Assembly: GCA_963846325.1 (NCBI GenBank)
Contig: CAWJVO010000009.1
Span: 251,083-315,082 of the forward strand
Source of the DNA: an uncultured bacterium
GTDB lineage: Bacteria; Krumholzibacteriota; Krumholzibacteriia; Krumholzibacteriales; Krumholzibacteriaceae
Direction of reading: 5' to 3'
Length of the DNA stretch: 64,000 nucleotides
Shown here: one piece after another, positions 1 to 64,000 of the stretch
Position numbering within the stretch: position 1 is the stretch's first letter
How the letters are laid out: every line of letters starts with the position of its first letter
Position numbers and translations under genes: made by a program
The notes under the pieces: model-generated
The model's database searches: none
What the model was told of the DNA's origin: nothing
What the model saw: only the letters and a program-made list of their open reading frames with translations

Positions 1-486
1 GTCGGAAAGCTCGCTTCTCCGAGCAACCCGACGCTCACGTATCTGGACGGAAGGGGAGGACAGATCTTGAGAAGCAGCTCCGTGTCTCCGATGCCGCCGC
101 GCGTCCTCGTCTCGAAGACGTCCTTCACCTCTTCGTCCTCTCCGACCTGCATGATCCAGTTTTTCACGTTGAGCACCGCGGAGAACTCGATGTAGTCGCT
201 CAGGCCGAAGGTCAACGCCGCGCGCGACGAGAAGAAATGATAATTGACGTCCGCCAAGCTGTCGCCCGTGCCGTTGAGGAGACTGTAGTCGCCCCGTGTC
301 AGCGTCTCCCCGCTCCGGTAATACGACGTGCCGAGCGAGAAGATGAGCTTGCCCCGTCCGACCGTGCTCGCGCTCTGCACGTGGAGCAGACCTCCGGTGC
401 CCTTCCACGCCTCCTGGCTGAGCGCCGGACCCGCCGCCGAAGCGACGAGGACGACCGCGAGAAGCGCCCGTGCGAATGCTTTCATA
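1..486 (-). CDS. secreted/outer-membrane protein, N-terminal part (gene runs off the window start)
   Basis: The minus-strand ATG at 486..484 translates to MKAFARALLAVVLVASAAGPALSQEAWKGTGG..., a classic signal peptide. It is followed by Gly/Ser/Tyr/Thr-rich beta-like sequence. The frame stays open to position 1. Confidence 0.55.
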
Positions 487-525
487 CCGTTCCCTCCCTC
501 GTGAGAATCCGCGATCGAATCGATC

Positions 526-861
526 CTAGTCGTTCTTCTCGGCGCCTTCTTCTTCCCCGCCTTCCCCCGCCGCGCCCTCTTTTTCCCGATTCGATTCGTC
601 GAGATAGTTCATTTGCAGCTCCGTGAGCACGGCGTTGAGGATTCTCTGCTCCTCAGGCAGAAGATTTCCCGCCGTTTTCTCGCGGATCATGACCAGCATA
701 TCGATCGTGATGCGCGATTGACGCATATCCCGTTCCACTTTTCCGGTGATCGGACTGACGAGCTTGCCCAGTTGCTGCAGCGCGAGCGTCTCGAACATCG
801 CAACGAGGTGCGTGAAAAGAAACGCGTTCCGTTCCCCGTCGTCGGAAGTATGTGCCATCAT
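526..861 (-). CDS. small hypothetical protein with an acidic C-terminus (111 aa)
   Basis: A complete ORF in the track. Its composition is not Arg-rich (MMAHTSDDGERNAFLFTHLVAMFETLALQQLG...), and the C-terminal tail is Glu/Gly-rich. The family was not recognised. Confidence 0.45.
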   Translation of the reverse strand: MMAHTSDDGERNAFLFTHLVAMFETLALQQLGKLVSPITGKVERDMRQSRITIDMLVMIREKTAGNLLPEEQRILNAVLTELQMNYLDESNREKEGAAGEGGEEEGAEKND

Positions 862-930
862 CCGTCCCTCCTGTGTGATCGAGCCAGACTATAGGAGGGG
901 GGCGAAACGCCGTCAACGAAAAAGGAGCCG

Positions 931-964
931 AAAAAAGAGCCGCCGGCCCCGCGGCCCGCGGCTC
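931..964 (-). terminator. rho-independent terminator downstream of the HTH-cupin regulator gene
   Basis: On the minus strand the sequence reads GAGCCGCGGGCC-GCGG-GGCCGGCGGCTC followed by TTTTTT. This is a GC-rich 12-bp stem with one mismatch plus a U-run. It lies about 50 nt after the stop at 1016. Confidence 0.45.
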
Positions 965-1015
965 TCGATCCAGGTCGGATTTGTCCGGCTCCGGGAGCGT
1001 TCCGCTCCGACGGAA

Positions 1016-1579
1016 TCAGTCCACCTTTCGTTCCGAGGCGAACCAGATCATCTTCGCCTGTTCGCTCCCCGAGGCGTTCGCGTAGCCGTGATCCTGGTTC
1101 GCGAGGAAATAGATGCTGTCCCCTTCTTCGAGATCGTAGTCTTCTTCCGCGATCTTGAAACGCACCCTGCCCTGAAGAACGAGCGCCGTTTCGTCCCCTT
1201 CGTGGGCGTGGAGCGAAACCTCCTGCGGCGGAACCGGCGCCAGGGTGATGAGCCGGGCGTTGATCTTGCCGCTCGGAATCGATTTCGTGAGCATCTCGGC
1301 CGTCCCCTTGCAGCGCCCGAGCGCGCACTGCCTGCGGTCCTCGAACGCGACGAAGGAGACGTCGCTCAGCTCCTGATCCTCGATGAAATACGCGGGGTCT
1401 CTCTCGAGCGCATCCGCGATCCTGATGAGCGCTCCTATCGTCGGGGAGGTCTTCCCGCGCTCGATCTCGGAGATATGGGTCGCGGAGATGCCGGCTTTCG
1501 CCTCGACGTTCTTGAGGGTGAGATGCTGCTCTTCCCGAATCTTCTTGATCCGTTTTCCGATTTCGTCCTTGGATATCAT
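1016..1579 (-). CDS. XRE-family HTH transcriptional regulator with a C-terminal cupin domain
   Basis: The N-terminus has the HTH_3 signature (LTLKNVEAKAGISATHISEIERGKTSPTIGALIRIADAL). The C-terminus is a cupin-like beta fold (GDETALVLQGRVRFKIAEEDYDLEEGDSIYF). Confidence 0.8.
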   Translation of the reverse strand: MISKDEIGKRIKKIREEQHLTLKNVEAKAGISATHISEIERGKTSPTIGALIRIADALERDPAYFIEDQELSDVSFVAFEDRRQCALGRCKGTAEMLTKSIPSGKINARLITLAPVPPQEVSLHAHEGDETALVLQGRVRFKIAEEDYDLEEGDSIYFLANQDHGYANASGSEQAKMIWFASERKVD

Positions 1580-1613
1580 CTGGCCACGATCCTCCTCGCC
1601 GGCCGGGCGGCGC

Positions 1614-2174
1614 TCACAAGCTGTACGGCGGCAGCGTCACCCAGATCGCGCGGCACTTCGCGTCGCCGATATTCCGCATCGCGTGGGGTTTCGCCGCCTT
1701 GTAATGGATGCTGTCCCCTTCCTTGAGAATGAACTTCTGATCCCCGATGATGATCTCCATGACGCCCTTCGTGACCATCGCGAACTCCTCGCCGTCATGC
1801 GTGCTCGTCTCCTCGGGACGCTTGATGCCGGGCTCGAGCTCGACCTCGAGGAACGATACCCTCGGCATCGGAACGTCCTTGGCGAGGGAAAAGTATGTGG
1901 CGCCCCAATCCTTGAACTGCATTCTCTTGCGTTTGGATTTATTGACGACGGAGACCTTCGACAGGTTCTTCTTTTCGACGAAATACGCCACGTCGGTTCC
2001 CATCGCCTCGGCTATCTTCGCAAGGGCCCCCACGGTGGGAGAGGTCATCCCGCGCTCGATTTCCGAGACATGGGTCGCGGAAACCTTCGCCTTGACCTCG
2101 ATATCCTTGAGGGTAAGTCCCTTGGAGAGGCGGAATTGCTTGATTCGAGCCCCGATTTCGTCCTTGCCGTTCAT
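1614..2174 (-). CDS. XRE-family HTH + cupin transcriptional regulator (tandem paralog)
   Basis: It has the same architecture as the 1016-1579 gene, with about 50 % identity over the HTH region (LTLKDIEVKAKVSATHVSEIERGMTSPTVGALAKIAEAM) and a cupin C-terminus. Confidence 0.8.
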   Translation of the reverse strand: MNGKDEIGARIKQFRLSKGLTLKDIEVKAKVSATHVSEIERGMTSPTVGALAKIAEAMGTDVAYFVEKKNLSKVSVVNKSKRKRMQFKDWGATYFSLAKDVPMPRVSFLEVELEPGIKRPEETSTHDGEEFAMVTKGVMEIIIGDQKFILKEGDSIHYKAAKPHAMRNIGDAKCRAIWVTLPPYSL

Positions 2175-2427
2175 TGGCTTCCCCCTGCATGCCCCATGAA
2201 TTGAAAAAGACCGAAAAACATCGAGCAGCTTCTATAGTAAAATAAAAACTATCCATTTTCAACAAATAATTTTCCCATTAATGATTAAATCCATATTAGT
2301 GCAATTCGCAGCAAATAAAGAATATATCCGCGCCCCATCCGCTCCCCCCCGCGCGGCGGCGGGATGGATATATCTCTTTTATTATTCTAGACTTGATCGC
2401 TCTCTTCACGTATATTCGACCGCCGAG
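2175..2427. promoter_or_regulatory. AT-rich divergent intergenic region (candidate divergent promoters)
   Basis: A sharp GC drop is visible here (e.g. tagtaaaataaaaactatccattttcaacaaataattttcccattaatgattaaatcc). The region lies between the minus-strand regulators and the plus-strand LPS-core genes. Confidence 0.4.
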
Positions 2428-3477
2428 ATGGAGTTAATCGCGATGCCGCAGGATTCAGGCAAAATCTGCATAATCCGCCTGGGCTCCCTCGGGGATCTCG
2501 TGCTCATGGTTCCCGTGCTGAGGGCGCTGCGTTCGGCTTTTCCTACGAAGGAGATACATCTCGTCTGCAAGGAGAAATTCGCGGGGCTCTTCGATGGAGG
2601 CGGCCTCGTCGATTCGCTCATCCCGGTGCGGCGGGGCGATCTCCGTGAGATCGTCGATCTGCGCTCCGCACTCGGCCGCGCGGGATACGAGACGATCGTC
2701 GACGCCCACGGAGTCATCCGAAGCCGCCTGCTTCTTCTGGGACTCCGCGCGCCGACGAAGATCCGGATTCGCAAGGATGAGATAAAGAAAGCTGCGCTGA
2801 TCGTCGGCAGGATGAATCTGTATCGGCGCGTGACGTCGCAGACCGAGCGCTACGCCGAGCTCGCGCGCGCGCTCGGCGTGGAAGTGCGCGAACCGTTCGC
2901 GGAGCTGCCCCTCTCTCCCGCCGCCGAGAGGCGCGCCGAGATGGTTCTCGGCGGGATCGGCGGCCCGTTCCTGATCGCGTTCGCTCCAGGCGCGCGCTGG
3001 CCGACCAAGCGGTGGCCCGCAGAGCATTTCGCCCGGTTGATTTCAGAAACTGCGGCCCGCGGATTCGAATGTCTTCTCATCGGAGGAGCCGAGGATGCCG
3101 CGACGAACGCCGAAGTGGCGGCACTCTCCCGAAGCGCCCCCCTCGATCTCACGGGCTCTCTCTCGATCATCGAATCCGCGGCGGTCCTGAAGCGGTGCAG
3201 GGCGCTCGTGACGAACGACTCCGCGCCCCTCCACCTCGCCGAGGCGGTGGGAACGCCGGTGATCGCCTTCTTCGGTCCGACGGTGCGCGAGTTCGGCTAT
3301 TTTCCGCGCCTCGCCGCGAGCAGGGCGCTCGAAACGGCGCTCCCCTGCCGTCCCTGCTCGAGAAACGGCAAGCGCGCGTGCCCATACGGCACAAAGGAGT
3401 GCCTCATGTCGATCGAACCGGAGGCCACGCTTGAAGTGCTCCTCGGAACCCTCGAGAAAACGCGGGGGCATTCATGA
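2428..3477 (+). CDS. glycosyltransferase family 9 (ADP-heptose:LPS heptosyltransferase-like)
   Basis: The GT9 N-terminal hallmark is present (ICIIRLGSLGDLVLMVPVLRAL). The gene length fits, and the C-terminal Cys-rich tail is typical of the family. The track ORF begins at 2281 inside the AT-rich spacer, so the in-frame ATG at 2428 (MELIAMPQ...) was chosen as the start. Confidence 0.75.
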   Translation: MELIAMPQDSGKICIIRLGSLGDLVLMVPVLRALRSAFPTKEIHLVCKEKFAGLFDGGGLVDSLIPVRRGDLREIVDLRSALGRAGYETIVDAHGVIRSRLLLLGLRAPTKIRIRKDEIKKAALIVGRMNLYRRVTSQTERYAELARALGVEVREPFAELPLSPAAERRAEMVLGGIGGPFLIAFAPGARWPTKRWPAEHFARLISETAARGFECLLIGGAEDAATNAEVAALSRSAPLDLTGSLSIIESAAVLKRCRALVTNDSAPLHLAEAVGTPVIAFFGPTVREFGYFPRLAASRALETALPCRPCSRNGKRACPYGTKECLMSIEPEATLEVLLGTLEKTRGHS

Positions 3478-4787
3478 GAATCAGACTCGCCGCATACAAC
3501 GCCCTTCTTCCCGCCGCGGCTCTCGCGGCCCGCGCCGCCGCGCCGTTCAACGCGAAGATCGCCGAGGGGCTCAGGGGGCGCACAGGGTTCAGGGATCGTT
3601 GGAAGGACAAGGCGTCCGCGATCGACCGGCAGGGACGCCTGATCTGGTTTCACGTCTCGTCGGTCGGGGAGTTCGAGCAGGCGAAGCCGGTCATGGAGCT
3701 GCTCGAGCGCAACCGCGGGGCGTCCCTCGATCTGGCGCTCACCTTCTTCTCGCCGTCCGGCATGAGCTACTACGAACGGTTCGATCGCTCGCGGAGAATC
3801 CCGTCGCTGCGATTCGTCGAGTATCTCCCCGTCGATACGGCGCGCAACATGCGATTCTGCCTCGACACGATCAGGCCCGACATGATCGTCTACGTGAAGT
3901 TCGATATCTGGCCCAATCTCGTCGTCGAGGCCGCGCGGAGATGCGTTCCGCAGATCCTCGTCTCGGGGACCCTGTCCCCCGGCTCACGCCGGCTCTCCTC
4001 GCTCGTGAGAAGCTTTTATGGCGGGTTATTCTCGATGCTCGACGCCATCGCCGCGATCTCCGCGGAGGACGCGGAGCGCTTCAGGGCGATCAGCCGAGGC
4101 GCGGTCGAGATCGTCGAGGCGGGCGACACGAGATACGACCAGGTCTGCCGGAGAATCGACTCGTCCGGCGCGAAGATCCCCGGAGCGATCGCCGCGGCAG
4201 GGAGGACGTGGATCGTCGCGGGAAGCACCTGGCCGAAGGACGAAGAAATCGTGATCCCGGGATTCGCCGCGCTCAGGCGCGCTCATCCCGGCGCCGGGCT
4301 GATCGTCGTGCCGCACGAGCCGACGAGGGAACGGCTCGACGCGATCCGCGAATCGCTCGAAAAGGCGCGCCTCCCCTTCCGCCCGCTCTCGGGTTTGAGC
4401 GACGCGGACCTCCTCTCGGAGCCGGTCGTCGTCGCCGACGGCGTCGGCTACCTCGCCGAGCTCTACCGGGCCGGCGCGATGGCGTACGTCGGCGGCAGCT
4501 TCACGACCGGAGTGCACAACGTGATGGAACCCGCGGTCCTGAAGCTTCCCGTCTTCTTCGGGCCGCGCATCGACAACTCTTTCGAAGCGCGGGAGCTCGT
4601 CCGGCTCGAGACCGCCGCGATTCTGAACACGGCTGACGATTTCGCGAGGGAGTGCGGCGCGCTTCTCTCCGACCGGAAGCGGCTCGAGGAGAAGGGAACC
4701 GCCGCGGAGCGGTTCGTACGAAATCATTGCGGAGCCGCCCTCCGTTGCGTAGATTTGATTGAAAAATACCTCGAAAAAGAAAGGTAA
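3474..4787 (+). CDS. waaA: 3-deoxy-D-manno-octulosonic acid (Kdo) transferase
   Basis: The N-terminal motif LIWFHVSSVGEFEQAKPV matches the KdtA/WaaA WIHAASVGE signature. The length is 437 aa. Its ATG overlaps the stop of the upstream GT9 gene as ATGA. Confidence 0.8.
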   Translation: MRIRLAAYNALLPAAALAARAAAPFNAKIAEGLRGRTGFRDRWKDKASAIDRQGRLIWFHVSSVGEFEQAKPVMELLERNRGASLDLALTFFSPSGMSYYERFDRSRRIPSLRFVEYLPVDTARNMRFCLDTIRPDMIVYVKFDIWPNLVVEAARRCVPQILVSGTLSPGSRRLSSLVRSFYGGLFSMLDAIAAISAEDAERFRAISRGAVEIVEAGDTRYDQVCRRIDSSGAKIPGAIAAAGRTWIVAGSTWPKDEEIVIPGFAALRRAHPGAGLIVVPHEPTRERLDAIRESLEKARLPFRPLSGLSDADLLSEPVVVADGVGYLAELYRAGAMAYVGGSFTTGVHNVMEPAVLKLPVFFGPRIDNSFEARELVRLETAAILNTADDFARECGALLSDRKRLEEKGTAAERFVRNHCGAALRCVDLIEKYLEKER

Positions 4788-4790
4788 GCG

Positions 4791-5651
4791 TTGAACGATT
4801 ATTTGAAATTGCCCTCCCAGCCGCGGTACATCCAGATCGAGACGATACTCGGCTGCGACGCCGAATGCCCGTTTTGCCCGCAGAAGACGATCGATCGCAC
4901 ACCGGTCGTCATGAGCGAGACGACGTGGAAAAAGATCGTCGACGACACGAGAGGACTCGGCATCACCTATCGCCCGTTTCTCCAGAACGAGGCGCTCATC
5001 GACAAGCGGCTGCCGGCCATCGTTAAATATATCAAGGAAGATCCGACCGCCCGCGCCGAGATCAACACGAACGGGAATCTCCTCGACGCGAAACGCGGCG
5101 ACGCCCTCATCGAGGCGGGAATAGATCTCGTTCGCTTCAGCATCGACGCGTTCTCGAGCGAAACGTACGCCGCGTGCCGCGTCGGGCTCGACTATCGGAA
5201 GGTCGTCGACAACGTCAACCGGTTCATCGAGGCCGCCGCGAGGACGCGCGGGAAGGTCGTGACCGAGGTGCGGATGATCGACATGGAATCGAGCCGGCAC
5301 GAGCAGCGGGATTTCGTCGACTACTGGGGCGCCCGCGCCGACCGGGCGCTCATCGTGCCGCTCTACCACTGGCCCTGGGACGCCGGCGTCGAGATGGTCC
5401 GCAAGCCGTGCCTCAAGATGCGCGAGGAGATGTTCTTCTACACCGACGGACGCGCGGTTCTGTGCTGCTGGGACATCGCGGGGCGCGCGGTGATCGGGGA
5501 CGTGACGAAAGAGAGCGTTCTCGATATCTGGAACGGCGCGGCGAGACGCGAGTGCGCCGAATACCTTTCCCGGGGAGAGCGCGACAGGATACCTCTCTGC
5601 TCGCGCTGCGACGCGTACCGCGATCGGCGCTTCGACGGCTTCGACGATTGA
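4791..5651 (+). CDS. radical SAM protein with a C-terminal Cys-rich SPASM/twitch-like region
   Basis: A CDAECPFC (CxxxCxxC) cluster sits after the N-terminus, and a second Cys cluster is near the C-terminus (CCWD...CSRCDAY). The start is TTG, preceded by a GAAAGG Shine-Dalgarno-like sequence. Confidence 0.7.
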   Translation: MNDYLKLPSQPRYIQIETILGCDAECPFCPQKTIDRTPVVMSETTWKKIVDDTRGLGITYRPFLQNEALIDKRLPAIVKYIKEDPTARAEINTNGNLLDAKRGDALIEAGIDLVRFSIDAFSSETYAACRVGLDYRKVVDNVNRFIEAAARTRGKVVTEVRMIDMESSRHEQRDFVDYWGARADRALIVPLYHWPWDAGVEMVRKPCLKMREEMFFYTDGRAVLCCWDIAGRAVIGDVTKESVLDIWNGAARRECAEYLSRGERDRIPLCSRCDAYRDRRFDGFDD

Positions 5652-5658
5652 CTCCCGA

Positions 5659-6297
5659 TCATCCCGCGAACGGCCAGGGATAGCCCCCCGCGCGAACGAG
5701 GAGCGGCGCGCCGCGCGTGAAATCGACGATCGTCGAAGGCAGCGCCGGCGATCGTCCCCGCCGGGACAGGTAGCCCCCAAGCCCCGGAAACACCCTTCTG
5801 ATATCGGCGATTCTCGTCATCGGCTCGCGTCCCGAGCGATTGACGCTCGTCGAGACGACGGGCTCCCCGATCGTTTCGATGAGCGCCCGCAGATCCGCCC
5901 GGGCGGGCACCCTGACGGCGACCCTCCCCCCCGGCGAGAGCAGCGGAGAGAGCGTCTTCCTCGCGGGGAGAATGGCGGTCAGCGGGGCGGGCCAGATTCG
6001 AAGAAGCGTTCTCCGCGATTCCCCCGGCCAGCGCGCGACGAGCGTGTCCGCCATCGCCGCGTCGGCGGCGAGCAGGATGAATCCTCCCCCCGCGCGCCTT
6101 CCCTTCAACGCCAGAATCGTCTCGATCGCGCGGCGATTCGAGACGGCGCAGTGAAAGCCGTAGATCGTATCGGTGGGAAGGACGGCCACGCCGCCCGACG
6201 CGAGCGCGGCGGCGGCCCTTCGAACGGACGATCGCCCGAACGGGCCGGAGACGCACGGGGTCTCCCCGCGGCGCGGCGCGCTCACTTCCGGCGCCAT
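5659..6297 (-). CDS. tsaC: L-threonylcarbamoyladenylate synthase (YrdC/Sua5 family)
   Basis: The YrdC signature VAVLPTDTIYGF is present, followed by the STSVNRSG motif. The length is 212 aa. Confidence 0.8.
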   Translation of the reverse strand: MAPEVSAPRRGETPCVSGPFGRSSVRRAAAALASGGVAVLPTDTIYGFHCAVSNRRAIETILALKGRRAGGGFILLAADAAMADTLVARWPGESRRTLLRIWPAPLTAILPARKTLSPLLSPGGRVAVRVPARADLRALIETIGEPVVSTSVNRSGREPMTRIADIRRVFPGLGGYLSRRGRSPALPSTIVDFTRGAPLLVRAGGYPWPFAG

Positions 6298-6749
6298 TCC
6301 GCGCGCATCTCATCGAGACGCTTCGCGATCGACCCGTCGGACAGGGAGAGAATCTCCGCGGCGAGAATCGCGGCGTTCCGGGCTCCCGCCTTCCCGACGG
6401 CGACGGCGGCGACCGGGACTCCCGGAGGCATCTGGACGATCGAATAGAGCGCGTCGAGCCCGCCGGGCAGCCCGCTCGCCAGCGGGACGCCTATCACGGG
6501 CCTCGTCGTGAGGGAGGCCACGAAGCCCGGCAGCGCCGCGGACATTCCCGCTCCCGCGATGAAGACCTTCGCGCCCCGCTGGAGCGCGCCCTCGACGTAT
6601 TCGGCTGTGAGCTTCGGCTGCCGGTGAGCCGAATGAACCTCGAGCTCGGCGGAGACGCCGAGCTTCTCGAGCTCCTGGAGACACGTTTCCATGGCCTCCC
6701 GATCGGATTCGCTCCCCATGAGCACGGCGACCTGCAATTCATGTTTCAT
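6282..6749 (-). CDS. purE: N5-carboxyaminoimidazole ribonucleotide mutase
   Basis: The VAVLMGSESD...GAGMSAALPG...IGVP motifs are characteristic of PurE. The length is 155 aa. Confidence 0.9.
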   Translation of the reverse strand: MKHELQVAVLMGSESDREAMETCLQELEKLGVSAELEVHSAHRQPKLTAEYVEGALQRGAKVFIAGAGMSAALPGFVASLTTRPVIGVPLASGLPGGLDALYSIVQMPPGVPVAAVAVGKAGARNAAILAAEILSLSDGSIAKRLDEMRAEWRRK

Positions 6750-6753
6750 GCGC

Positions 6754-8019
6754 TTATCTCAATCCTTTCTTCCCGATGTCGCTGCGGGAAAAGCAGCCGG
6801 TGAAGGAGACCGCGGCGACTCCCCGGTACGCGGTTTCGATGGCGTCCCGGAGCGCCGGCCCCGTCGCGGCCACCCCGAGCACCCTCCCGCCGTTCGTCAC
6901 GATCGCGCCGTCCCTGGCCTCGGTGCCCGCGTGAAACACGATGCAGCCCTGCTCGCGGGCCCGTTCGAGACCGTCGATCGGATAGCCTGTGCCGTACGTG
7001 CCGGGATACCCTTTCGACGCGACGACCACGCATGCGGCGGCTTCCGCGCTGTTCTCGAACGGCGCTTTCTCGAGCCCTCCACCCGCGGCTTCGAACATCA
7101 CCTGGGCGAGATCGCCCGCGAAGAGCGGGAGAATGACCTGCGTTTCGGGATCCCCGAACCTGCAGTTGTACTCGAGGACCTTCGGCCCCGCGCTCGTGAT
7201 CATGATCCCGAAGTACAGGACGCCGCCGCCCGCGATCCCCTCGCTCCGCATGCCCTCGAATGTCGGCTCGATGATCTCCTTTTTCACGCGCGCCGCGAGC
7301 CCTTCGTCGTACAGAGGGACGGGCGCGTACGCGCCCATGCCGCCGGTGTTCGGCCCCTCGTCGTTGTCGAGCGCCCTCTTGTGATCCTGCGAGGGAACGA
7401 GCAGCCGGTAGCTCTTTCCGTCGTACAGGGCGATCACCGAGACCTCTTCGCCGCTGAGAAATTCTTCCAGAACGATCCGCTCGCCGGCCGTACCGAACCC
7501 CCCCCTCTTCATGACGAGCTCGACGGCCCCCCGCGCTTCCCTGGCCGTTTTCGCGATGATGACCCCCTTGCCCGCGGCGAGCCCGTCCGCTTTCACGACG
7601 TACGGCGCCTCCATCGAATCGATCGCCTTGATCGCCGAGGTCGCGTTGCCGAACGCGCGGAACTCGCCCGTCGGGATGCCGTACCGGATCATGAACTCCT
7701 TCGCCCAGACCTTGCTTCCCTCGAGGCGCGCCCCCTTTCTGTCGAATCCGAATATCCGCAGCGCTTTCGAGATGAAAAGATCGACGATGCCCGCGACGAG
7801 CGGGGCTTCCGGACCGACGACGGTGAGATCGATCTTCTTTTCGAGCGCGAGCTTCAAGAGCCCGTCGAGATCGTCCGCCTTGACGTCGACGCATTCGGCG
7901 TGAGCGGCCATGCCCGGATTCCCCGGCGCCGCGTATATCTTCTTTACCGCCGGCGATTGCGCGAGCTTCCAGACGAGCGCATGTTCGCGACCGCCGCTAC
8001 CGACAACGAGAATATTCAT
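6754..8019 (-). CDS. purD: phosphoribosylamine--glycine ligase
   Basis: The N-terminus MNILVVGSGGREHALVWKL and the ATP-grasp body are typical of PurD. The length is 421 aa. Confidence 0.9.
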   Translation of the reverse strand: MNILVVGSGGREHALVWKLAQSPAVKKIYAAPGNPGMAAHAECVDVKADDLDGLLKLALEKKIDLTVVGPEAPLVAGIVDLFISKALRIFGFDRKGARLEGSKVWAKEFMIRYGIPTGEFRAFGNATSAIKAIDSMEAPYVVKADGLAAGKGVIIAKTAREARGAVELVMKRGGFGTAGERIVLEEFLSGEEVSVIALYDGKSYRLLVPSQDHKRALDNDEGPNTGGMGAYAPVPLYDEGLAARVKKEIIEPTFEGMRSEGIAGGGVLYFGIMITSAGPKVLEYNCRFGDPETQVILPLFAGDLAQVMFEAAGGGLEKAPFENSAEAAACVVVASKGYPGTYGTGYPIDGLERAREQGCIVFHAGTEARDGAIVTNGGRVLGVAATGPALRDAIETAYRGVAAVSFTGCFSRSDIGKKGLR

Positions 8020-8133
8020 ATGAATCGGGTTTCCTCCGTCCCGTCAAAGAGATCGATGCGAACGGGCGAGCCGCCGCGAATCCGATTATACTCGCCCACG
8101 GCACGATAGAAAAAGAGATATTACGCGCGGCGG

Positions 8134-9402
8134 CTATCGTTTTGCGGGTAGGAACCGTGATCCATCCGCGATGACGAGGATATCCTCGTCCGCAATGCCT
8201 TCGAGGAGATACTCCTCGTAGCCGGGTTTCCAGGGGCAGATGCCGAAACGCGCGACGAGATCGTCCGGGAGCGTCGATCGGAGATAGATCGAGTGGCGCG
8301 CCGCGAGCTCGCACGTCGATATCGCGGTCTGAGAATTGAGCGTGTACTTTCTTCTCACCGCGTCGCCCACCGCGTGCCATCCGTTTTCGAAAGCGGCGAG
8401 ATACGAATCGGAACCGACGCCCTCCGGGCAGGCGGCGGCCGCGAGCAGGAGCCCTCCCTCCTCGAGAGCGTTCGAAGCGTGTCTCAGAGCCTTGTGGCTC
8501 TGGAGAAGATTGATATCCCTCGGAAAGCCTCCCGCCGAAACGATCACCGCGGGATAGAGCCGGTCGACGGGGAAGCGAAAACGCGCCGCGACGAAATCGC
8601 ACGCCGCCCGGTGGGAGACGTCGAGCTCCCCCGCGTTGACGAACAGAACGCCCCCCGAGGCGTCGCTCACCGAGTTGACGGCGAAGATCCGCGCGCCGAG
8701 GAGACGGGCCCCCGCGAGCATGTCCTCGTGCACCGGATTGCCGTCGAGCGCGCCGGACCGGCAGCCGCGCGAGAGTCCCGCCCCGGGATCCCGCCCGAGC
8801 GACAGCCGGTGATTCGCGACGATCGTCTCCTCCCCCGCGACGCCGGGAAGGATGAGCTTGCGCCCGCCCCCGTACCCTGCGAAATAATGGAACGAAACCG
8901 CTCCGAACGCTATGACGAGGGAGGATTCGGCGACGGCTCTGTTGAACAGGCACGGCGTTCCGGCGGGAGTCGTGCCGACGTCGAGAAGCGAGGCGCCGTC
9001 ACGCGCGTCGTGCGCGAGCACCTTCCATCGCCGGACGACGTCCGCGCCGACGTGCGCTTCGAGCTCCCCCTCGCGGAAAGCGCGGTGCATCCCGAGAGCC
9101 GCGACGACGGCGACGCGATCGGGCCCCGCCCCGTTCGCTTCAAGGTACTCGAGGAGACCGGCGAGCATCCACCGCGCGATTCCCCCCCGGGTGAAATCGG
9201 AGATCAGGACCGATATTCCCCCGGAGCGCGGGATCAGCTTCCGGAGCGCCGGAGCGGCGGCCGGCTTTTCGAGGGCCTCCGCGAACGAACGCTCCGGATC
9301 GGTGAGGGGAGGCGGATAGACGTCGCCCGCCACGCTGACGCCGCGCCGTTCTCCGAGATCGACGTCGAGGGTGCCGCCGTGATAGCGAAGAGCGCACTTC
9401 AC
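8134..9402 (-). CDS. LarA-like (DUF2088/lactate-racemase family) putative nickel-pincer-cofactor-dependent racemase/epimerase
   Basis: The length (422 aa) and overall pattern resemble the LarA N-terminal domain (GISVLISDFTRG ... GAVSFHYFAGYGGGRKLILPG). The assignment is by recall and was not verified. Confidence 0.5.
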   Translation of the reverse strand: MKCALRYHGGTLDVDLGERRGVSVAGDVYPPPLTDPERSFAEALEKPAAAPALRKLIPRSGGISVLISDFTRGGIARWMLAGLLEYLEANGAGPDRVAVVAALGMHRAFREGELEAHVGADVVRRWKVLAHDARDGASLLDVGTTPAGTPCLFNRAVAESSLVIAFGAVSFHYFAGYGGGRKLILPGVAGEETIVANHRLSLGRDPGAGLSRGCRSGALDGNPVHEDMLAGARLLGARIFAVNSVSDASGGVLFVNAGELDVSHRAACDFVAARFRFPVDRLYPAVIVSAGGFPRDINLLQSHKALRHASNALEEGGLLLAAAACPEGVGSDSYLAAFENGWHAVGDAVRRKYTLNSQTAISTCELAARHSIYLRSTLPDDLVARFGICPWKPGYEEYLLEGIADEDILVIADGSRFLPAKR

Positions 9403-9477
9403 GCGAACCTCCGGCGCGGGCGCGGAAGCGCGGCGCCCGCGAATGCGAATCCGATGCGAGGAAAAGCGCCCCGCGAA

Positions 9478-10419
9478 TCAGTCGGGAAGAATGTGCGTGC
9501 CGACGTTTCCCTTGCAGGCGTCGAGCAGCATGGTGGCATCGGAGATGATGACCCGTTTTCCGCCCGATTCGAGAAAATCGATCGCGGCTTCGATCTTGGG
9601 ACCCATGCTTCCCGGCGGGAACTCCCCCGCCTCGTGAAGCTTCCGTATCTCGGCGAGCTTGATCCTGCGCAGCGCCTTCTGATCCGGCGCGCCGAAATGA
9701 ACGTACACTTCGGATACGCTCGTGAGAATCACGAGGCGTTCCGCCTGTATCATCTCGCCGAGGACCGCGGCCGCCCGGTCCTTGTCGATGACCGCTTCGA
9801 TTCCGGCGAGCTCGCTGCCGCTGCGCACGACCGGGATGCCGCCGCCGCCGGCCGCGATGACCACGACGCCGAGCTTGAGCAGCTTCGCGATGATATCCGC
9901 CTCGACGATCTCGAGGGGCCGCGGGGAGGGGACGACGCGGCGGTATCCGCGATTCGCGTCCATGATCATCGTGTACCCTTTTTCCTTCGCCAGTCTATCG
10001 GCCTCTTCCTTGCCGTAGAAAACGCCGATGGGCTTCGTCGGGCGCTTGAAGGCCTCGTCCTCTTCCGAAACGACGACCTGCGACACGATCGTGACGACCT
10101 CGCGGTGGACTCCCCGCACGCTCAGCTCGTTTCTGAGCGATTGCTGGATCATGTAGCCGATTCCGCCCTGCGAATCGGCGCCGCACACGTCGAGAGGCAT
10201 CGGCGGTATGCGGCCCTTCACCGCCTCGTTCCGCTCGAGGATGTTTCCCACGATGGGGCCGTTTCCGTGCGTGATGATCACCTTCCGTCCGGAGATGATG
10301 AGCTCGGCGACCTGCCGCATCGAGATCGACGTGAGCTCGCGCTGGGCCTCGATCGTTCCGCTTCCCTTGGTCGGGATGATCGCGTTTCCGCCGAGGGCGA
10401 CGACGTCCATTCCACGCAC
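9478..10419 (-). CDS. arcC: carbamate kinase
   Basis: The amino-acid-kinase fold motifs are present (VVALGGNAI ... IITHGNGP ... AAGGGGIPV). The length is 313 aa. Confidence 0.85.
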   Translation of the reverse strand: MRGMDVVALGGNAIIPTKGSGTIEAQRELTSISMRQVAELIISGRKVIITHGNGPIVGNILERNEAVKGRIPPMPLDVCGADSQGGIGYMIQQSLRNELSVRGVHREVVTIVSQVVVSEEDEAFKRPTKPIGVFYGKEEADRLAKEKGYTMIMDANRGYRRVVPSPRPLEIVEADIIAKLLKLGVVVIAAGGGGIPVVRSGSELAGIEAVIDKDRAAAVLGEMIQAERLVILTSVSEVYVHFGAPDQKALRRIKLAEIRKLHEAGEFPPGSMGPKIEAAIDFLESGGKRVIISDATMLLDACKGNVGTHILPD

Positions 10420-10440
10420 GAGCGATAACCTCCCTAAAAA

Positions 10441-10490
10441 AGAGTCCCCTGCTGAAGGCTCCCGCCCTCAACAGGGGGTATTCGGTCTAT
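10441..10490 (-). terminator. possible weak terminator after the aminotransferase gene
   Basis: On the minus strand CCCCTG...CAGGGG arms with a long loop are followed by a T-run (CTCTTTTTTAGGG). The stem is poor. Confidence 0.2.
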
Positions 10491-10500
10491 GCCGCGGTCC

Positions 10501-11652
10501 CTACAGGACGCTCCTGATTTTCTCGAGCGCCTTCTTGATGTTCTCCTGCGAGTTCGCGTAGGAGAACCGCAGGTATCCTTCACCGTATTTCCCGAAGCTC
10601 GTGCCGCTGAGCCCCGCCACGCCGGCCTTCTCGAGGAGGTGCACCTCAAGCTCCTTCGATTTCATGCCGGTTCCCGTTATGTTCGGGAACACGTAGAAGG
10701 CGCCCTTCGGCTTGAGGCACGTGAAGCCCGGGATCGAGTTGAGGCCGTCGACGATGAGATCGCGGCGCGCCTTGAATTCCTTGACCATCTTCCGCGACTT
10801 GGATTGGGAACCGGTCAGGGCCTCCATGCCGGCGATCTGCGTGAAGCTCGCCGTGCAGGAGTTCGAGTTGGTCTGGAGCCTCGCGATCGCGTCGGCGAGC
10901 TTCGGGGGCATGATGCCGTATCCGAGCCTCCATCCGGTCATCGCGTAGGTCTTCGAATGGCCCTCGAGGAGGATGGTGCGGTCCTTCACTTCGGGGAAAT
11001 CGTAGATGCTCGCGTGCTTCCCCTCGTATATGATCTTGCTGTAGACCTCGTCGCTGAGAATCCACGCGTCGTATTTGTCGGCGAGCTCGGCGACGACCTT
11101 CAGGTCCTTCTTCGTGAGAATGCCGCCCGTGGGATTCTGCGGCGAGTTGATGATGATGAGCTTCGTCTTCTCGTTCACGAGCGTGCGAAGCTCGTCGACG
11201 TCGAAGGAGAATCCCTTTTCCTCGCGCAGCGGGATCGGCACCGGTTTGGCGCCGACGAAGTTGATGACCGACTCGTAGATCGGAAATCCCGGATTCGGAT
11301 AGACGACTTCGTCCCCCTTGTCGACGAGCGCGAGAATGCTGAAGAAGAGGATCGGCTTGGCTCCCGGCGTGATGACGATATTCTCCGGCTTCACCTCCAC
11401 CCCGCGGTCCTTCGTGATGTGCGCCGCGAACACCTTCCGCGCGTCGAGCATACCCGCCGAGGGCCCGTAATGCGTGAATCCCGACTTGAGCGCGTTGATC
11501 GCGGCCTTGACGATATTCGGCGGCGTATCGAAATCGGGCTCGCCGATCTCGAGATGAACCATGTCCCTGCCCTCCGCCTCCATGGCTTTCGCGCGGGCCA
11601 GCACCTCGAAAGCGGTCTCCGTGCCGAGTCTGCTCATCCGTTCAGCGAACAT
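10501..11652 (-). CDS. class I/II PLP-dependent aminotransferase (aspartate/aromatic aminotransferase-like)
   Basis: The N-terminus MVHLEIGEPDFDTPPNIVKAA matches the family, and the lysine-containing SKTYAMTGWRLGY motif is present. The length is 383 aa. Confidence 0.85.
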   Translation of the reverse strand: MFAERMSRLGTETAFEVLARAKAMEAEGRDMVHLEIGEPDFDTPPNIVKAAINALKSGFTHYGPSAGMLDARKVFAAHITKDRGVEVKPENIVITPGAKPILFFSILALVDKGDEVVYPNPGFPIYESVINFVGAKPVPIPLREEKGFSFDVDELRTLVNEKTKLIIINSPQNPTGGILTKKDLKVVAELADKYDAWILSDEVYSKIIYEGKHASIYDFPEVKDRTILLEGHSKTYAMTGWRLGYGIMPPKLADAIARLQTNSNSCTASFTQIAGMEALTGSQSKSRKMVKEFKARRDLIVDGLNSIPGFTCLKPKGAFYVFPNITGTGMKSKELEVHLLEKAGVAGLSGTSFGKYGEGYLRFSYANSQENIKKALEKIRSVL

Positions 11653-11820
11653 CTCTCCTCCTCGAACTCCAGGTAGATGGCCAATCTCTCAATAATTGAA
11701 CAATATCTATATTAGGATGGGGAATCCTCTTTGTCAATGGAATATGGGGATCGAATGGAGCGGAGCGGTTCGCGCGCAAGGAGTTACGGCTCCGGGTGGA
11801 GCGGGACGGCCGGCATCCGC
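11653..11820. promoter_or_regulatory. AT-rich intergenic promoter region upstream of the aminotransferase
   Basis: The GC content drops here (caataattgaacaatatctatattaggatgg). The region lies directly 5' of the minus-strand start at 11652. Confidence 0.35.
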
Positions 11821-13368
11821 TCAGCTGAGGCTCCCGAGGTAATGCTGGATTTCCCGCCGCACCTCGTCGCGGATCGTGCTGCCTTTCCCGGCGAACCGCG
11901 CGAGCGTCGCCTTGTCGACGAATCGCACGTGGATAAACTTGCGGAGAGCCGAAACCGGCACCTTCCCGGGATTCTGGAGGAGGTTCACCGGCACCTCCTT
12001 GTTGGCGTAGCCCGTATAGAGATCCCGTCTGTTCGCGATAATGGAGAGAATCCGCATCGAGCGCGATCTCAGCGAGATGAGCGCGATGATACCGGGCTGC
12101 GCGAGGATGCGCGGATTGTTCAGGAGCTCGAAGATGAAGTTGTCGTTGTCGAGATAGGTCATCACGAGGGTCCGATAGCTCACGACCTGTTCTTTGTGAA
12201 TATTCGTCCAGTCCACGTCCCGGGGGATCCGGTCGATGTCGATGAAATGAGCGGGCGGCACCCGCTTGACGTCGATCGTGAGGACCTTGTGGTTGAGCTC
12301 GAAACCGGGAAGATCGAGAAGCATCTTGAGAATGTTCACCGCGGCGAGCTTGTGCAGGAGAATCTCGAGGATACCCTGCCCCGCGTGATTGACGAAGAGC
12401 GCGAGACAGCTCAGGTAGTCCGGTTTCCTCTGGATTCGGAGAAGAAGCGGGTGCATGAGAAGAGCCCGGATGATCGCGGTGCCTATCTTCAGATGGGGAT
12501 ACGGATGCACCCTGGCGAGCTGCATATCGAAGAGATCGGCGAGAGCGGATCCCGCCGGAGTCTTTCGAAGCTCCGCGACCGCCGGATCCCACTTTTCCCC
12601 GAGCCTTTGCCGGATGAGGAGCGCGGCCTCTCCGTAGCGCTGGTAGGCGCCCTCGAGCGCCTGCATCCGCCACTTCGTCTCTTCGGCCTGGGCGATCAGG
12701 TAGATCGTCGAACGTTCCTTTCCCATGAAATTGATCGCGGCGAGCGCGGTCTTGATGCGCAGGTCGAGCGCCTCGAGCTCCGCCTTCGCGCGTTCCATGA
12801 TCGCCTTGTCCCAGCGCCTGTCGGGGTCCGAGATCGCCCGCCTCACCCCGTCGTTCCAGCCGAGCCAGGGCTCGCCGTCCGGAGCGCCCGAGGAGCCGGG
12901 CAGAGGGTGCGAGATCGAGAGAAGCACGATCTTCTTCTTGAACCAGTCCTCGCTCTCTTTGAGCGTGTTCCCCGCTTTTTCCTTCAGGGCGATCCGAGCC
13001 ATCACGCGCTTCACGTTCCTGAATTCGACGAGCTCGGTCACCATCATTTCGGCCGGCGGGAGCGCGAGGAGCGCGGCGTAGAGCAGCTTGAGCCCCGCGC
13101 CTTCCCCCTCGGCGGCCAGCGCCGCTATTCTCAGTATCTCCTTGTGAGGTTCGCTCGACGTGGCGAGGTATTCGCCGAGCGCGTCCGCCTGCTGAAAGGC
13201 ATGCTCGACGGCGGCGATCCTGAGAAGGCCGTCCCTGCTTTCTCCGGTCGGCTTCGAATAGAGCAGCTCGTTGAGGTGCTCGAGAAAAGGCATCTCCGGC
13301 GGAAAGGTGACTACCTTTCGGCCATAGGTCTTGTCGTCATATACGATTGTGCGAACGGAATCCACCAT
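11821..13368 (-). CDS. conserved hypothetical protein (515 aa, no recognisable domain)
   Basis: A long ORF with balanced, non-Arg-rich composition and a helix-rich look. A clean start codon is followed by an AT-rich upstream region. Confidence 0.6.
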   Translation of the reverse strand: MVDSVRTIVYDDKTYGRKVVTFPPEMPFLEHLNELLYSKPTGESRDGLLRIAAVEHAFQQADALGEYLATSSEPHKEILRIAALAAEGEGAGLKLLYAALLALPPAEMMVTELVEFRNVKRVMARIALKEKAGNTLKESEDWFKKKIVLLSISHPLPGSSGAPDGEPWLGWNDGVRRAISDPDRRWDKAIMERAKAELEALDLRIKTALAAINFMGKERSTIYLIAQAEETKWRMQALEGAYQRYGEAALLIRQRLGEKWDPAVAELRKTPAGSALADLFDMQLARVHPYPHLKIGTAIIRALLMHPLLLRIQRKPDYLSCLALFVNHAGQGILEILLHKLAAVNILKMLLDLPGFELNHKVLTIDVKRVPPAHFIDIDRIPRDVDWTNIHKEQVVSYRTLVMTYLDNDNFIFELLNNPRILAQPGIIALISLRSRSMRILSIIANRRDLYTGYANKEVPVNLLQNPGKVPVSALRKFIHVRFVDKATLARFAGKGSTIRDEVRREIQHYLGSLS

Positions 13369-13560
13369 GCCGTCCTTCTCTGCATGAATGATTCCAATTC
13401 ACCCGGGGAAAGGCCCCTTGAGATAGGATCAGAGACCGCTCGACCCCTGCAAGGAGATTTCCGGCGCCTGCCCGCCTTCCAGCGCCACATGAACTATAAA
13501 TTCTATCCTTTTGATATATATGCCAATTAACAGCGTCGACATTAATGCGTTTCGCGAGAC
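13369..13560. promoter_or_regulatory. AT-rich segment upstream of the 515-aa gene (candidate promoter)
   Basis: The sequence tataaattctatccttttgatatatatgccaattaacagcgtcgacattaatgcg is atypically AT-rich. It overlaps the 3' tail of the predicted 13429-15162 ORF. Confidence 0.3.
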
Positions 13561-14981
13561 GAAACGTATGGGATAGCTCCCGCGAAGCGAGGGTTCGTAG
13601 AAATAGCAGTCCGGATGCCCGGAGAGCGCCCTGTAGGCCGCGACCGACGCCGTCCCCCTTAATCGGGCCTTGAAGAGATCGACGCGAAGAACCGGCGCGG
13701 CGAGCCATCCAAGGCCGTCCTCCTCGCTGATCCTTTTCAGAGCCAGGCCGAGGCTCGTCTTTCGATTGACGCGCCATTCCGAAGCGAGCCCGAGAGAACG
13801 CGAGCATTCGAGCCCGGTATCCCCCGCGGGAGGGTACGGAACGACGTCCCGCCGCGCTTCCCCCGCGTCGATCCAGGCGAGTCTCAGAGAGCTTCTTTTC
13901 CCGCGGCGCTCGACCTCGAGCCGAGCCGTTCGCCGGACCGTTTCATGGAAACCGTCGGCCCGCTCGTACCGGTCGATCGACGCTCTCGCGCGCACGCGCC
14001 GATAGACCTCGCGTTCGACGACGGCGGCCGCGCCGCCGATCGAGGAGACCGCCCCCGGCGTTCTGCCGTTCACCGAGCCGAAGAATCCGGCGGCCCCCGG
14101 CGCGACGGCGTAGAGAAAGAGCGCGGCTCGAGCTCCCGGGACCCTGTATGAGAATCCGGACAGCAGGCTCGGCTCCTCCGATCGGCCGAATCCGATTTCG
14201 ATTCCGGCGTTCACCCGATCCGACCTCCATCGCCCGTCGAGCGCGCACACGTATCCCCCGGATCCGGATATCCCCGTCGATCCCGAGAATCCGATTTCGG
14301 CCCTGCCGCGACGGGCCTCGATTCGCGCCCCTGAAACACGGGCGTCTCCCGTTTCCGGACCGTTCGGACCATAGGTCACCGGCCGCCCTTCGAAGATCGA
14401 CGCGTACACGTTTCGACAGCGAATCTCCGCGGCGGCGCCATGGAGGGTCTGCAGGAAAAACGAAGTCGTGCCGGCGATCCGGCGCGGACCGCGAAACGGA
14501 AACGAGCTCGAGGAAAGGGACGCCCCCCCCGACGCGCCGAAGACCAGCCCGAGCGCGTAGTCCGGCACGAAGCTGCCGGCGTGAAGCCGCACGGCGCCCG
14601 AGAGAGCGTTTCCTGACAGATACCAGGAAATCGCGCCCGCCGCTCCGTCCGTTCGCCTTCCGCGAAGAAGCGCTTTCCATCGGCCGGCGCCGAGATCCAG
14701 ATACGCATCCGATTTCTCTCTGCCCGGAACGGAAACCATCCCTTCCGTCAATCTGCAGCCCACACGAAAGGGAAATCCGGCGTCGGGATCGGGATAATCG
14801 AGGCGCTCGGCGATCTCGAACTCCTTCCGGGCGCCATCGGGCTCCTCGCTCCCCCGTCGAACGATCTCGTCGACAACTCCGCTCCGCGGCTCCGGAATCT
14901 CGAGACCGTCCGCCGGACGACGCGCGGCCCCGCACGACACGACGGAAAAGGCGACCCACAGACGAGCCAGGATCTTCACCA
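13429..14981 (-). CDS. predicted lipoprotein / outer-membrane protein (hypothetical)
   Basis: An internal start gives MVKILARLWVAFSVVSCGAARRP, a signal peptide with a Cys. The body is Gly/Ser/Ala-rich and beta-like. The true 3' end is uncertain: a Phe-terminal SYPIRF precedes the AT-rich tail. Confidence 0.45.
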
Positions 14982-15830
14982 TTCCCACGACCTCCCCGCT
15001 CCGGCCGTCACCGTGCCTCCCAACGCCGGATGCCGGCTCCATGAAAAGTCCAGAATCGCCCGCGAGACCTTGACGGCCAGCCCGCTCGATATCTCGCCGG
15101 TTTCCCACCGGTACCCCGACATCACTGCGCATCTGTCTCCGAGCCACGCCGCGAGCGCGCATTGAACGTCCGCCCCGCGCGCTCCGGAGATCGCCCCGTC
15201 GACGGCGAGCGAAAGTGAGCCGGCGCGCAGGAACAAGAAGGCCCGCTCATCCGGCGCTCCCGGATCGCCTCTCCCTGAGGGGGCGCGCGCGTACCCGACG
15301 CACGCGCTCCCCCGCCAATCGTACGAGACGGCGAGCGACAACGAGCGGCTTTTCCGGGCGCCGAAACCCTGCGCCGCGCGCCTTTCGAACGCCGGAATCG
15401 CATAGAGCCGGAGCCCGTCGATGAAGGGACATCGAATCCCCATCGCCGCGGCGACGCGATCCTCCCGGTAGAGCGCGTGAGCGAGACGGCGCCAATCGAG
15501 CCACGCCGAAAACGATTCTCCGTCGATTCCGGCGAGAAGATCCGAGGAGACGAGACCTTCGAGCATGTATGGATTCGCCGCGGTCGCATGGAATCCCGCG
15601 CGCCTTCTTCCGCCCGCGCTCTCGAAGAGATAGCTTCCGGACGCGACTCCGCGCGGGCAGCCGGCGAGCAGACGAGCGGGGCATTCCACCGCGCCCGAAT
15701 CCGCGGCCGCCGCGACCGGGGCGGCAGCGTTCGCGGGAGCTGCGAGGCACAGAACGCATATCAGCGCGATCGAGCCCCGAACGGTTCCTAGTCCTCCGCC
15801 ACGACGATGCACGTCTTTTCCTTTCTGCAT
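14976..15830 (-). CDS. secreted hypothetical protein
   Basis: Starting at MQKGKDVHRRGGGLGTVRGSIALICVLCLAAPANAAAP gives a signal peptide. The upstream part of the track ORF is Arg-rich junk. Confidence 0.45.
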   Translation of the reverse strand: MQKGKDVHRRGGGLGTVRGSIALICVLCLAAPANAAAPVAAAADSGAVECPARLLAGCPRGVASGSYLFESAGGRRRAGFHATAANPYMLEGLVSSDLLAGIDGESFSAWLDWRRLAHALYREDRVAAAMGIRCPFIDGLRLYAIPAFERRAAQGFGARKSRSLSLAVSYDWRGSACVGYARAPSGRGDPGAPDERAFLFLRAGSLSLAVDGAISGARGADVQCALAAWLGDRCAVMSGYRWETGEISSGLAVKVSRAILDFSWSRHPALGGTVTAGAGRSWEW

Positions 15831-17503
15831 ATCGCTCCTCCCTGCCCGATATACTCGACGAGGCAGACATAGAGCCCGGTCCGCGCGACGACGCCGCCGC
15901 TCGATCGGCCGTCCCATCGGCACGAGAACACGTCCGCTCCTCCGCATTCGCCGAAAACGCGCCGCAGCTCGTACCCTTCGCGATCGAATATCCTCGCCGA
16001 AAAACCCGTCTCCCCCCCGGCGCGCATTCCCGTCACCGTGACTTCGCCGTCGCGCCGCGGGCAGAACGGATTGGGCGAGACGGAGAGCCCCCGTGAACGC
16101 GCAGGACGATCCGCGCGCGTCGAATTCTCCCGCCCCGGAGTCGCGCGGAGACGCCCTGCCGAACGGTGCCAGATCCCTCCGGCGCGATCGCTGCAGAACG
16201 CGGTCGACGCGCGCTCGATGCTTCTCCCGCGCTCGATTCCGAGCAGGTCGCGATACGAAACCCTCTCGGCGAGAACGCCCGAATCGTCGAAGAGCGCGAC
16301 GGCGTCCGCCCGATCCCCCTTGTCCGTATCGTTCAGGGCGGGCCAGCCCCCCTCGACGGAGCGCACCGGCGCCTCGCAGGCGGGGAATTCGCACGCGAAC
16401 GACGCGGAATCCTTCGCGAGTATCATGTATCCCCCGGGCGGAATAATCACGCCCTCCGAGGAAACGAGCCGCTTCGACCCGGTCGCGTCGCAGAGCGCCC
16501 ATCCTCCGAGGTCGCAGTCCGCGTCGGAGACGTTCACGATCTCGATCCATTCGCTCATCTCCTTTTCGGGGCGATACATGATCTCGTTAATGACGATCGC
16601 TCCCGGGGACGCGCCGAGCGATACGAAGGAAGTGTCGTTCGCGGGGTTTTCGTCGGGGGCGCCGCCGAGATACGCCCTGACCTCGAAGCGCGGCGATTGC
16701 GGCCCACCGAGCGTGAGCTCGATCGAATCGCCTGACGAGACCGCGAGATCGAGATCGCGCTCCACGTCGACGGACGACGCGACGAAGCCGAACTCTCTCG
16801 CCTCGGCATGAATCGATATGCGGCCGCTCATCGGATCGAGGCCGCGGTTCGCGATTCTCAATCGCAGGGAGAACGGCGCGCCGCGGCACGGAAGAACGTC
16901 CTCGCCGGCGAGGCGGATGCCGGCGTCGCGCCGGAAGAAATTCCTTCGACCGGGTGTCGGGAGCGCGGGGACGAAATCGGCGTCGTTCCTGCCGCTGTCG
17001 GAGCCGTCCGGTTTTCTCGCGAGGCTCGCGCCCGCGGCGACGTCGGGCGCGGGAGCCGTCTCAGAGAGATCGCCCGACGCGCACGCGCCGTATCCGACGA
17101 GATCGGCGACGCCCGAGGGGGAGACGAGCCGCACCGCGTCGGGGCCGTTCCCCAGCGTCCCCTTGAGCAGGAATCCGGAGGAAGGCCCGCGCGCGATTCC
17201 GGCGACGCAGAGAAAGCCGTTCGCCCCGATGATCGCGCCGGACGGGGCCGTCCACACGACCTTCGCAGCGCCGGTTGCCCCGTCGAGAGCCTCCAGGAAC
17301 CAGCCCGAAAGCGCGTGGGGAACGGTATCGGGATTGTGAATCTCGACGAACTCCCATCCGTCGTCCACGCCCGGGTGATCGTAGTAGACTTCGTTGACGA
17401 CGACGCCTGCCGCGCACGAATGCGCGAAAACGATTTCGATGAATGCGCCCGCACAGAGCGCGCCGAACGAATGGAAATGAAAAAGGCTCCACCGCCGCAT
17501 CAT
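15788..17503 (-). CDS. lamin-tail-domain (LTD) protein with T9SS C-terminal sorting domain
   Basis: A signal peptide (MMRRWSLFHFHSFGALCAGA) is followed by two LTD signatures (VVNEVYYDHPGVDDGWEFVEIHN and IVINEIMYRPEKEMSEWIEIVN). The C-terminus resembles a T9SS CTD (NPFCP...GLYVCLVEY). Confidence 0.65.
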   Translation of the reverse strand: MMRRWSLFHFHSFGALCAGAFIEIVFAHSCAAGVVVNEVYYDHPGVDDGWEFVEIHNPDTVPHALSGWFLEALDGATGAAKVVWTAPSGAIIGANGFLCVAGIARGPSSGFLLKGTLGNGPDAVRLVSPSGVADLVGYGACASGDLSETAPAPDVAAGASLARKPDGSDSGRNDADFVPALPTPGRRNFFRRDAGIRLAGEDVLPCRGAPFSLRLRIANRGLDPMSGRISIHAEAREFGFVASSVDVERDLDLAVSSGDSIELTLGGPQSPRFEVRAYLGGAPDENPANDTSFVSLGASPGAIVINEIMYRPEKEMSEWIEIVNVSDADCDLGGWALCDATGSKRLVSSEGVIIPPGGYMILAKDSASFACEFPACEAPVRSVEGGWPALNDTDKGDRADAVALFDDSGVLAERVSYRDLLGIERGRSIERASTAFCSDRAGGIWHRSAGRLRATPGRENSTRADRPARSRGLSVSPNPFCPRRDGEVTVTGMRAGGETGFSARIFDREGYELRRVFGECGGADVFSCRWDGRSSGGVVARTGLYVCLVEYIGQGGAICRKEKTCIVVAED

Positions 17504-17591
17504 CCACCACCACATCCTTGAGCCGAAGATACTATACCGCGAAGGCGCGGATTATTTCAACAGAAAAAAAATCAGCCCTGACGGAATTCGA

Positions 17592-18887
17592 TCATCTCGT
17601 CAATCCCAGCCTCCTGAGCGTCTCTTCCCCCCGATCGCTCCCTTTCTCGTAGCCGTACCATCCGTCGGCGATCCTGCCCCGGATATCTATGATGTAGTTG
17701 AGCGGCAACGCGCTCAGTCCCGTCGCCGTCCGGTATTTGCCGTGAAACACCTCCCGCGCCGCGGCCGTCGTATCGACGACGTTCGGGAACCGTATCGACT
17801 CCTCGCGAAGAAATTCCTCCGCCGGCTCCCTGCCGTCCGCGAAGTTGAAGCCGAGCACGACGAGCCCCTCTCCCGCGTATTTGTCCTGAAGGCCCTGCAG
17901 ATGGGGAAGCTCCTTGCGGCACGGCAGGCAGCTGAGCCGCCAGAACGAGAGCCAGACTACTTTGCCGCGATGCTCCGACAGCCGGAATCGCGAGCCGTCG
18001 AGAAGTACGAGATCGAAATCGGGCGCTTCGCTCCCCGGTTTCAAGAGACCGTCGTCGAGCGATTGCAGCCGGTACTCCTCCCATCCGGGGGGAGGCTTCC
18101 ACTTGAAAATGTCCTTCGAAATCGCGCCGTCGACGACGACGTCGCGCCACCGCTCGCGCACGACGATATCGCGCTTTCCTCTCACGGTTTCCTCGAGCAT
18201 CCGGGGCAGGCGGTCGCGTCTCGCGATCCAGAACACCCTCGTCCGCAGGCCCTTCAGATAGCTCGCCTCGACGATATCGCACACTTCGCCGTCCGCGTTG
18301 ACCGAGCCGCCGCTCCTCACGCTTTCGAGAAGCGCGTCCATGAGATCGGGACTTCCGTGGAAGATGCTCGGATCGAGGATCGTCATCGACATCCCGGTGC
18401 CGAGAACGCTCGTTTCGCGCGCGATCGAGTGATCGCCTTTCCGCGCGTCCTTCCGGAGATACGAACTCCCGACGCCCCGCGCGTTCGACGCGGAATCGCT
18501 CTCGTGGATATAGGGTCTTCCGTCCGGCCAATAGATCCACATCTGCCGGCCGTCGAGGACGATGACGCCCGTTTTCGTCCCGTCCTCGCTCTTCGATTCG
18601 AGCCGCGCGTAGTTGGGCTTCGCGAGCGAAAGCCGATAGAGCGAGCGGCCGATATCCTTTCCGCCGGTCTCCCGGACGTACTCGCTCTCGAAGGAAAGCG
18701 AGCGCGCCTCCCGCATCGCCGCGTGCATGCCCCGGTAGATCGCGAGCGCCGCGGCGTCCCCCCGCACGGCGACGCCGGATCCTCGCCCGCTCGGCGCCGC
18801 TCCGAAAGCGGAGAACGCCGCGAGCGCCGAAAGAAGGCCCGCGACGAGCGCCGAGACGTTCCCGAACCCCTTCATACGAGTCCCCAT
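17592..18887 (-). CDS. TlpA/ResA-like thiol-disulfide oxidoreductase with N-terminal LolA-like domain
   Basis: A signal peptide (MKGFGNVSALVAGLLSALAAFSA) is present. The C-terminal thioredoxin fold has a CxxC site (WLSFWRLSCLPCRKELPHL). Confidence 0.7.
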   Translation of the reverse strand: MGTRMKGFGNVSALVAGLLSALAAFSAFGAAPSGRGSGVAVRGDAAALAIYRGMHAAMREARSLSFESEYVRETGGKDIGRSLYRLSLAKPNYARLESKSEDGTKTGVIVLDGRQMWIYWPDGRPYIHESDSASNARGVGSSYLRKDARKGDHSIARETSVLGTGMSMTILDPSIFHGSPDLMDALLESVRSGGSVNADGEVCDIVEASYLKGLRTRVFWIARRDRLPRMLEETVRGKRDIVVRERWRDVVVDGAISKDIFKWKPPPGWEEYRLQSLDDGLLKPGSEAPDFDLVLLDGSRFRLSEHRGKVVWLSFWRLSCLPCRKELPHLQGLQDKYAGEGLVVLGFNFADGREPAEEFLREESIRFPNVVDTTAAAREVFHGKYRTATGLSALPLNYIIDIRGRIADGWYGYEKGSDRGEETLRRLGLTR

Positions 18888-21019
18888 GCCTTCCTCAATA
18901 TCCATTCGATTCCGAGGAGCAGGACGATGCCCGCGAGAATCGCGGCGTTTCCGCGAACCTCCCGGGTATCCCTCCGTTCGACGCGCCGATCGGAGAGATT
19001 CAATCGCCGGGGGAGCGAGTCGAGACCGGCGCCCTCGAGATATGAGCCGCCCGTGTCCCTCGCGATCCTTTCGAGGAGGGAGGCATTCCGCGACGGGTCG
19101 AGGAGCTCGACCGATACGCCCGCGACGGAGAAGGAGGCCGCCGCCGAGATTCCGCTCCCGGAACCGCTCGTTTCCGAAACGGTCACGGCGTAATCGCCGG
19201 GGGGCAGCGGATCGAGCGCCGCGCGGTAGTACCCCCGCCGCTTCGGATCGGGCTCGAAGGCGACGGTGCTCACGGAAACGTCGCGGCCCTCCCCTTTTCT
19301 TCGCACCTCTCCCCGTATCCCTTCGGGAGGGCGCCTGCTCCCGATATACGCGCCGAGCTTCACGCGATCTCCGGTGCGATAGACGGTCCGGTCCGGATCG
19401 ACCGCGAGCGCGGGCGCGCCCGCGCCTTCGGCAAGGCTCTGCACGAGCCCGCCGAAAAACGATTCGTATACCTTCCGCCCCTCCTCTCCGGCGAGCTTCC
19501 ATCTCCAGAGAGGAAAACCGAGAACGGCGCCCGAGAGCCCTTCGCCGGACCGCCCGAGGACGAGAAAGGGCGTCCTCGCTCCGCGATCCTCGAGAACGAG
19601 CGGTATCCGCGATCCCGAAGCCGCCGCGAGTCCCGCGATCCTCGCCGTGAGCGGCGGCATGGCGTCGAGACCTCCGTCCTCGGCGAGGCTCGAAACGATC
19701 GCGTCGCCGGCTCCCTCCGCCGAAACCCGGGCGAAGCCCTCCGCGTACTCGATCCTCGGACCGGATGTGCGCCTGAGGCCCAATACCGGCTGAAGCAGAT
19801 CGAACGACACCCCCCTCGCGAGGGGGGAATTCTCGTCCGCGACGAAGAGAACGCTTCCGCCCGCCTTGACGAACGCGTCGAGAGCCTCCGCGTTCGGCCG
19901 CGCGTCGAAGAGCTTCGCGTCGTCGGAGACGATCACGAGATCGTACCTCCCGATCCCCGCCGCGCCCGCGGCGAACGTCCATGGCGCGTTCCCGGGATCG
20001 ACGGCGAAACCCCCGCCCGCCTTCCATGAAACGGTTTCGACTTCGAGCCGTTTCGAGCCCTTGACGAGATCCCGGACGAACGTCATGTTCCAGTCGGGAT
20101 ATTGATCGATATAGAGAATCCGCACCTTGTCCTTGAGGACGTCGAGCCTGAACGATTCGACGTTGTTTTCCCGGTGCTCCTCCCCCGCGAGGGGCAGCGC
20201 CTCCACCGAGAGCCGGCGCTCCCCTTCGGCGTCCGCCGCATAGTCGAGGGTGACGCCGATTATCTCGTCGTCCTTCTTCACCGTCAGATTCGCGCTGTCC
20301 TTGATCCGTTCCCCCTCGAGAAGGCGCACGACGATCGTCGCGCCCTTGAAACCCGCGGCGCGGATAACCGCCTCGACGGGGACGGTCGTTCCGCGGTAGC
20401 CGACGCGGTCCGCCGCGATTTCCTCGATGGAGACGTCGGCCGCGGCGATCGTATCGCCGAACCCGACCGCATGGACCGGCGCCGCGACGGGCTCGCCCGA
20501 GGAGACCATTCCGCGCGTGACCCGGCCGTCCGTGAGGATCACGATTGCGGCGGGATTCCGGGAACGGTACCTTCTCTGCACGGCTCCGAGAGCCCCCCAA
20601 ATGTCCGTGCCCTCCCCGTCGGCCCTGACCGCGCTGTCCGCGCGGAGCGGATCGCTCGAAAGCGCGTCCGCGAAGGGCACGACCTCGACCTCCGCTTTCG
20701 CGCTCTCGAGAGCGGCGCGAAACCGCGCGAGGCGCCCGAGGGCGTCGTCGAATCTCGATTTTCCCGACGAATCCCTGATTTCCATGCTGCGGGAGCGATC
20801 GAGAAGAACGAGCACGAGCGGTTTTCTGATCTCGACCCTTTTCGAGATGAACACGGGATTGACGAGAAGAAGAGCGAGGAGAGCGAACGCCCCGATCCTC
20901 ATCGCGGCGAGGAGCGCGCGACGAACGAAGGGAAGGGGCGGGAACGTCCTTCGATACAGAATGAACGTGAGCGCCGCGAGCGCCGCGGCGACCGGTATTT
21001 TCCAGGGCTCGAGATGCAT
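18872..21019 (-). CDS. BatA-like membrane protein with von Willebrand factor A domain
   Basis: Two N-terminal TM helices are followed by a vWA MIDAS-like motif (VLVLLDRSRSMEI...ILTDGR). A C-terminal TM is present (ILAGIVLLLGIEWIL). The start is taken at the internal Met MHLEPWKIPVAAALAAL. Confidence 0.65.
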   Translation of the reverse strand: MHLEPWKIPVAAALAALTFILYRRTFPPLPFVRRALLAAMRIGAFALLALLLVNPVFISKRVEIRKPLVLVLLDRSRSMEIRDSSGKSRFDDALGRLARFRAALESAKAEVEVVPFADALSSDPLRADSAVRADGEGTDIWGALGAVQRRYRSRNPAAIVILTDGRVTRGMVSSGEPVAAPVHAVGFGDTIAAADVSIEEIAADRVGYRGTTVPVEAVIRAAGFKGATIVVRLLEGERIKDSANLTVKKDDEIIGVTLDYAADAEGERRLSVEALPLAGEEHRENNVESFRLDVLKDKVRILYIDQYPDWNMTFVRDLVKGSKRLEVETVSWKAGGGFAVDPGNAPWTFAAGAAGIGRYDLVIVSDDAKLFDARPNAEALDAFVKAGGSVLFVADENSPLARGVSFDLLQPVLGLRRTSGPRIEYAEGFARVSAEGAGDAIVSSLAEDGGLDAMPPLTARIAGLAAASGSRIPLVLEDRGARTPFLVLGRSGEGLSGAVLGFPLWRWKLAGEEGRKVYESFFGGLVQSLAEGAGAPALAVDPDRTVYRTGDRVKLGAYIGSRRPPEGIRGEVRRKGEGRDVSVSTVAFEPDPKRRGYYRAALDPLPPGDYAVTVSETSGSGSGISAAASFSVAGVSVELLDPSRNASLLERIARDTGGSYLEGAGLDSLPRRLNLSDRRVERRDTREVRGNAAILAGIVLLLGIEWILRKAWGLV

Positions 21020-21163
21020 CGGCTTCTCCCTCGCGCGCGGCCGTCGATGCATGCTAGCAGAGAGAGGAGCCGGCGTCAAAATCGAAAGACCGATTCGCAG
21101 CCCGGGGCGGGCGAATAGTGAACGTCCGGGGACGGCGCGGCGCACCGGCGGGAAGAGAGAGAG

Positions 21164-21622
21164 CTATTCGGTCTTGTGCCCCGGCGAGGTCACGACCCGG
21201 GCGCCTTTGCCGTCCGAAGCCGGATTTTCGCCGGAATCGACGGACTTCGCTCCGGCGTCCCCCGAGGCCTTCCGGTAGCTCTTCACGGCCTCGTCGACCG
21301 TATCGAAGCTCTGGAGAATGGTCTGGAACTCGAGCAGCTCGAAAACTTCGTAGACGTCGCCGATCATCGCCGCGAGCCTCAGATCGCCGCCGTTCTCTCG
21401 AATCGACTTGATCTCGCTGATGAATATGCCCCAGCCGGCCGAACTGATGTAGTTCACGCCGCCGAGGTCTATGACGATATTGTAGCGGCCCTTCTTGAGA
21501 AGCCTCTTCATGCTCTCTTCGAGCTCGGCCGATGTGGTAGTATCCACGTACCCCTGAACGGACAGCACCGACACATCCGCGTTCTCCTCGGGTCTCGAAA
21601 AAGATACGTTGATCCCTTCCAT
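21164..21622 (-). CDS. STAS-domain anti-sigma-factor antagonist (SpoIIAA/RsbV-like)
   Basis: The STAS phospho-serine motif is present (IVIDLGGVNYISSAGWGIFISE). Confidence 0.8.
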   Translation of the reverse strand: MEGINVSFSRPEENADVSVLSVQGYVDTTTSAELEESMKRLLKKGRYNIVIDLGGVNYISSAGWGIFISEIKSIRENGGDLRLAAMIGDVYEVFELLEFQTILQSFDTVDEAVKSYRKASGDAGAKSVDSGENPASDGKGARVVTSPGHKTE

Positions 21623-21649
21623 ACCAACCTCGTTTCTATAGCCCTTTCA

Positions 21650-22022
21650 TCAATCCTGAATCCTTGTATTCTGATGCAAAGCGAAGGCGGCGAGCGCCTC
21701 TTCCTTCGAATTATACGGCGTCAGGAGCGTATTGAACTCGAGAAGATCGAATACCTCCCGCACGTCGACGTGCATCGACGCGAGCTTGATGTCCCCGTTC
21801 CGCTGCCTGATTCCCTTGATCTCCCCGACGAAAATGCCCCATCCCGCGGAGCTGATGTATTCCACGTCGCCGAGATCGGCGACGATCCGCACGCTGTTCG
21901 ACGAAACGAGATCGTTGAACTTGTCCTCGAGGAACTGCGCCGTGCCCGAGTCGACGATCCCGCGCAATTTCAGGACGACGACGTTATCAACGAAATCTTC
22001 ATCTATAACGAGCTTGTCCATA
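21650..22022 (-). CDS. STAS-domain anti-sigma-factor antagonist (second stand-alone copy)
   Basis: The motif IVADLGDVEYISSAGWGIFVGE is present. The likely start is MDKLVIDEDF. Confidence 0.8.
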
Positions 22023-22066
22023 AATCTGCCGGTCCTCTCCTGTGCCCACCCCGATACTAGCAAACT

Positions 22067-23185
22067 TCAGTCCAATAGTGCCTTAAGGAGGATAAATATG
22101 CCTTGCCGGTCGTTCTCGGACAACCGGAGATTCTTCTGGGCCTTTTGATAGCTCGTGTTTATTTCGAGCGCTTTTCGGAAGGCTTTGCTCGCCATGTCCA
22201 TGTAAATCTTGCATTTTGCAGTATAGAGAATGCCAAGGCTGTTGTGACCGTCCGCGAAGGTCGGGTTCTGGTCGACGATCTCCCGCACGCGGTCGAGATA
22301 TCTCTCGATCTCCTCCTCCTGGAACTCCTCCCCTTCATAGATCAGCATCATGTAGAGATCGAGAATGATGTCGTCGATGCCGCCGCGGATCGACGGCTGC
22401 TTCGCCGACTCGAGAACCCCGTAGGCGCCGTCGTAATCCTTCCCCCTGAAGAGCGCCCGCGCTTCCTCGATGCGATCGTGCATGAGATACGGATCGAGCT
22501 GCTCGGCGCGCTCGAGGCTGCCCAGAAAGGTCTCGTCGAGGTCGCGCGACAGCTCGTAATCCTCCTTCACGATGGTATTGAGGAGAAACGCGCGCGCGAG
22601 ATTGAGGTACGGCTCGCCGTAGTAGAGGTTGAGCTCGATGGCCCGCTTGAAGCACTCGATCGCCGGCTTGCACTTCTGCTGCTTGAGATGAATCTTGCCG
22701 AGAAGGTTGTGCATGTCGGGATAATCCGGCGTTCTCTCGAGGCCGGTCCGCGTCGCCTCGAACGCTCTCTCGAAATCCCCCATCTCGTAGTACGATTCTC
22801 CGATGATCATGCCGGACAGGGAATCCTTGTTCCCCTTCTTGACCGATTTCAGCGCTTCCTGGATCGCTTCGTCATAGAGATGCCGCTTGAACAGCGCCTG
22901 GGCGATTCTGAGATGAGGTTTCGGATCCTCCGAGGAACGGATCCGCCCGCTCACGTCGAGAATGAGCATGAATTTCCGCTTGTTCTCGAGATGCGCTTCC
23001 TTCGTCTCGCGGCGCGCGTCGTCGGGCGTCCCTTTGCCGTCGACTTCCGTCTGAACCGTATCGAAGAGGACTCCGTCCTTGAAGAACGAGCTCTGAATGA
23101 CGCCCTTCTTCATCAGGAGACTCGTCTGGAGGAAATATTTCTTTCCTCCATGATCGATCTCTTCTCTCAATTCGAAACTGGTCAC
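22067..23185 (-). CDS. TPR-repeat protein
   Basis: Multiple tetratricopeptide-like helices are visible (AIECFKRAIELNLYYGEPYLNLARAF, AFRKALEINTSYQKAQKNL). The length is 372 aa. Confidence 0.75.
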   Translation of the reverse strand: MTSFELREEIDHGGKKYFLQTSLLMKKGVIQSSFFKDGVLFDTVQTEVDGKGTPDDARRETKEAHLENKRKFMLILDVSGRIRSSEDPKPHLRIAQALFKRHLYDEAIQEALKSVKKGNKDSLSGMIIGESYYEMGDFERAFEATRTGLERTPDYPDMHNLLGKIHLKQQKCKPAIECFKRAIELNLYYGEPYLNLARAFLLNTIVKEDYELSRDLDETFLGSLERAEQLDPYLMHDRIEEARALFRGKDYDGAYGVLESAKQPSIRGGIDDIILDLYMMLIYEGEEFQEEEIERYLDRVREIVDQNPTFADGHNSLGILYTAKCKIYMDMASKAFRKALEINTSYQKAQKNLRLSENDRQGIFILLKALLD

Positions 23186-23236
23186 TGTGCCTTCTTTCGG
23201 GCGAGGCGCCCTTCCGCGCGCGGGCGGGAGCGGACG

Positions 23237-24012
23237 CTAGAGACCCGGCGCCGCTTCCACGACATCCTCATGCGAACGTTCGAGACCGAGGATTTCCTCG
23301 GTGAGATGATAATAATCGAACGCGCCCCGCGAAAGCGGCGCGTGCTCGAATACCGTCTTGTTCTGGCCGGGCGCCTCGCGGATCGCGGCGTTCATCCGTA
23401 TGATCGTCGTGAAGATCCGCTCCCCGAAGCGCTCGCGCAGATCGCCGAGCATCTGGTGCGACAGCCGGACGCGGGAATCGTAGAACGTGGGAAGCAGCCT
23501 GAACGATATGGGCTTCCGGCTGTTGAGAGTCTGGATCTCCTCGATGATCCCCGCCGTTTGCTCCGCGCCCGCCCGCGAGAGGTAATCCATGGAGACCGGA
23601 ATGATGACCTCGTCGCAATAGGCCAGCGCGTTGATGTTGATGAGATTGAGGGACGGAGAGCAGTCGCATATCACGTAGTCGCATCCCTTGAGGTGCTTGA
23701 GCGAGTCCGCCAGCCGGCGCTCGCGGTGTTCCCGCGCCCCGAGCTTGAGCTCGACTTCCGCGAGCTTGCGCCCCCCCGAGTCGATGAAGAAGAGATTGTC
23801 GCGAACCTGGAGGATGTCGACCTCGCCCGACGTCAGAAGATCGGCGAGCCCCCGGGGACTCTCGACGCCGAAGGTGACCGCGACGCTCCTCTGCGGATCG
23901 CAATCGATGAGCAGGATGCGCCGCCCGGACAGCGAGAGGCCGTGGGCGAGGCTGACCGCCGTCGTGGTCTTGCCCGTCCCCCCTTCATCGTCATGATCGC
24001 GTACCGCTTCAT
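23237..24012 (-). CDS. ParA/MinD-like P-loop ATPase, apparently frameshifted at a G6 run in the Walker-A codons
   Basis: The ATG at 24012 gives MKRYAIMTMKGG, after which the frame is lost. The -1 frame continues GGTGKTTTAVSLAHGLSLSGRRILLIDCDPQ...CDCSPSLNL and reaches 23237. One extra G in the C/G run at 23978-23983 would restore MKRYAIMTMKGGTGKTTT. Confidence 0.65.
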
Positions 24013-24016
24013 AGGC

Positions 24017-27000
24017 CTATTTCTTCCGGTGCTTCGGGTTCTGTTCCGACTCCGAGAGCTTCTTCCCGTATTCCTCCCACCCCAGCTTCTTGATGCGGCG
24101 ATCCTTGTCCTCGCGCACGTCCGTGCGCTGCTTGAAATCGATGAAGATGACCTTCTCCTCTTCCTTCACGGTCTTGAGCGGTTCGAGAGGAATGATGTCG
24201 GCCTTGCCGAGCAGCGCGGAAGCGAGGTCCTGCCCCGCATCCTCCCGTTCGGCCGGACCGCCGGAGACGGATTCTTCCTTTTTCGGGCGGCTCTTCGCCC
24301 CCGCCTGCGCTATCTTCTCCCGGCGCGCGGCCTCCCCGAGCTTCTTCGGAAGCCTGAGCTCCTCGAGCGCGCGCTCGAGCGTCCCGAAATGCGGAATGAG
24401 CGGCTCGAAGCCGAGATCCCTGAATATCTTGAGTATCGTCGAATTCATCCCCGCGAGCGCGAGCGCGCCTCCCGAGGCCCCCAGCTTCTGCATATACTTG
24501 ACGACGATGCCCCATCCGCTGCTGCTGATATATACCATATCGGACAGATCGAGCACAAGGTGAGCGGGATCCTCGGCGAGGCACTGCTCGAGCCTGCTCT
24601 CGAGCTCGTCGGAAGTCGAGGAATCGACCGCCCCGGCGATCGAGAACACGACGATTCCCTTCGGGCCTTCCTTCGCTTTCGCCACGCCGATGGCGAGTCC
24701 CGGTTCTTCGGGCTCCGCGCCGATCGATCCGCCGGAAACCGGCTGAACGGGCTTCCCGGCCTCCTCCGTATCGACCGCGTCTCCGGAGATCGCTCCGTCC
24801 GGCGACGGAACCTTGAAATTCTCGATCGCTTCGCCGAGGACGCCGAACGACCGCATGATGGAATCGAATCCGAGCATGTGGAAGATGCTGTGCACCTCTT
24901 CATCCATGCCGAATATCTTGAAGTCTCCCCCGCGCGCCCGGATATCCTTTATTCTCGACGCGAAGACGCCCCACCCGCTCGAGCTCACGTATTCCACGCG
25001 CGACATATCGACGACGAGCTTCACGATGCCCCGGTCGACGAAGCTGTCCAGAACCGAGCGGAGCTTGACGCAGCTCACCGTGTCGATGACGCCGTCGAGG
25101 GAGAGGATCGTGATCTCGCCGCGATCGCCGACGGTTCCCGCTTCGATCTTGAGGGCCGTCCAGGGAGCCTCTTCGTCCTGAACGTCGAGAATCTCGGGAG
25201 CTCCGGGCGATTCGGAAGCCTGTCTGACCTCGACGGGCTTGAGCGCCGCCCGCCGCCGCGACACCTCTTCGAGCTTGTTCCGGCGCTCGACGAGCGGCAA
25301 GGCGACGTATTCGACCGCCGCTTCGACGTCCGCGAACTGCATGATGATCTCCTGGAAGCCGAGCAGCTCGTAGATATCGTACACTTCGCTCGTCATGCCG
25401 GCGAGGACGACGTCTCCGTCCCCCTCCCTGAGAGATTTCACCCTTCCCGTGAATATCCCCCAACCGCCGCTCGAAATATAGGTCACGTCCTTGAGGTCGA
25501 CGATGATCTTCCGATAGCCGTACTCGTAGACGCTTTCGAGGATACCTTCGAGCTCTCCCGCCGAAGAGGAATCGAGATGCCCCTTGACCCGGAGAACGAC
25601 GATCCCTCCCTCGAGCTCCTCCGAAGCGACCTCCACGGCGCGCCCCTCGCCCGACCCGAACTCCGGGTCCCGCGCGATACTCCGGTCGCGCGCGCGCGTG
25701 GGCACGGGTTTCGCCGGGCGGGCCGCCCGAGCAGGGCGCGGAGCGGGCGCTTCCTCGATCTCCGGTTCCCCGGGAATCGAAGCGATCCCTTCTCCGGCGG
25801 CGAGCTTGAACGCGTCCGGCTCCGCGCGCACCTGCGCGGCCAGCAGCGCCTTGAACTGCTCGTCGGTGATGATCTTGTTGCGGCGGAGGTACTCGAGCCT
25901 CAGATCGTACGTGTTGAGACGGATGCGTTTGAGCTCGTCGTAGACGATCGCCTGGGTGAGGCGCTCCTTCTCCTCCCGCCCTTCGTTGAACAAGTCCGCG
26001 ATCTTCTTCGCGCCGTACTTCGGATTCTTCCTGATGATCTCGAGTATGCCCTTGCGCTGCTCGAGGCTCACCCGTTTGATGTCGTCCTCTTTTCGAAGCG
26101 TCTTGTCCTGAAGCCCCCGGTCGCCCATCTCGACGACGCGCTTCTTGTAGCGATAATAGGTCGACGGCGAAACCTTCATCATGCGGCACGCCTCGGCGAC
26201 GGGGATCCCCTGGATCTCGACAAGATCGAGGAGCTTCTTGCGGATGCCGAAGAGCACCTCGTCCGCCATGAGCTTTTCCTTGATCGCGACGACGGTGATG
26301 TCGTCGTTCTGCGGCATGTCTCCGGTGAACTCCTTGATCGCCGCGCTCAGCCGATCGATGAACTCCTGCGGGGTGAGCTTTCCGCTCGCCTTGATGAGCT
26401 GAAGGAGACGCTCCTCGCCGTACTGAGCTCGATCGACGTTCATCGCTTCCGTGACGCCGTCGGTGTAGATGACGAGCATGTCGTCTTTTTTCAGCTTGAT
26501 CTTCTCGACGTCGATCGAGCGGCGAAACAGCGTATCGTCGGGAAGGCTGATCCCGACGGGGAATCCACGGGGATTGAGGAAATAGGTCTCGTCCGTCTCC
26601 GCGCGGTACAGAATCATCGGATTGTGCCCCGCGCTCGCGTAGCTGATGATCCGGTTCTTCGAGTCGAGAATCGAATAGAAGATCGTGACGAACATTCCCT
26701 TCTTCATATCCTCCGTCACGAAGTCGTTCATGCGGGCCATGACCTCGGCGGCGGAGTAGTTGCCGCGCGCTTCCATTCTGAGCGCGGTTCGTATCATCGT
26801 CATGACGAGCGATCCGGGCACCCCCTTGCCGGAGACGTCCGCCACGACGACGCCGAGCGTATCGTCGTCGACTTTCACGAAGTCGTAGTAATCCCCGCCG
26901 ACCTCCTTCGCGGCCTTGTAGTAGCTCGCGATGTCGTAGCCGCCGATCTCGGGCACCTTCTTCGGCAGGAGGGTGTGCTGGATCTCCTGGGCGACCTGCA

Positions 27001-28279
27001 TCTCCTTCTGGAGGCGCTCCTGCTCGACGACGTTCTTCTGCGCCGCGCGGAACTTCGAGGTGATTTCGTTGAACGCCCGCGCGATCTCGCCGATCTCCTT
27101 GGGGCCTTCGATCTTGAGCTCGTCGTTGAGCGATCCCTCGCCGATCGCCCGCACGCCGTCGGTGAGCGCCTGGATAGGCCGGACGAAAACCGCGATGAGA
27201 AGGTACAGGAGCGCGACGCCCGCGGCGAACACGCCGATGAGAAGCAGCGTCATCATCGGCCTCGGATCGACCAAATCCTCGACGACCGCGGCGATCGAGA
27301 CACCCATGACGATCCTGCCGATCGGTTCGGCGTTGGCCCGCTGCGTCCCCGCCCGGTACACGGGCTGATGAAACTCCCTGACCGCGCCGACTCCCGGCAT
27401 TTGAACGGTCCGCGACAGGCCTCCCTGCGCGAGCGCTTCCGTTCCGGCCGGAATGTCGTACGCCGCGAGGAGCTCGTCGACGTCGCTCGTGGCGACGACG
27501 ATCCCGTCGCCGTCGACGAGCCTGATATATTTCGTTTCGGGATACTTTTTGAGCTGCTTGATGAAGGTTTCGTTCAGGCGCATGCGCTCGACCGAGAACT
27601 GATCCTCGCCGAGAGCGTTTTCGCTCGCCGCGGCGATATTCTCGGCGACGGACTTGCGCTGGAGCCACACCTGCGCGTACCGCCCGCGAACCTCCTGCGT
27701 CTGTCGATAGAACAGGATCGACCAGAGAAATACGATGAGCCCGAGAAGACCGAGCGTCGCGCGAAGCGCGAACTTGAAGCGGAGCGTCGAAGTCCACCGG
27801 GGCTTCATGAGCGAGGCGAAGAGCGGTCTCTGGGCGACCGAAACGGCCGAGCTCTTCGCCATGTAGAGCCGGTTGCCCCCCGGCGCGGCCGAATAGCTGA
27901 GCGTGTCCATGAGCCGGTTCATGAGGTAGATGCCGAGTCCGCCCTTTTTCCCGATTTCGACGTAGAGATCGAGATCCGGCTCTTTCACTTTCGACCAGTC
28001 GAACGGCTCCCCTCTGTCGAAGATGTTGATCTCGATCTTCCCCGGCTCGGCCTGGACGTCGATCCTGACGTCCCCCACCTTGTCCCGGTACGCGTGCTTG
28101 ATGATGTTCGTGCACGCCTCGTCCACGGCGAGCTTCGTGTTGTTGGTCTCGCTCTTCGAGAAGCCCGCGCGATCGCAGACATCGGCGATGAAGTCCCTGA
28201 CCTCGCTCAGGTTGTTCTCGTCGGCGGGCACCTCGAGATGGAACGTTTCGCGATCGGTGAGGAGACCTTTCTTCTTCAC
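24017..28279 (-). CDS. 1420-aa multidomain membrane signalling protein: RsbW-type kinase + 2TM sensor + HAMP + PP2C phosphatase + HTH pair + 3 STAS domains
   Basis: A single uninterrupted ORF with a GTG start that overlaps the upstream stop as GTGA. See the domain sub-features below. An alternative Arg-rich frame and the long antisense ORF were rejected. Confidence 0.85.
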   Translation of the reverse strand: MKKKGLLTDRETFHLEVPADENNLSEVRDFIADVCDRAGFSKSETNNTKLAVDEACTNIIKHAYRDKVGDVRIDVQAEPGKIEINIFDRGEPFDWSKVKEPDLDLYVEIGKKGGLGIYLMNRLMDTLSYSAAPGGNRLYMAKSSAVSVAQRPLFASLMKPRWTSTLRFKFALRATLGLLGLIVFLWSILFYRQTQEVRGRYAQVWLQRKSVAENIAAASENALGEDQFSVERMRLNETFIKQLKKYPETKYIRLVDGDGIVVATSDVDELLAAYDIPAGTEALAQGGLSRTVQMPGVGAVREFHQPVYRAGTQRANAEPIGRIVMGVSIAAVVEDLVDPRPMMTLLLIGVFAAGVALLYLLIAVFVRPIQALTDGVRAIGEGSLNDELKIEGPKEIGEIARAFNEITSKFRAAQKNVVEQERLQKEMQVAQEIQHTLLPKKVPEIGGYDIASYYKAAKEVGGDYYDFVKVDDDTLGVVVADVSGKGVPGSLVMTMIRTALRMEARGNYSAAEVMARMNDFVTEDMKKGMFVTIFYSILDSKNRIISYASAGHNPMILYRAETDETYFLNPRGFPVGISLPDDTLFRRSIDVEKIKLKKDDMLVIYTDGVTEAMNVDRAQYGEERLLQLIKASGKLTPQEFIDRLSAAIKEFTGDMPQNDDITVVAIKEKLMADEVLFGIRKKLLDLVEIQGIPVAEACRMMKVSPSTYYRYKKRVVEMGDRGLQDKTLRKEDDIKRVSLEQRKGILEIIRKNPKYGAKKIADLFNEGREEKERLTQAIVYDELKRIRLNTYDLRLEYLRRNKIITDEQFKALLAAQVRAEPDAFKLAAGEGIASIPGEPEIEEAPAPRPARAARPAKPVPTRARDRSIARDPEFGSGEGRAVEVASEELEGGIVVLRVKGHLDSSSAGELEGILESVYEYGYRKIIVDLKDVTYISSGGWGIFTGRVKSLREGDGDVVLAGMTSEVYDIYELLGFQEIIMQFADVEAAVEYVALPLVERRNKLEEVSRRRAALKPVEVRQASESPGAPEILDVQDEEAPWTALKIEAGTVGDRGEITILSLDGVIDTVSCVKLRSVLDSFVDRGIVKLVVDMSRVEYVSSSGWGVFASRIKDIRARGGDFKIFGMDEEVHSIFHMLGFDSIMRSFGVLGEAIENFKVPSPDGAISGDAVDTEEAGKPVQPVSGGSIGAEPEEPGLAIGVAKAKEGPKGIVVFSIAGAVDSSTSDELESRLEQCLAEDPAHLVLDLSDMVYISSSGWGIVVKYMQKLGASGGALALAGMNSTILKIFRDLGFEPLIPHFGTLERALEELRLPKKLGEAARREKIAQAGAKSRPKKEESVSGGPAEREDAGQDLASALLGKADIIPLEPLKTVKEEEKVIFIDFKQRTDVREDKDRRIKKLGWEEYGKKLSESEQNPKHRKK
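24365..25624 (-). other. domains: three tandem STAS (anti-sigma antagonist) domains
   Basis: The phospho-Ser motifs are VTYISSGGWGIF, VEYVSSSGWGVF and MVYISSSGWGIV. Each lies in a module of about 105 aa. They are separated by Pro/Ala/Glu-rich linkers. Confidence 0.75.
25880..26233 (-). other. domain: transposase-type helix-turn-helix pair (HTH_28 / IS630-Tnp-like)
   Basis: The motif IPVAEACRMMKVSPSTYYRYKKRV is followed by RKGILEIIRKNPKYGAKKIADLFNEG. It resembles the N-terminal DNA-binding modules of IS630/IS3-family transposases. No catalytic domain is present. Confidence 0.45.
26276..26992 (-). other. domain: PP2C-type Ser/Thr phosphatase (SpoIIE/RsbU-like)
   Basis: The SpoIIE-like motifs are GGDYYDF, ADVSGKGVPGSLVM, ASAGHNP and YTDGVTEA. 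It covers aa 430-668. Confidence 0.75.
27020..27760 (-). other. domain: TM1 - extracytoplasmic sensor region - TM2 - HAMP
   Basis: TM1 is LGLLGLIVFLWSILFY. A hydrophilic segment of about 150 aa follows. TM2 is MMTLLLIGVFAAGVALLYLLIAVFV. HAMP-like heptads then follow (IQALTDGVRAIGEGSLNDELKIEG...IARAFNEIT). Confidence 0.6.
27860..28222 (-). other. domain: HATPase_c anti-sigma-factor Ser/Thr kinase (RsbW/SpoIIAB-like)
   Basis: The N-box is EACTNIIKHAY and the G-boxes are DRGEPFD and GGLGIYLM. It covers aa 20-140 of the 24017-28279 protein. Confidence 0.75.
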
Positions 28280-30180
28280 CGTTTTCCCTCCGGAACGCCC
28301 GTGTTCTCAAGCCGCTTCCGGGCTTCCTCGATATTCTTCGAGACGCTTTCGTTATCAGGATCGATGTCGAGAATCTTCTTCCACTGTTCGACGGCGCTCG
28401 TGTACTTGCCCTGGGTGAAGAATTTCATCCCTTCGATGTACAGCGCGCGAACCTGCGCCTTTTCCTTGTCGGTGAGCGGCGTCATGCGTCGCTGGGCGCG
28501 AAGCAGGAGCCTCCGTCCCTCCTCATGGGTCGGCTCGAGCCTGAGAAGCTCGCCGAGCCCGGCGGACGCCTCGGCGTACTTTCCGTCTCCGAACGCCTTG
28601 ACGGCGCCGTCGAAGAGCTCCATGACCCTGAGCTTCTTGCTCGTTTGCGTGTAATCCCTGCTCATCTCGTCGAGACGCCGGTTGATCCTGTCCGCGGCCT
28701 CTTTCGCTTCGACCGATTCGGGATCGAGCGTCCGAACGACGTTCCATTCGCCGAGGGCGGCCGCGAGCTGCCCCTGCCTCTCGAGCTCGCCCGCCCGCGC
28801 GCGATGCTGTTCCGCGAGGCTTCCGAGCTTCTCCTCGGTCTTCCCGAGGTACTCGAGCGCGCTCGCGTTCGACGAATCGAGCGCGAGGACGTTGCGCCAT
28901 TCCGCGCGGGACAGAACGTAGTCGTCCGTGCTGTAGTAATCGAGGCCGAGCTTGAAATGCCGGCTGATGAGAGCGGCCTTCTCGGCGTCCTGCGTGCGCG
29001 AGCGCTCCTCGGCGAGAATGGTCCGCTCCACGACGGCGAGCGTCTCGGCGACCGCCGTATTCGTCGGGTCGTACTCGAGGGCGAGCTTGAGCTCGTCGAG
29101 CGCCTTGCCGAGCGCTCCTTCCTTCCGGTAGCGTTCCGCCTCGCTCACGTGGCCGGAAATCCGCTTCGAGAGAATCTGCCGGATGCGTCCCTCCTCCTCG
29201 ACGAGGCGGCGCTGCTCGCGCGCAGCGATCTTCTCCTCGATCGACTCGCCGATGCGGGACGACAACGTCAGGGGATGCGAGCTCCCCGCGTCTCCGCGGC
29301 TGAAAAAGCCGTAGTCGAACGAGAAGCCCCGCCACCCGAGGCCGAGGCCCGCCGTGATCGACTCGGAATCGAATCCGACGCGGACGCTGACGAAATTCTT
29401 GAACAGGTATTCCGCGCCGAACCGGAACTCTTTCTCATCGCGCTGCGGAGCGTTCATCTGGAGCGCGAGCGAGAGCGACGAACCGTTCGCGAACGGATAG
29501 ATGTATCCCGCGCCCACCATGATCGTCCGGTCGACCTTGTCGGTCAGCGTGACGAGCTTCGTTTCCGCCCCGACGATATCCTGCAGGTTGCATCCCACGG
29601 CGACTCTCCGGACGTACTTCGGCCGGTACACGAATCCGATATCGAGCCCCGTTCCGGCGGCCGAGAGCTCGCCGACCCTCTGGTTGAGCACCTTGACCGA
29701 GGCGCCGGCCGTCACGTCGCCGACGTAACGCCACGGGAGATCGAACGCGTAGCCGAGAATCACCTGGCTCTCGCGGTAGTCGAGCTCTCCCGTTTCCCTG
29801 CTGAATTCGTCGAATCCTCTGATACCGCCCGTTCCGACCGTCATGATCCCGAGGCCGATCGAGCCGGCCGAGATCGTCGGATACACGAGCCCCAGAAAAT
29901 CGTACGTCGCGTCGCTGAAGCCCGACAGAAGCTGGATATGATTGAGCACCGCGCCGGGACGGCGGCACAGCCGCAGCGCCGCGGGATTGTAATAGAGAAC
30001 GGAAGCGTCGTCCCCGATCGCGGAAAAAGCGCCTCCGAGGGCGATCGCCCGGGATCCCGCGCCGATGCTGAAGACGGACCGCGTGCCCCCCGTTCCATCC
30101 TGCGCGGCGGCGTCAACCGAAGCGACGGAGAGAACGCAGGCGATCGATATGAGGATGACGAGCTTCTTCATGATACCCAC
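28276..30180 (-). CDS. FadL/PorV-like outer-membrane beta-barrel domain fused to a C-terminal TPR-repeat region
   Basis: A signal peptide (MKKLVILISIACVLSVASVDAAAQ) is followed by a FadL/PorV-type N-terminal motif (SRAIALGGAFSAIGDDASVLYYNPAAL). The barrel spans about 300 aa. About 330 aa of TPR-like helices follow (ALDELKLALEYDPTN..., AVEQWKKILDIDPDN). The family call rests on recalled motifs. The stop overlaps the downstream GTG start. Confidence 0.55.
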   Translation of the reverse strand: MGIMKKLVILISIACVLSVASVDAAAQDGTGGTRSVFSIGAGSRAIALGGAFSAIGDDASVLYYNPAALRLCRRPGAVLNHIQLLSGFSDATYDFLGLVYPTISAGSIGLGIMTVGTGGIRGFDEFSRETGELDYRESQVILGYAFDLPWRYVGDVTAGASVKVLNQRVGELSAAGTGLDIGFVYRPKYVRRVAVGCNLQDIVGAETKLVTLTDKVDRTIMVGAGYIYPFANGSSLSLALQMNAPQRDEKEFRFGAEYLFKNFVSVRVGFDSESITAGLGLGWRGFSFDYGFFSRGDAGSSHPLTLSSRIGESIEEKIAAREQRRLVEEEGRIRQILSKRISGHVSEAERYRKEGALGKALDELKLALEYDPTNTAVAETLAVVERTILAEERSRTQDAEKAALISRHFKLGLDYYSTDDYVLSRAEWRNVLALDSSNASALEYLGKTEEKLGSLAEQHRARAGELERQGQLAAALGEWNVVRTLDPESVEAKEAADRINRRLDEMSRDYTQTSKKLRVMELFDGAVKAFGDGKYAEASAGLGELLRLEPTHEEGRRLLLRAQRRMTPLTDKEKAQVRALYIEGMKFFTQGKYTSAVEQWKKILDIDPDNESVSKNIEEARKRLENTGVPEGKR

Positions 30181-30184
30181 GCTC

Positions 30185-33100
30185 TCACTTTGCGACGGCG
30201 ATCTTGAAGAGCGCCGATTGCGAGCCCGCCTCGACCTTGCACATGTACACGCCGTTTCTCACGAGCTCTCCCCGGTCGTTTCGGCCGTTCCACGGGATCT
30301 CGTGCCATGTCCCTTCCGGCGCGCCCGTGCCTCCGGCGTCTCCCGAGCCGATGCTCCTGGTCCAGACGAGCCGGCCGCCGAGGTCGTAGATCTTGATCGA
30401 AACGGCCGAGTTCTTCTTCAGGAAATAGCAGATCTTCGTCGGCTCGGTCCCCGCCCTGAACGGATTCGGATAGTTGTGGACGTATTCGTCGAAACGCGCG
30501 CTCATGATCGAGAGCGGACCGCTCCGGAAATGCCCCGCGATGTCGCCTCCGTCGAGCTCCAGCGCGACTCCGATCCGCGTCCCCGATTCGCTGATGGAGA
30601 CGACGACGTCCGCGCTGCGCCCGATCTCGAACCTGATCTCCCCGGCGAGCGCCCTCGCGGCGATGTCGGCCGCGAGCAGCAGCGTGTCGGCGCTGCCGGG
30701 CGCCAGGGTGAATCCGTGTCCGACGACGATCGGAACGGGATTGCGGCCCGCGACCGCGGCCGAATACTCCGATCCGCCGACCGCGCACGAGAGCGAAGCG
30801 ACCGACCTGGCCGGATCCGCGGCGGGACTGCCCCGTCCGTCCTCGATCGCCACGTAGAGCGTGTCGAGACCGATGGTGAAACCGGAAGCGTTTTTCAGGA
30901 CGATCCGCATCACGGGAACGTCCTGAGCGCCCTGAGGAACGACGAACGGCGGTATCGAATCCGCGCTCGACGCGTTCGACATCAGAACGGAGCCCGCCTG
31001 CGTCTGAACGGGGATGAACGCCGCTCCGGTCGATATCTCGCACGGGAGGTTCGTATTGACGTCGGTCGCGTACGGCTCGATGAGCCTCACCTCGATGTTT
31101 CCCGGGGAGGTCGGCGACGCGGGCGCCCTGACGTTCCATACGACGCTCTGTCCCGGGTAGAACGGCTTGCGATACGTCTCCGGGGCACCGTCGAGCGCAT
31201 ATCCCTGCCCGGCGGGTAGCACGATCTCCATCCGCGCTCCCGTCGTATCCAGCGCCGCTTCTCCCGATCTCGCCGCGGTCGCCTCGATCGTGAACGGCAG
31301 ACTGATCGACACGGATCCGTCGAGAGCCTCGTCCGGTCCCGAGATTCGAGCGCTCATGGCGAGCGCCGGCCTGATCAGCACGTGAACGGGAAAGACGACG
31401 CGGCACGTCCCGACGACGCGGCCGGAGTTGACGTCCTTCCCGCCCGCGCGAACGACGAGCGTGTCGGCGTCGACATGGCCCATCGGAGCCCTCATGATCC
31501 AATCGACCGTCACCTGCGTCCCCGTCCCCCTGCCGATGAACCGGGTCCGGTCGCCGATGACGGAGAATCCCGCCGGCGCCGAGATTTCGATCCATACCGA
31601 GTCGGTGCTCGCCGAGGGGCTGAAAATCGCCCGGGCCGTGAAATCCTGCTCGGTCGAGAGCGTGCCGTCGACGGCTCCCTGCGGAGCGGCGATCGAAATC
31701 GCGCATCCGCTCACGCCTCCCGCTTCCACGGTCCGGAGCGCCACGGCCGATTCGATCAGGCGGACGGCCGCCGGAAGGGCCGTATTGACGCCGTCGGGGA
31801 TCCGGCTGATGCGCGCTTTCACGGTGTCCTGCGACGGCGCCGCGGGCGCGACGAGCGTCCAGGAGACGGCGCTGCCGGTTCCGAGACGCTTCACGAGCGG
31901 ATCCGCCGAGTTCGCGAGGAGCACGGACGGCGGGAGCGCGAGAGTCACCTCTCCCGTCGTATCGACGAGCGCCTGCCCTTCGTTGGAGACGGCGGCGGTG
32001 ACGACGAAGGTCTGGCCGACCGAGAGCGTGTCGTCGAGAGCGCCCGCGGGGGCCGTGACCGAGACGCCGCACGAGAGGAGCGCGGGGAGCTCGATGCGGA
32101 GATTCTCTATCGACTCCGCCGCCTGGGCCGGATAGACGCGCTCGCCCGTGTTCACCGAAACCGCGTAGACGATCGACGAGGTCAATATCTCGCTCCCGGG
32201 CGCCGAAGCGGCGACGATCGAGAATGCGAAATCCCTTTCCGACTTCGAGGGGACGGACACGAGCGAATCGCCGACGATCGCGGTTCGCGTGGCGCCGTTC
32301 GAGACGAGGTGCACGTTGACGCTGTCGAGATCGTCCCCCCCCGTATTCTCGACGCGGACGGTCACGCCGAACGCCTGATCGGTATCGACGACCGACGTGT
32401 TGGGGAAGAGCGCGTTATTCGGCGCGTCGCTCGTCACCGAAACGATCCGCAGACCGGACGGCGCCTTGACGCGCACCGATCCCGAGCCGGCCGCGGAGCC
32501 AGGCTCGCGAAGCGGATCGTTCATATCCGTCCATCCGGCTCCGGCGTCGATCGCGACCATGCCCGTATCGCCGCCGGTCGAGGAGATGCGATAGATGAGC
32601 GAATCCGAGGCTCCCCCGGCGAGTGAGAAGGAGCTCGAGCCCGAGCCGAGCGTATCGGGAGCGATGACGAAATAATCGTAACGCCTCGTGCCGAGGAGCG
32701 AGAACGCAAGATCCGAAGCCGCCGGAGCGCGGAGCGCGAGAGGCGCCTCTCCCCTGTTCGCGATGGAGACGCTTACCGTCCAGTCCGCGGCCTGGCTTGC
32801 GTTCACCTCGCCCTGCGAAGGTCTGACGGAGAATATCTCGAGCGCCGCGAGGCTCTGTATGATCGCGCGCGTCGTGTCGTCGAGAGCCGGATTGACGCGG
32901 ACGAGATCGCTCTCGCGTGAGTTGCCGTCGAGAGCGCCCCTGATATGCGCCCTGAACGTTTCGAGCCCGCTCGCGGTCCCCGCCGTGATCCTGAAGGTGT
33001 CGGACTCCGCCGCCGCGCCGCTCAACGCGCCCAGGACGAGGAGGGTATCTTCGATGCCGGAAGAGCCGGAGTGTTCGAGCGCCACCCGAATACTCTCAGC

Positions 33101-36100
33101 CGGCGCCTCTCCTTCATTAATTACTTCAAATGATACTTGGAACCGTTGATCAATATTGATATAAGGAGATCGCGGAGCTTCATTCTCAACCTGCGCGATT
33201 CTGATCTGCGCCGGGGCCTGAACGCGCATAGCGCCCGAACCCGATCCCGCCTGCCTCGTGTCGAAAGCGCTGTATATCGAGCTGTTGCTCTCGATGAATC
33301 CCGCGTGCGCGTGCAGGACGATATCCGCGCCCGACGGAATATCGGGCGTCGGCGATACGGAGAATACGAGGTGCTTGCAGCTTCCTCCCTCGAGGACGAG
33401 GCCTCCTTCCGAGAACGCCGCGGGCGCGGCCTGCGAGAAGGGCAGCCTTCCGTCGTAGAACACGTACATGCTGTCCGTGACCAGCGTGAGATCGGCCTCG
33501 CCGCCGTTGCACACCTCGAGCGTGATTTCCCAGGGCGTCGCCTGACCCGAGGTCACCGCGGTTCTCTCCGGAGTCGTCCGCGCGATCGCCGGCGAACCCG
33601 GATTCTGGATGGCCGCGTAGCTGAAACCACCGTCGAATGTGTCGTCGACGATCGTGAGCCCGCTGTTGATGTCGACAGCCGTCACCTTTCCGTTCACGAG
33701 CGCGAGCCCGCTCGTCGAGCCCGTGGGCGTGACGACGAAGACGAGGCTGTCGACGGCGCCCCCGGCGAGCGTGTCGGTCCCGGATCCCTCGAGGCGATCG
33801 GGATAGTCGATCCCGTATTCGTACGTCCGGTCGCCGATCCCGACGAGATTGAAGTTGATGAAGGTCTTCGCCGCGTTGAAATCGATCACGACGGAGGCCT
33901 CGCCGTTATTCCTGAGCACCATGCGCGCCTGCCATGCGGCGCTCTGGGACCGGGTCACCGATTGCGGCACCACGATGCGGTTGATGCTGAGCTGCGGAGC
34001 CTGTTCGACGCTCACCGAATCGCTCAGCGCTCCGAGGACCGCGGAGAACGGATTGCCGTTCTCGGTGCCTTCGAGATGCAGGGACACGGGGAACGTCACG
34101 TGCGCGATGGCGGTATCGACAGGCGCGTTTCTGAAGAACAGGGTGATTTCTCCGCCGCTCGCGAGAACATGCTCCGAGACCGGAGAAAGGGTCGTCCTGA
34201 AGGTGTCGCCGTCGGCGTCACCGAAGCTCAGGAACACCTTTCCGGGATCGAGAACGAGCGTCGAGCGACTCAGCGCGTCGCTCGAGATTCGCGCTTCGAA
34301 CGAGACGCTCGCCCCGCTGCTCACGACGGCCGGCGTGAGGCTGCCGGCCACGTAACGCGGATCGGCACGGAGATCGAAGGAAACGCTGTCGTCGCTCGAC
34401 GGGGCGTACCGCTCCGCATGGAGCGTTCGTCCGCTGTTGTTCTCCGACGCGAGTATCGCCCCCGTAAGAACCTGCCTTCCGGGGAGGATCGAGCCCGTCG
34501 TGCGCACGACGAACGGGAGGATCGCGGTCGAACCGCCGCGGAGCGTCCGTCCGCCCCCCGGAATCTCCGCGGGATTCTCGATCGAGAAACCCGTGCCCTC
34601 GGGAACCGCGACCCACGTCGAGTCGACGCGGTCGAGAAGGAGCGTGGCGTCCGATTCGCCCGTGTTGCGGACTTCCATCTCGATCGTCCAGTCGCGTTCC
34701 TGGGCGATCGTCACCGGATCCTGCAGGGAGGCGAACCCGACGACTTCGAGATCGGCCTCCGATTGGACGAGCACGTCTCCATGAATCCCCGAGGCGCCGC
34801 TCGAAACCGTGAAAGCTCTCTCGCTGTTGATTTCGACGGCGCGTACCGTCGAGGTGATCGAGCAGACGCCGGGAACGGAGCCTGTCCGATCTATGCGATA
34901 GCGAAGCGTATCGGTCGAGCCCCCCTCGACCACGACGCCTCCGCCCGCGAGCTCCGAGGGGCTCGCGACCAGAAAATCGCCCGACGTCGAGAAAGCGAGG
35001 AAGGAGTTCGATTCGCTGAGGTCGAGAGCGACGTCCGATTGTCCGGTGTTCGCGAGAACGACATCCACCGTCCAGACCCGGCGCTGGTAGGCCGTCACGG
35101 TATCCGCCGAAGGGACGATCGCGGCGACGGCGAGGTCCGCCGGGGTCTGAACGAGATAGCTTCCTTTACCGCCGAACTCGGTCGTCGCGATGAGAACGGC
35201 GCCGCTGTTCATATCTCTGCCCCATATCTTCGATTCGACGACGATCGTCCCGGTCGTCATCGGTCCCGCGACGTTGTCCCTGAATCGCTCGGCGATGATC
35301 TTGTACGACCCCCCGTTCAACGTGTCGACGCCGGGATTGAGATTGAGCGCCGTGAGGACGCACTCGGAGGTGACTTCCGTCGAGCCCGCGTAGAGCCTGA
35401 CCTTGAGGCTGTCGAGACGAACCGCCGCGCCGCCGTTATTATCGACGCGGATCGAAGCGAACCACTCCTTCGCCTGATCCGCCGTGATGCTGTCCGACGG
35501 AAACACCGTCGTGCTCGCGATCGCGAGCTGCGGCGGGCTCTGGACCGCGATCGCGTCCGTCGGCGAGAGGTTCGTCGAGAAAGGCAAACCGTTTTCCGTT
35601 CCCTTGACCCGCACCGCGGGCAGATAGCTCCCCGTCGGCAAGGCGTCCGGAATCGTCACCGCGTTGAAATAGAGCGTTCTCGCGCCGGGCGCGACGGTTG
35701 TCCCGCGCGAACCGTCGAGCTTCGCCGTATAGACGACCGGGCCCGAAGAGAACGTGATCCAGGTCGAATCGGGATCGCAGGCGACCGTCGCCCCTCCCGA
35801 GTTGTCGATTCCGACTTCGAATGCGACCGCGCTCCGCTTGCTCACCGGCGTCGGCGCGATGCTGCCGGGACGATAGGCGAGCTGCGCCGGATCCACCACG
35901 ACGATCGCGTCTCCGAGAACGAGCGTTTGGCTGAACGATGCGCCGTTCTCGGTGCCACGGAGCCGGACCGAAACGGGCCAGCTCCCGGCATCCATGGCGA
36001 GCGGCACGGCCGCGGGCGGAAAGACGATATTCGTCACCGCGCCGCCGGGAAGCGCGCCTTCCGCGCCGAGGGCGACCCGCAGCGTATCGACTCCGTCGGT

Positions 36101-39100
36101 GAACGAGAGCCGCGTGCCGGAGCCGCTGAGAATGACCGCCGCCTGGCCGTCGTTTCTGAGAGACACGGAGAATCCGTGGCTTTGCCCCTTCGAAACGACG
36201 CCGGGGTTCAGCGAACCGGGCACATACGCGATCGAGGCGGCCGACTGCACGAAGATCGGAGCCGCGTTCGGATACGCGGACGCATCCTGGGCCTGCGAGC
36301 CGTCCACCGAAGCGGTGACGGAGGCGTCGATGGTATCGGCGCCGAGAGGCGAGTTCGCGAGCACGTACATGCTCCGCCGGTAATCCCGCTCCGCGCCGGC
36401 CGGAAGATTATCGGGAAGGGCCGGATTCCATGTCCCGGTCACGCCGAAATAGCCGTGCTCGTAGCTGGGCACGATATCGTTCACGGAGACGAACGATCCG
36501 CCGCCGTTCTTGATCCGCACGTCGACCTCGAAGGTGTCCCCTCTGCTCACGATCGACGGAGCGGTGACCCGCATGATTTCGATATCGGAGACGGAGACGC
36601 TGTTCGAACCGGCGCTGAATTCCACCTGGTACGGCGAGCCGTACACGTCGGTTCCGACGAGCCTGACACGCGGCGTGTACGTTCCGCCGAGCATGCCCGC
36701 GGGGACTGCCGTCGTCTCGAAATCGAGCGTGTCCGTCGCCGATCCTCCCAGAAGGACCGGCGCGGCCAGGTGCGCGTCGTAGATATTCGAAGCGCTGTCC
36801 GCGAAGGAAATGAAGGTCTGCGTCGTCAGGTTCAGCCCCGTCGCGCTGCCGTTCGCGGCCGAGCACCTGAAGGTCGCCGGCTGCGTCGGGGTGAGGTAGC
36901 GGGGCGCGAGATATCCCGCGTACGCGCAGGCCGGGGGCGGCGCGAACGCGACGTTGGCCGTGCCGGCGGCGCTCCCCGCCAGGCTCTGGAACTGTATCGC
37001 GGAGAGCCCCGGCGTCGTGCCCGATCGGATGAAAACGGATACGGCCCCGCTCGATTCGGTCTGCCGCTCGACGGTGAGAGGCGTCGACGGATCCTTGTCC
37101 TCGCTCCCCACGGATCCGAGACTCGGCGTCACCCTCACGAGGCTGCCCGTCGCGACGATATTGCCGTACGCGTCGCGGACCGGGTTCGTCGTGATCGTGG
37201 AAACGCTCGACCCGTTCGCCGTTATCGTGCCGGGCACGATCGAGAAGAACGTGATGGCGCCGCTCGGAACCGCCGGTCTCACCGTGATCGTGTCGCTCGA
37301 GCTGAGCGCCCCTCCGGCGAGCGTCTGGGCCCGCAGGACGAGCTTCTCCGCCCTGTTATCGTACACGGTCACCGCCGCGCGGCCGTTCGTCAGTGTCACG
37401 GGATTCACCGAGAATACGGCCGAGCCGTCGCTCGCGAGATTCACGCGGCTCGTGTCGTCCTGAGTCGCTTCGTTGCCGTCGAGATCGTAGGCGATGAGCT
37501 GGAGCGCAAAGCTCTGACCGGCCGTCTTCGAATAACCGTCGGGCAGGACGTCGAATCGCGCGATCGAGCCGGCGGCCGTTCCGACGGTGAACAGCACACG
37601 CTCGAGCGCCGGCGGATTCGCGTCCAGAATCGAGGCGGAAACCGAATTGACCCCGGAATGCGTATCGGTCGTGAGACTGCAGACGGCGGCGCCCGTCGCG
37701 TCGGTCAGAACGAGCCCGTCTCCCGGCGCTCCCGTTCCGTCCCAGAGGCTCGGGCTTCCGCCGAGGTTGCTTGTGATGACGAAGCGGACGATCTCGGACG
37801 GCGCCGCGTTCCCGTATTCGTCGCTCACGCGCGCCCTGAGGCCGATCTTCGAACCGACGGGGACGCCGAGCGTGTCTCCCCGCACCTCGACGATCCGATA
37901 CGCGGGTCCGGGCCGAATGGTGATGAGATCGCTCCACTCCGAGAGGCTGTCCCCCGCGAGCGACAGCACGCGAATGCGATTGAAACCCGCCGTCGAATCG
38001 GATGCGGAGAATGACGAACGTCCCGCGGCCAGCGTCATCACGCCCGGAACGAACGCCATCGTCGTGCGCCGCGCGACGCAGCGCAGCTGCGAGCTCGAAT
38101 CGGTATCGATCAGGTTGCCGTATTCGTCGTACGCCGCGACGTTCCCCGTGAACGACTCGCCCGCCTGGAAAGAAACCCCCGGCAGCTCGAGCGATACCCG
38201 GGCGATCGCGCTCTTCGGCACGGTCGTCACGGTGAAGCTCTGCGTCTCGAGCCCTTCCGGATTCGCGTCGAGAATCGACGCGCGCACACGGTTCGTGCCC
38301 TGCAGCGTGTCGGTCCTGAACCAGAGCGAGGCGTTCCCGTTTCCGTCGGTGACGGCCTGCGGAGCCGCGAGCCGGCCGCCTCCCTCCTGCACGGTGAAGA
38401 ACACCGTCTGGCCGTTCACCGCGTTTCCGTAGCTATCGGCGACCCTCACGCGGAGCCTCAGCGAATCCCCGACCTGCACGCCGGTGCTGTCCCCGCCGAG
38501 CTTCACGAGCTGGTAGGCGGCGGCGTTGTCGACGGCCACGACGCCGCTGTAGCCCTTGATTGGATTGGCGGCGCTCGCCACCTCGACGCGGATCGCTTCC
38601 GCGACGGTGTACCGGAACCCATTCCCGGTGAACAATCCATTGACGAGGCTCCCGTTCGCCACCGAGAGCGCGCCCGACGCGACCAGGGAGCTGTCCGCGG
38701 CCTGAACGGCCCGGAAATCGATCGTATATCCCGCGGTCGTGACCCTGTTGTCGAAACGGTCCCTCGCTTCCGCCGAGACCGTGAAATCGGCGCCCGCCGT
38801 CGCGTTCGACGGCGCGACGACGACGTATGAGCTCACCGTGTCGTTCGGCACGATCGTGATGCTGAACTGATCCGGGGAGAGCGCTTCGACCTTGTCCCTG
38901 ACCTGAATCGGCCAGATTCCCTGCTTCGATCCCCTCCCGTAGAGCGTGACGACGCCGCCCGCGAGATCGGCTTCCGCGACCGGCGCGCCGAAATTCGTGA
39001 GGCTGAACGTGAATCCCCCCGCCACCGGCGGTTCGAGAACGATCCGGCTCGCGTTCGTGAGGTCTCGGTTTCCGTTCCCGTCGACCGCCTCGATCCTGAA

Positions 39101-41641
39101 CGAGAACGTGACTCCCGCCTGGCTGGTCTGTCCGGAGATGACCGTCGCCGCGAGGTCGGTGGCGCCGCTCGCGACCGACGAATAGGTAACGTCGGCGACG
39201 TTCTCCGCCGGGATCGAGTTGCCGGCGTCGATGACGTCGGAGAGCCCGGCCGACGCAGGCGCGTTGTACGTCACCGCGACGGTGCCCGTGCTGTCGCTCT
39301 TGCCCCTGCGCGCGTAGAGGCCAAGCGCCTCCGTGGAGCTTCCCGCGGCCGCCGTCAGCGTTCCGTCGGGCGAATCCTTGATGAATATCGTTACATACTC
39401 GTCCGGTATGAGATTGCCGAAAGCGTCGCGCATCGTCGCCGTCGCGATCGTCGGAGAGTTGACGGTGACCGATTTGCTCGTCGGGGTCAGCACGATGGAG
39501 CTGATCGTTCCGTGGTCGGTCGTCGCGACGAACGACACCGTGCGTATCGAACCCGACGGCATCGAGGCGTCGAGAGCGTCGGAGTCGATCCCGCTCACCG
39601 TTCCGAGCCGCCAGAGCTCCCCTGCCGCCGTCCCGCCGCTCCCCGTGACCGAGGTCATCTGCTGCCCCCCGAGGGTGCGGCTCGCGTCGAAATAGCCTCC
39701 GCCGCTCGTAATTGCCCAGCTCACCGTCACGCCGGGAACCGGGTTTCCGAATGCGTCTTCGACCCGGACGACGAGGGACGCGGCCACTTCCTGATTGACG
39801 ACGGCGCGCTGATCGTCGCCGCTCACGAGAAGCATTCGATCGGGAGAGGCGTATCCCACGACGAGGGGCGTCGCGGACGACGATGTCACGGCGCCGCTCG
39901 AAGCGTAGATCGTGATCGATTCGACCTTGTTGTCGGTGATGCCGAGCTCGGCGTCGCCTCCATCCACGGGGACGAACTGATACCTGACCGTGTCTCCGAT
40001 CTCGGAGAGGATCGAACCCGCCGCGTTTCCGAGGCCCCACGTGATGAAGTCGCCCGGTACCGTCGAGCTCGTATATATCTTCGCGATGCCGCTGAAATCG
40101 GTAATCCTGTTATTCTGGGCGTCGCGCGCGTCGAACGTCACCGGGGACGATTGGCCCGCCGTCGCCGTGCCGGGGTGCGTCACGTTGAAATGATGAAGCG
40201 TCCCCGCGCCGAAGGTGACCGCCACGGTTTTCGTAATGTCCGCACCGTCCGCCTTCGCGCTGATCGTTTTCCCCTCGGCGACGGTCGATTTCAGACTTCC
40301 GATCGCGCGGCCGTTCCCATCGGTTACTTCGATGGGCTGGCCGAATATGTTCCCGCTGCCCGTCGCTGCAATCGTCACGGTCTTCCCTGCGATACCGTTT
40401 CCCTGCGCATCCCGCGCGTAGACCGTCACGGCTATCCCATCGATCCCGTCCGCGACGGCTGAAGATTTGTCCACCTGTACGTCCGAAACCGCCGCGCTGA
40501 AGAGTCCCGGGGCAAACGTCACGTTTTGCGTCTGCGTAATCGGCGTCGCACCCACCCTCGCGCTGACCGTCTTCAGCTCCGCCTTCGTCGACCGCAGCTT
40601 CCCTACCAGCCGCCCGTCCGCCCCCGTCACTCCCGACGAGGGAGTGATCGTGTTCAACGTCCCCGTCGCCTCTATCGTCACCGAGCTCCCCGCTATCGGG
40701 TTCCCCTGAGCGTCCGTCACAAGCGCCGTCACCGCGATCGAGTCAGTCCCGTTCGCCACAGCCAACGCCTTGTCCACCGTTACCGTCGAAACCGCCGCGC
40801 TGAAGAGTCCCGCGGCAAACGTCACATTTTGCGTCTGCGTAATCGGCGTCGCACCCACCCTCGCGCTGACCGTCTTCAGCTCCGCCTTCGTCGACCGCAG
40901 CTTCCCGACCAGCCGCCCGTCCGCCCCCGTCACTCCCGACGAGGGAGTGATCGTGTTCAACGTCCCCGTCGCCTCTATCGTCACCGAGCTCCCCGCTATC
41001 GGGTTCCCCTGAGCGTCCGTCACAAGCGCCGTCACCGCGATCGAGTCAGTCCCGTTCGCCACAGCCAACGCCTTGTCCACCGTTACCGTCGAAACCGCCG
41101 CGCTGAAGAGTCCCGCGGCAAACGTCACGTTTTGCGTCTGCGTAATCGGCGTCGCACCCACCCTCGCGCTGACCGTCTTCAGCTCCGCCTTCGTCGACCG
41201 CAGCTTCCCGACCAGCCGCCCGTCCGCCCCCGTCACTCCCGACGAGGGAGTGATCGTGTTCAACGTCCCCGTCGCCTCTATCGTCACCGAGCTCCCCGCT
41301 ATCGGGTTCCCCTGAGCGTCCGTCACAAGCGCCGTCACCGCGATCGAGTCAGTCCCGTTCGCCACAGCCAACGCCTTGTCCACCGTTACCGTCGAAACCG
41401 CCGCGCTGAAGAGTCCCGCGGCAAACGTCACGTTTTGCGTCTGCGTAATCGGCGTCGCACCCACCCTCGCGCTGACCGTCTTCAGCTCCGCCTTCGTCGA
41501 CCGCAGCTTCCCTACCAGCCGCCCGTCCGCCCCCGTCACTCCCGACGAGGGAGTGATCGTGTTCAACGTCCCCGTCGCCTCTATCGTCACCGAGCTCCCC
41601 GCGATCGGGTTCCCCTGCGCATCCGTCACAAGCGCCGTCAC
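30185..41641 (-). CDS. giant Big_1 (invasin/intimin-type Ig-like) repeat adhesin, C-terminal 3818 aa with T9SS C-terminal sorting domain
   Basis: Many Big_1 modules of about 100 aa are present (VTDAQGNPIAGSSVTIEATG...TVDKALAVANGTDSIAVTAL). The C-terminus carries a T9SS/FlgD-Ig-like CTD (YPNPFRAGTEPTKICYFLKKNSAVSIKIYDLGGRLVWTRSI...GVYMCKVEAGSQSALFKIAVAK). It is probably continuous with the 41638-45066 fragments. Confidence 0.8.
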   Translation of the reverse strand: MTALVTDAQGNPIAGSSVTIEATGTLNTITPSSGVTGADGRLVGKLRSTKAELKTVSARVGATPITQTQNVTFAAGLFSAAVSTVTVDKALAVANGTDSIAVTALVTDAQGNPIAGSSVTIEATGTLNTITPSSGVTGADGRLVGKLRSTKAELKTVSARVGATPITQTQNVTFAAGLFSAAVSTVTVDKALAVANGTDSIAVTALVTDAQGNPIAGSSVTIEATGTLNTITPSSGVTGADGRLVGKLRSTKAELKTVSARVGATPITQTQNVTFAAGLFSAAVSTVTVDKALAVANGTDSIAVTALVTDAQGNPIAGSSVTIEATGTLNTITPSSGVTGADGRLVGKLRSTKAELKTVSARVGATPITQTQNVTFAPGLFSAAVSDVQVDKSSAVADGIDGIAVTVYARDAQGNGIAGKTVTIAATGSGNIFGQPIEVTDGNGRAIGSLKSTVAEGKTISAKADGADITKTVAVTFGAGTLHHFNVTHPGTATAGQSSPVTFDARDAQNNRITDFSGIAKIYTSSTVPGDFITWGLGNAAGSILSEIGDTVRYQFVPVDGGDAELGITDNKVESITIYASSGAVTSSSATPLVVGYASPDRMLLVSGDDQRAVVNQEVAASLVVRVEDAFGNPVPGVTVSWAITSGGGYFDASRTLGGQQMTSVTGSGGTAAGELWRLGTVSGIDSDALDASMPSGSIRTVSFVATTDHGTISSIVLTPTSKSVTVNSPTIATATMRDAFGNLIPDEYVTIFIKDSPDGTLTAAAGSSTEALGLYARRGKSDSTGTVAVTYNAPASAGLSDVIDAGNSIPAENVADVTYSSVASGATDLAATVISGQTSQAGVTFSFRIEAVDGNGNRDLTNASRIVLEPPVAGGFTFSLTNFGAPVAEADLAGGVVTLYGRGSKQGIWPIQVRDKVEALSPDQFSITIVPNDTVSSYVVVAPSNATAGADFTVSAEARDRFDNRVTTAGYTIDFRAVQAADSSLVASGALSVANGSLVNGLFTGNGFRYTVAEAIRVEVASAANPIKGYSGVVAVDNAAAYQLVKLGGDSTGVQVGDSLRLRVRVADSYGNAVNGQTVFFTVQEGGGRLAAPQAVTDGNGNASLWFRTDTLQGTNRVRASILDANPEGLETQSFTVTTVPKSAIARVSLELPGVSFQAGESFTGNVAAYDEYGNLIDTDSSSQLRCVARRTTMAFVPGVMTLAAGRSSFSASDSTAGFNRIRVLSLAGDSLSEWSDLITIRPGPAYRIVEVRGDTLGVPVGSKIGLRARVSDEYGNAAPSEIVRFVITSNLGGSPSLWDGTGAPGDGLVLTDATGAAVCSLTTDTHSGVNSVSASILDANPPALERVLFTVGTAAGSIARFDVLPDGYSKTAGQSFALQLIAYDLDGNEATQDDTSRVNLASDGSAVFSVNPVTLTNGRAAVTVYDNRAEKLVLRAQTLAGGALSSSDTITVRPAVPSGAITFFSIVPGTITANGSSVSTITTNPVRDAYGNIVATGSLVRVTPSLGSVGSEDKDPSTPLTVERQTESSGAVSVFIRSGTTPGLSAIQFQSLAGSAAGTANVAFAPPPACAYAGYLAPRYLTPTQPATFRCSAANGSATGLNLTTQTFISFADSASNIYDAHLAAPVLLGGSATDTLDFETTAVPAGMLGGTYTPRVRLVGTDVYGSPYQVEFSAGSNSVSVSDIEIMRVTAPSIVSRGDTFEVDVRIKNGGGSFVSVNDIVPSYEHGYFGVTGTWNPALPDNLPAGAERDYRRSMYVLANSPLGADTIDASVTASVDGSQAQDASAYPNAAPIFVQSAASIAYVPGSLNPGVVSKGQSHGFSVSLRNDGQAAVILSGSGTRLSFTDGVDTLRVALGAEGALPGGAVTNIVFPPAAVPLAMDAGSWPVSVRLRGTENGASFSQTLVLGDAIVVVDPAQLAYRPGSIAPTPVSKRSAVAFEVGIDNSGGATVACDPDSTWITFSSGPVVYTAKLDGSRGTTVAPGARTLYFNAVTIPDALPTGSYLPAVRVKGTENGLPFSTNLSPTDAIAVQSPPQLAIASTTVFPSDSITADQAKEWFASIRVDNNGGAAVRLDSLKVRLYAGSTEVTSECVLTALNLNPGVDTLNGGSYKIIAERFRDNVAGPMTTGTIVVESKIWGRDMNSGAVLIATTEFGGKGSYLVQTPADLAVAAIVPSADTVTAYQRRVWTVDVVLANTGQSDVALDLSESNSFLAFSTSGDFLVASPSELAGGGVVVEGGSTDTLRYRIDRTGSVPGVCSITSTVRAVEINSERAFTVSSGASGIHGDVLVQSEADLEVVGFASLQDPVTIAQERDWTIEMEVRNTGESDATLLLDRVDSTWVAVPEGTGFSIENPAEIPGGGRTLRGGSTAILPFVVRTTGSILPGRQVLTGAILASENNSGRTLHAERYAPSSDDSVSFDLRADPRYVAGSLTPAVVSSGASVSFEARISSDALSRSTLVLDPGKVFLSFGDADGDTFRTTLSPVSEHVLASGGEITLFFRNAPVDTAIAHVTFPVSLHLEGTENGNPFSAVLGALSDSVSVEQAPQLSINRIVVPQSVTRSQSAAWQARMVLRNNGEASVVIDFNAAKTFINFNLVGIGDRTYEYGIDYPDRLEGSGTDTLAGGAVDSLVFVVTPTGSTSGLALVNGKVTAVDINSGLTIVDDTFDGGFSYAAIQNPGSPAIARTTPERTAVTSGQATPWEITLEVCNGGEADLTLVTDSMYVFYDGRLPFSQAAPAAFSEGGLVLEGGSCKHLVFSVSPTPDIPSGADIVLHAHAGFIESNSSIYSAFDTRQAGSGSGAMRVQAPAQIRIAQVENEAPRSPYINIDQRFQVSFEVINEGEAPAESIRVALEHSGSSGIEDTLLVLGALSGAAAESDTFRITAGTASGLETFRAHIRGALDGNSRESDLVRVNPALDDTTRAIIQSLAALEIFSVRPSQGEVNASQAADWTVSVSIANRGEAPLALRAPAASDLAFSLLGTRRYDYFVIAPDTLGSGSSSFSLAGGASDSLIYRISSTGGDTGMVAIDAGAGWTDMNDPLREPGSAAGSGSVRVKAPSGLRIVSVTSDAPNNALFPNTSVVDTDQAFGVTVRVENTGGDDLDSVNVHLVSNGATRTAIVGDSLVSVPSKSERDFAFSIVAASAPGSEILTSSIVYAVSVNTGERVYPAQAAESIENLRIELPALLSCGVSVTAPAGALDDTLSVGQTFVVTAAVSNEGQALVDTTGEVTLALPPSVLLANSADPLVKRLGTGSAVSWTLVAPAAPSQDTVKARISRIPDGVNTALPAAVRLIESAVALRTVEAGGVSGCAISIAAPQGAVDGTLSTEQDFTARAIFSPSASTDSVWIEISAPAGFSVIGDRTRFIGRGTGTQVTVDWIMRAPMGHVDADTLVVRAGGKDVNSGRVVGTCRVVFPVHVLIRPALAMSARISGPDEALDGSVSISLPFTIEATAARSGEAALDTTGARMEIVLPAGQGYALDGAPETYRKPFYPGQSVVWNVRAPASPTSPGNIEVRLIEPYATDVNTNLPCEISTGAAFIPVQTQAGSVLMSNASSADSIPPFVVPQGAQDVPVMRIVLKNASGFTIGLDTLYVAIEDGRGSPAADPARSVASLSCAVGGSEYSAAVAGRNPVPIVVGHGFTLAPGSADTLLLAADIAARALAGEIRFEIGRSADVVVSISESGTRIGVALELDGGDIAGHFRSGPLSIMSARFDEYVHNYPNPFRAGTEPTKICYFLKKNSAVSIKIYDLGGRLVWTRSIGSGDAGGTGAPEGTWHEIPWNGRNDRGELVRNGVYMCKVEAGSQSALFKIAVAK

Positions 41642-42895
41642 CGTCGACCGAGTCCAGCCCCGTTCGCCACAGCCAACGCCTTGTCCACCGTTACCGTCGA
41701 AACCGCCGCGCTGAAGAGTCCCGCGGCAAACGTCACGTTTTGCGTCTGCGTAATCGGCGTCGCGCCCACCCTCGCGCTGACCGTCTTCAGCTCCGCCTTC
41801 GTCGACCGCAGCTTCCCTACCAGCCGCCCATCCGCCCCCGTCACTCCCGACGAGGGAGTGATCGTGTTCAACGTCCCCGTCGCCTCTATCGTCACCGAGC
41901 TCCCCGCTATCGGGTTCCCCTGAGCGTCCGTCACAAGCGCCGTCACCGCGATCGAGTCAGTCCCGTTCGCCACAGCCAACGCCTTGTCCACCGTTACCGT
42001 CGAGACCGAGGCGCTGAACGGCCCCGGGGGTGAACGTCACGTTTTGCGTCGTGCGTGATAGCCGTCGCGCCCACCCTCGCGCGTGACCGTCTTCAGCTCC
42101 GCCTTCGTCGACCGCAGCTTCCCTACCAGCCGCCCGTCCGCCCCCGTCACTCCCGACGAGGGAGTGATCGTGTTCAACGTCCCCGTCGCCTCTATCGTCA
42201 CCGAGCTCCCCGCTATCGGGTTCCCCTGAGCGTCCGTCACAAGCGCCGTCACCGCGATCGAGTCAGTCCCGTTCGCCACAGCCAACGCCTTGTCCACCGT
42301 TACCGTCGAAACCGCCGCGCTGAAGAGTCCCGCGGCAAACGTCACGTTTTGCGTCTGCGTAATCGGCGTCGCACCCACCCTCGCGCTGACCGTCTTCAGC
42401 TCCGCCTTCGTCGACCGCAGCTTCCCGACCAGCCGCCCGTCCGCCCCCGTCACTCCCGACGAGGGAGTGATCGTGTTCAACGTCCCCGTCGCCTCTATCG
42501 TCACCGAGCTCCCCGCTATCGGGTTCCCCTGAGCGTCCGTCACAAGCGCCGTCACCGCGATCGAGTCAGTCCCGTTCGCCACAGCCAACGCCTTGTCCAC
42601 CGTTACCGTCGAAACCGCCGCGCTGAACGGGCCCGGCACGAACGTAACTCCTCGGGAATTCGTGATCCCGACCCCTCCCGCCTTTGCGCTGATCGTCTTC
42701 AACTCCGCCTTCGTCGACCGAATTTTCGAGATCATCCGCCCGTCCGAACCGCTCAATCCCGCGGGAGGACTGATCGTGTTCGAGCTGCCTGTCGCTTCGA
42801 CAGTCACAACGCTTCCGCTTATCGGATTCCCCTGCGCGTCGGATACAAACACCGTTACGGTGACCGAGTCCGCCCCGTTCGCCGTCACCGTCGTT
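40467..42895 (-). repeat. tandem array of 303-bp (101-aa Big_1) coding repeats, several copies 100 % identical
   Basis: Identical plus-strand shadow ORFs recur at 40770, 41073, 41376 and 42290 (period 303). Divergent copies flank the array at 40467 and 42593. Confidence 0.85.
41638..41991 (-). CDS. adhesin fragment (one Big_1 repeat unit) isolated by frame disruptions
   Basis: The 117-aa sequence is identical to the repeat consensus. It is flanked by indel-containing repeat junctions. Confidence 0.5.
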   Translation of the reverse strand: MDKALAVANGTDSIAVTALVTDAQGNPIAGSSVTIEATGTLNTITPSSGVTGADGRLVGKLRSTKAELKTVSARVGATPITQTQNVTFAAGLFSAAVSTVTVDKALAVANGAGLGRR

Positions 42896-45066
42896 TTGTC
42901 CACTTGCACGTCCGACACCGCCGGGCTGAACGCCCCGGACGTGAACGTCACGTTTCTCGTCTGCGTAATCGGCGTCGCACCCACCCTCGCGCTGACCGTC
43001 TTCAGCTCCGCCTTCGTCGACCGCAGCTTCCCGACCAGCCGCCCATCCGCCCCCGTCATACCCGACGAGGGAGTGATCGTGTTCAACGTCCCCGTCGCCT
43101 CTATCGTCACCGAGCTCCCCGCGATCGGATTCCCGCTCGCATCCGTCACAAGCGCCGTCACCGTCACCGAGTCCACCCCGTTCGCCACAACCGTCGTCTT
43201 GTCCACTGTCACCGTCGAGACCGAGGCGCTGAACGCCCCGGGGGTGAACGTCACGTTCTGCGTCGTCGTGATAGCCACCCCGCCCACCCTCGCCGTGATC
43301 GTCTTCAGCTCCGCCTTCGTCGATCGCATTTTCCCGATCAGACGTCCGTCGGCTCCCGTCACTCCCGACGAGGGAGTGATCGTGTTCAACGTCCCCGTCG
43401 CCTCGAACGCCACGAAGCTGCCGCTTATCGGATTGCCATAGACATCCGTCACGAGAGCCGTCACCACGATCGAGTCGGCCCCGTCCGCTACGGCCGTCGA
43501 CTTGTCCACCGTCACATTCGAGGCCGCGGCGCTGAAGGGTCCGGGGGTGAAGGTCACCCCGGTAGATTCCACGATATCGACGCCGTCGATCTTCGCCGTG
43601 AGCGTTTTTCCCTCCGCCTTCATCGAAAGGATGCTCCCGACGGCGGAACCGGTTCCGCTCGTAACACTCGAGGGCTGATGGAGAACATTGCCGGAACCCG
43701 TCGACGCGATCAGAATGGTCGCTCCGTCGACGCCGTTGTAGAATACGTCGCGAGCCCTGATGGTGACCTCGATCGAATCCACGCCGTTTGCGATCGCCGA
43801 CGCCTTGTTGACCGATATTTCGGATGTGCTGGTATCAAATGGAGCGTTATCGATGTAGATCTGGGCCGATGCGGCCTCGAGCGTGGGAGGAATTCCGTTC
43901 ACGTCGAGGAACGCGAGGTCCACGGGGACGGCCATTTCCTTATCCGTGTTCCGGTAATCGAGATATGCATGATCGGAGCCGCTCGGTATGACGATCGACG
44001 TGATCGGCGTCGCATGGTCGGCCGTCGAATAGAAATCGCCCGGCTGTCCGAAAAGCGATATTCCTTGATCGTTGAGGAGCGGACTCGCGTTGCCCTCCGC
44101 GTCCTCGACCCCGAGCCGGTACCTCGCGTAATCCCCCGCGACGACTGTCGTATCGGATGGAGAGGCCATGAGTCTGAAAGGGGCGCCGGGATCGACGGTG
44201 ATCGCCTGTTGAGCGTCCGTCCACGATTGGCCGGAAGCGGAAGCGGTGATGGTCTTTCCGCCGGCGACCGCATCCCGGTAGTACAGCGATACCGTATCGA
44301 GTCCCGACGCGACGACGACCACGCTCGTCTCGACGAAATTCGAGCCTCCGAGATGCGAGAACCGGCCGCCGATCGCGGTCGAGCTCAACGAGATATTCTG
44401 ATCGCCGCTCACCGGGGAGGGATTGCCGAACTCATCCTCGGTTCTCACGCGGATCACGGCGCTTTCGCCGTCGGCGGGAAACGTCTGCGGCGAAGTGACG
44501 AACGAGAGCTGCACGATGGGTCCCGCGACGACGTTGAGCGTCGGCGACGACGCTATCGCAGCCTTGCCGGAGCCGTCGGGATTCGATCTCACGATGAATG
44601 GGACGCCGCTCTCGGCGCCGGTCTGGGCAGTCGCCCGGCCGCCGAGGTCGATACTCGCGTCGCCATACACGATGTCGATCGTCTGCCCGACCGACAGCGT
44701 GTCGACGGATATGGAAATCGTTCTGACGGCTATCGCGATGGCGGGCGCGCCGAGCACCCCTTCGCTCGATACGGTCACATATCCGGCAAGAGACGATGCG
44801 GAGATCTGGGGCGCGGACCAGCCGTCGGGAATCTCGAGCTCGATCGCCCCCGAAGTGAATGCTTCGGCGGCGGTGTAACGGATCGTCCAGGTGCCCGACT
44901 CTCCGACTACGACGTCGCTCGAAGGATTGATCGTCGCCGTCCCCGAGCCTCCCGCGCCGAAGGCCGCACCCGCGGCGAGCAGCGCGAAAACGCAGAGGCT
45001 CGCGGCGAGCGCGCGGTGTCGCAAGGAGATCGGAATCCTACGCTTCATGTACTCGATCCTGTTCAT
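42037..45066 (-). CDS. adhesin N-terminal fragment: signal peptide + Big_1/Ig-like repeats (1009 aa)
   Basis: MKRRIPISLRHRALAASLCVFALLAAGAAFGAG is a signal peptide. The C-terminal part of the ORF runs into the same 303-bp repeat array as the 30185-41641 ORF. Confidence 0.75.
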   Translation of the reverse strand: MNRIEYMKRRIPISLRHRALAASLCVFALLAAGAAFGAGGSGTATINPSSDVVVGESGTWTIRYTAAEAFTSGAIELEIPDGWSAPQISASSLAGYVTVSSEGVLGAPAIAIAVRTISISVDTLSVGQTIDIVYGDASIDLGGRATAQTGAESGVPFIVRSNPDGSGKAAIASSPTLNVVAGPIVQLSFVTSPQTFPADGESAVIRVRTEDEFGNPSPVSGDQNISLSSTAIGGRFSHLGGSNFVETSVVVVASGLDTVSLYYRDAVAGGKTITASASGQSWTDAQQAITVDPGAPFRLMASPSDTTVVAGDYARYRLGVEDAEGNASPLLNDQGISLFGQPGDFYSTADHATPITSIVIPSGSDHAYLDYRNTDKEMAVPVDLAFLDVNGIPPTLEAASAQIYIDNAPFDTSTSEISVNKASAIANGVDSIEVTIRARDVFYNGVDGATILIASTGSGNVLHQPSSVTSGTGSAVGSILSMKAEGKTLTAKIDGVDIVESTGVTFTPGPFSAAASNVTVDKSTAVADGADSIVVTALVTDVYGNPISGSFVAFEATGTLNTITPSSGVTGADGRLIGKMRSTKAELKTITARVGGVAITTTQNVTFTPGAFSASVSTVTVDKTTVVANGVDSVTVTALVTDASGNPIAGSSVTIEATGTLNTITPSSGMTGADGRLVGKLRSTKAELKTVSARVGATPITQTRNVTFTSGAFSPAVSDVQVDKTTVTANGADSVTVTVFVSDAQGNPISGSVVTVEATGSSNTISPPAGLSGSDGRMISKIRSTKAELKTISAKAGGVGITNSRGVTFVPGPFSAAVSTVTVDKALAVANGTDSIAVTALVTDAQGNPIAGSSVTIEATGTLNTITPSSGVTGADGRLVGKLRSTKAELKTVSARVGATPITQTQNVTFAAGLFSAAVSTVTVDKALAVANGTDSIAVTALVTDAQGNPIAGSSVTIEATGTLNTITPSSGVTGADGRLVGKLRSTKAELKTVTREGGRDGYHARRKT

Positions 45067-45480
45067 CCTGAATCACCTGAAAGCGGCAAATGAAGGGCAT
45101 CGCGCAAGCTATGTGCCAATAGCATTTTTCAATTGGCATACGCCGCCGAAAATCCTTTCGCGCAGGAACGGGTCGCTCAATTCGAAAAACGGCACCCAGG
45201 ACGGGAATCGCTCCCGTTTCATAATATATTGGTATTATGACAAATACACGCGTCGTTCCGGACTTGTTCGCACGCCGTGCCGACGACATCGGCAACTCTG
45301 CCCCGATCGCGACGATAGGGCGGACCCGAACCCGCGATTCGCGATCGCCTGATCGGAACCAAAATAGCACACGCCGAAGCAAATTGCAATAACTAGAAAG
45401 TCTTTAACTCTTTGTATTAACGTTCGTTAGTAGACACTTCGGAAACGAGCCCCGAAAGAAACCTCGGCATCCCCGAAAAC
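45067..45480. promoter_or_regulatory. intergenic region upstream of the giant adhesin gene with a lower-GC tract (candidate promoter/leader)
   Basis: It is the only sizeable non-coding gap in the surface-protein array, and it is AT-richer (aaatagcacacgccgaagcaaattgcaataactagaaagtctttaactctttgtattaacg). The 45038-45382 ORF overlapping it was rejected. Confidence 0.35.
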
Positions 45481-45485
45481 CTGGC

Positions 45486-45507
45486 AGAAAACCTGGCACG
45501 CGCCAGG
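45486..45507 (-). terminator. possible terminator after the CBM48-lipoprotein cluster
   Basis: On the minus strand a CCTGGC-GCGT-GCCAGG hairpin is followed by TTTTCT. The stem is short. A direct repeat aaaacctggca x2 lies adjacent. Confidence 0.3.
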
Positions 45508-45529
45508 CGGCTATCCGGCGCATTCCCCT

Positions 45530-45925
45530 CTACCTGCGTACCTCGATGACGGAATTATACGCGCCGAAGCCGTCTTTGATCTTCTTCGGATTCCCGGGGT
45601 CGGGAATCCATTTTTCGCCGTCGATGAGAAACTTGTACTCGTAGCGTCCCGTTTGCAGCGGGAGCGTGATCGACCACACCCCCTTCTCCTCGCGATCGTA
45701 CATCGGATCGGCCCCGGTCGACCAGTTGTTGAAATCGCCGACGATGACGACCCGGTGCGCCTTGGGAGCATAGCAGACGAACCTCACTCCTCCCTCGACT
45801 TCCCGGGGTCCCGCCGACCGGATATCCTGCGCTTCCGTTTCCGGGCCTCTCGGCCCGCACGATACCGCGAGAACGGCGAGCGCCACGCAGAACGCGGCGC
45901 GAATCTTGATGAAAAGACGCTTCAT
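45530..45925 (-). CDS. lipoprotein with AMPK-beta/CBM48-type glycogen-binding domain
   Basis: A signal peptide (MKRLFIKIRAAFCVALAVLAVSCGP) is followed by VRFVCYAPKAHRVVIVGDFNNWSTGADPMYDREEKGVWSITLPLQTGRYEYKFLIDGEKWIPDPGNP. This is a strong AMPK1_CBM/CBM48 signature. Confidence 0.75.
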   Translation of the reverse strand: MKRLFIKIRAAFCVALAVLAVSCGPRGPETEAQDIRSAGPREVEGGVRFVCYAPKAHRVVIVGDFNNWSTGADPMYDREEKGVWSITLPLQTGRYEYKFLIDGEKWIPDPGNPKKIKDGFGAYNSVIEVRR

Positions 45926-45927
45926 AA

Positions 45928-46359
45928 TCACGGCACGATCAGGAGATTCGCCTTCCCCCCTTTTCCATCGTCGACGACCCTCGGATTTTCGGGATCGAGA
46001 TGCCACTCGGTCTCGTTGATGAGAAAACGGTAGCGGTAACGGCCCGGCCCGAGGCGGACCGCGAGCTCCCACACGCCCTTGTCGGCCGCTTTCTCCATGA
46101 GGCCGACAAGAACCTCTCCCTCTTCGGCGTCGCCGCGGGCCCAGTTGTTCCGGGACCAGTCGCCCGCGAGCTGAACCGTCCGCGCCGAGGGAACCTTGAC
46201 CCGGAAGGTGACCGTATCGCCCTCGATGCCCGGCATACCGAGCGATTTCTCGAGATACCGGCCGCAGGAGCCCGCGAGCAGGATTGCAGCCGCGATTGCG
46301 CACCGCCGCGTGACCGTTTTCGCGATAGACCGCATATTTCGATTATAATACCGTCGCAT
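45928..46359 (-). CDS. lipoprotein with CBM48-type glycogen-binding domain (paralog)
   Basis: The signal sequence with Cys is AIAAAILLAGSCG. The CBM48-like core is VQLAGDWSRNNW...GVWELAVRLGPGRYRYRFLINETEWHLDPENP. Confidence 0.7.
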   Translation of the reverse strand: MRRYYNRNMRSIAKTVTRRCAIAAAILLAGSCGRYLEKSLGMPGIEGDTVTFRVKVPSARTVQLAGDWSRNNWARGDAEEGEVLVGLMEKAADKGVWELAVRLGPGRYRYRFLINETEWHLDPENPRVVDDGKGGKANLLIVP

Positions 46360-48306
46360 CAGAAAGTAAAACCCGCTTCAACCGTGACGGCCCAATCCTC
46401 CGCGAGCGATTCCTCGGCTTCGAAGAGAACTTTCATCGATGCCGCTTCTCCGCTCGCCGCGAGCGAGCGAAAAACGCCGCGGTCCATGAGATACTCTTCC
46501 CTTCCGTGTCCGGAAAACGCGTACAGCCAGCGGTCGAAGGCGTACGGATCGACCCCCGTCCCGACGGCGCACCAGAGCCCTCGCCCGAGGTCGCCGCGAA
46601 CGGAAAGGAACGCGTCGACGAAATCGCGCGACGCGCCTCCATATTCATACGAAACGCCGCGCATATCGAGGAGAAACGTCACGCGCGGATGCACGGCGAT
46701 TCCGTTCGCGAGACGGATCTCCCCGAAACGGGGCCCGTCGGCGGCGCCGTCCCACGCTTCCGTTATCTCGATCAGCAGGCCGGTTCCCCAGGGGAGATTC
46801 GGGGGATTCTCGCGCCTCCAGCCGCACGAGAGCCTCACCTCGCAGATGTGCTTCGAGGAGAGGAACGGGACGCGATCGTACGTGAGCTCGTCGCCGTCGA
46901 GCCAGAAATTCGTCCTGCCGAGCCAGAATATCGAGCCGGTATTCATGGCGGAGTATCTCTCGAACTTCCCCGCGAGGCCGATCGAAAGCGCGGAATCCCC
47001 GAAGGCGAGAGTCCCGTCGAGGCTTTCCGTCGATCCGTCCGGCCTTCCGCCCCTCGCGGAACGCTCCCCTTCGAGCGTCGTCCGCCTGAATACGAGCCCG
47101 GCGCGCGATCGAACGCCCGCGCGCGAGATGCCGACCGAGAGCCGGCGCCCATGCTCCCATTCGCGCTCGGTCGAGACATGCTCGAAGGCGTTCGCGCCTC
47201 CGGCGTCCTCGAAGAGCCGTCCCGTCGCCGAGAGAAAGCTCCTGCCGAAGAGAAGCTCCCCGTCGAGAGCCACGCCGCTCCTCGGGGGAACCGTGAGAGA
47301 CAGCCCGTGGAACACGTCCCGCTCGTACCCGACGAAGAAATCGGCGCCGGCCGCCGGCAGGCGCCAATACCCTTCCTTCGCCCTTCGATCCTCCCTGAAC
47401 AGGTATCGGATCGCCGCGCCTTGTATCTTCGCTCCGAATCCCAGCCCGTAGAGGTCCGAATCGACGAGATCGCGGCGGGAAAAGAGATCGGACGAATCGG
47501 CCGTTCCCTCGAGACCCGAGCGATACCCGCGCAAACGGCTCGCATAGATGAACCGACCGTCGAGGTCGAAGGGCAAGATCCCCTCCACCTCCACTCCTCG
47601 ACTGAAAAGGCTCGCCGGGTATCGGTAGGGACCGACCGTTCCGATCAGCCCGATCGAGTCGCCGAGGTCGATCGCCGCTTCGGGACGGCTGAAGGCGCGG
47701 ATCGTCCCCCGTTCGAAACGATATGAAGCGAGGCCGCGCAGCACGAAAGCTTCTCCCGCGCCCGATTCTTCCTCCGGGAACTCCCCGGTCAGCCCGATCG
47801 CGAGATCGGCGTCGATTCGTTCGTCGATCGTGCCCCCGATTCCCCACACGGAGTGCAGAGCTCCCCCGCCGTCGCTCCCGACGGCGTCGATCCTGACGAC
47901 GGGCACGAGACTGGCCTTCGCGGATCCGGCCAGATTGGCCGTCGATTCCGCGAGGATAACCTCGAGGGCGCCGTCCCGTTCCCTGAGTATGAAGCAGGAG
48001 TTGCCGTTCGAGTCGACGCAGGGATTATCGGGATCCGTCTTCGAGGCGCCGTCCGCCATGAAACCGTACCGGTAGTTTCCCGGAAGGAGATAGAGCCGTA
48101 TCTCGAACCCGTCTTCCGTTTCGGCCATGAGATCGATCGTCGGATTCCAACCGTTGAAATCGCCGACGAGGAACACCTTGCCGGCCTTGAACCCCCCGAT
48201 CCTGAAGACGACCTCCTCCTCTTCGACGCCGACCGAGGCACGGCACTGCGCCGCGGCGAACAAGGCCGCCAAGCAGGAAACGAACGCCACCCATCGCCGC
48301 TTCATC
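46359..48306 (-). CDS. outer-membrane protein: N-terminal CBM48-like domain fused to a large predicted beta-barrel
   Basis: A signal peptide (MKRRWVAFVSCLAALFAAAQC) is followed by VFLVGDFNGWNPTIDLMAETEDGFEIRLYLLPGNYRYGFMADG. About 550 aa of Gly/Ser/Arg-alternating beta-like sequence follows. It ends in VEAGFTF, the C-terminal Phe signature of OM barrels. Confidence 0.65.
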
Positions 48307-49852
48307 TCGATCCCCCGCCTCCGAACCATATCCGCGTGAAGAACGTGACGAACCGGTCGTTCGACGCGGGATAGAATCCCAGCGCATACGCGTCGAACGA
48401 GCCGTCGAGCCGGACGCTCTCCTCCGACGGCACAAAAGACCCGAGCGCCGCCTGGAAGAGAAACCGCTCCCGCGGCCTGAATTCGATTTCGACGTTGTAA
48501 CGATTCAGGCGCGAGCGATAGAGAAAGAGCGCGCTCTTCGCCGAGACGCGCGAACCGAGATTGAGGGTCCCCCGCGCCAGATACGACATGAGGTTCGCTC
48601 CGCCGAGATCGTCGATGCGCACCATCATGACGATTCGGGATAACGCGTTGTCGTCGACGAAAGAGACCGCCGCCGAGCTTCTCTCTCCCTTGGCGCACAG
48701 AAGGCTCTGCCGCATCTCGAAGCCGCCGCGGTACCGCATTCGCGCGCTTCCGACGATCCTGCTGAAATCCTGTCCCCACCACGCGCCGTCGGCGGCGTCG
48801 ACGGAAAGGAGCGCGTCGTAGCTCGCCGGCTTCCACCACGCCAGCAGCCTGGCTTCGCGCAATCCTCGCGCAGTTTCACCTTCGGGATTCGCGAATCCGC
48901 GCCCGGCGTATCGATACCCCGGCACGAGACCGATCGCGCCCCGATCGCCCATTCCGACCCCGAGGCCTTCGATCTCTGCCGCGAAGGCGTCGTTATCCGA
49001 GAACAGCGCGCCGAAATCGTCGAGTCGCACGGCGCTCCAGTCCAGATCGAAAAGAGCGTTGTTTCGAAGCTCGTTCCATCCGCCGCTCTGCGTGCGGGCG
49101 AGCTCGGCGATAAGATCGATCCCCTTCACCCTGAAACCGACGTCCGTCCCGACGGTGACCCGGTCGTCGTACCGTCCGTCGATCATCTCCGAGATCGTGA
49201 GCCCGGCATGCCATCGGGCTCTCTGGAATCCCTCGAGCCTGAAGACCCGAAGACGATCCTCGTCTCCCCGATACGAGGGCAGTCCGCCATGGATCGCGAC
49301 GTCGTCGTGATCGCGGAGAACCGATTCGATATAGCCCAGCGAGAGATGCGCGCCCGCGTTCGCCGTGAGGGCGATCCCTTCGCCGCGATCGACGATGCCC
49401 GGCGATTCGTCCGACAGCAGCTTGAGGAGCCTTTGATCGGTTCGATACACCCGTTCGCGGGAGAAGAGCCTGCCGGAGACCGCGCCTCCCAGCAGATCGA
49501 AGCCGACGTGCCCCTGGTCGAGAACGAACTGCTGATCATGATACTCGCCGCCGAGGCGGAAGCCGGTCGCGCCCTTCGCGAATACCGCGATACCCCGGGG
49601 ATGGATCATTTCCCCGAGAACCGCGAGCCGGTCGTTGACGTGCGAGCGGCTCTGCAGATCGTTCCACGGAAAGCTCGAAGACCATTCCCTGACGTCGATG
49701 CGGCTCAGGTAGTGCGCGGACCATTTGAATACGACGGAAGAGTCGGAGTGCTCCTCCGCCCGCGCCGGCCGAGGCGCCGCGATCGAGATCAGGGAGAGCG
49801 CAACGAACGCGACGCGCGAGCGCCGCATGAAGCCCTCGTGCATCTCTCTCAT
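48302..49852 (-). CDS. secreted/outer-membrane hypothetical protein
   Basis: A signal peptide (MRRSRVAFVALSLISIAAPRPARA) is present. The start overlaps the upstream stop as ATGA. The body is beta-rich. The track ORF's upstream extension is Arg-rich junk. Confidence 0.5.
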   Translation of the reverse strand: MREMHEGFMRRSRVAFVALSLISIAAPRPARAEEHSDSSVVFKWSAHYLSRIDVREWSSSFPWNDLQSRSHVNDRLAVLGEMIHPRGIAVFAKGATGFRLGGEYHDQQFVLDQGHVGFDLLGGAVSGRLFSRERVYRTDQRLLKLLSDESPGIVDRGEGIALTANAGAHLSLGYIESVLRDHDDVAIHGGLPSYRGDEDRLRVFRLEGFQRARWHAGLTISEMIDGRYDDRVTVGTDVGFRVKGIDLIAELARTQSGGWNELRNNALFDLDWSAVRLDDFGALFSDNDAFAAEIEGLGVGMGDRGAIGLVPGYRYAGRGFANPEGETARGLREARLLAWWKPASYDALLSVDAADGAWWGQDFSRIVGSARMRYRGGFEMRQSLLCAKGERSSAAVSFVDDNALSRIVMMVRIDDLGGANLMSYLARGTLNLGSRVSAKSALFLYRSRLNRYNVEIEFRPRERFLFQAALGSFVPSEESVRLDGSFDAYALGFYPASNDRFVTFFTRIWFGGGGSR

Positions 49853-50718
49853 GGCGCCTCCCCGCTCGATCCCCCGGGAAGACGCGCCTCGCAGGCGAGC
49901 GTCCAGGTCACTCCCTCGCTCTCGGCCGCCGCGAACGCGATCGAGCCCCCCAGCCATGACCCGGTCCAGCGCGCTCCTCCCGACACGCGGCCGTCGGAGA
50001 GGCCGGCCAGGAGCTCGATCGGCACGGCGGTCTTGACGCCGACCCCGTAATGAAACGTCGTCCGGCCGGCGCGGCGCGCGGTCGCGAACGAGACGACGAC
50101 CGTGTTCTCCCAGAAGTACGAGGCGCCCCATCTCTGTTCGCGGCGCCACGCCTCGCCGCCGCGCGCTCGGTCGAGGCTCGCGTCCCTGATATTGCCCGCC
50201 GAATACGCGAACGAAACGACGGGGAGCGGCTTCAGAATGATCCCCGCGTCGCCGCTCGCGATCCACTCCGAACCCTTTTCCCCCGTATCGGCTCGTTCCC
50301 TCGAAATGCCGCCGATCGTCAGGCTCGCCCCGAACGAGAGAAACGATCCCTGCGTTCCTTCGACGAGCCGGTGCGCGGCTCCCACCGCGAAAAGGTCGTT
50401 CGATTCGCTCCCGGAGCCGGCGCGATACCAGCCGAGAGCGCCCCGCGTTCCGCCCGCTCCCGCCCCGAAGGCGACTCTCGATTCCCGTCCTCCCCGGACG
50501 CCCGCGGGCTCGGCGTAATCGAGATACAGCGCGGGACTGGCGGATATGACGATCCCCGCGGGATTCACGAAGAGCGCGGCGGGCCCGTCGGCGAGAGAGA
50601 CGAGCGCTCCTCCCATCGCCTGCGACCGGGCCACGGCCGCGGATTCGTTCAGCCGGGCTTCGACGCGCGCGCCCAGCAGACACGACACGCACAGCAGGAG
50701 GAGGCGGCGTTTCATCAC
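49849..50718 (-). CDS. FadL/PorV-like outer-membrane beta-barrel protein
   Basis: A signal peptide (MMKRRLLLLCVSCLLGA) is followed by SQAMGGALVSLADGPAALFVNPAG. This is the same R..A.GGA....D.....NPA motif seen in the 28276-30180 protein. The family call rests on recalled motifs. Confidence 0.5.
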   Translation of the reverse strand: MMKRRLLLLCVSCLLGARVEARLNESAAVARSQAMGGALVSLADGPAALFVNPAGIVISASPALYLDYAEPAGVRGGRESRVAFGAGAGGTRGALGWYRAGSGSESNDLFAVGAAHRLVEGTQGSFLSFGASLTIGGISRERADTGEKGSEWIASGDAGIILKPLPVVSFAYSAGNIRDASLDRARGGEAWRREQRWGASYFWENTVVVSFATARRAGRTTFHYGVGVKTAVPIELLAGLSDGRVSGGARWTGSWLGGSIAFAAAESEGVTWTLACEARLPGGSSGEAP

Positions 50719-51212
50719 AGGGGACCCTTGGCCTCGTCGATCCTCTTCAGGCCTTCGAGTATCAGGTGATCGAGCTTGACGTCGAGAAGGATGTCCTCGT
50801 CCTCGGGAAGGACGTCATGGAAGAAGATGAATTGTCCTTTTCGCCACGACAACACCTCGTAGACGACCTCTTTCATCTGCTCCTGTATCGCCTCGGCGAG
50901 GGAATTGTAGTCGAGATAGCCGCGCTCGATGAGCGCGCGGCCGATCCGGCCGCGCCCTTCCCTCGACACGGAATCGTGGAGCACCTTGCCGAGCTGCTCC
51001 TCGGTCAGCCATCCCTTTTCGATGAGGAACTTGCCCAGCTTCTTCTTTCGGGTGTCCATCGTGGCGTAGATGAGCTCTCCGCCCTTGAAATAGAAGCTCG
51101 CCACGTTGTCGTGCGTCACGAATTTGATCTCGCCCGTGAGAAGCGAGAAGCTCATTATCTGAAACGCGATCGAAGGCTCGAGTATCGAAAGGTCCCCCCC
51201 GAAATCCATCAC
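50715..51212 (-). CDS. DUF4388-like domain protein
   Basis: The N-terminus GDLSILEPSIAFQIMSFSLLTGEIKFV resembles the DUF4388 motif. The assignment is by recall. The gene overlaps the downstream gene start as ATGA. Confidence 0.45.
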   Translation of the reverse strand: MMDFGGDLSILEPSIAFQIMSFSLLTGEIKFVTHDNVASFYFKGGELIYATMDTRKKKLGKFLIEKGWLTEEQLGKVLHDSVSREGRGRIGRALIERGYLDYNSLAEAIQEQMKEVVYEVLSWRKGQFIFFHDVLPEDEDILLDVKLDHLILEGLKRIDEAKGPL

Positions 51213-51264
51213 GGACCTCCTCTGCCGCCATCCCCGCCGCGCGGGCGTTCGGACGGCGATCCTC

Positions 51265-54008
<2,744 letters not shown>

Positions 54009-54132
54009 CGGAGACCTCCTATTTTAAATCATTGCAACATGTTGTGAGACGCCCCACACCCTCCGCCCCACTCCGTAAGTTTATATCCAAACAGGCGGCA
54101 AATGGCAACGGAATTATACTCGGGATGGAAGG

Positions 54133-55866
54133 TCAGCGGACGAGGACGGCCTTTACGCTCTTCATGGAGCCCCCAATTTCGATCGCGAGAAAATAGACGC
54201 CGCTCGCCGCTCGATCCCCTCGATCGTTCGCGCCGTCCCAGTCGAGACTCAGCGACCGCCGCACGGCCCTTCCCTCGGCGAGCGTCCGAACGAGCGATCC
54301 GCGGCAATCGTAGATCCTGATCGTGATCGGGCGCGGGGAATCCAGCGTGACCAGGATCGTCGTCGCCGCGCTGAACGGATTCGGGAACGCCGTCACGGAA
54401 ACGGACGATTCGACGGGCCGCGCGGTCAGCGCCGCGTTCGGTATACCCCACCCGTACGTGTTGTCGGGAGCCGAGCTCCGGGAGGAAGTGGCGCGGAGAG
54501 TGTCCCTCATGTGCATCGGGCTCCACTCGGGATGGAGCTCGAGCAGCAGGGCGCAGACGCCTGCGGCGATCGGCGCCGCATAGGAGGTGCCGTTGTACGA
54601 ACCGTACCCGTCCGGATTCGACACGCTCCGCACACCCGCTCCCATCGCCGTGAGATCGGGTTTGATGCGTCCGTCCGCGGTCGGGCCGCGCGAGCTGAAG
54701 GAAGCGATGAGGCCCGTGCGATCGACCGCGCCGATCGCGAGCACGCTGTCTCCGTCAGCCGGAGCGACGAGCCCGGAGAGACCGCGATTGCCGGCGGAAT
54801 TGACGACCACGATCCCGTGGGACACGGCGATATCCGCGGCCCGCGTGCACAGGGCCGTGTTGCCGTCGAGCTGATCGTTCGTGTACCAGTCGACGTAGCC
54901 GAGCGAGCTCGTTACGACGTCGGCTCCCGCGCTGTCCGCCCACTCGATCCCGGCGATCCAGTGATCCTCCTCGACCGGGGTCTCGGAACCGATGATCTCG
55001 GTTTTTGCGAGAAGATACCGCGCGCCCCACGCAGGGCCCACGAGATCCCCCTCCGCGTACCCCGCCAGAACCCCGAGAACCGTCGTGCCGTGCGTTTCCT
55101 GGCCGGCGGGGTCTCCGGCCTCGTCGGAAGTCACGGAATCCCCGTTGATGAAATCGTACTGCGCCTCCACCTGGAGGGCCGCGAACGCCGGATGGCCGAG
55201 CCTGAATCCGGTGTCGAGAATCGCGACGAGAACGGGGCCGAGTCCCGAAACGCTCCCCGAGCCGTTATAGCCCCCTTCGAGAAGCTCGATGACGCCCACC
55301 TGATCCAGCTGATCGAAGCTCTCCCCGTAATCGATGGCGTGCGCGGCGCGGGGCGCGAGCCCCGGCGACGATCCTCGCGGCGCCTCGGGAAGCGCGCCGG
55401 GGAGCCGGCGGCGTGCCGCGACGAGATCCACCGCACGCACGAACTCAAATCCGCACACCGCTTCGATATCCCGCGCTTCCATCTCCGCGCTCACCGCGTT
55501 GAAATACCGCGACGCGTGACGGATCCGTGTCGCGTGAGCGCGGAGCGAATCGACGTAGCCGCGGTGAACGGGAATGTCGCGCGCGGAAACGGATGCGTCC
55601 CCGCGGATGGCGCGGCGATTCGCCGCGCGCGCGGAGCGGCAAAGCTCATTCGCCTTTCGCGGCGCGGATCCCCTGTCGGAGAAGAATACCCAGACGGCGA
55701 CCGTATCCGTCGGCAGGGCCGCGGCGCAAAGCCCGCGCAAGGATGAGGAGCATTTCGACGATGAGATCGAAACCGGCGACGGGGGGACCGGTCGGGCGCT
55801 CACGCCGCGCGAGAGGGGCCCGTCTTGCGCGGGCGCCGCTCCCGCGAGGAGAACGGACAGCGCCAT
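54133..55866 (-). CDS. subtilisin-like serine protease (S8) with T9SS C-terminal sorting domain
   Basis: The catalytic motifs are ILDTGF (Asp), HGTTVLG (His) and GTSYAAPIAAG (Ser). The CTD is FPNPFSAATTILVTLDSPRPITIRIYDCRGSLVRTL...SGVYFLAIEIGG. The start is approximate (MALSVLLAG). Confidence 0.75.
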   Translation of the reverse strand: MALSVLLAGAAPAQDGPLSRGVSARPVPPSPVSISSSKCSSSLRGLCAAALPTDTVAVWVFFSDRGSAPRKANELCRSARAANRRAIRGDASVSARDIPVHRGYVDSLRAHATRIRHASRYFNAVSAEMEARDIEAVCGFEFVRAVDLVAARRRLPGALPEAPRGSSPGLAPRAAHAIDYGESFDQLDQVGVIELLEGGYNGSGSVSGLGPVLVAILDTGFRLGHPAFAALQVEAQYDFINGDSVTSDEAGDPAGQETHGTTVLGVLAGYAEGDLVGPAWGARYLLAKTEIIGSETPVEEDHWIAGIEWADSAGADVVTSSLGYVDWYTNDQLDGNTALCTRAADIAVSHGIVVVNSAGNRGLSGLVAPADGDSVLAIGAVDRTGLIASFSSRGPTADGRIKPDLTAMGAGVRSVSNPDGYGSYNGTSYAAPIAAGVCALLLELHPEWSPMHMRDTLRATSSRSSAPDNTYGWGIPNAALTARPVESSVSVTAFPNPFSAATTILVTLDSPRPITIRIYDCRGSLVRTLAEGRAVRRSLSLDWDGANDRGDRAASGVYFLAIEIGGSMKSVKAVLVR

Positions 55867-55928
55867 GCAGCCGGCGCTCCGCGCTATCGCTTCCCTTCCG
55901 AATCGGGCCCGTTCACGAAGCGTGCGCG

Positions 55929-56849
55929 TTATCTCCTCCTCCGGCGCCCGATCGTCGCGGATCCGCGAAACCTCCCGATGCCGAGATAGCGCGCGATGTT
56001 GGCCTCCCGCTCGATCTTCGGTGCGACGAGATCTTTCGACGTCGTCATGATCACCGTGACTCCGGGACCGTGTCCGCTGACGACACACGACGCGTGGACG
56101 ACGACCCCGATCGTGATCGCGCCCGATTTGATCGATCGCCCGAACCTGCAGTCCGCGTCCCGGATGGCGACGACGTCGCCGAGGCGAAGGCTCTCGATCC
56201 CGTACTTCCGCACGAGATCGCTGTCCGCGACCTGTATATCGAAATCCCCGCTGAAGCTGTGCCGCGATCCCGTCCCCGAGCCCATGATCGAGGCCGGAAT
56301 GACGTGCGTCACCGGTACGGCCAGCCGATCGCCCCGAACGGCTATTCTCAGCTTGCGAAGCAGCCCCGGATCGAGGCTCATCACCTGCACGTCGGGAAAA
56401 TCCTCGAGCCTGAGCCCCTGGCCGACCGCCTTGATCTGGATGCGGTCGCCGACGGCCAGCTTCTCGAGAACAGGCCGGGGGAAATCGACGATGACGTGCT
56501 CCACGCCGCCGTGCTTGCCCGTCACGACGCCCCGAGCGTCCAGCGCGGCGCCGCTCACGACGCGCGCCTCGTTGCCGACACACGCGAGTATGCAGAGCGC
56601 TCCGAGGCTCGCGCCGTCCCTTTCCCTCTCGTCCAGGGTCATGCTCACGCCGGGCTCCACATGATCCCCCGCGAAGCTGAAGGCCGAATCGCCCACGGCG
56701 ACGTTATACGTGATGCCGCCGACGCCCGGAAGTATGTGAACCCCCCCTCCCTGATCGACGAGGTACGGGTTTTTCAGCGGGATCCGCGGATGGACGATCC
56801 CGCCGGCGACCGACTGGATGACGCAGAATTTCGAGTTCGTTCTCAGCAC
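55929..56849 (-). CDS. conserved hypothetical protein (possibly DUF4438 family)
   Basis: A 306-aa ORF with non-biased composition. A GC-hairpin terminator of the upstream gene lies just 5' of it. The family call is by recall and was not verified. Confidence 0.45.
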   Translation of the reverse strand: MLRTNSKFCVIQSVAGGIVHPRIPLKNPYLVDQGGGVHILPGVGGITYNVAVGDSAFSFAGDHVEPGVSMTLDERERDGASLGALCILACVGNEARVVSGAALDARGVVTGKHGGVEHVIVDFPRPVLEKLAVGDRIQIKAVGQGLRLEDFPDVQVMSLDPGLLRKLRIAVRGDRLAVPVTHVIPASIMGSGTGSRHSFSGDFDIQVADSDLVRKYGIESLRLGDVVAIRDADCRFGRSIKSGAITIGVVVHASCVVSGHGPGVTVIMTTSKDLVAPKIEREANIARYLGIGRFRGSATIGRRRRR

Positions 56850-56945
56850 GGATATGTCCTTTCATTCGATCGCATCTCGCGAACATCCGACGGTGAAGCG
56901 TGATGTTCCCAAAAAACGCTTCGAACGTCAAGAGGCGAGGACAAG

Positions 56946-56975
56946 AAAAAGCCGCCCCTCGATGCGGGGGGCGGC
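56946..56975 (-). terminator. rho-independent terminator after the 57008-58288 gene
   Basis: On the minus strand GCCGCCCC...GGGGCGGC is followed by TTTTTCTTG. It lies about 35 nt after the stop. Confidence 0.5.
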
Positions 56976-57007
56976 TCGATCACGCCGGGCGCCGGTTCGG
57001 ATCGGCA

Positions 57008-58288
57008 TTATCTGATAACGACGATCTTCCCGTAGGCATCCGATCCGTCGGCGGAGTTCTTGCAGCGATAGAGATAGACACCCGAGCCGACTTCCTGTCC
57101 GCGCTGATTCTTCACGTCCCACGAAATGATCCCGTTCTCTCCCGTCGGGCTGCTGTGATGCGCTTCCCAGATGAGATCCCCCGATACCGTATAGATCTTG
57201 ATATCGGCCTCTTTCGGCACGTTGAAGAACTTGATGCTGCGATCGGGATAGTTGTGATAGAAGGGATGCGTTTCGGCCGAGGTCCCGGTGCGATAGGGAT
57301 TCGGAACCGCGAATATCAGCTTCATGTCGGTCCCCGCTCCGACCGTCATCGCGATGACCTTGCTGGCGTCTTCGCAGGGCACGGGATTATCCGGATCCGC
57401 CGGATTCGCGAGGTCCTCGTCGCAGATGAAATTATCCGTCTTGTTGAACTGCGTCAGACCCCGGAAATAGCCCCTGTCGAAGCTGGTCACGACGTAATAA
57501 TAGGTGAATCCGGCGAACGCGTTTTCATCGACGAACTCGTAGTATGGCCTCCCCAACGCGTCCATTTTGGGCCATTCCAAGAAATAGAGCGAATCGTACT
57601 CAAACCCGAGAAAAGCGGCGTCGCGCGAGAGCTCGGCGATGACGCTCATATGGGTCGGCAGCGGAGAAAGCCCCCGCCAGACATGGAACCCTTCGTTCGT
57701 CTGAAGATCCAATTCGAAGGACGCGGGGGATCCGTCGAACGTCGTATCGACAATCCCCGCGCTGAACGCGAGACTGATGCCGAGCTTGAGCGTATCGCCG
57801 GTGGCCAATCCCACCAGATTGATCGGAATGCGGGTCCCCGGAGCATAGTGACTCGCGCCGAGATTGAATTCCCTGTAATACGTATCGAAACGATCACGCA
57901 GCTCGGCATACATCCGGATCGACGACTCGACTCCGATCGTGTCCACCGTGGGATTCGTGAGCACGATTCGCCCGACCTTGAGGGTCCGATCGACGGTGCC
58001 GCCGTACACGCCGGTGATCTCGACTTCGGAGATGTTCGGATCGGGTCCCCGCCAGCCGGTCCAATGCCGCGATCCTGTGATCGAGCCCTGAACGGATTCG
58101 AGCAAGGAGCCCGGGGGATACCAGCCGACGACGATATCCCGCCCGTTTCTGATCGCGTAGACGGAATCGGGCGGCACAATATCCAGACGCATCGTATCCA
58201 CGGCGCTTTGCGCTCTCGTATCGGCGCATATGGCCGCGATCCCGAGGAGCACAAAAGCAAATACCATTCCCCGTCGAATCAGACTCAC
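57008..58288 (-). CDS. secreted hypothetical protein with T9SS C-terminal sorting domain
   Basis: The signal peptide is MVFAFVLLGIAAICADTRAQ. The CTD is AVPNPYRTG...IKIYTVSGDLIWEAHH...SGVYLYRCKNS...GKIVVIR. Confidence 0.65.
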   Translation of the reverse strand: MSLIRRGMVFAFVLLGIAAICADTRAQSAVDTMRLDIVPPDSVYAIRNGRDIVVGWYPPGSLLESVQGSITGSRHWTGWRGPDPNISEVEITGVYGGTVDRTLKVGRIVLTNPTVDTIGVESSIRMYAELRDRFDTYYREFNLGASHYAPGTRIPINLVGLATGDTLKLGISLAFSAGIVDTTFDGSPASFELDLQTNEGFHVWRGLSPLPTHMSVIAELSRDAAFLGFEYDSLYFLEWPKMDALGRPYYEFVDENAFAGFTYYYVVTSFDRGYFRGLTQFNKTDNFICDEDLANPADPDNPVPCEDASKVIAMTVGAGTDMKLIFAVPNPYRTGTSAETHPFYHNYPDRSIKFFNVPKEADIKIYTVSGDLIWEAHHSSPTGENGIISWDVKNQRGQEVGSGVYLYRCKNSADGSDAYGKIVVIR

Positions 58289-58325
58289 CGTGCCTCCTTT
58301 TCAGTCCTGTGCAGCAGGGCGACGA

Positions 58326-60617
58326 TCATGGCGTCGCCAGAATCTGCCATTCTTGGAAAATCGTGTTGATGACGGTCCGCCCCTGTGTCCGGTCGAAGAA
58401 CCAGAGCTCGAAGCCGAAATGCGCGCTCGGCGCCGCCACGGCGACCCCGGAAGCCACTTCGGGGACTATTCGCGCGTACTTCGTCACCCAGACCGCTACG
58501 GTCTGGTTATTGACGGCGGAAGTCGTGTTTTTCGCCTTCATGCGGTACATCGGATTGAAACAGGCCTGGTTCCGCACGCTGTTCCGATTCATCCAATACG
58601 CGGGATCGTATATCTCGACGGGGGTGAATCCGCCGGGACGCGGCGACGGCTCATTCGGAGCGAAATAGCGCCCCGCGACCAGAATCTCCGACCAGAGATT
58701 GAGGGTGCTCGGCATGCCCGGAACGCTATCGTGCCACGCGTTGACCGCCATGACCGCCCCCGGATACATGCAATCGTAGTTGCGTATCCTTCTCGTCGGC
58801 ATATCCGCATCGGTGCGGAAAGCGCCGTCGATCTTGTCGAGCATCGTGATGCAGTAGTCTTTGTACGGATAGGAGTTGACGGCGCTCGTATCTCCCTCGC
58901 AGCCGTCGGAGTTCCCCAGGATCTCGCATTTGATGTTGAGCGGGAATCCTCTCGCCGCCTGCACGACCGGGAGGATCGCGGCGAGGCCCGCCGCCTTTTC
59001 GGACATGCCCTCGGTCAGGACGTGTCCTCCCTTCGCGAGGAAAATCGGGAGAAAATTGAGCGCGATCGCCGACTGGCTGATCATCGACTCCGGCGTGAAT
59101 CGAATGATATCGTCATAGCAGCTCGTCGTGAGATCGGAGTTGAACGTCCACAGGATATTCTTGTACCGGCCTATCAGGGATATCTTCGGCGCCGCCGAGT
59201 TGTATCCGCCGTACACTGCGTCGTACACGTCGCGCGTTTGATCGAATCCGATCGTGCGCCGACAGTGGCCGAGCCAGAAATTGTCGTGCTCGTCCTCCCT
59301 CGGGAAATTGTAGTCGATCTGCTGAAAGTCGTTCGTCGATCGGAAGTCATCGACCCAGAGAAGGTTGCGGTCCATAGTGAACGGAACGACGCTGATCTCG
59401 ATCTGGCCGAGCGTTTCCGAACCCGAGTTATCCACGCACCGCACGTAGAGCGTATGCACACCCGAGTACCAGATCGCCGAGCAGCCGAGATTGAACTGGC
59501 TGCAATCCGAGGCCCAGTCGCTCGGGTTATTCAGATCCGCGACGTCCCACCCGTACTGGTAGCACGTGATCTCGCCCCCGTACGCCGTGGCATCCCCCCG
59601 CCACCGGAAGTTCAGCGCGACTCCGGGAGGAAGCTCGCGCTTCTCTCTCTTCGAATTCGTTCCCGTGAACTGGAATCCCCCGAGAAACGGCTCGGTGACG
59701 GTGAGCAGCGGATACGCGGTGACCGACACGATGAACTGCCGCACGTTCCATCCCCGCCTGAAGATCGCGCTCACCGCTCCGGCCTCGTCTTTCGCCTGCA
59801 CCGCGAAGATGTGCGATCTCCGCAGCTCGAGTATCTCGTCGTCCCCGAGCCACGTGGAGCGGCCCGAATCCCCCGGCGCGCGATAGGAAATCCACGGGCT
59901 CCAGCTTTCCTCGTACCGCCAGGGATTCTCGTTCAGGTCCAGAACCATATCGTAATCGGGCTTGTAGCCGTAGCCCGGGCTGTCGACCCGGTGGTACATG
60001 TAGCGTATCGAGTCGGGATCCTGCGTGTTGTCCGGCGAATCGATCGGATCGGTCCCCCGCCACTCCCAGTTGATGACCTTGCCGAGCGACACCGTCGCGT
60101 TCCGGTTGCTCGGCGGGTGCGGCAGCGTGATCTCGATGTATGGGGCGAGCGTCCACGCGGTAAACGACCGGTACACCGGATCGGAGCGCTTCCCCTCGAG
60201 GTCTATCGATCGGATGAAGAAGGTATGCACCTTGTCGTAGCGCGTGTACCACGTTCCATTCAGATATACGGAGTCCGCGGCCGCGGTATCGTCCGCCATC
60301 ACGCGGAAAATGCTGTCATGGAGGGACGTTTGCGCCCATTTGTCGAGCCCGGTCGTATCTTCGTGATTGAATCCGAAAGGAAATCCGTCCACCACAACGA
60401 ATTCATACGAGCTCACTTCGCCGTCCGGATCCCAGCCACCCCAGTAGAAATGCACCTGATATCCGGTCGTGGTTCCTTCGACGGGGCCGCTCGAAAGCCA
60501 AACCTCGGGCGATTTATTCCGCTCGGGCAAGCCGATGAAGGTTTTCTCGCAACCGAATATGAAGGCGAAGACGGCAGCCATGAGAAGCACGGCGTACACG
60601 AGCAATGATCTCTTCAT
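58326..60617 (-). CDS. hypothetical lipoprotein
   Basis: MKRSLLVYAVLLMAAVFAFIFGC is a signal peptide with a lipobox-like Cys. The protein is large and Trp/Tyr/Asp-rich. It is a paralog of the 60670-62679 product. Confidence 0.6.
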   Translation of the reverse strand: MKRSLLVYAVLLMAAVFAFIFGCEKTFIGLPERNKSPEVWLSSGPVEGTTTGYQVHFYWGGWDPDGEVSSYEFVVVDGFPFGFNHEDTTGLDKWAQTSLHDSIFRVMADDTAAADSVYLNGTWYTRYDKVHTFFIRSIDLEGKRSDPVYRSFTAWTLAPYIEITLPHPPSNRNATVSLGKVINWEWRGTDPIDSPDNTQDPDSIRYMYHRVDSPGYGYKPDYDMVLDLNENPWRYEESWSPWISYRAPGDSGRSTWLGDDEILELRRSHIFAVQAKDEAGAVSAIFRRGWNVRQFIVSVTAYPLLTVTEPFLGGFQFTGTNSKREKRELPPGVALNFRWRGDATAYGGEITCYQYGWDVADLNNPSDWASDCSQFNLGCSAIWYSGVHTLYVRCVDNSGSETLGQIEISVVPFTMDRNLLWVDDFRSTNDFQQIDYNFPREDEHDNFWLGHCRRTIGFDQTRDVYDAVYGGYNSAAPKISLIGRYKNILWTFNSDLTTSCYDDIIRFTPESMISQSAIALNFLPIFLAKGGHVLTEGMSEKAAGLAAILPVVQAARGFPLNIKCEILGNSDGCEGDTSAVNSYPYKDYCITMLDKIDGAFRTDADMPTRRIRNYDCMYPGAVMAVNAWHDSVPGMPSTLNLWSEILVAGRYFAPNEPSPRPGGFTPVEIYDPAYWMNRNSVRNQACFNPMYRMKAKNTTSAVNNQTVAVWVTKYARIVPEVASGVAVAAPSAHFGFELWFFDRTQGRTVINTIFQEWQILATP

Positions 60618-60669
60618 TAATCCCCGACCTCCTCCCATCCTTGACGTCAGGAGGGAATCTGGTTGTGCG

Positions 60670-62679
60670 TTACTTGACCAATTTCAGGTACAGCGGTATC
60701 TGCCGCGTATCCCTTCGGGCGTAATTGGCGAAATAGTACTCGTTCACTATCCAGTGATTGCCCGGTATCACGTCCCCGTTCTCGTCGAACTCGGGACTCT
60801 CGCCCCTGAGACCCTCCATGAACGATTGCGTATCCTTGTAGTCGAGACCGTTCACGGTTATCGCCTGTTGACCGAGGAACGCGGGCGGATTCGCGATGAG
60901 CGAATCCTCGGACGCCGCGTTATGCGCCGCGGCCACGGGAATATACCGGCCGAGCGGCTTCCAGAAAGGTATGGTTATGCTGAAGACGACCTCCTGCTCG
61001 TATAGATTGAGCGGCTTATCGAACTGCCATTCCCCTTCCTTGTAGTAGGGGCGATCGTCGTCGGGATCGAAAATGCCGAATCTCCAGCCCTTGATCCCCG
61101 AACGCGGAGGATCCCGCCGGTCATCGTGCCCGCCCGCGCGTATGAGGAACCGATAGGAGCGGGTTCTCAGGGCGAGAGTGTCCGCCGTCGTCGTTATCGC
61201 ATACGGGCAGAGCGTATCGCCTCGCGCCGTGGTGGAGGAACTGTTCCACCCGATCACTATCGTATCGTTCGTCGTCCAGACGAATCTGGCGTCCGGCGGC
61301 CGCGTAGGGAAGCCCTGCCGCGTCCAGAATCCGGTCTTGAGACTGTCGATGCGAGGCGGGAAGTTGCCGATGAAGCTCACTTCCGAGGGAGTCCCGTCGG
61401 GCTTCTTCTGCTCGTCGAAAGCCCGGGCGAGGAAACGGTAATTGAACGTCCCTACCCGCATGGTCGTCGAATCCCGATCCCGGTAAAGGTCGGAAACGCC
61501 GGCGCCGGGATTGGTATCCTCGGGATTCTTGAGCGGATACCACGGCGACAACTTGTCGGCGACCCTCGCGCCGGTCTCGTCTATCGACCAGCGGTTGTAC
61601 TGGAACTGGAACCGTATCGGCACCGGCGGATCGAATTCAAGGTTGGCGCGGTCCTTCGGATCGTCCCAACCCCAGTACACCATGCGCACGAGCGAGCTGT
61701 CCGGAAGCGTATCGGGAACGCCGTCGGTGAAATCGACGTCCACCTGACGGGGGACGCCGTCCTGCGGGGTGTACGAGAGAACGCATTTCGTATCGAACCG
61801 CGTGTCGGGGTCATGATTCACGACGACCCTGCATACTCCCACTCCGGTCGCGAGATCGGTCCGGGAAATGGCGCCTGCCTCGTCGCGCGCGATTCCCTTG
61901 AAGTTGAATATGCCGCTCGGAATCACCTGGCTCCCCGAATTGGGAAGCTCCACGGCCACGATCTCGTTCTGATCCGCCGGGATGTACCAATCGGGAGACC
62001 CGTCTCCGTTGTAATCGGGAAACACGAGGCTTCCGTAGCTCCAGCGGTATCCGGTGATGATATTATTGACCGTCCGCGCCCTGAACTTGACCGTGAAGGG
62101 GGTGAACATGCTGATCGTGTCGAGCGCGTTGGGATTGTACGGCACGTCGCCGCCGCCGACGTTGGTCCAGAACTGAATGACCGGAATCCCCTTGACCCGC
62201 GCGAGAAATTGCAGCCGGGCGGGGGTCGGATCGATTTCCCCGCCGTCGTCGATCGCGACGATGTGGAACGCCTGGCGATTGATCTGCGATCCCCTCTCCG
62301 CGTCGAATCCGGTGAACGTGATGACCGTATCGGTTCGTGTCGTGAACCTTCCCCTCAGATAATCGGCGATTCTCGCGGCGGGATTCCAATCGAGCCCCTC
62401 CGCGTCGGGATTGTTCTCCGGATCGAGAGTCACGAGCGTATCCGAAATGTACCACATGTATCGCGTGACGACCCCGTCGTTATCGGTCCCGCGCCAGTAC
62501 ATGTGGACGCGGTAGTCGGTCGCGGTCGTCTCGGCGGGAGAGCTCGTGAGAGACGTTTCGGGAGCTTTGTTCCGGTCCAGCGGAGGCTCTTCTTTCCTGC
62601 AGGCGGGTAGAACCATTACGAGAGCGAGAGCGCCGGCCATAGCAAGCTCGATCGCAAATCTGATCTTGACTCGTCCCAT
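60670..62679 (-). CDS. hypothetical lipoprotein (paralog of the 58326-60617 gene)
   Basis: ALALVMVLPAC is a signal/lipobox-like sequence. Near the N-terminus LDRNKAPETSLTSSPAETTATDYRVHMYWRGTDNDGVV in this protein matches PERNKSPEVWLSSGPVEGTTTGYQVHFYWGGWDPDGEV in the paralog. Confidence 0.6.
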   Translation of the reverse strand: MGRVKIRFAIELAMAGALALVMVLPACRKEEPPLDRNKAPETSLTSSPAETTATDYRVHMYWRGTDNDGVVTRYMWYISDTLVTLDPENNPDAEGLDWNPAARIADYLRGRFTTRTDTVITFTGFDAERGSQINRQAFHIVAIDDGGEIDPTPARLQFLARVKGIPVIQFWTNVGGGDVPYNPNALDTISMFTPFTVKFRARTVNNIITGYRWSYGSLVFPDYNGDGSPDWYIPADQNEIVAVELPNSGSQVIPSGIFNFKGIARDEAGAISRTDLATGVGVCRVVVNHDPDTRFDTKCVLSYTPQDGVPRQVDVDFTDGVPDTLPDSSLVRMVYWGWDDPKDRANLEFDPPVPIRFQFQYNRWSIDETGARVADKLSPWYPLKNPEDTNPGAGVSDLYRDRDSTTMRVGTFNYRFLARAFDEQKKPDGTPSEVSFIGNFPPRIDSLKTGFWTRQGFPTRPPDARFVWTTNDTIVIGWNSSSTTARGDTLCPYAITTTADTLALRTRSYRFLIRAGGHDDRRDPPRSGIKGWRFGIFDPDDDRPYYKEGEWQFDKPLNLYEQEVVFSITIPFWKPLGRYIPVAAAHNAASEDSLIANPPAFLGQQAITVNGLDYKDTQSFMEGLRGESPEFDENGDVIPGNHWIVNEYYFANYARRDTRQIPLYLKLVK

Positions 62680-62820
62680 GTTTCCCTTCTCTTTGTCTGA
62701 ATCGAACGCGTTTCCACCCCAAACCTACAATTAATATAAGCGTTTGATTTCGTCTGTCAATTAAAATTCCATGGGGGCAATTGACGATCCCGAATGCCCT
62801 TACGGCGTTTTGGCGGATAT
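62680..62820. promoter_or_regulatory. AT-rich intergenic region, candidate promoter of the 60670-62679 gene
   Basis: The sequence reads ctacaattaatataagcgtttgatttcgtctgtcaattaaaattccatggg. It lies between a strong terminator and the gene start. Confidence 0.35.
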
Positions 62821-62856
62821 AAAAAAGAGGCCGGGAGATTTGACTCTCCCGGCCTC
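62821..62856 (-). terminator. strong rho-independent terminator after the 62892-end gene
   Basis: On the minus strand GAGGCCGGGAGA-GTCAAA-TCTCCCGGCCTC (a perfect 12-bp stem) is followed by TTTTTTAT. Confidence 0.7.
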
Positions 62857-62891
62857 TCAGGGCCTTCGTCAAACCCTGTCAATGGTATGCG

Positions 62892-64000
62892 CTAGCGCAG
62901 CATGACCATCTTCTTGGTCTGGCTGAAGTCCTTCGTTTCCATCTTGTAGAAGTAGATACCGCTCGCCACCGCGCCACCCCGGTCGTTCATGCCGTCCCAG
63001 GTGACCGTGTACGTATTGGCATCCTTCACACCGTTCACGAGCGTCCGGACCAGCTGTCCGGCGACGTTGTAAACCTTCAACGTCACGAATCCCTTGTCCT
63101 TCAGGTCGAACTTGATCGTGGTCGACGGGTTGAAGGGGTTCGGGAAGTTCTGGGCCAACGTCGTGGACTTCGGCGTCTCCGCCGGAGTGATGGTGATGTT
63201 CACGGTGTTCTGCATCCAGGCGAACACGTCCCGAGCGATCTCGAAACGGTCGACCGGCGCCGTGACGACGTCGTCACGAACGTACTGATAGCTGAATCCG
63301 AACCACATGGTGTTGACGGCGTAGCCGCCCGGGTTCAGCTGCGAAGACGCGATAGCCGCATAGCGGTTGACCGCGAGCTTCACCGGATAGAACGCCGCGT
63401 ATTTGCCGTTCGCCGTCTTGTCGAGCACGTCGAACTGGTTGATGACGAAGCATCCGCCGTACGCGTAGAACTTGTCCGGAACACCGGCGTGGACGAAGAT
63501 GCCCGCGTCGGCGTCGCCCGTGACGAGCGGCGTCACGGTGCCGCCGCCTGTGCGGCCGCCGGTTTCGTCGAAGTAGCTCGTCGCGATGAAGTCGACGCCG
63601 CACCAGGTGCTCATAAGGGTGAGCGCCGGGGTCGATGCGAGGCCGTCCAGGTCGTACGCGACGTCGTCGCCGCAGACCCAGAGACCGCACACGTGCTCGG
63701 ACTGCTCGAACCAGTTGATGAGCATCGTGCAGTCGTTCGACTTGTCGCTGTTGACCGTACCGTCGGAGATCGTGATGGACTCGAGGTCTCCGCTATCCCA
63801 TACGATCTTGTGGTACTGGTCGATGAGCTGCTTGGTCTTCGCGCGGCTTCCGGGACCGTTGCCGACGCCGGAAGACGGGCCGTTCACGTCATACTTGTCC
63901 ACGTTGTTGTTCGGCGGAGCAAGCACGGCGTCGAATACCGGCATCCAGTAGTTCTCGACCGAGCCGACGAACGAGCCGCGGCCCGTGAAGTCGTCGACGA
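62892..64000 (-). CDS. secreted protein with T9SS C-terminal sorting domain (5' end beyond the window)
   Basis: The C-terminal CTD is FPNPFNPSTTIKFDLKDKGFVTLKVYNVAGQLVRTL...SGIYFYKMETKDFSQTKKMVML. The frame stays open upstream to the window edge. Confidence 0.65.
   Translation of the reverse strand, partial: VDDFTGRGSFVGSVENYWMPVFDAVLAPPNNNVDKYDVNGPSSGVGNGPGSRAKTKQLIDQYHKIVWDSGDLESITISDGTVNSDKSNDCTMLINWFEQSEHVCGLWVCGDDVAYDLDGLASTPALTLMSTWCGVDFIATSYFDETGGRTGGGTVTPLVTGDADAGIFVHAGVPDKFYAYGGCFVINQFDVLDKTANGKYAAFYPVKLAVNRYAAIASSQLNPGGYAVNTMWFGFSYQYVRDDVVTAPVDRFEIARDVFAWMQNTVNITITPAETPKSTTLAQNFPNPFNPSTTIKFDLKDKGFVTLKVYNVAGQLVRTLVNGVKDANTYTVTWDGMNDRGGAVASGIYFYKMETKDFSQTKKMVMLR

Follow-up and report, generated by a model that had tools for sequence, protein, structure and literature searches.

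What is understood of partner switching mostly concerns the control of sigma factors. Among the closest described systems, Rv1364c of Mycobacterium tuberculosis is a single polypeptide with the order PAS-PP2C-kinase-STAS, in which a sensor is followed by a PP2C phosphatase and an RsbW-type kinase, and the STAS domain undergoes phosphorylation in cis (PMC9138534). It regulates SigF and has been described as restricted to pathogenic mycobacteria (PMC9138534). SypE of Vibrio fischeri carries an N-terminal RsbW-like serine kinase, a regulatory domain and a C-terminal PP2C phosphatase (PMC3610818). It acts on the STAS protein SypA in biofilm control, with an output other than a known sigma factor (PMC3610818, PMC8256260). 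The BtrU/BtrV/BtrW partner switch of Bordetella likewise controls a T3SS and not a sigma factor only, and the periplasmic sensor of Chlamydia RsbU is cited in the same work (PMC8256260). Control of PP2C dimers by HAMP domains or coiled coils has been proposed as a general mechanism (PMC12143880).

Here, we analysed a 64-kb stretch of DNA (the window; all features given below lie on its reverse strand) encoding a 1420-aa protein that we refer to as the sensor. The sensor is a widely conserved membrane signalling protein and represents a new variation on all-in-one partner switches. An earlier note on this DNA had regarded a whole partner-switching module in one polypeptide as unprecedented, which is contradicted by Rv1364c (PMC9138534) and by the domain order of SypE (PMC3610818). 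The same note held the architecture to be undescribed. It proved to be common in sequence databases, although our literature search found no paper on it. Database homologues are automatically annotated as 'anti-sigma factor antagonist', a name that is misleading for this family.

Domain architecture of the sensor

The reading frame of the sensor ORF (24017..28279, GTG start) was confirmed. Pfam searches and hydropathy gave the order RsbW-type kinase, TM1, WalK-like sCache, TM2, HAMP, PP2C, bipartite transposase-like HTH, three STAS domains and a conserved basic tail. NCBIfam profiles agreed with these calls, upholding the length and domain order first proposed from the sequence. The kinase, PP2C and STAS assignments were borne out by profile and structure matches, with intact catalytic motifs. 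The RsbW-type serine kinase domain (27854..28231, residues 17-142) matched HATPase_c_2 (PF13581, E-value of 4.7e-31) and the RsbW structure PDB 6m36 (E-value of 1.1e-15). Its N-box (D53-Y64), G1 (D88/G90) and G2 (G113-G116) motifs were invariant in an alignment of 26 homologues. For the PP2C/SpoIIE phosphatase domain (26279..26869, residues 471-667; PF07228, E-value of 1.1e-51), the best relative with a solved structure was Rv1364c (3ke6, E-value of 6.5e-17). Residues D463, D481, D607 and D659/D660, which we take to be the metal-binding aspartates of the conserved PP2C motifs, were invariant in the same alignment. The NCBIfam SiaA model matched residues 327-666 (region match, 8.1e-23), and PDB 6k4e matched at 2.4e-9.

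The central module has a TM-sCache-TM-HAMP layout, and Pfam gave no Response_reg match in the sensor ORF. TM1 (27710..27778, approximately residues 168-190) has its hydropathy peak at residues 168-186, is preceded by a positively charged segment and forms a helix in the AF2 model. TM2 (27182..27253, approximately residues 343-366) peaks at 2.75 over residues 346-364. These hydrophobic segments, together with the AF2 model, fit the topology that had been proposed. The intervening segment, initially described only as extracytoplasmic, kept this location and could be refined by AF2 and Foldseek to a periplasmic single-Cache (PDC) sensor domain (27254..27697, approximately residues 195-342). The Pfam match to sCache_3_2 at residues 207-335 was marginal (29.0 bits versus a cutoff of 28.4), and the AF2 model of the segment had a pLDDT of 80.6. 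Foldseek ranked WalK first, as TM-Cache-HAMP (9a5d, 3e-8) and as extracellular domain (4ywz, 1.5e-5), followed by DctB and CitA, and the NCBIfam WalK model covered sensor residues 185-424. The HAMP domain (27044..27181, approximately residues 367-412; Pfam span 361-405, PF00672, 1.6e-09) was invariant at P368-G382 and G392-N404 in the 26 homologues. The kinase and PP2C domains are both predicted to be cytoplasmic, flanking this TM-sCache-TM-HAMP sensor.

Residues 680-800 (25880..26242) form a bipartite, paired-like HTH module with matches to HTH_23, HTH_32 and HTH_28 (Pfam, residues 680-768). The region also matched the N-terminus of IS481 transposases (NCBIfam, E-value of 2.7e-14), as well as those of IS630 (8.1e-06) and IS3. 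Only positions 2-114 of the 284 in the IS481 profile were matched, and neither Pfam nor NCBIfam found an rve/DDE catalytic domain in the sensor ORF. The AF2 model showed two helical units (pLDDT 85), for which the DNA-binding domains of Pax5/Pax6, TnsB and SETMAR/Mos1 ranked first in Foldseek, all with E-values above 0.1 (best 0.13). The HTH assignment rests on the profile matches, and the structural match to DNA-binding domains is statistically weak. Still, the module is strongly conserved in the 26-homologue alignment. It appears to derive from a transposase DNA-binding domain placed between PP2C and STAS.

Three fused STAS domains follow (Pfam E-value of 1.1e-58). STAS 1 (25310..25627, approximately residues 885-990) matched PF01740, TIGR00377 and SpoIIAA (1th8, E-value of 1.9e-08), and STAS 2 (24845..25147, approximately residues 1045-1145) and STAS 3 (24368..24673, approximately residues 1203-1304) were recognised by profile and structure-sequence matches. 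Aligned manually in the register of SpoIIAA Ser58, their phospho-acceptor equivalents are S937, S1100 and S1253. Invariant residues in the 26 homologues comprised S936-S937-G-G-W-G in STAS 1, S1099, S1100, G1102, W1103 and G1104 in STAS 2, and S1253, G1255, W1256 and G1257 in STAS 3. Two stand-alone STAS proteins are encoded downstream. The start codon of STAS a (21650..22063; PF01740, 1.1e-15) is probably the ATG at 22021, which would make the protein 123 aa long, the length annotated in a 99%-identical contig. STAS b (21164..21622, 152 aa; PF01740, 4.9e-20) has orthologues in other phyla that are mostly 47-65% identical. Of the 70 loci with a recovered STAS b motif, 65 contained Y[IV]SSAGWGIF[IV][SG], with a near-invariant YISSAGWGIFIS. 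STAS b would be the pan-phylum cognate STAS of the sensor. The presumed substrates of the sensor are the STAS domains with a serine equivalent to SpoIIAA Ser58, three in cis and two encoded downstream.

The conserved envelope gene cluster

The cluster begins with a giant T9SS cargo/adhesin gene (30185..45066). Its product has a signal peptide, carries approximately 13 repeats of the Big_1/Invasin_D3 type together with a region resembling CARDB, and ends in a type A sorting domain. Pfam matched Big_1 (1.6e-102), Invasin_D3 and CARDB, and the last ~218 aa share 30-49% identity with giant upstream ORFs of other phyla. The C-terminus scored 26.7 bits against TIGR04183 (cutoff 23), and Pfam Por_Secre_tail was below its cutoff. 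The 14.9-kb T9SS adhesin named in the earlier note is therefore right as to its sorting domain, but the ORF is split by frameshifts, which sit within a near-identical tandem array of ten 303-nt repeats (40467-43542). A sigma-54-type -24/-12 promoter element, TGGCACATAGCTTGC (45104..45118), precedes the adhesin ATG by 38-52 nt and is the only match in the window at up to one mismatch. TGGCA[CT]-N5-[TA]TGC is kept 5' of the adhesin start in all seven related metagenome loci (7/7), with diverging flanks. The operon is apparently transcribed from a sigma-54 promoter. Because the AAA+ activator that such a promoter requires is not encoded in the cluster, transcription would have another controller, a point that weighs against the mechanism proposed below.

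The adhesin gene is followed by a gene for an outer-membrane PorV/PorQ-family beta-barrel fused to a TPR domain (PorV-TPR, 28276..30180). The protein has a hydrophobic, signal-like N-terminus that we take to be a signal peptide, a barrel at approximately residues 37-307 and a ~330-aa domain with TPR Pfam matches. It scored 104.4 bits against NF033709 (cutoff 90) and failed the equivalog models for PorV (18.9 versus 250 bits) and PorQ (64 versus 220 bits). We infer that the TPR domain is periplasmic. The GTGA overlap of the PorV-TPR and sensor genes and the 4-nt gap downstream of the sensor, both claimed previously, were read directly from the sequence. Relatives have 0-2 nt gaps or short overlaps at the first of these junctions, and the sensor gene is probably translationally coupled to that of PorV-TPR.

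Behind the 4-nt gap starts a ParA/MinD-family ATPase gene (23237..24012). Its family assignment stood after repair (258 aa), but it is not an intact ORF here, as alignment with the relatives L005, L001 and L008 showed that the G run at 23983-23978 is one nucleotide short. All relatives examined have an intact gene, which encodes 258 aa in the 99%-identical contig. The repaired protein matched ParA_partition (1.2e-24) and BcsQ (3e-24), both under the curated equivalog cutoffs, and its deviant Walker A motif, MKGGTGKTT, fits KGGxGK[ST]. The ParA and adhesin frameshifts are probably indel errors of the assembly. In the same assembly, ppdK probably carries another such error.

A cytoplasmic TPR protein (22067..23185, 372 aa) has TPR Pfam matches and lacks a hydrophobic segment. 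The position of its gene is conserved in Krumholzibacteriota, Zixibacteria and FCPU426 loci. Profile matches for this protein, PorV-TPR and both stand-alone STAS proteins agreed with the neighbours that had been recognised before. Eighteen nt downstream of STAS b, a 757-aa ORF (18872..21145) encodes a membrane protein with a VWA-like domain (VWA_2 and VWA_CoxE sub-threshold; hydrophobic peaks at residues 77-95 and 732-750, with a further stretch at ~47-64 seen by eye). This gene is conserved in Krumholzibacteriota and Eisenbacteria loci, and its membership of the module is uncertain.

The same gene row was found in four relatives at 47-99% identity and is conserved in every relative examined. 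Its core, consisting of the giant T9SS protein, PorV-TPR, the kinase-sensor-PP2C-HTH protein and a free STAS, occurs in Eisenbacteria, Zixibacteria, KSB1, Calditrichota and FCPU426. PorV-TPR lies immediately upstream of the kinase/PP2C gene in all loci (71/71), and a giant ORF lies upstream of PorV-TPR in 56 of 58. The order adhesin, PorV-TPR, sensor and STAS is preserved across several phyla, and the proposed link of the sensor to an adhesin and a PorV-like gene extends with it. Fused STAS domains were found only in the Krumholzibacteriota/Latescibacterota lineage; in other phyla a separate STAS gene follows the sensor. The STAS fusion is a lineage-specific elaboration.

With indel errors in the ParA G-run, in the adhesin repeats and probably in ppdK, the long ORF might itself be an assembly fusion, or the HTH, which matches transposase N-termini, a functionless transposon scar. 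We consider this extremely improbable. At least 120 independent full-length homologues with the same Pfam set (Krumholzibacteriota/Latescibacterota) have identical synteny, contradicting an assembly chimera. The 26 homologues align colinearly, and each domain, the HTH included, contains invariant residues. Moreover, the HTH lacks a DDE/rve match and was found in every phylum carrying the core, in homologues forming at least ~90 clusters at 50% identity.

Putative signal and outputs

We propose, at about an even chance, that the sensor is an inner-membrane bifunctional Ser kinase/phosphatase of a giant-T9SS-protein module, acting by a partner switch. Its function is likely envelope-to-cytoplasm signalling tied to the adhesin. 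A periplasmic signal would be received by the WalK-like Cache domain. Rather than a small ligand, it is probably the adhesin/PorV-like complex whose state is sensed, via the TPR domain; the extracellular domain of WalK is regulated by partner proteins. The Cache-TPR contact is suggested by gene adjacency only. HAMP and a helical linker would then toggle the PP2C dimer on or off, and the balance of phosphatase and kinase would set the level of STAS phosphorylation. Unphosphorylated STAS would capture the kinase domain and release its other partner. That partner may be the sensor's own HTH module, which would make the sensor a membrane-tethered transcription factor. In ParA-bearing lineages, the C-terminal peptide might additionally recruit the ParA-like ATPase, which would position the complex. 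The fusion of three STAS domains would increase the substrate concentration locally and could give a sharper or buffered switch. From sequence, we infer phosphotransfer, the partner switch and every output, be it by way of the HTH, by docking of ParA or through an unlinked sigma factor.

The last of these outputs corresponds to the classical arrangement, in which the N-terminal RsbW-type domain is the anti-sigma factor for an unlinked sigma factor, the STAS domains are its antagonists, and neither the HTH nor the neighbouring genes are the output. The kinase domain does match RsbW and SpoIIAB profiles and structures, every well-studied member of its family binds a sigma factor or a STAS domain, and SigF is regulated by Rv1364c (PMC9138534), whose PP2C domain is the nearest relative with a solved structure. 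However, as the earlier note had observed, there is no sigma or anti-sigma factor nearby: none was found among the scanned ORFs of the window or in the conserved neighbourhood of relatives. The kinase is also membrane-tethered, ~25 residues from TM1, and the only invariant partners of the module across phyla are envelope proteins. We therefore regard a sigma-factor output as unlikely.

Alternatively, STAS phosphorylation could control whether ParA, through the C-terminal peptide, and the cytoplasmic TPR protein are recruited; these would place the site of adhesin secretion or anchoring relative to the nucleoid or pole. Orphan ParA/MinD ATPases elsewhere position large cargoes. Consistent with such a role, the ParA gene lies 4 nt after the sensor, and the best matches of the repaired protein were the sub-cutoff ones to ParA_partition and BcsQ. 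The sensor ends in a conserved motif with invariant columns, D1393...G1400-W-x-x-Y-G-x-x-L1408, and a K/R-rich tail (24020..24103), a candidate docking peptide for the ParA-like ATPase. The pattern [WFM]xxY[GEST][KRQ][KR][LM] with a basic tail was present in nearly all ParA-bearing loci and missing where ParA is missing, a co-occurrence that spans only two or three clades and hence few independent events. An HTH module combined with a basic peptide is reminiscent of how a ParB-like adaptor is built. The core persists without ParA in Eisenbacteria, FCPU426, KSB1 and Calditrichota, so ParA cannot be the ancestral output, and we find it doubtful that the module is primarily a positioning device.

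In its most detailed form, our preferred reading describes a pan-FCB trans-envelope device with a wholly intramolecular partner switch. The PorV-like barrel would report the loading or mechanical state of the giant T9SS adhesin via the periplasmic TPR domain to Cache. Dephosphorylated STAS would pull the RsbW-like domain off a domesticated transposase HTH, freeing a membrane-tethered transcription factor to act on conserved sites in front of the adhesin operon with its sigma-54 promoter, and the C-terminal peptide would recruit ParA to position the complex. As a complete chain of events, this is a long shot.

What is known of T9SS regulation comes mainly from PorXY/SigP in Porphyromonas. In at least eight phyla, candidate or recognised, a partner-switch sensor is genetically tied to a PorV-like outer-membrane protein and to a giant T9SS cargo, which suggests that surface adhesins are subject to a further, unstudied level of regulation. 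The carriers are abundant bacteria of sediment and soil, most of them uncultured. The Krumholzibacteriota form, which tethers three substrate domains to their modifying enzymes, offers a natural experiment on how fusion affects a partner switch. The embedded HTH and ParA-linked tail provide concrete hypotheses for non-sigma outputs.

Comparison with known systems

The sensor shares its three families with RsbU/RsbV/RsbW and SpoIIE/SpoIIAA/SpoIIAB of Bacillus, including the kinase boxes (N, G1 and G2), the aspartate motifs of PP2C and the serine of STAS. The Bacillus sets are separate proteins with a sigma-factor output, whereas the sensor ORF has no linked sigma factor. Chlamydia RsbU and SiaA of P. 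aeruginosa have the same layout of periplasmic sensor, TM, HAMP and PP2C, but in these systems the kinase and STAS-like substrate are separate proteins, and an HTH is absent. BtrU/BtrV/BtrW differ in being separate soluble proteins that target a T3SS and lack an outer-membrane partner.

In Flavobacterium, sprF follows sprB, and PorV-TPR follows the giant T9SS cargo gene in much the same way. However, PorV-, PorQ- and SprF-type proteins lack the ~330-aa C-terminal TPR domain of PorV-TPR.

In SypE, as here, the kinase and PP2C domains flank a regulatory module. Conversely, the SypE centre is a cytoplasmic receiver (REC), its STAS is separate, it has no HTH, and it targets a polysaccharide locus and not a T9SS adhesin. 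Expression of the syp locus depends on sigma-54, so that it and the adhesin, by its conserved sigma-54-type promoter, are both linked to sigma-54. Rv1364c, like the sensor, holds a sensor, PP2C, kinase and STAS in one chain. Unlike the sensor, it is soluble, has one STAS and no HTH, lacks the TM, Cache and HAMP segments, and has a sigma-factor output. Compared with Rv1364c, the sensor is membrane-embedded, places its kinase first, carries three STAS domains and belongs to an envelope gene cluster.

Domain architecture and conservation of the 1420-aa protein

Pfam placed the domains of the 1420-aa ORF (28279..24017, minus strand) in the order proposed from the first reading of the sequence: HATPase_c_2 (residues 17-142, 4.7e-31), a marginal sCache_3_2 (207-335), HAMP (361-405), SpoIIE (471-667, 1.1e-51), HTH_23/HTH_32/HTH_28 (680-768) and, C-terminal to these, STAS x3. 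NCBIfam profiles agreed with this assignment. The proposed two-TM topology also held, as hydrophobic segments at residues 168-186 and 346-364 flank the Cache segment on both sides. An AlphaFold2 model of residues 160-420 (pLDDT 80.6) adopts a single-Cache/PDC fold, with the WalK TM-Cache-HAMP structure (3e-8), the WalK extracellular domain, DctB and CitA as best structural matches. The closest solved structures were Rv1364c for the PP2C domain (6.5e-17), RsbW for the kinase (1.1e-15) and SpoIIAA for the STAS domains.

A search of 5.8 billion proteins yielded at least 120 full-length homologues (identity 45-99%, length 1378-1575 aa), all with the Pfam set unchanged; those with names derive from Candidatus Krumholzibacteriota and Latescibacterota MAGs from many projects. 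The earlier note had raised the possibility of an assembly fusion of separate genes, but this many colinear homologues from different projects rule out a chimeric assembly. In an alignment of 26 sequences, the N, G1 and G2 boxes of the kinase, the PP2C aspartates D463, D481, D607 and D659/660, and the serines S937, S1100 and S1253, each within SSxGWG, were invariant, as was a C-terminal motif, D1393...GWxxYGxxL, with its basic tail. The HTH segment was largely invariant, and the interdomain linkers were variable and of low complexity. The register of the three serines relative to SpoIIAA Ser58 comes from manual alignment. Profile searches, solved-structure matches and intact motifs together back the kinase, PP2C and STAS assignments, and because these residues are conserved, the protein is predicted to be functional.

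In NCBIfam, the match of the HTH segment to IS481, IS3 and IS630 transposases was confined to their N-terminal DNA-binding part. Since this part alone matches and is kept in all phyla, an active transposase or insertion can be ruled out. An AlphaFold2 model of residues 668-812 (pLDDT 85) consists of two helical units, for which Foldseek ranked Pax paired domains, TnsB and the SETMAR/Mos1 DNA-binding domains highest. Despite the confident model, none of these was significant and no Foldseek match reached E 0.001 to confirm the HTH structurally.

The gene row and its T9SS surroundings

A tight row of genes on the minus strand of the window starts with the giant adhesin gene (45066..30185). It continues through a 634-aa protein (30180..28276), the 1420-aa ORF, a ParA-like gene (24012..23237), a 372-aa TPR protein (23185..22067) and the stand-alone STAS proteins a (22063..21650) and b (21622..21164), and ends with a 757-aa VWA-like membrane protein (21145..18872). 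The row thus contains the PorV-like/TPR, TPR and STAS neighbours recognised previously, and their linkage reads as described: a GTGA stop/start overlap joins the 1420-aa ORF to the upstream gene, and 4 nt separate it from the ParA start codon. The upstream 634-aa protein passes the PorV/PorQ family model (104 bits, cutoff 90) and falls below the PorV and PorQ equivalog models. Its N-terminus resembles a signal peptide, and its C-terminal half is a long TPR region with Pfam matches. Also on the minus strand, downstream of the STAS genes, are a redoxin/thioredoxin-like protein with a signal peptide (17592-18950) and a lamin-tail-domain (LTD) protein (15788-17515). Relatives keep the VWA-like and LTD genes in synteny, and the redoxin gene has been inserted in this genome only. 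Because only overlaps or 4-nt gaps follow downstream, and a consensus scan of the minus strand revealed no convincing terminator inside the row, the adhesin and the regulatory genes may share a transcript.

The ParA-like gene, previously taken as an intact neighbour, is frameshifted in the window, where the homopolymer run at 23983-23978 has six G and lacks the seventh base found in relatives. A 99%-identical contig encodes an intact 258-aa ParA, likewise after a 4-nt gap, and the gene is intact in all relatives compared. The adhesin carries Big_1, Invasin_D3 and CARDB domains, and the T9SS type A sorting-domain model recognises its C-terminus (26.7 bits, cutoff 23). Its description as a 14.9-kb T9SS adhesin therefore stands for the sorting domain and fails for the reading frame, which is split in the window: because several frame changes fall within a tandem array (303 nt x10) of near-identical Big_1 repeats (40467-43542), the gene reads as two or more ORFs. 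These frame changes likely stem from assembly error, either in the repeats or through indels. The pyruvate phosphate dikinase gene (51265-54008, minus strand) also looks broken, its PPDK_N (52656-54008) and PEP-utilizers (51265-53337) parts falling in two overlapping ORFs that differ in frame, probably through a further indel. All three breaks are most simply explained as assembly indel errors, and the affected genes lie outside the 1420-aa ORF, which is left untouched. Besides the adhesin, the window encodes two type A cargo proteins on the minus strand, a subtilase with a C-terminal sorting domain (54133-56583) and a FlgD_ig and Por_Secre_tail protein (62892-63998); the T9SS is evidently in wide use in this organism.

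Upstream of the adhesin ATG by 38-52 nt lies an exact sigma-54-type -24/-12 element, TGGCAC-N5-TTGC (45104-45118, minus strand), the sole match in the window. In seven metagenome loci with relatives of the adhesin N-terminus (49-77% identity), TGGCA[CT]-N5-[TA]TGC was kept at -52 to -98 in every case, including a low-GC relative, while the flanks diverged. In other phyla, a strict-pattern search ahead of the giant genes found no consistent sigma-54 site, so the promoter is confirmed among relatives of the window adhesin only. Such a promoter implies an AAA+ enhancer-binding activator. About 280 nt further upstream is a non-coding block, TTATTGCAATTTGCTTCGGCGTGTGCTATTTTGG, with the palindrome ATTGCAAT (about 45350-45385, minus strand), conserved in six of six loci. 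An AT-rich block, TAATACCAATATATTATGAAAC (about 45224-45245, minus strand), is kept in the four closer relatives. Either block may be a site for an activator, IHF or the HTH. Some 420 nt before the adhesin start, a 12-nt sequence is repeated perfectly in direct tandem (GAAAACCTGGCA x2, 45475-45498), and close relatives retain part of it.

A module conserved across phyla

A scan of one genome per GTDB species returned at least 568 relatives, and in the best 80 loci every window protein and every domain was searched for by tblastn. By record title, these loci belong to Krumholzibacteriota, Latescibacterota, Eisenbacteria, Zixibacteria, KSB1, Calditrichota, FCPU426 and others, although some MAG labels are doubtful. 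The adhesin and PorV-like linkage proved to be kept across phyla: the PorV-TPR gene lies directly upstream of the kinase/PP2C gene in all 71 loci with enough upstream sequence, and a same-strand ORF of at least 1000 aa ends beside it in 56 of 58. The last ~218 aa of these giant proteins are shared across phyla (30-49% identity).

Outside Krumholzibacteriota and Latescibacterota, the big protein runs from kinase through TM, periplasmic domain, TM, HAMP and PP2C to HTH, followed by a variable tail without fused STAS. A separate STAS gene lies downstream, an orthologue of STAS b in the window, mostly 47-65% identical. The motif Y[IV]SSAGWGIF[IV][SG] occurs in 65 of the 70 loci from which a motif was recovered. 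An independent all-against-all search with residues 1-810 gave ~90 clusters at 50% identity, aligned end-to-end from kinase to HTH. The reading of a whole partner-switching module in one protein is thus true of the window's lineage, whereas other phyla keep STAS separate. This architecture is a lineage-specific fusion, in which three extra STAS copies joined a conserved system of four parts: a giant cargo, a PorV-like barrel bearing TPR, the kinase/phosphatase/HTH sensor and a STAS protein. Judging from these comparisons, the module predates the STAS fusion by far and is much more widespread. In KSB1/Calditrichota-type loci (L061, L067 and others), the kinase/PP2C/HTH protein has a long acidic low-complexity tail that ends in a TPR domain and replaces the fused STAS and the ParA-linked motif. 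A search for cultured carriers, seeded with the homologue from locus L048, gave MAGs only, and nearly all carriers to date are uncultured.

The ParA-like gene is present in Krumholzibacteriota/Latescibacterota and Zixibacteria-type loci and absent from those of Eisenbacteria, FCPU426, KSB1 and Calditrichota. The C-terminal motif [WFM]xxY[GEST][KRQ][KR][LM] and its basic tail track the presence of this gene in all but one or two cases. This shared distribution, which covers two or three clades only, suggests that the motif is a candidate ParA-docking peptide.

Proposed switch and known systems

At the sequence level, the parts, topology, intact catalytic and acceptor residues, translational coupling and deep synteny are established, and from these we infer how the switch might work. 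Input would come from the periplasm through the Cache domain; its plausible source is the TPR domain of the PorV-like protein, so that the switch would ultimately respond to the state of the adhesin. HAMP and the helical linker would gate the PP2C dimer, a mode of control put forward as general for PP2C phosphatases linked to HAMP, PAS or REC domains (PMC12143880). The balance of kinase and phosphatase would then set STAS phosphorylation, and unphosphorylated STAS would bind the kinase domain and displace its other partner. We favour the protein's own HTH module as this partner, since it alone among the remaining cytoplasmic elements is conserved universally. ParA recruitment via the tail would be a later addition. 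The chief alternative is a sigma factor unlinked to the module. Pfam/NCBIfam scans of selected window ORFs found no sigma or anti-sigma factor, as first noted.

The observation in the earlier note is confirmed and its interpretation partly supported: domains and linkage stood, the fusion is not unprecedented, and the output stays a matter of inference. All-in-one partner switches exist, as Rv1364c joins PAS, PP2C, kinase and STAS in one protein (PMC9138534). The kinase-regulator-PP2C order is shared with SypE, which acts on the STAS protein SypA with no known sigma factor (PMC3610818; PMC8256260). Chlamydia RsbU and SiaA are precedents as membrane PP2C sensors, and in Bordetella a partner switch controls the T3SS (PMC8256260). 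Literature searches on T9SS/PorV with STAS/SpoIIE returned no paper linking them or describing this protein family, and those on the Pfam domain trio nothing relevant. Databases name the family 'anti-sigma factor antagonist' or 'RsbU / anti-sigma regulatory factor'. The novelty lies in how an N-terminal kinase, a Cache-HAMP sensor, PP2C and an embedded paired-type HTH are combined, in the tethering of three STAS domains and, most of all, in the invariant link with a PorV-like/TPR outer-membrane protein and a giant T9SS cargo. The interest of the system lies in this cross-phylum link to T9SS surface proteins.

Follow-up and report, generated by a model that had tools for sequence, protein, structure and literature searches.

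The 1420-residue protein analysed here carries, at aa 672-818, a bipartite helix-turn-helix (HTH) of the IS481-transposase type. Its resemblance to HTH domains is far above chance and a coiled-coil linker is excluded. The module is a long-fixed domain of this protein, here called the megaprotein, and it is under purifying selection. The module comes without a catalytic domain. We give about an even chance to the reading that a partner switch anchored in the membrane uses the HTH pair as its DNA-binding output.

The original prediction had placed a transposase-type HTH pair at positions 25880-26233 of the window (the whole 64,000-nucleotide stretch of DNA that was analysed), which corresponds to aa 683-800. 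The peptides it quoted were found in the 1420-aa ORF at 24017-28279 (-). The module as now delimited (25826-26266 (-)) reaches slightly beyond this. A profile HMM search, proposed at the time as a check, gave significant HTH matches: with aa 670-830 alone, Pfam HTH_23 (32.2 bits, cut-off 24.6) and HTH_28 (25.5 bits, cut-off 25) were above their cut-offs. HTH_32, the second HTH of IS481/IS3/IS630-type transposases, reached 29.7 bits against a cut-off of 33.7; this half is judged homologous from the NCBIfam IS481 profile and from its alignment with IS481 transposases. That profile, NF033577, matched with E=8.5e-16 (58 bits, positions 2-115 out of 284), and the 53-58 bits reached over the whole protein are far under its 224-bit cut-off. 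The bipartite transposase-type HTH was thus borne out. Its family had been given as IS630/IS3. The nearest family is IS481, a relative of IS3 (E=1.9e-8), and IS630 was a weaker match (E=1.7e-7).

Annotated IS481 transposases borne on plasmids covered ~87-93% of the module with ~30-32% identity, and the alignment is collinear from their first residues up to where the catalytic domain begins. What is represented is the complete transposase N-terminus ahead of the catalytic domain, rather than the two HTH motifs alone that were first described. In the reverse search by tblastn, full-length IS481 transposases matched the window at the module only, through their pre-catalytic residues ~5-164, and the match ran to position 25769. 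No rve/DDE catalytic domain was found in the megaprotein by Pfam or in the 64-kb window by tblastn with transposases, as had been noted for the neighbourhood, and the window has no second copy of the module. Of the two parts that define an IS481 transposase, the bipartite HTH region is present and the rve/DDE core is missing. The hallmarks of a mobile element that were looked for (several copies within the window, variable location, foreign composition) are also missing, and the GC content of the module, 0.58-0.61, is that of the adjacent PP2C region.

Table 1. Features of the megaprotein and of the surrounding gene cluster (window coordinates; (-), reverse strand).
Feature	Residues	Window position	Basis or remarks
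Megaprotein gene, 1420 aa		24017..28279 (-)	Kinase, TM, Cache, TM, HAMP, PP2C, HTH pair, three STAS, C-terminal motif
HATPase_c_2, RsbW/SpoIIAB-like serine kinase/anti-sigma-type	17-142	27854..28231 (-)	PF13581, E=4.7e-31
TM1, periplasmic single Cache, TM2 (sensor)	~166-362	27194..27784 (-)	sCache_3_2 and hydrophobic stretches
HAMP	361-405	27065..27199 (-)	PF00672, E=1.6e-9
PP2C (SpoIIE-type) serine phosphatase	471-667	26279..26869 (-)	PF07228, E=1.1e-51
HTH subdomain 1 (HTH1)	672-725	26105..26266 (-)	HTH_23; leading helix, then helix-turn-helix
Flexible connector, HTH1 to HTH2	726-737	26069..26104 (-)	Module residues 59-65 with pLDDT <50
HTH subdomain 2 (HTH2)	738-800	25880..26068 (-)	Aligns with second HTH of IS481 transposases
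Post-HTH helices	801-818	25826..25879 (-)	Align with IS481 pre-catalytic region
Pro/Ala-rich linker to STAS1	819-885	25625..25825 (-)	Composition read from translation; poorly conserved
STAS domain 1	890-988	25316..25612 (-)	Pfam STAS, NCBIfam anti-sigma factor antagonist; motif YISSGGWG
STAS domain 2	1053-1143	24851..25123 (-)	Pfam STAS, NCBIfam anti-sigma factor antagonist; motif YVSSSGWG
STAS domain 3	1203-1304	24368..24673 (-)	Pfam STAS, NCBIfam anti-sigma factor antagonist; motif YISSSGWG
C-terminal short motif DKD.(K/R)I(K/R)..GW.EYG.KL, then basic tail	~1391-1408	24056..24109 (-)	Orthologue alignment
PorV/PorQ-family outer-membrane beta-barrel with C-terminal TPR extension, 634 aa		28276..30180 (-)	NF033709, 104.4 bits, cut-off 90
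Giant Big_1/Invasin_D3 surface protein with C-terminal T9SS type A sorting domain		30185..41641 (-)	Big_1 E=1.6e-102; TIGR04183 29.8 bits, cut-off 23
Soj-like ParA/MinD-type ATPase, downstream neighbour		23237..24012 (-)	Pfam AAA_31 and CbiA
TPR protein, 372 aa		22067..23185 (-)	Pfam TPR families; synteny
Two free STAS genes (anti-sigma-antagonist-type)		21650-22063 and 21164-21622 (-)	Pfam STAS; TIGR00377 E=2.4e-18; synteny
Protein with weak VWA match, 757 aa, last conserved cluster member		18872..21145 (-)	VWA_2 23.8 bits, below cut-off 27; synteny

Judged from its domain sequences, the megaprotein is a full partner-switching set in one membrane protein. It has a PP2C of the SpoIIE/RsbU class, a HATPase_c_2 kinase and STAS domains with a phosphorylatable serine, and the kinase, phosphatase and STAS serine motifs all appear intact. 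The cytoplasmic kinase domain is N-terminal; its RsbW match in NCBIfam (E=6.8e-24) lies under the equivalog cut-off. The Cache domain was recognized by Pfam as sCache_3_2 (aa 207-335) at 29.0 bits against a cut-off of 28.4, and TM1 and TM2 are two hydrophobic stretches read off the sequence. The top Foldseek matches of the PP2C part were the RsbU/RsbW domains of Rv1364c, which came first (3ke6, E=7.9e-13), RssB, SpoIIE and SiaA. Among orthologues the STAS motif Y(I/V)SS.GWG is nearly invariant. We assume that its serine aligns with Ser58 of SpoIIAA; a serine motif of the SpoIIAA type is kept in all five STAS domains. As predicted, the HTH pair belongs to the cytoplasmic side of a membrane sensor, where Pfam places it between PP2C and STAS, and the Cache-HAMP sensor and the HTH pair are encoded by one ORF. 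Met671 was considered as an internal start of a separate HTH-STAS protein and rejected; it is unconserved in the wider family. At the other end, the G, W, Y, G and L of the C-terminal motif are at least 90% conserved in 112 orthologues, and the surrounding tail is not.

An AlphaFold2 model of the module (mean pLDDT 86) consists of two three-helix subdomains separated by a loop of low confidence, with helices at module residues 3-19, 25-32 and 36-49 in HTH1 and at 70-82, 88-96 and 107-116 in HTH2. This globular model excludes the coiled-coil linker, which had been named beforehand as the alternative to an HTH. The leading helix of HTH1 continues straight from the last PP2C strand without a linker. 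Transposase DNA-binding domains, together with paired domains, were the closest structural neighbours, all with E of at least 0.075; the two subdomains are mobile with respect to each other, which accounts for the weakness of these matches. A PDB sequence search with the module profile revealed no relative of solved structure, the best hit being a TetR-like HTH with E=0.007. The best-conserved part of the module, down to 23% overall identity, is the recognition helix of HTH1, SPSTYYRYKKR, whose S..(T)..YR.K pattern is common to the module and to active transposases. In HTH2 the conserved pattern is P..YGAK(R/K)I ... (I/V)Y.EL.R..LNT.

With one genome scanned per species, 102 related stretches came up, and in each of the 80 loci that were kept the module occupies the identical position. 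There are at least 120 clusters of full-length orthologues with the same architecture, module included, and the module follows PP2C directly in 82 of the best 150 representative matches. Krumholzibacteriota and Latescibacterota, two uncultured phyla, share the conserved family, which is a signature of both. We know of no cultured representatives of either. Mean identity among orthologues is highest in PP2C (86%), followed by the kinase and HTH1 (76% each). HTH1 is thus conserved to a level like that of the kinase domain, with 25 of its 54 columns at least 95% conserved. HTH2 (65%) is similar to the STAS domains, of which STAS3 is the lowest at 52%. The Cache/TM sensor (44%) is the least conserved folded part, and the post-HTH helices (36%) and the linker at aa 819-885 (20%) are lower still. 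The module had been called domesticated, and long fixation and purifying selection fit this description; that the transfer went from transposase to host is something we infer.

The gene cluster is conserved as well. The gene for the PorV/PorQ-like protein, in which Pfam finds TPR repeats, overlaps the start codon of the megaprotein with its stop codon, and wherever a locus extends far enough upstream, a homologue is the immediate neighbour of the megaprotein on that side. A homologue of the giant gene lies upstream in 50 of 52 loci. Its reading frame in the window probably extends upstream to about 45066. Repeats and frame breaks occur at 41560-42120; a gap upstream of the giant gene at 41642-42036 was considered and rejected, as this stretch consists of coding tandem repeats with frame breaks, and a promoter and terminator scan of 41400-42300 found nothing. 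The tie between the megaprotein family and the giant T9SS adhesin points to cell-surface regulation in these organisms. No member of a sigma-factor family was found among the cluster genes of the window and of three other loci (L001, L002, L085), and an RpoE query gave no tblastn match in the 64-kb window; a sigma-factor gene may lie in another part of the genome.

Partner-switching systems are known to act via sigma factors or, in a few cases, via poorly defined non-sigma partners. Homology indicates that, in the megaprotein, the PP2C phosphatase is controlled by the Cache domain in the periplasm and by HAMP. From what is known of these families, PP2C and the N-terminal RsbW-like kinase would then set the phosphorylation of all five STAS domains, three fused and two free, and unphosphorylated STAS would bind the kinase domain. 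The HTH pair, joined directly to PP2C, would be the output, with DNA bound at the membrane by analogy with regulators of the ToxR/CadC type. As a DNA-binding output it would take the place of the sigma factor that is usually under the control of such switches. The likely target would be the conserved operon of the giant T9SS-secreted adhesin and its dedicated PorV/PorQ-like partner. A fuller version of this scheme, which we put forward tentatively and at somewhat below even chances, is a sigma-less partner switch in which the transposase-derived HTH is freed or blocked, so that envelope signals of the adhesin and the PorV/PorQ-like protein are turned into promoter binding at the membrane. Conservation of the recognition helix in common with transposases and the net positive charge of the module (34 K+R vs 24 D+E) are consistent with DNA binding. 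The core of kinase, PP2C and HTH, kept where the sensor, the fused STAS or ParA is missing (P0079, P0099, L076-L082), also speaks for the HTH as output.

Stretches without any ORF of 70 aa in the 80 loci were searched for an operator. As the cluster is tightly packed, these came to few segments, 30 with a total of 2.8 kb, and no DNA target of the module was found in them. The spacers between the ParA and TPR genes have promoter-like sequences that are lineage-specific, with no palindrome shared among them. Upstream of the giant gene (45067-45530) the window has a single 9-nt inverted repeat, and no Rfam match was found there.

The IS481 transposase N-terminus (NF033577; HTH_23/HTH_28/HTH_32, LZ_Tnp_IS481) also has two HTH subdomains, at ~30% identity to the module. 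It is followed by the rve/DDE domain, whereas the module lies without one in the middle of a signalling protein, is fixed across phyla and has a more acidic HTH2 helix. Regulators of the ToxR/CadC type are single membrane proteins with a sensor in the periplasm and a DNA-binding domain in the cytoplasm. Theirs is an N-terminal winged-helix domain of the OmpR type, and they are without kinase, phosphatase and STAS; DNA binding by the megaprotein is a prediction. Rv1364c of Mycobacterium tuberculosis is likewise a single-chain partner switch, with sensor, PP2C, GHKL kinase and STAS on one polypeptide. In contrast to the megaprotein, with its membrane-anchored Cache-HAMP sensor, N-terminal kinase, HTH pair and three STAS domains, Rv1364c is soluble, has another domain order, one STAS and no HTH, and acts on SigF. 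It reportedly phosphorylates and dephosphorylates its own STAS (PMC7693655, citing Greenstein 2009). In SypE of Vibrio fischeri a sensory module is flanked by a serine kinase on the N-terminal and a PP2C on the C-terminal side, and biofilm and surface traits, not a known sigma factor, are under the control of its STAS partner, SypA (PMC10120452). SypE is soluble, with a central receiver domain and neither HTH nor fused STAS; the centre of the megaprotein is TM-Cache-TM-HAMP, and PP2C is followed by the HTH pair and three STAS domains. In the literature we found no published description of the architecture of the megaprotein.

If the HTH pair is the output, the presence of kinase, phosphatase, antagonists and DNA-binding module in one protein would offer a compact model for sigma-less switching, and such a switch would be a new output class of partner-switching systems. 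In bacteria it would also be a clear case of recruitment, with the DNA-binding domain of a transposase turned into that of a transcription factor, and, more generally, a well-supported example of a host keeping a transposase-type DNA-binding region for its own use. To our knowledge, such host-kept regions are documented mainly in eukaryotes.

The main rival, which we consider less likely, is that the HTH pair no longer binds DNA and serves as a dimerization or regulatory element of PP2C, or as a docking surface or pseudo-substrate that is held and released by the kinase or STAS. The HTH adjoins PP2C directly, and a disordered linker of ~70 aa parts it from STAS1. A model of PP2C and HTH together had a pTM of 0.74, an intermediate value compatible with a docked as well as a free module, vs 0.53 when the module was modelled by itself. 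In HTH2, the recognition helix has acidic residues (Y.EL.R) conserved at sites that are basic or neutral in transposases, and by this pattern it could have moved to a partner other than DNA. Kinase, PP2C and HTH are never seen apart, not even in P0079, a soluble variant. However, conservation in the module is strongest at basic and aromatic positions of the HTH1 recognition helix that active transposases have as well, and the module as a whole is positively charged. Mimicry of a sigma factor was rejected: the Pfam match of the module to Sigma70_r4_2 was not significant (E=0.051). Furthermore, the closest non-orthologous relatives (E~1e-19 to 1e-13) are tandem IS481-type HTH modules, two per protein, at the N-termini of GT2 glycosyltransferases. 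These proteins are membrane-associated, have no catalytic transposase domain and lack kinase, PP2C and STAS, which argues that the module has a function of its own. The GT2-linked modules, although not transposases, score nearer to the module family than true transposases do. A partial relative of 304 aa with the two modules only (P0053) comes from Candidatus Microgenomates.

A role as nucleoid anchor is improbable. In such a role the HTH pair would act with the Soj-like ParA in the manner of ParB and position the signalling and adhesin-secretion complex along the cell. The ParA gene comes right after the megaprotein in nearly all loci that reach that far downstream, and the chromosomal Soj of Thermus is its closest structural match (1wcv, E=5.1e-39); its product belongs to the ParA-type ATPases with a deviant Walker A box. 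No ParB was found in the window cluster, and the conserved short motif at the end of the megaprotein is encoded just before ParA. In some loci of the Latescibacterota type, ParA is followed by an ORF of ~90 aa that begins with a basic, ParB-like peptide and ends in a ribbon-helix-helix-like part (RHH_1 19.8 bits, cut-off 20.5). The module itself has no similarity to ParB, however, and the HTH is retained both in lineages with this small adaptor ORF of their own and in distant members whose cluster lacks ParA (L080, L081, L085). In the window ParA is frameshifted by a 1-nt deletion in the G-run of the Walker A box (23978-23983), which is G6 here and G7 or otherwise in frame in relatives.

The comparative data already refute the readings of the segment as the remnant of a recent insertion sequence, as an assembly artefact or as a helical or coiled-coil linker that is HTH-like by chance, for which the sole support comes from transposase HTH families as the top database hits: the module occupies one and the same place, in frame, in the orthologue clusters and 80 genomes of several phyla, under strong purifying selection, with the GC content of its surroundings, a confident globular model and neither catalytic domain nor second copy in the window.

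In public databases the orthologues are annotated as 'anti-sigma factor antagonist' or 'STAS domain-containing protein', and the HTH has been overlooked. A word-indexed protein search with the module alone returned four fragments, all from frameshifted long-read assemblies; the true breadth of the family was seen by exhaustive search and by the genome scan.

The segment at window positions 25880-26233, for which the original prediction had proposed a transposase-type pair of helix-turn-helix (HTH) units, encodes residues 683-800 of a single 1420-aa minus-strand ORF (24017-28279), and the quoted peptides all lie within it. In Pfam searches with residues 670-830 on their own, HTH_23 scored 32.2 bits against a curated cut-off of 24.6, HTH_28 also exceeded its cut-off, and HTH_32 was slightly under its own. 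The profile search that had been proposed as a check thus returned significant HTH matches. The best NCBIfam match was the N-terminus of an IS481-family transposase (profile positions 2-115 of 284, E=8.5e-16). The families originally named, IS3 (E=1.9e-8) and IS630 (E=1.7e-7), were more distant. The observation is real and significant, and its interpretation was largely right.

An AlphaFold2 model of the module, built on a five-sequence alignment, had a mean pLDDT of 86 and consisted of HTH units, which excludes a coiled-coil linker. It begins with a leading helix and a helix-turn-helix; past a loop of low confidence (module residues 59-65) comes another three-helix unit, with two more helices after it. 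No sequence-related solved structure was found in the PDB. The top Foldseek ranks were Pax paired domains, TnsB N-termini and the SETMAR/Mos1 DNA-binding domain, with weak matches (E 0.075 or worse) and large rmsd, as expected because the two subdomains, HTH1 and HTH2, are on a flexible tether. The adjoining PP2C domain is structurally nearest to the RsbU/RsbW fragment of Mycobacterium tuberculosis Rv1364c, followed by RssB, SpoIIE and SiaA.

Annotated IS481 transposases, found by tblastn against plasmids, are about 30-32% identical to the module over about 87-93% of its length, and alignment with two of them showed collinearity from the first residues to the start of the catalytic domain. In the reverse search, three full-length IS481-type transposases matched the 64-kb window at the module alone, and only with their residues ~5-164. 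As originally stated, there is no transposase catalytic domain nearby; Pfam and tblastn with transposases revealed no rve/DDE domain in the window. An IS481 transposase was therefore rejected as the host protein, which has no catalytic core, and the hallmarks of a mobile element that were tested (copy number, location, composition) were not found for the module. Outside the orthologues, the module is most closely related to tandem copies that form the N-termini of GT2 glycosyltransferases (E about 1e-19 to 1e-13). In the profile search the first true rve-bearing transposase (P0141) appeared only at E=1.2e-13. Domestication from a transposase is the likely, unproven direction.

The GT2 group (P0058, P0144, P0100, P0076, P0083, P0109, P0075) consists of cellulose/chitin-synthase-like proteins of 720-2950 aa with two IS481-type modules as N-terminus and no transposase catalytic domain. 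These fusions are a second, unrelated host-protein setting for the same module. In another protein (P0150) a single module precedes a GH26-like domain. The sole member of the tandem group with a source name, from Candidatus Microgenomates (P0053), is a partial sequence of 304 aa containing nothing but the two modules.

The module is old and has been kept under constraint. Scanning one genome for each species gave 102 related stretches, of which 80 were kept, nearly all from MAGs that carry the label Krumholzibacteriota/-ia or Latescibacterota; a few are labelled Ignavibacteria, Gemmatimonadota or FCPU426. The segment is 99% identical to one Krumholzibacteriota MAG. Wherever a locus extends far enough, a single gene encodes the PP2C domain and, 3' of it, the module. 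A full-length search gave at least 120 orthologue clusters at 90% identity, 1380-1575 aa long and identical in Pfam content, named by NCBI/JGI only as 'anti-sigma factor antagonist', 'STAS domain-containing protein' or 'SpoIIE family protein phosphatase'. The module profile, searched exhaustively against 1.84 billion representatives, matched 975 proteins at E<=1e-3, of which 199 reached E<=1e-10. Among the best 150 representatives it directly follows PP2C in 82, and 42 of these are complete with the N-terminal kinase. Mean identity of 112 orthologues to the window protein was 86% in PP2C, 76% in the kinase and in HTH1, 72% in STAS1, 65% in HTH2 and 20% in the Pro/Ala-rich linker 3' of the module. 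A wider set of 57 modules linked to PP2C, with identities as low as 23%, retained the HTH1 recognition helix best (consensus vSp.tYYrykkr), followed by P.yGakri and iY.EL.R..LnT in HTH2.

The conserved core of the host protein runs RsbW-like kinase, sensor, PP2C, HTH pair. The C-terminus varies: it carries three STAS domains as in the window or TPR repeats, in one case together with a BTAD-like match, and in some proteins Pfam recognises nothing there. There is a soluble kinase-PP2C-HTH form of 578 aa (P0079) without TM segments or HAMP, and a long variant of 1665 aa (P0099, locus L085) in which TPR repeats replace the STAS domains. The motif Y(I/V)SS.GWG is present in all five STAS domains of the cluster and nearly invariant in the fused STAS domains of orthologues; we take it to align with the phosphorylated Ser58 of SpoIIAA.

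The gene lies in a tightly packed minus-strand cluster whose order is conserved across 80 loci.

Features of the signalling megaprotein, its gene cluster and a related locus
Feature	Location	Strand	Basis
HATPase_c_2	aa 17-142 of megaprotein	minus	Pfam
Single-Cache domain between two hydrophobic segments	aa 207-335 of megaprotein	minus	Pfam
HAMP	aa 361-405 of megaprotein	minus	Pfam
SpoIIE/PP2C	aa 471-667 of megaprotein	minus	Pfam
HTH_23	aa 680-723 of megaprotein	minus	Pfam
HTH_32	aa 707-768 of megaprotein	minus	Pfam
Three STAS domains	C-terminal to HTH pair	minus	Pfam
Giant Big_1/Invasin_D3 protein	30185-41641 (called ORF)	minus	Pfam
PorV/PorQ-family outer-membrane beta-barrel with TPR tail	28276-30180	minus	NF033709, 104 bits vs 90
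ParA ATPase	23237-24012	minus	Thermus Soj closest, E=5.1e-39
TPR protein	after ParA	minus
Two free STAS proteins	after TPR gene	minus
Protein with weak VWA-domain match	last in cluster	minus
~90-aa ORF (example)	L061, ~6800-7500

The stop codon of the PorV/PorQ-family gene overlaps the start of the megaprotein gene. At its C-terminus the giant protein has a T9SS type A sorting domain (TIGR04183, 29.8 bits vs cut-off 23; 30185-30700), and a homologue lies upstream of the megaprotein in 50 of the 52 loci reaching far enough; the giant and barrel genes form a pairing of cargo and dedicated shuttle reminiscent of SprB/SprF. In more distant members (L080, L081, L085) ParA is missing, and besides the megaprotein the cluster retains the giant protein, an outer-membrane/TPR protein and a single STAS gene. 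No sigma-factor family was found among the called genes of L001, L002 and L085 or the scanned cluster genes of the window, and Escherichia coli RpoE (an approximate query) had no tblastn match in the window.

By domain content the megaprotein belongs to the partner-switching systems, and it would work like them, although a sigma factor, their defining partner, was not found among the cluster genes scanned. Homology shows a HAMP domain coupling a periplasmic Cache sensor to PP2C; it also shows an RsbW-type kinase, five STAS domains that have the acceptor serine, and a bipartite HTH of a DNA-binding class. By homology, no part of a working cycle of kinase, phosphatase and antagonist is missing. 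As in RsbU/RsbW/RsbV, SpoIIE/AB/AA, Rv1364c and SypE/SypA, phosphatase and kinase would set STAS phosphorylation, and unphosphorylated STAS would bind the kinase domain, both of which are established for partner switches (PMC7693655, PMC10120452).

Since no sigma factor was found among the cluster genes, and since the HTH pair alone could bind nucleic acid and always accompanies the kinase-PP2C core, there is perhaps an even chance that it is the output of the switch, binding DNA at the membrane in one switch state; the DNA bound would probably be the promoter or promoters of the adhesin operon. Three points are weak for this reading and fit its main rival equally, in which the module has turned into a docking site for proteins or a regulatory attachment to the phosphatase, possibly with a surface held by the kinase or STAS domains: no operator was found in the ORF-free segments, the ParA-TPR spacers or the region upstream of the giant gene, acidic residues are conserved in the recognition helix of HTH2, and the module joins PP2C without a linker, the PP2C+HTH model having an intermediate pTM of 0.74. 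Such docking is a tentative alternative. A role of the HTH as nucleoid anchor of the complex, ParB-like and paired with the adjoining Soj-like ParA, is improbable; the near-universal ParA neighbour in Krumholzibacteriota and Latescibacterota speaks for it, and against it the HTH is kept in family members without ParA and in lineages with a small ribbon-helix-helix-like adaptor ORF of their own. A recent IS remnant or chance resemblance is excluded; the module has the same GC (0.58-0.61) as the adjoining PP2C-coding DNA, and no second copy occurs in the window.

All-in-one fusions are known in Rv1364c (sensor-PP2C-kinase-STAS) and SypE (kinase-REC-PP2C), both of which lack the HTH, the transmembrane Cache-HAMP sensor and the triplicated STAS domains of the megaprotein. 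In full-text searches of open-access papers and preprints, neither this architecture nor any partner-switching protein with a transposase-type HTH came up. The module, whose homology and conservation are solid, had so far gone unremarked as a domain of this phylum-wide signalling protein.

Several further features of these loci were seen. In MAG contigs L001 and L002 (ERZ25039514 and ERZ25039502) the megaprotein orthologue is called as 4-6 fragments, probably through frameshift errors and not real gene decay; because of this fragmentation, the first word-indexed protein search gave only four short 'HTH+SpoIIE' proteins. The megaprotein ends in DKD.(K/R)I(K/R)..GW.EYG.KL and a basic tail (24056-24109, aa ~1391-1408), immediately preceding the ParA gene. 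This end is kept in 112 of 112 orthologues, unlike the ~100 residues before it, and appears to be a short linear interaction motif.

The giant ORF does not truly start at 41641: the apparent gap upstream consists of near-identical ~305-bp tandem repeats with frame breaks (41560-42120, 42037-45066), which encode further Ig-like domains on the minus strand. The gene probably extends to about 45066, roughly 4950 aa; the product in the related locus L001 has 5346 aa. Within the ~460-bp non-coding region upstream of its probable start, which had no Rfam match, the window sequence contains a perfect 9-nt inverted repeat (45304-45347), CGATCGCGA - 26 nt - TCGCGATCG.

In the window, a six-G run (23978-23983) shifts the frame of the ParA gene within the Walker A box, so that the N-terminal MKRYAIMTMKGG is out of frame with TGKTTTAVS...; the close relatives L003, L006 and L016 have seven G (AAG GGG GGG ACG = KGGT). 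Either a homopolymer error in the assembly or genuine slippage could account for the difference. The ParA-TPR spacer of many relatives (loci L016-L046; window equivalent 23186-23236) carries a promoter-like TTGAC...TAnnAT, so that transcription of TPR-STAS-STAS-VWA may start from an internal promoter; a palindrome common to the spacers was not seen. In Latescibacterota-type loci (L043, L045, L061, L064, L065) an extra ~90-aa ORF lies between the ParA and TPR genes, where the window has a 51-bp gap and no such ORF. With its basic N-terminal peptide KKKSLGRDPFED and ribbon-helix-helix-like C-terminus VRLTPSNLKHLD...SRNELIRVAITLL (RHH_1, 19.8 bits, slightly under the cut-off), it resembles a ParG-type adaptor.

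Follow-up and report, generated by a model that had tools for sequence, protein, structure and literature searches.

A TPR-tailed barrel of the PorV/PorQ family whose gene is flanked by those of a giant surface protein and a partner-switching sensor suggests a signalling link across the envelope of uncultured bacteria

Results

Organization of the locus

The window, i.e., the whole stretch of 64,000 nucleotides that was analysed, derives from an uncultured member of the Krumholzibacteriota. A gene coding for an outer-membrane barrel with a C-terminal TPR tail lies here between the gene of a giant surface protein and that of a large sensor, and is followed by several smaller genes on the same strand (Table 1). 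The stop codon of the giant gene is found 4 nt ahead of the GTG of the barrel gene, and the TGA stop of the latter (28276-28278) shares the sequence GTGA with the GTG start (28279-28277) of the 1420-aa gene downstream, in agreement with the overlap between barrel gene and partner-switching megaprotein reported in the first-pass annotation. The segment at 42037..45066 probably belongs to the giant gene as well, from which it would have been split off by a frame break in a 303-bp tandem array.

Table 1. Coordinates of the genes and protein segments considered in this work (positions in the window; residue numbers refer to the respective protein).
Feature	Position	Strand	Remarks
Giant gene, N-terminal portion (probable)	42037..45066	(-)	Signal peptide, Big_1 repeats
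Giant surface protein	30185..41641	(-)	At least 3818 aa; Big_1, Invasin_D3, CARDB Ig-like domains
Giant protein, C-terminal sorting domain (CTD)	30188..30472	(-)	NYPNPF ... WNGRNDRGELVRNGVY ... FKIAVAK; FlgD_ig / Por_Secre_tail-like
Barrel-TPR gene	28276..30180	(-)	634 aa from GTG 30180; 631 aa from ATG 30171
Barrel-TPR protein, signal peptide	about residues 1-25		Hydrophobic N-terminus, the sole TM-like segment
Barrel-TPR protein, N-terminal hatch-like segment	29965..30084	(-)	Residues 33-72; invariant NPA (N65-P66-A67)
Barrel-TPR protein, 14-stranded beta-barrel	29251..29964	(-)	Residues 73-310; DSSP of AlphaFold model, Foldseek, NF033709
Barrel-TPR protein, predicted periplasmic helical TPR tail	28300..29241	(-)	Residues 314-627; Pfam, model helices, motif positions, Foldseek
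Sensor megaprotein	24017..28279	(-)	1420 aa; directly 3' of the barrel-TPR gene
Sensor, order of segments			RsbW-like kinase 17-142, TM1 ~170-192, periplasmic sCache 207-335, TM2 ~339-360, HAMP, PP2C/SpoIIE 471-667, HTH 680-800, three STAS
ParA/MinD-like ATPase gene	23237..24011	(-)	Conserved at Krumholzibacteriota loci
TPR protein	22067..23185	(-)	372 aa; conserved within the cluster
Two single-domain STAS genes	21164..22063	(-)	21650-22063 and 21164-21622; anti-sigma-antagonist type
Conserved distal gene pair (next two rows)	15788..21145	(-)
Protein with weak VWA match	18872-21145	(-)	757 aa; conserved distal gene
Lamin-tail-domain protein	15788-17515	(-)	Weak CTD; conserved distal gene

The barrel-TPR ORF is a single frame without interruption, with a GC3 of 0.84. 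Of its two candidate starts the ATG at 30171 fits better than the GTG at 30180, because the homologues begin with MKK or MKR. From N- to C-terminus, the protein has a signal peptide, an NPA hatch, a barrel of 14 strands and, over about 320 aa, a helical TPR tail. We found 148 full-length homologues, each about 630 aa long, down to 50% identity, and the presence of barrel and TPR region in one ORF, as the first-pass annotation had read it, is confirmed: the fusion is real. Although three other frame breaks occur within the window (in the ParA-like gene, the PPDK gene and the giant gene), an artefact joining two genes by frameshift or mis-assembly has a negligible chance, as homologues of equal length and the same domain order are found in hundreds of independent assemblies from several phyla.

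The hatch and the barrel

The N-terminal motif quoted in the first-pass annotation is located at residues 49-69 (GGAFSAIGDDASVLYYNPAAL). It contains an NPA hatch motif of the FadL type, whose residues N65, P66 and A67 are unchanged in 50/50 homologues, and at 25% identity N65 and P66 are still invariant or conserved to at least 90%. Within the protein, the hatch shows the highest conservation (mean pairwise identity of 54% vs 33% in the barrel) and is modelled with a pLDDT of 93-95, the mean of the AlphaFold model being 85.5. This model consists of short hatch helices (36-71), 14 strands (76-309) and, from residue 314 to 627, helices alone; the extracellular loops of the barrel are very short.

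The NCBIfam model NF033709 (PorV/PorQ family) matches residues 37-307 with 104.4 bits (cut-off 90), covering profile positions 7-317 of 326, which places the protein in this family. Likewise, the best PDB matches of the model in Foldseek are the PorV chains 8gl6_F (E 9.8e-12) and 6h3i_F (E 7.3e-10), with target TM-scores of 0.60-0.66, followed by TodX, FadL and OmpG. The AlphaFold model and the PDB fold matches thus both point to a 14-stranded barrel of the FadL fold with an N-terminal plug, in line with the FadL/PorV-like barrel and hatch motif initially assigned to this region. On the other hand, the equivalog models of PorV, PorQ and PorV2 (NF033710, NF033711 and NF052325) stay far under their cut-offs (18.9/250, 64.0/220 and 61.7/325 bits, respectively), as do, by various distances, the PorP/SprF models (TIGR03519, 21.1/90.55 bits; PF11751, 19.8/22.3 bits), Toluene_X for FadL/TodX (PF03349, 11.6 bits vs 29.7) and UPF0164 (PF03687, 17.1 bits vs 21.4, over the N-terminal 60 residues only). 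PF03687 matches are recorded in many relatives of the Zixibacteria type. When the sequence profile of the barrel was compared with solved structures, it matched none, PorV and FadL included. PorV, PorQ, PorV2, PorP/SprF and FadL proper were therefore all discarded as the identity of the protein, and the earlier label of a T9SS-type shuttle holds for the PorV/PorQ family in the broad sense, but not for the PorV, PorQ or PorV2 equivalogs.

The TPR tail

The tail contains about five TPR-like motifs (G..Y..A...W..VL.LDP.N) with long helices between them. Over residues ~340-625 the Pfam models TPR_11 (55.3 bits, cut-off 26.8), TPR_2 (53.5, cut-off 27) and TPR_1 (28.1, cut-off 27.8), as well as TPR_19 and TPR_14, exceed their cut-offs, as expected for TPR repeats, and Foldseek matches the tail to designed CTPR proteins, P58IPK and OGT. 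Its best NCBIfam TPR matches are outer-membrane-associated assembly lipoproteins, among them PilW, BamD, Tgl and GltC. According to the model, the tail must lie in the periplasm, because the number of strands that follow the lumenal hatch is even (14); this agrees with the periplasmic location predicted at the outset for the C-terminal TPR region.

The giant protein and its CTD

The giant protein and its cognate CTD are a partner that the first-pass annotation does not mention. By the available models the CTD resembles type A (FlgD_ig 28.3 bits, cut-off 27; Por_Secre_tail 22.1 bits) rather than type B (CHU_C, 13.4 bits vs 27), yet it adjoins the barrel gene, as does the type B CTD of the substrate in the PorP/SprF pattern. 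A single CTD subtype, ending with KIAV[AV][KR], is common to 8/8 upstream proteins; an HMM of this module CTD scores 172 bits with the giant protein and at most 50 bits with the remaining CTD-bearing ORFs of the window, which carries several, one of them above the Por_Secre_tail cut-off. No T9SS core components were recognised among the scanned ORFs of the 64-kb window.

The downstream sensor and distal genes

Pfam identifies HATPase_c_2, sCache_3_2, HAMP, SpoIIE, HTH and three STAS domains in the downstream protein, with 176 bits for SpoIIE, 107.9 for HATPase_c_2 and 196 for STAS over the three domains (TIGR00377, 167 bits). PP2C, RsbW-type kinase and STAS, which together characterise partner switching, are thus all encoded in this one gene, and the sCache of this inner-membrane protein lies between two hydrophobic segments. 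The periplasmic domain is the least conserved part of the sensor (22% mean identity), which a co-evolving interface and variable ligand binding would explain equally well. Further downstream, the ParA/MinD-like gene is broken in this window, where a run of G residues contains a frame shift of 1 nt.

Distribution and conserved gene order

Besides the source lineage, Krumholzibacteriota, the groups with full-length homologues are Zixibacteria, Eisenbacteria, Ignavibacteria, Calditrichota and Goldbacteria; further subfamilies are present in Zixibacteria, GN15 and Calditrichota, and Goldbacteria also have a short-tailed form. Characterised PorV, PorQ, PorP and FadL proteins are stand-alone barrels, and for these the initial remark that such barrels normally stand alone is correct; it does not extend to the fused form, since, among the 149 closest representatives of clusters formed at 50% identity, 104 carry a homologous tail. 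Judging from the homologues retrieved, the fused barrel-TPR protein is a large and widespread subfamily of uncultured FCB-group and neighbouring phyla. When a cultured host was sought among the relatives, only MAG-derived ones were obtained. The 'Spirochaetia' label of one MAG (L025) had hinted at a link to Treponema, which was discarded: the relatives of L025 come from Goldbacteria, and nothing from Treponema was retrieved.

Gene neighbourhoods were then compared by a genome scan built on alignment A4, the very diverse first alignment (A3) having no sufficiently conserved stretch. The order kept is giant CTD protein (ending with KIAVAK), barrel-TPR protein, kinase-Cache-HAMP-PP2C sensor and STAS. 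Among seven loci inspected closely, the giant gene lies upstream of the barrel in 7/7, and the triad together with STAS, which is either part of the sensor or encoded separately, is found in 6/7 at 25-59% identity, L005 being the locus without recorded STAS; the triad genes mostly overlap or abut. In one relative, a GGDEF gene and Wza/Wzz genes come next after the module.

Co-occurrence of the fusion with the downstream sensor, a check proposed in the first-pass annotation, was assessed on the 80 barrels whose downstream DNA extends for 1 kb or more: 24 have both tail and sensor, 3 the tail without the full sensor (L022, L026 and L075), none the sensor without the tail, and 53 neither. The expected association is clear, the sensor following 24/27 tailed and 0/53 tail-less barrels (Fisher p = 2e-17, with kinship between loci ignored). 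The TPR tail is thus present essentially only where a sensor gene follows. At the level of gene neighbourhood the link to the inner-membrane sensor suggested in the first-pass annotation is strongly supported, and this across phyla; physical contact and co-regulation would fit it alike. A mirror-tree comparison of the tail with the periplasmic domain of the sensor gave r 0.85 and a partial r of 0.29, vs 0.09-0.11 for the controls, a weak signal that we do not count as evidence. As for the upstream side, CTD ORFs precede 24/27 tailed barrels and also 19/56 tail-less ones; on this distribution, the CTD-barrel pair is the older unit.

Discussion

The position of the barrel-TPR gene between the giant protein and the sensor suggests a signalling link from the surface to the cytoplasm that has not been described previously. 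Among the papers listed by our literature search, none joined partner switching to T9SS or PorV, nor did any deal with T9SS in Krumholzibacteriota.

Known systems resemble parts of the arrangement. PorV of F. johnsoniae (6H3I, 8GL6) has the same 14-stranded FadL fold with N-terminal plug, belongs to NF033709 and is likewise associated with CTD-bearing proteins. However, the barrel described here is smaller, has short loops, scores 18.9/250 bits with the PorV equivalog and shows no sequence match to solved PorV; moreover, PorV has many cargos and no periplasmic domain, whereas here one cargo gene is paired with a barrel that carries a 320-aa TPR arm. As in the PorP/SprF systems (SprB-SprF; PorP-PorE-PG1035) and in PorQ-PorZ, the barrel gene is directly downstream of the gene of a giant adhesin with a specialised CTD. 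Genes of cognate PorP/SprF-like shuttles adjoin those of their substrates (PMC12618676); SprB is bound by SprF, and both PG1035 and the TPR protein PorE are bound by PorP (PMC9143113). PorP and PorE thus offer a barrel and a periplasmic TPR partner in one complex (PMC9143113, PMC12618676). PorE, however, is a separate TPR lipoprotein, while here the TPR region is fused to the barrel; furthermore, PorP/SprF substrates carry type B CTDs, unlike the type-A-like CTD found here, where the PorP/SprF models remain under cut-off. To our knowledge, no partner-switching sensor is known beside PorP/SprF or PorQ-PorZ systems.

A published precedent for a barrel plus TPR is provided by three FadL-like proteins of Treponema pallidum (PMC8407342). 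In TP0548, TP0859 and TP0865, a FadL-like barrel of 14 strands, whose hatch has NPA or NAA, is joined to a periplasmic C-terminal helical extension with TPR motifs (PMC8407342). The likeness is architectural, UPF0164 giving a weak match under its cut-off here (17.1 bits vs 21.4); besides, nutrient import is the role proposed for the treponemal proteins, and no neighbouring CTD proteins or PP2C sensors are reported for them.

As regards signalling, the PorA-PorXY-SigP system of P. gingivalis is a precedent for regulation coupled to T9SS surface components: the CTD of the T9SS cargo PorA also serves as the signal to the inner-membrane sensor kinase PorY (PMC12152298). In that system, however, the histidine kinase PorY is bound directly by the CTD, no TPR arm on a barrel takes part, and the output is a two-component system plus an ECF sigma factor, whereas partner switching is proposed here. 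In FecA-FecR-FecI, a plugged outer-membrane barrel contacts an inner-membrane regulator through an extra periplasmic domain; this is an analogy only, as FecA has 22 strands, an N-terminal signalling domain and TonB energy, and folds and partners are unrelated. Finally, the downstream gene shares HAMP-PP2C, an RsbW/SiaB-like kinase and STAS with RsbU/V/W and SiaABCD, and the GGDEF gene after the module of one relative recalls SiaD, but here all parts plus an HTH are fused in a single 1420-aa protein. We know of no outer-membrane partner for the Rsb or Sia systems.

In the reading that we favour, the barrel would serve the giant protein encoded upstream as a dedicated shuttle or anchor of its CTD, a role with published parallels in SprF with SprB, PorP with PG1035 and PorQ with PorZ, and the TPR arm would couple the barrel to the periplasmic domain of the sensor; we give this reading about even chances. 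The very short extracellular loops of the modelled barrel, unlike those of PorV, count against it, since the barrel would have to hold a CTD. The arm would span the periplasm and dock on the Cache domain or a membrane-proximal region of the sensor, so that the state of cargo and barrel (cargo arrival, occupancy or adhesin load) would set the PP2C activity. PP2C would then dephosphorylate the STAS domains, which would capture the RsbW-like kinase as in classical partner switching, and the output could be altered gene expression, through either the HTH embedded in the protein or a factor set free, or a change in c-di-GMP and exopolysaccharide. Signalling could run outside-in or inside-out. The complete picture, a trans-envelope device in which a cargo-specific T9SS-type barrel grips the CTD of a giant adhesin, is TPR-wired to a Cache-HAMP-PP2C sensor and is widespread in uncultured FCB-group phyla, is put forward tentatively, its chances being below even.

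In an unlikely alternative, the barrel holds the CTD and the tail is a structural arm, a scaffold between the barrel and either peptidoglycan or the secretion machinery, the sensor being co-transcribed without contact. The outer-membrane-associated lipoproteins among the best TPR matches of the tail (PilW, BamD, Tgl, GltC) would suit such an arm, and TPR proteins with comparable roles are described in the literature, namely PorE, which binds PorP and peptidoglycan, and PorW, which bridges Sov and the PorK/N ring. A scaffold, however, leaves unexplained the restriction of the tail to sensor-followed loci (24/27 vs 0/53), and 19 tail-less barrels still have a CTD protein upstream.

We consider it quite unlikely that the flow is reversed, with the sensor cascade acting through the TPR arm on display, retention or release of the adhesin. 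The same gene-neighbourhood data apply to this case, the sensor has input-capable cytoplasmic domains (kinase, STAS) in addition to periplasmic ones, and the control of LapA by LapD/LapG is a likeness for adhesin control from inside. Yet the conserved core encodes no periplasmic protease or other effector, and HAMP-PP2C phosphatases of the RsbU and SiaA type with a periplasmic Cache normally signal inward.

The invariant NPA hatch motif, essential to gating in FadL (PMC8407342), raises the question of a FadL-type channel that imports a hydrophobic small molecule, with the TPR arm passing ligand or information to the Cache domain or to a transporter and the giant protein not being a client. TodX and FadL are indeed among the fold matches and a similar proposal exists for TP0548/0859/0865 of T. 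pallidum (PMC8407342). This possibility is nevertheless remoter still and highly doubtful, given that PorV chains rank above FadL and TodX, that Toluene_X remains at 11.6 bits vs a cut-off of 29.7, and that a channel would give no role to the close pairing with a single CTD subtype seen across phyla.

The fusion and the near-perfect co-occurrence of tail and sensor point to a candidate interface at which an outer-membrane anchor of cargo would meet a partner-switching phosphatase. The arrangement is kept in at least six candidate phyla without a cultured or genetic model. So far, the sole studied case of a T9SS-type surface protein acting on gene regulation is PorA-PorY, which was worked out recently. 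The TPR-tailed FadL-like proteins of Treponema pallidum are placed in a wider architectural class, and proteins annotated merely as 'PorV/PorQ family protein' or 'TPR repeat protein' obtain a functional handle. If the proposed coupling is true, the cell would sense the deployment or load of its surface adhesin, or would govern the adhesin from inside.

Gene Order and Co-occurrence of the Barrel, Its Tail and the Sensor

We identify an operon that recurs across phyla and combines a barrel-TPR gene, a cognate surface protein bearing a T9SS-type C-terminal sorting domain (CTD) and a Cache-HAMP-PP2C/kinase/STAS system. Seven loci (25–59% identity) were read in detail. In all of them a large secreted protein (1069 to >3600 aa; Big_1, Invasin_D3 and CARDB domains where recognisable) is followed by the barrel-TPR protein and then by a sensor of the HATPase_c_2-(sCache)-HAMP-SpoIIE type, and most gene boundaries abut or overlap. 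STAS comes next in every locus but L005, for which none is recorded; in these six it is either part of the sensor protein or encoded separately. In the window, the giant CTD-bearing gene ends 4 nt upstream of the barrel-TPR ORF, whose TGA stop overlaps the GTG start of the sensor gene (GTGA), as the first-pass annotation had reported for its partner-switching megaprotein.

All 87 fetched loci were scanned with barrel, tail, sensor and CTD profiles, the tail and sensor counts being limited to barrels followed by 1 kb or more of sequence. The sensor lies immediately downstream of 24 tailed barrels and is missing from 3, compared with 0 and 53 for tail-less barrels (Fisher p = 2e-17; relatedness among the lineages makes this an upper bound on significance). 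The adjacency of fusion and sensor, noted earlier in this stretch, extends to other genomes. For 24/27 tailed and 19/56 tail-less barrels, the ORF that ends directly upstream carries a CTD; the CTD-protein/barrel pair therefore seems to be the older unit, with tail and sensor apparently arriving together.

In Krumholzibacteriota the sensor includes an HTH and three STAS domains, which it has absorbed, and is followed, in the order found in the window, by genes for a ParA-like ATPase, a TPR protein, two STAS proteins, a ~720-aa protein and a lamin-tail-domain protein. Immediately upstream of the giant gene, the window and distant lineages alike have genes for pyruvate phosphate dikinase and a PatA_N/DUF4388 protein. 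In locus L007, from a distant relative, genes for a GGDEF protein, Wza, Wzz, a 373-aa TPR protein and a ParA-like ATPase come after those for the sensor and STAS; this arrangement is reminiscent of SiaABCD combined with exopolysaccharide export, and may account for the TPR and ParA-like genes of the Krumholzibacteriota cluster.

Coordinates of the features discussed (window positions unless a relative locus is named)
Feature	Position	Strand
Barrel-TPR gene	28276–30180	minus
Sensor gene (1420 aa)	24017–28279	minus
Giant CTD-bearing gene	30185–41641	minus
Further CTD-bearing ORF	62892–63944	minus
Further CTD-bearing ORF	57008–58288	minus
Further CTD-bearing ORF	~54136–54400	minus
Further CTD-bearing ORF	15788–17515	minus
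303-bp tandem array	40467–43542	minus
Frame break in the giant gene	41960–42037	minus
ORF with signal peptide	42037–45066	minus
ParA/MinD-like ATPase gene	23237–24011	minus
Pyruvate phosphate dikinase	51265–54008	minus
PPDK_N ORF	52656–54008	minus
Dikinase C-terminal ORF	51265–53337	minus
Dikinase and PatA_N/DUF4388 genes	50715–54008	minus
Same genes, relative locus L003	1–1249
Same genes, relative locus L004	1–2453
GGDEF/Wza/Wzz layout, L007	12503–18667
Goldbacteria barrel, L025	5974–7404

Family and Predicted Fold of the Barrel-TPR Protein

The barrel-TPR ORF is uninterrupted (634 aa), with the codon bias of genuine genes in the window (GC3 = 0.84, GC2 = 0.44; window GC 63%). The sole hydrophobic segment of the protein is its N-terminus (MKKLVILISIACVLSVASVDAAAQ), which resembles a signal peptide; judged from the homologues, translation more probably starts at the ATG at 30171 than at the GTG at 30180. 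Residues 37–307 score 104.4 bits with NCBIfam NF033709 ("PorV/PorQ family protein"; curated cut-off 90), which places the protein, as judged from sequence profiles, in the PorV/PorQ family at the broad-family level. Scores stay below cut-off with the equivalog models PorQ (64/220 bits), PorV2 (61.7/325) and PorV (18.9/250) and with the PorP/SprF family model (21.1/90.55). In a Pfam scan, several TPR families exceed threshold from residue ~340 to 625, and the barrel matches (Porin_7, PorP_SprF, UPF0164, Toluene_X) are all sub-threshold. Identity as PorV, PorQ, PorV2, PorP/SprF or FadL was rejected, each by its own model.

Searching solved structures by sequence with the barrel profile found none. 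An AlphaFold2 model built from 50 homologues (mean pLDDT 85.5) consists of short helices (residues 36–71), 14 beta-strands with short loops (76–309) and twelve helices (314 to 627). The top Foldseek matches in the PDB are PorV chains of F. johnsoniae SprA-PorV complexes (8gl6_F, E = 9.8e-12; 6h3i_F, 7.3e-10; target TM-scores 0.60–0.66); TodX, FadL and OmpG rank after them, and the tail matches TPR solenoids. A FadL-type small-molecule channel, as proposed for TPR-tailed T. pallidum FadL-like proteins (PMC8407342), remains an alternative function for the barrel. Profiles and model both bear out the FadL/PorV-like barrel with a TPR extension proposed initially, and the hatch motif noticed then is real: YYNPAAL spans residues 63–69, N65-P66-A67 are invariant, and no region is better conserved than the hatch (mean pairwise identity: hatch 54%, barrel 33%, tail 28%). 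Given a lumenal N-terminal hatch and an even strand number, the model places the tail in the periplasm.

Distribution of the Fusion

A protein search returned 148 matches at E ≤ 1e-5. The 120 listed are mostly 615–652 aa long, with at least 93% query coverage except for a few truncated entries and 50–99% identity; named entries among them are "PorV/PorQ family protein" of Candidatus Krumholzibacteriota, which assigns the window to this phylum. The existence of 148 homologues, mostly of this length among those listed, rules out a fusion by artefact. Against 1.84 billion cluster representatives, the barrel-only profile gave 14,489 matches at E ≤ 1e-3 and 241 at ≤ 1e-30. Among the best 149 representatives, 104 have a homologous tail and a length of at least 450 aa, in many cases aligning colinearly over the full length; another 23 fall below 380 aa (barrel-only or fragments), and a few carry TPR arrays of up to 1000 aa. 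The earlier view of such barrels as stand-alone therefore holds for characterised proteins but not for this clade.

Named members come from Eisenbacteria and Zixibacteria. A genome scan found full-length matches in Krumholzibacteriia, Latescibacterota, Ignavibacteria, Zixibacteria, an "FCB group" MAG, Endomicrobia and Firestonebacteria, and a large subfamily of ~610 aa occurs in Zixibacteria, GN15 and Calditrichota. Four relatives (P0129, P0155, P0218 and P0254) join the same barrel to far longer periplasmic TPR arrays, for a total of 1160–1440 aa.

The Giant Protein and Frame Breaks in the Window

One CTD subtype (NYPNPF...WDGRN..G..VRNGVY...KIAV[AV][KR], then stop) ends all eight of the eight upstream proteins. 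The CTD of the window's giant protein passes the FlgD_ig cut-off and approaches that of Por_Secre_tail; it scores 172 bits with the subtype profile, compared with at most 50 bits for any of the window's four other CTD-bearing ORFs. The CTDs of these four are of a different subtype; one scores above the cut-off of Por_Secre_tail and one resembles the C-termini of PorZ and PorU. By sequence, CTD-dependent export is evidently in wide use by the source organism.

The reading frame of the giant gene breaks inside a 303-bp tandem array (10.1 copies, 89% matches) encoding near-identical Big_1 domains, in which repeat collapse during assembly is possible. The next ORF, which opens with a signal peptide, probably represents the N-terminal end of a single giant gene of ~4900 aa. 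A 1-nt frame shift near 23975 splits the ParA/MinD-like ATPase gene; it falls in a G-run of the Walker A codons (KGGTGKTT). The orthologues of this gene are intact (245–248 aa), and the shift is either a sequencing indel or the mark of a pseudogene. Pyruvate phosphate dikinase, as two overlapping ORFs, shows an apparent frameshift. Together the three breaks suggest indel errors in the assembly.

A Possible Coupling of Cargo to Partner Switching

Hydrophobic segments at residues ~170–192 and ~339–360 of the sensor flank sCache_3_2 (207–335), which is therefore predicted to be periplasmic, with the kinase, HAMP, PP2C, HTH and STAS domains cytoplasmic. Within the sensor, conservation is lowest in the periplasmic domain (22% mean identity versus 46–57% for the cytoplasmic domains). 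The pairwise distances of this domain agree with those of the tail slightly more closely than do those of other regions, which we take as no more than a hint. Between PP2C and the three STAS domains, also in Eisenbacteria-type sensors, sits a transposase-like HTH (residues 680–800; HTH_23/28/32, with similarity to IS481, IS3 and IS630 N-termini), possibly a direct DNA-binding output of a membrane protein.

We propose that the barrel would receive and hold the CTD of the giant protein, by analogy with cognate shuttle-substrate pairs (PMC12618676) and with SprF-SprB and PorP-PG1035-PorE (PMC9143113). The TPR arm would in turn contact the periplasmic domain of the sensor; that the arm is purely structural remains an alternative. 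In the proposed coupling, cargo state would tune PP2C activity, hence STAS phosphorylation and partner switching; this last step draws on what is established for the RsbU/V/W and SpoIIE/AA/AB systems. PorA-PorY provides a precedent for T9SS cargo feeding a sensor (PMC12152298). The output may be transcriptional, via the embedded HTH, or may act through c-di-GMP and exopolysaccharide, the GGDEF, Wza and Wzz genes being next in L007. The signal could cross the envelope in either direction, and inside-out control of the adhesin likewise remains an alternative.

Our literature search found no paper describing a module of giant CTD protein, barrel-TPR protein and sensor, and database labels for the barrel-TPR proteins are generic only. 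Compared with everything characterised, the protein is set apart by its fused TPR arm, its one-to-one pairing with a CTD subtype and its obligate partner-switching-sensor neighbourhood. A ~465-aa form in Goldbacteria, represented by L025 and its relatives, has a short tail of roughly one TPR unit and still the sensor directly downstream; this form could help to map the minimal portion of the tail needed for coupling.

Follow-up and report, generated by a model that had tools for sequence, protein, structure and literature searches.

The window analysed here, a whole stretch of 64,000 nucleotides, carries on its minus strand three open reading frames (ORFs) at 42037-45066, 41638-41991 and 30185-41641, precisely where an earlier note on this DNA had placed them. 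They appear to be pieces of one giant gene of about 14.9 kb which, once five bases are deleted, yields a single ORF of 4,958 aa, in line with the 'about 4900 aa' previously claimed. The gene is the largest real feature of the window, as had also been proposed; the longer plus-strand ORFs have no Pfam matches and are read as shadow ORFs of a 64% GC genome. The features of the locus are as follows.

45067-45529, minus strand: upstream intergenic region of 463 bp, locally AT-rich, presumed promoter site
30185-45066, minus strand: whole giant gene, one 4,958-aa ORF after removal of five inserted bases; start ATG at 45066, stop TGA at 30187-30185
44956-45066, minus strand: Sec-type signal peptide (inspection and hydropathy scan)
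43849-44955, minus strand: N-terminal region, aa 38-406 (~370 aa), presumably distal
40250-43848, minus strand: twelve tandem Big_1 modules, aa 407-1604, with a 101-aa / 303-bp period (TRF, Pfam, self-profile)
41638-42091, minus strand: frameshift zone, with five single-base insertions near 42083, 42052, 42022, 41658 and 41647
37022-40219, minus strand: about nine divergent Big_1-like Ig modules, aa 1615-2680
31745-36943, minus strand: fourteen CARDB-like beta-sandwich modules of ~120 aa each, aa 2707-4439 (Pfam, self-profile)
30470-31744, minus strand: one or more additional beta-rich domains and a low-confidence linker leading up to the C-terminal domain, aa 4440-4864
30188-30469, minus strand: T9SS type A C-terminal sorting domain (CTD), aa 4865-4958 (TIGR04183, FlgD_ig)
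28276-30171, minus strand: PorV/PorQ-family outer-membrane barrel (aa ~30-310) with a C-terminal TPR region, 631 aa
24017-28279, minus strand: partner-switching fusion, 1,420 aa, overlapping the PorV/Q gene by 4 nt
23237-24016, minus strand: ParA/BcsQ-like ATPase, syntenic with the giant gene in relatives
22067-23185, minus strand: TPR protein, likewise syntenic
21650-22066 and 21164-21622, minus strand: two single-domain STAS proteins, likewise syntenic

The first ORF (42037-45066) opens with a signal-peptide-like N-terminus, as the earlier note had reported. Its basic n-region (K8, R9, R10, R16, R18) is followed by the hydrophobic core ALAASLCVFALLAAGAAF and by G-A-G. This layout recurs in most of 14 N-terminal homologues, and relatives suggest the ATG at 45048 (Met7) as an alternative start. 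The mature N-terminus is also conserved (GSGTATINPSSDV...GTWTIRYTAAE). Within aa 38-406, no Pfam family was matched besides one divergent Big_1-like module (aa 185-277). The upstream intergenic region gave 0 Rfam family matches, and a weak terminator-like hairpin (45478-45462) lies there, 3' of the preceding gene.

The product is a chain of ~40 Ig-like beta-sandwich modules, of which 22 are Big_1-like, 14 are CARDB-like and a few are of other kinds. Pfam Big_1 is matched very strongly in all three pieces (E values of 3e-102, 1e-19 and 2e-102). TRF places the tandem array at 40467-43542 with 10.1 copies, and the identity matrix of its units shows u8 and u9 to be 100% identical and u10 to be 99.3% identical to both. 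Big_1 was counted as 15 stretches by Pfam and as 22 modules by the iterated self-profile, all inside aa 185-2680; about ten Big_1-like modules lie outside the 12-unit array, one N-terminal and nine after it. The previous description of a protein 'made of' 'dozens' of Big_1 repeats was thus overstated, nearly half of the chain not being Big_1: the other 2,200 aa are taken up by the fourteen CARDB-like modules, by additional beta domains and by the CTD. For CARDB, Pfam gives a whole-sequence score of 37.8 bits (sequence cutoff 22.7), and no individual stretch passes by itself. An AlphaFold2 model of one CARDB-like module is all-beta (pLDDT 95.8), and Foldseek against the PDB returned generic Ig-fold matches only.

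The CTD displays the motifs YPNPF, IKIYDLGGRLVW and WNGRNDRGELVRNGVY, and ends with KIAVAK. TIGR04183 recognises it when the last 100 aa are searched alone (32.3 bits for a cutoff of 23, profile positions 2-70 of 72), as does FlgD_ig (29.8, cutoff 27). By contrast, TIGR04183 remains below its cutoff on the whole 3,818-aa fragment (21.0 bits), and so does Pfam Por_Secre_tail on the isolated CTD (24.6, cutoff 27). The sorting domain that had been proposed is retained on the score of the isolated domain and not on that of the fragment; together with the Big_1 count, this is where the original observation had to be amended, its ORFs, signal peptide, Big_1 match, size and position being upheld, while the contiguity of the three pieces is deduced from the sequence itself and from relatives. 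The CTD further aligns motif for motif with those of three other CTD cargo proteins of the window, one of which is an S8 protease. A 47%-identical homologue is named 'T9SS type A sorting domain-containing protein' by NCBI, and a medium-confidence model of the CTD gives Foldseek matches to PorZ (5m11) and PorU (6za2).

Immediately downstream, the PorV/Q-TPR gene starts with an ATG 13 nt past the stop of the giant gene and encodes its own signal peptide. Its product matches NF033709 (104.4 bits, cutoff 90) as well as TPR families, which bears out the claim that the giant gene directly precedes a PorV-like gene and a signalling gene. The homologues of this barrel protein (n=148, ~630 aa) with named phyla all come from Krumholzibacteria/-ota, save one Bacteroidales-labelled MAG. 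The partner-switching fusion, conserved in relatives at 1,337-1,464 aa, combines an RsbW-like kinase, Cache, HAMP, a PP2C/SpoIIE phosphatase, HTH and three STAS domains. In 42 of the 43 orthologous loci, a PorV/Q-like barrel gene starts no more than 250 nt from the CTD stop, as it does in six of the seven assessable loci that share only a CTD (at least 37% identity); it is absent from all 12 loci with more distant CTDs. No T9SS core gene (SprA/Sov, PorK/L/M/N, PorU) was found within the 64-kb window.

We propose that the protein would first be exported by the Sec pathway and then directed by its CTD through the type IX secretion system. It would stay on the outer membrane via its C-terminal end, with the co-transcribed PorV/Q-family barrel receiving or holding it, or else attached in the manner of other type A cargo. 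A fibre of roughly 100-200 nm, formed by the N-terminal region together with the expandable Big_1 array, would project outward and could act in adhesion or aggregation, and the adjacent partner-switching module would probably regulate its display. A published model in which a general PorV shuttle serves all type A CTDs (PMC12618676) leaves a simpler role for the neighbouring gene, which may just be that shuttle. The known analogue of such a pairing is type B CTD cargo, which has cognate PorP/SprF shuttles and anchors (PMC12618676, PMC9143113). Both the adhesin function and the dedicated PorV/Q role are what we infer; the labels 'adhesin' and 'S-layer-like' used earlier are functional guesses.

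The conservation of the protein bears on this function. Every homologue with a phylum name belongs to Candidatus Krumholzibacteria. The closed genome CP070727.1 encodes an intact 3,429-aa orthologue, which runs colinear with aa 1641-4958 (48% identity), the colinear part beginning with the divergent Big_1-like modules, whereas the Big_1 array is lineage-specific. Adhesins of distant relatives are not usually conserved to this degree along 3,300 colinear aa, which may point to a structural function going further than adhesion as such. The protein might then not be primarily an adhesin but a conserved structural part of some larger, regulated apparatus at the cell surface, built by the cluster (an SprB-like motility-track adhesin, a sheath or a fibre), a possibility that we hold to be rather unlikely. 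The cluster would consist of the giant protein, the PorV/Q-TPR protein, the partner-switching fusion, the ParA-like ATPase, the TPR protein and the two STAS proteins. An eight-gene order is kept in ~40 loci of Krumholzibacteriota and Latescibacterota, and partly in Eisenbacteria, Gemmatimonadota and Glassbacteria, and the binding of SprB to its cognate barrel SprF provides a precedent (PMC9143113). However, conserved synteny alone does not establish a common machine, motor or gliding genes (GldK/L/M/N-like) were not found within the window, and the CTD is of type A, versus type B in SprB.

The five insertions fall in repeat units u5-u7, which measure 305, 304 and 305 bp instead of 303, and create the stops at 42039-42037 and 41640-41638. 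In the unit alignment, every insertion sits where u1/u2-type and u4/u8-type repeat variants blend, and deleting the five bases restores a perfect repeat. Short-read assemblies always break inside this array. The N-terminal region has 14 homologues, every one of them a truncated gene fragment; their readable ends lie at the Big_1 array or one to two units into it, a few ends being scrambled. Four are NCBI records marked as partial, and in the one locus inspected the fragment runs out with its contig. Of the nine C-terminal homologues, five are likewise marked as partial or situated at the end of a contig, and this also holds for the giant-gene fragments of the other close-relative loci that were examined. 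An assembly error is the likeliest cause of the breaks because the PPDK housekeeping gene of the same window is also frameshifted, at a G7 run, whereas PPDK is intact in a relative (917 aa). An 87%-identical orthologue on a contig of a related genome (L008), which changes frame at least seven times, likewise speaks for indel errors in assemblies. We infer that both interruptions most likely reflect errors of the assembly consensus within these near-identical 303-bp repeats, in which case the cell would make the full-length protein.

Alternatively, the frameshifts could be real, the gene being a recently inactivated pseudogene or switched off in the population, with at most a secreted N-terminal fragment of 1,009 aa lacking the CTD. 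As given, the sequence does contain five indels and two in-frame stops; unlike the PPDK error, none of the five indels lies in a long homopolymer, and frame breaks also occur in the L011 and L038 orthologues. We nevertheless consider inactivation improbable: all five indels lie within 450 bp of an otherwise clean 14.9-kb gene, at the exact mixing points of two repeat variants, which is the signature of a consensus drawn from mis-piled reads; the 11.4 kb downstream of the breaks are free of further stops with a coding-type GC3 of 0.83; and a housekeeping gene of the window is broken as well. That the three ORFs given by mechanical ORF calling are independent genes, two or three in number (one for a secreted Big_1 protein, a small ORF, and another for a CTD protein), is most improbable. 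The 3,818-aa piece lacks a signal peptide and begins mid-Big_1 repeat, its earliest possible start codon lying inside a unit of the repeat family in which the first ORF ends; the 117-aa piece amounts to a single Big_1 unit; all three rejoin as perfect repeats once the five bases are removed; and an intact ORF of L012, colinear with aa 1377-4958 at 72% identity, unites array units and the C-terminal part.

Taken together, these results make it fairly probable that the locus is one gene whose product is a 4,958-aa secreted surface protein, exported by the T9SS route and displayed as a fibre, in a genome related to Candidatus Krumholzibacteria. The core reading of the earlier note, one very large gene for a Sec-exported, CTD-bearing, Ig-repeat surface protein, survived all the available tests.

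Among known systems, the protein resembles the cell-surface type A cargo of Bacteroidota (TIGR04183 / PF18962), with which it shares a Sec signal peptide, a ~90-aa CTD covered end to end by TIGR04183, and the CTD motifs PNPF, GVY and C-terminal K-x-x-V-x-K/R. It differs in its host, the literature searched containing no paper that links T9SS with Krumholzibacteriota or Latescibacteria, in an 8-aa insertion relative to the other CTDs of the same genome, and in the tight linkage of its CTD subtype to a PorV/PorQ-family gene. With SprB-SprF of Flavobacterium johnsoniae, where a giant gliding adhesin is encoded beside its cognate PorP-like barrel, it has in common a CTD-secreted repeat protein of several thousand residues and an outer-membrane barrel of the PorV/PorQ/PorP kind directly downstream in the same operon (PMC9143113, PMC12618676). 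By contrast with SprB, its CTD is not of type B (CHU_C at 15.8 bits for a cutoff of 27), and by contrast with SprF, the barrel belongs to the PorV/PorQ family (104 bits, versus 21 for PorP/SprF with a cutoff of 90.55) and has a C-terminal TPR extension; gliding genes were not seen in the window. The stalk of tandem Big_1 / Invasin_D3 Ig modules (Pfam E ~1e-102) recalls the invasin/intimin adhesins of Proteobacteria, whose anchor is N-terminal, whereas the anchoring end here is the C-terminal CTD and the N-terminal beta-barrel anchor, the LysM domain and the C-type-lectin tip are absent. The intimin equivalog NF033627 reaches 72 bits for a cutoff of 1,400.

In Porphyromonas gingivalis, PorU and PorZ each keep the CTD and dock, respectively, on PorV and on PorQ. 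The giant protein lacks the sortase and the PorZ body, and shares with these pairs the combination of a CTD-bearing protein and a PorV/PorQ-family barrel; its CTD scores 33 bits on the PorU model and 23 bits on the PorZ model, in their CTD portions only, and matches the PorZ structure 5m11. The giant protein is of an already familiar kind, a very long cell-surface fibre with a T9SS tail, here read end to end.

ORF calling confirmed the three open reading frames of the earlier note:

42037-45066, minus strand: ORF of 1,009 aa
41638-41991, minus strand: ORF of 117 aa
30185-41641, minus strand: ORF of 3,818 aa

In a window of about 64% GC, the minus-strand frame of the giant gene (30185-45066) has a GC3 of 0.83, which is of the coding type. 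A tandem repeat of 303 bp (10.1 copies) extends over 40467-43542. When this array was cut into units, u5, u6 and u7 (42348-41435) measured 305, 304 and 305 bp and every other unit 303 bp. Comparison of the units placed each of the five extra bases at a switch point between two repeat variants, as in GTCA-C-GCGCG, where u1-type CACGG is blended with u4-type CAGCG. Deletion of the five bases yielded a single unbroken ORF of 4,958 aa, to which the residue numbers below refer, and the repaired units are ordinary Big_1 repeats. Identity is 100% between units u8 and u9 and 99.3% between these and u10; reads of different copies are easily mixed in such a region. A second indel was found in the pyruvate phosphate dikinase (PPDK) gene of the window:

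51265-54008, minus strand: PPDK, frameshifted, in two overlapping frames at a G7 homopolymer (junction near 52777)

The two pieces correspond to about residues 5-416 and 387-899 of PPDK, and an intact 917-aa PPDK is encoded at the equivalent place in a relative; this split indicates homopolymer indel errors in the assembly. Similarly, the 87% identical orthologue of the giant gene on a contig of a related genome (locus L008, CAVVEY010000007.1, 1-10750) contains at least seven frame changes. Based on the extra bases at variant blends, the near-identical units, the PPDK indel and the frame changes of this orthologue, we infer that the interruptions of the giant gene are probably consensus errors of the assembly. 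The case would then show how such errors within near-identical repeats split one gene into three ORFs. The assembled repeat number may also be wrong. In the related locus L012 and in several other assemblies, the orthologue is unbroken over 3,580 aa. It should also be noted that orthologues on the contigs of three further related loci (L031, L040 and L041) are broken by multiple frame changes. Long plus-strand ORFs opposite minus-strand genes were rejected as shadow ORFs, which are typical of high-GC DNA:

22103-28654, plus strand: shadow ORF of 2,183 aa, with no Pfam match
33137-38014, plus strand: shadow ORF of 1,625 aa, judged by its position opposite minus-strand genes with strong domains and coding-type GC3
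42055-45093, plus strand: shadow ORF of 1,012 aa, judged in the same way

The repaired protein is organised as follows:

Residues 1-37: Sec-type signal peptide, made up of a basic n-region, a hydrophobic core of 18 residues and a cleavage region of small residues
Residues 38-406: N-terminal region, without family match except for one divergent Big_1-like module
Residues 407-1604: twelve Big_1 modules in tandem, repeating every 101 aa
Residues 1615-2680: about nine divergent Big_1-like modules
Residues 2707-4439: fourteen modules, each of about 120 aa and centred on a V.N.G motif
Residues 4440-4864: at least one more beta domain, with a low-confidence linker
Residues 4865-4958: C-terminal domain (CTD) of the T9SS sorting type

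Most of the 14 N-terminal homologues begin at the equivalent of Met7; they have the hydrophobic core in common and a conserved mature N-terminus (GSGTA.I.PSSDV.AG..GTWTIRYTA). The Pfam Big_1 model (PF02369, gathering cutoff 34.9) matched the three pieces with 335, 70 and 336 bits, giving 15 stretches in total compared to 22 modules by an iterated self-profile. The "dozens" of Big_1 modules announced in the earlier note were thus too many, and its description of the gene as made of Big_1 repeats holds for just over half of the protein, whereas the remainder is not Big_1. Regarding the modules of about 120 aa, CARDB (PF07705) scored 37.8 bits over the whole protein against a cutoff of 22.7, a sum of weak matches of which none passes singly; a precomputed PF07705 match is present in homologues. 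One of these modules, modelled by AlphaFold2 with the other 13 as alignment, formed an all-beta Ig-like sandwich with a pLDDT of 95.8, for which a Foldseek search of the PDB returned no close or specific structural relative. An intimin/invasin identity was rejected, as NF033627 (cutoff 1,400) gave 71.7 bits and matched only at its Ig-repeat positions 560-750. Intimin and invasin have an N-terminal outer-membrane barrel and a C-terminal lectin-like tip, and the giant protein has neither. The S-layer-like nature suggested in the earlier note is neither supported nor contradicted: no SLH or S-layer family was matched in the family profile scans of the giant protein.

The T9SS sorting domain proposed at the C-terminus is recognised by T9SS CTD profiles, marginally in the full-length context, and the proposal thus withstood the profile check by which the earlier note would have let it fall: TIGR04183 (curated cutoff 23) reached 31.4-32.3 bits when the last 100-120 aa were scanned alone, with positions 2-70 of its 72 covered, and 21.0 bits, just under the cutoff, within the 3,818-aa fragment. 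PF18962 (Por_Secre_tail) was not passed (23.7-24.6 bits against a gathering cutoff of 27, over the N-terminal half of the profile only); FlgD_ig was passed on the isolated CTD (29.0-29.8 bits against 27), and a precomputed PF13860 match is present in homologues. The CTD is nearly invariant across six homologues, and a 47% identical homologue is named "T9SS type A sorting domain-containing protein" by NCBI. A type B CTD was rejected (CHU_C 14.9-15.8 bits against 27; TIGR04131 unreported at E up to 1), and the giant protein is therefore not SprB-like in its CTD class. AlphaFold2 modelled the last 250 aa with a mean pLDDT of 57, the CTD reaching 64-84 with six strands. Foldseek with this medium-confidence two-domain model retrieved PorZ (5m11; 103 columns, rmsd 3.0, 28% identity) and PorU (6za2) at E of about 5e-4, in a list dominated by generic Ig-fold enzymes, and in a phmmer search of PDB sequences with the CTD, PorZ was the sole match (E 0.94). 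The CTD also aligns with those of three other proteins of the window:

54133-56583, minus strand: S8 subtilase with a T9SS type A-like CTD
57008-58288, minus strand: 426-aa protein with a T9SS type A-like CTD
62892-63944, minus strand: 350-aa protein with a T9SS type A-like CTD (TIGR04183 44 bits)

The four CTDs have in common the motifs PNPF, IKIYD..G.LV, W.G.N.RG..V.SGVY and a terminal K..V.R/K, that of the giant protein having 8 extra residues. The presence of these three further proteins suggests that CTD-type sorting serves varied cargo in this genome. They are, together with one PorV/PorQ-family gene, the only further T9SS-related genes found in the 64-kb window, in which none of the core genes SprA/Sov, PorK/L/M/N and PorU was found. 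As a separate observation, a DUF4438 protein (55929-56849, minus strand; N- and C-terminal domains at E 1e-54 and 3e-46) overlaps the S8 subtilase ORF in its long upstream part, which makes it probable that translation of the subtilase begins far downstream of the first possible start codon.

The PorV/PorQ-family gene lies directly downstream of the giant gene:

28276-30171, minus strand: PorV/Q-TPR gene, encoding a PorV/PorQ-family barrel with TPR

An ATG at 30171, 13 nt past the stop codon of the giant gene, is probably the start of this protein, which is then 631 aa long and has a signal peptide of its own; an exact-sequence look-up of the ORF taken from a GTG start gave no match. The first 310 residues match the PorV/PorQ family model NF033709 (104.4 bits against 90, positions 7-317 of 326), and NCBI names homologues "PorV/PorQ family protein". 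PorV, PorQ and PorP/SprF proper were rejected (NF033710, 18.9 bits against 250; NF033711, 64.0 against 220; TIGR03519, 21.1 against 90.55), and the C-terminal extension of about 300 aa is made of TPR and falls outside all three models. A PorV/Q-like barrel starts no more than 250 nt from the CTD stop codon in 42 of 43 orthologous loci. Among loci that have nothing but a CTD in common with the giant gene, at 37% identity or more, this is so in 6 of the 7 that could be assessed; where the CTD is more distant, it is so in 0 of 12.

The genes that follow are:

24017-28279, minus strand: partner-switching fusion of 1,420 aa, overlapping the PorV/Q-TPR gene by 4 nt
18872-21145, minus strand: 757-aa protein with weak VWA matches only and no confident family, syntenic in most relatives
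15788-17515, minus strand: 575-aa lamin-tail protein (LTD 103 bits), downstream of the STAS genes

The fusion combines an RsbW-like kinase, Cache, HAMP, a PP2C/SpoIIE phosphatase, an IS481/IS630-like HTH segment (aa 680-800) and three STAS domains, which places the whole circuit in one polypeptide (1,337-1,464 aa in relatives). After it come genes for a ParA/BcsQ-like ATPase, a TPR protein, two STAS proteins and the 757-aa protein. The gene order of the giant-gene cluster is kept in every relative examined. In a sample of 65 loci from species-representative genomes, it was found in about 40, including Latescibacterota at 35-40% identity, and MAGs of Eisenbacteria, Gemmatimonadota, Glassbacteria and Zixibacteria have reduced versions of it. 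Synteny is also conserved upstream of the giant gene, with PPDK, a c-di-GMP-binding PatA_N protein and three CBM48 proteins:

50715-51212, minus strand: 165-aa protein with an MshEN/PatA_N-type c-di-GMP-binding motif (57 bits against 38), conserved in the related locus L073
45530-46359 and 46359-48839, minus strand: CBM48/AMPK glycogen-binding-type genes, with the domain in each

The PatA_N-type gene separates PPDK from the genes that precede the giant gene. The CBM48 trio, also found upstream of the giant gene in L073, consists of two tandem lipoproteins of about 125-135 aa (lipobox LLAGSC/LAVSC) preceded by an 826-aa protein. One CBM48 protein weakly matched the T9SS plug model of NCBIfam, with 15.5 bits (cutoff 100). 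The remaining genes of the window are housekeeping genes (purE, purD, arcC and waaA). Upstream of the giant gene, no riboswitch was matched in Rfam at E up to 1, and a scan with a sigma-70 model, which may not suit this lineage, found no promoter.

Searches with the last 1,019 aa, with the first 410 aa and with the downstream gene gave named homologues from Candidatus Krumholzibacteria/-ota throughout, except for a few oddly labelled MAGs. All 14 N-terminal homologues are truncated fragments, four of them in records labelled partial; those with readable ends stop at the Big_1 array or one to two units inside it, a few ends being scrambled, and the sole N-terminal locus inspected stops at a contig end. 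Among the nine C-terminal homologues, five are likewise at a contig end or labelled partial, and so are the fragments of the giant gene at the other loci examined in close relatives; every partial homologue with an inspected contig or a partial label stops at a contig end. The closed genome CP070727.1 encodes an intact 3,429-aa orthologue colinear with residues 1641-4958 (48% identity), and the intact ORF of L012 is colinear with residues 1377-4958, array units included (72% identity). The C-terminal 3,300 aa thus form a conserved core, and the N-terminal Big_1 array is an extension that is lineage-specific and recently expanded. Giant repeat adhesins are nearly always lost from metagenome-assembled genomes, and the window possibly shows such a gene from end to end for the first time in an uncultivated phylum, with the exception of the CP070727.1 orthologue, which is shorter and has no tandem array. 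It also reveals cargo signals of the T9SS type in this lineage; our literature searches linking Krumholzibacteriota or Latescibacteria with T9SS found nothing.

Taken together, the giant protein combines a signal peptide, a chain of Ig modules and a CTD of the type A class with a tight, conserved linkage to a PorV/PorQ-family gene. It would be exported by Sec into the periplasm and would then pass through a T9SS in a CTD-dependent manner; its C-terminal end would keep it at the outer membrane, with the N-terminal region projecting outward on a stalk whose length would vary with the Big_1 copy number. One may speculate that the partner-switching module hints at a post-translational control of display.

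The giant gene is of a known kind, that of giant CTD-bearing Ig-repeat surface proteins secreted by T9SS. What goes beyond the ordinary is the full-length read-through of a gene usually broken in assemblies, its lineage and the conserved CTD-PorV/Q-TPR-partner-switching cluster, which merits separate attention. The PorV/Q-TPR barrel may act as a dedicated shuttle or anchor, or else may be the general PorV of the cell. In the published model, every type A CTD uses the general PorV (PMC12618676), and a dedicated partner would therefore depart from that model. The linkage of this CTD subtype, across phyla, to a PorV/PorQ barrel-TPR protein and partner-switching genes leads to the testable hypothesis that, outside Bacteroidota, some CTDs of the type A-like kind are served by a dedicated shuttle or anchor. 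A parallel for a dedicated role of the barrel is provided by type B CTDs with their PorP/SprF partners (PMC9143113, PMC12618676). We tentatively propose, while considering it rather unlikely, that the giant protein and the PorV/Q-TPR protein are a cognate cargo-shuttle/anchor pair at the core of a regulated surface-fibre module that is so far undescribed. Its other members would be the partner-switching fusion, the ParA-like ATPase, the TPR protein and both STAS proteins, and its conservation would extend over Krumholzibacteriota, Latescibacterota and candidate phyla close to them; such a pair would be for a type A-like CTD what PorP/SprF is for the type B CTD of Bacteroidota.
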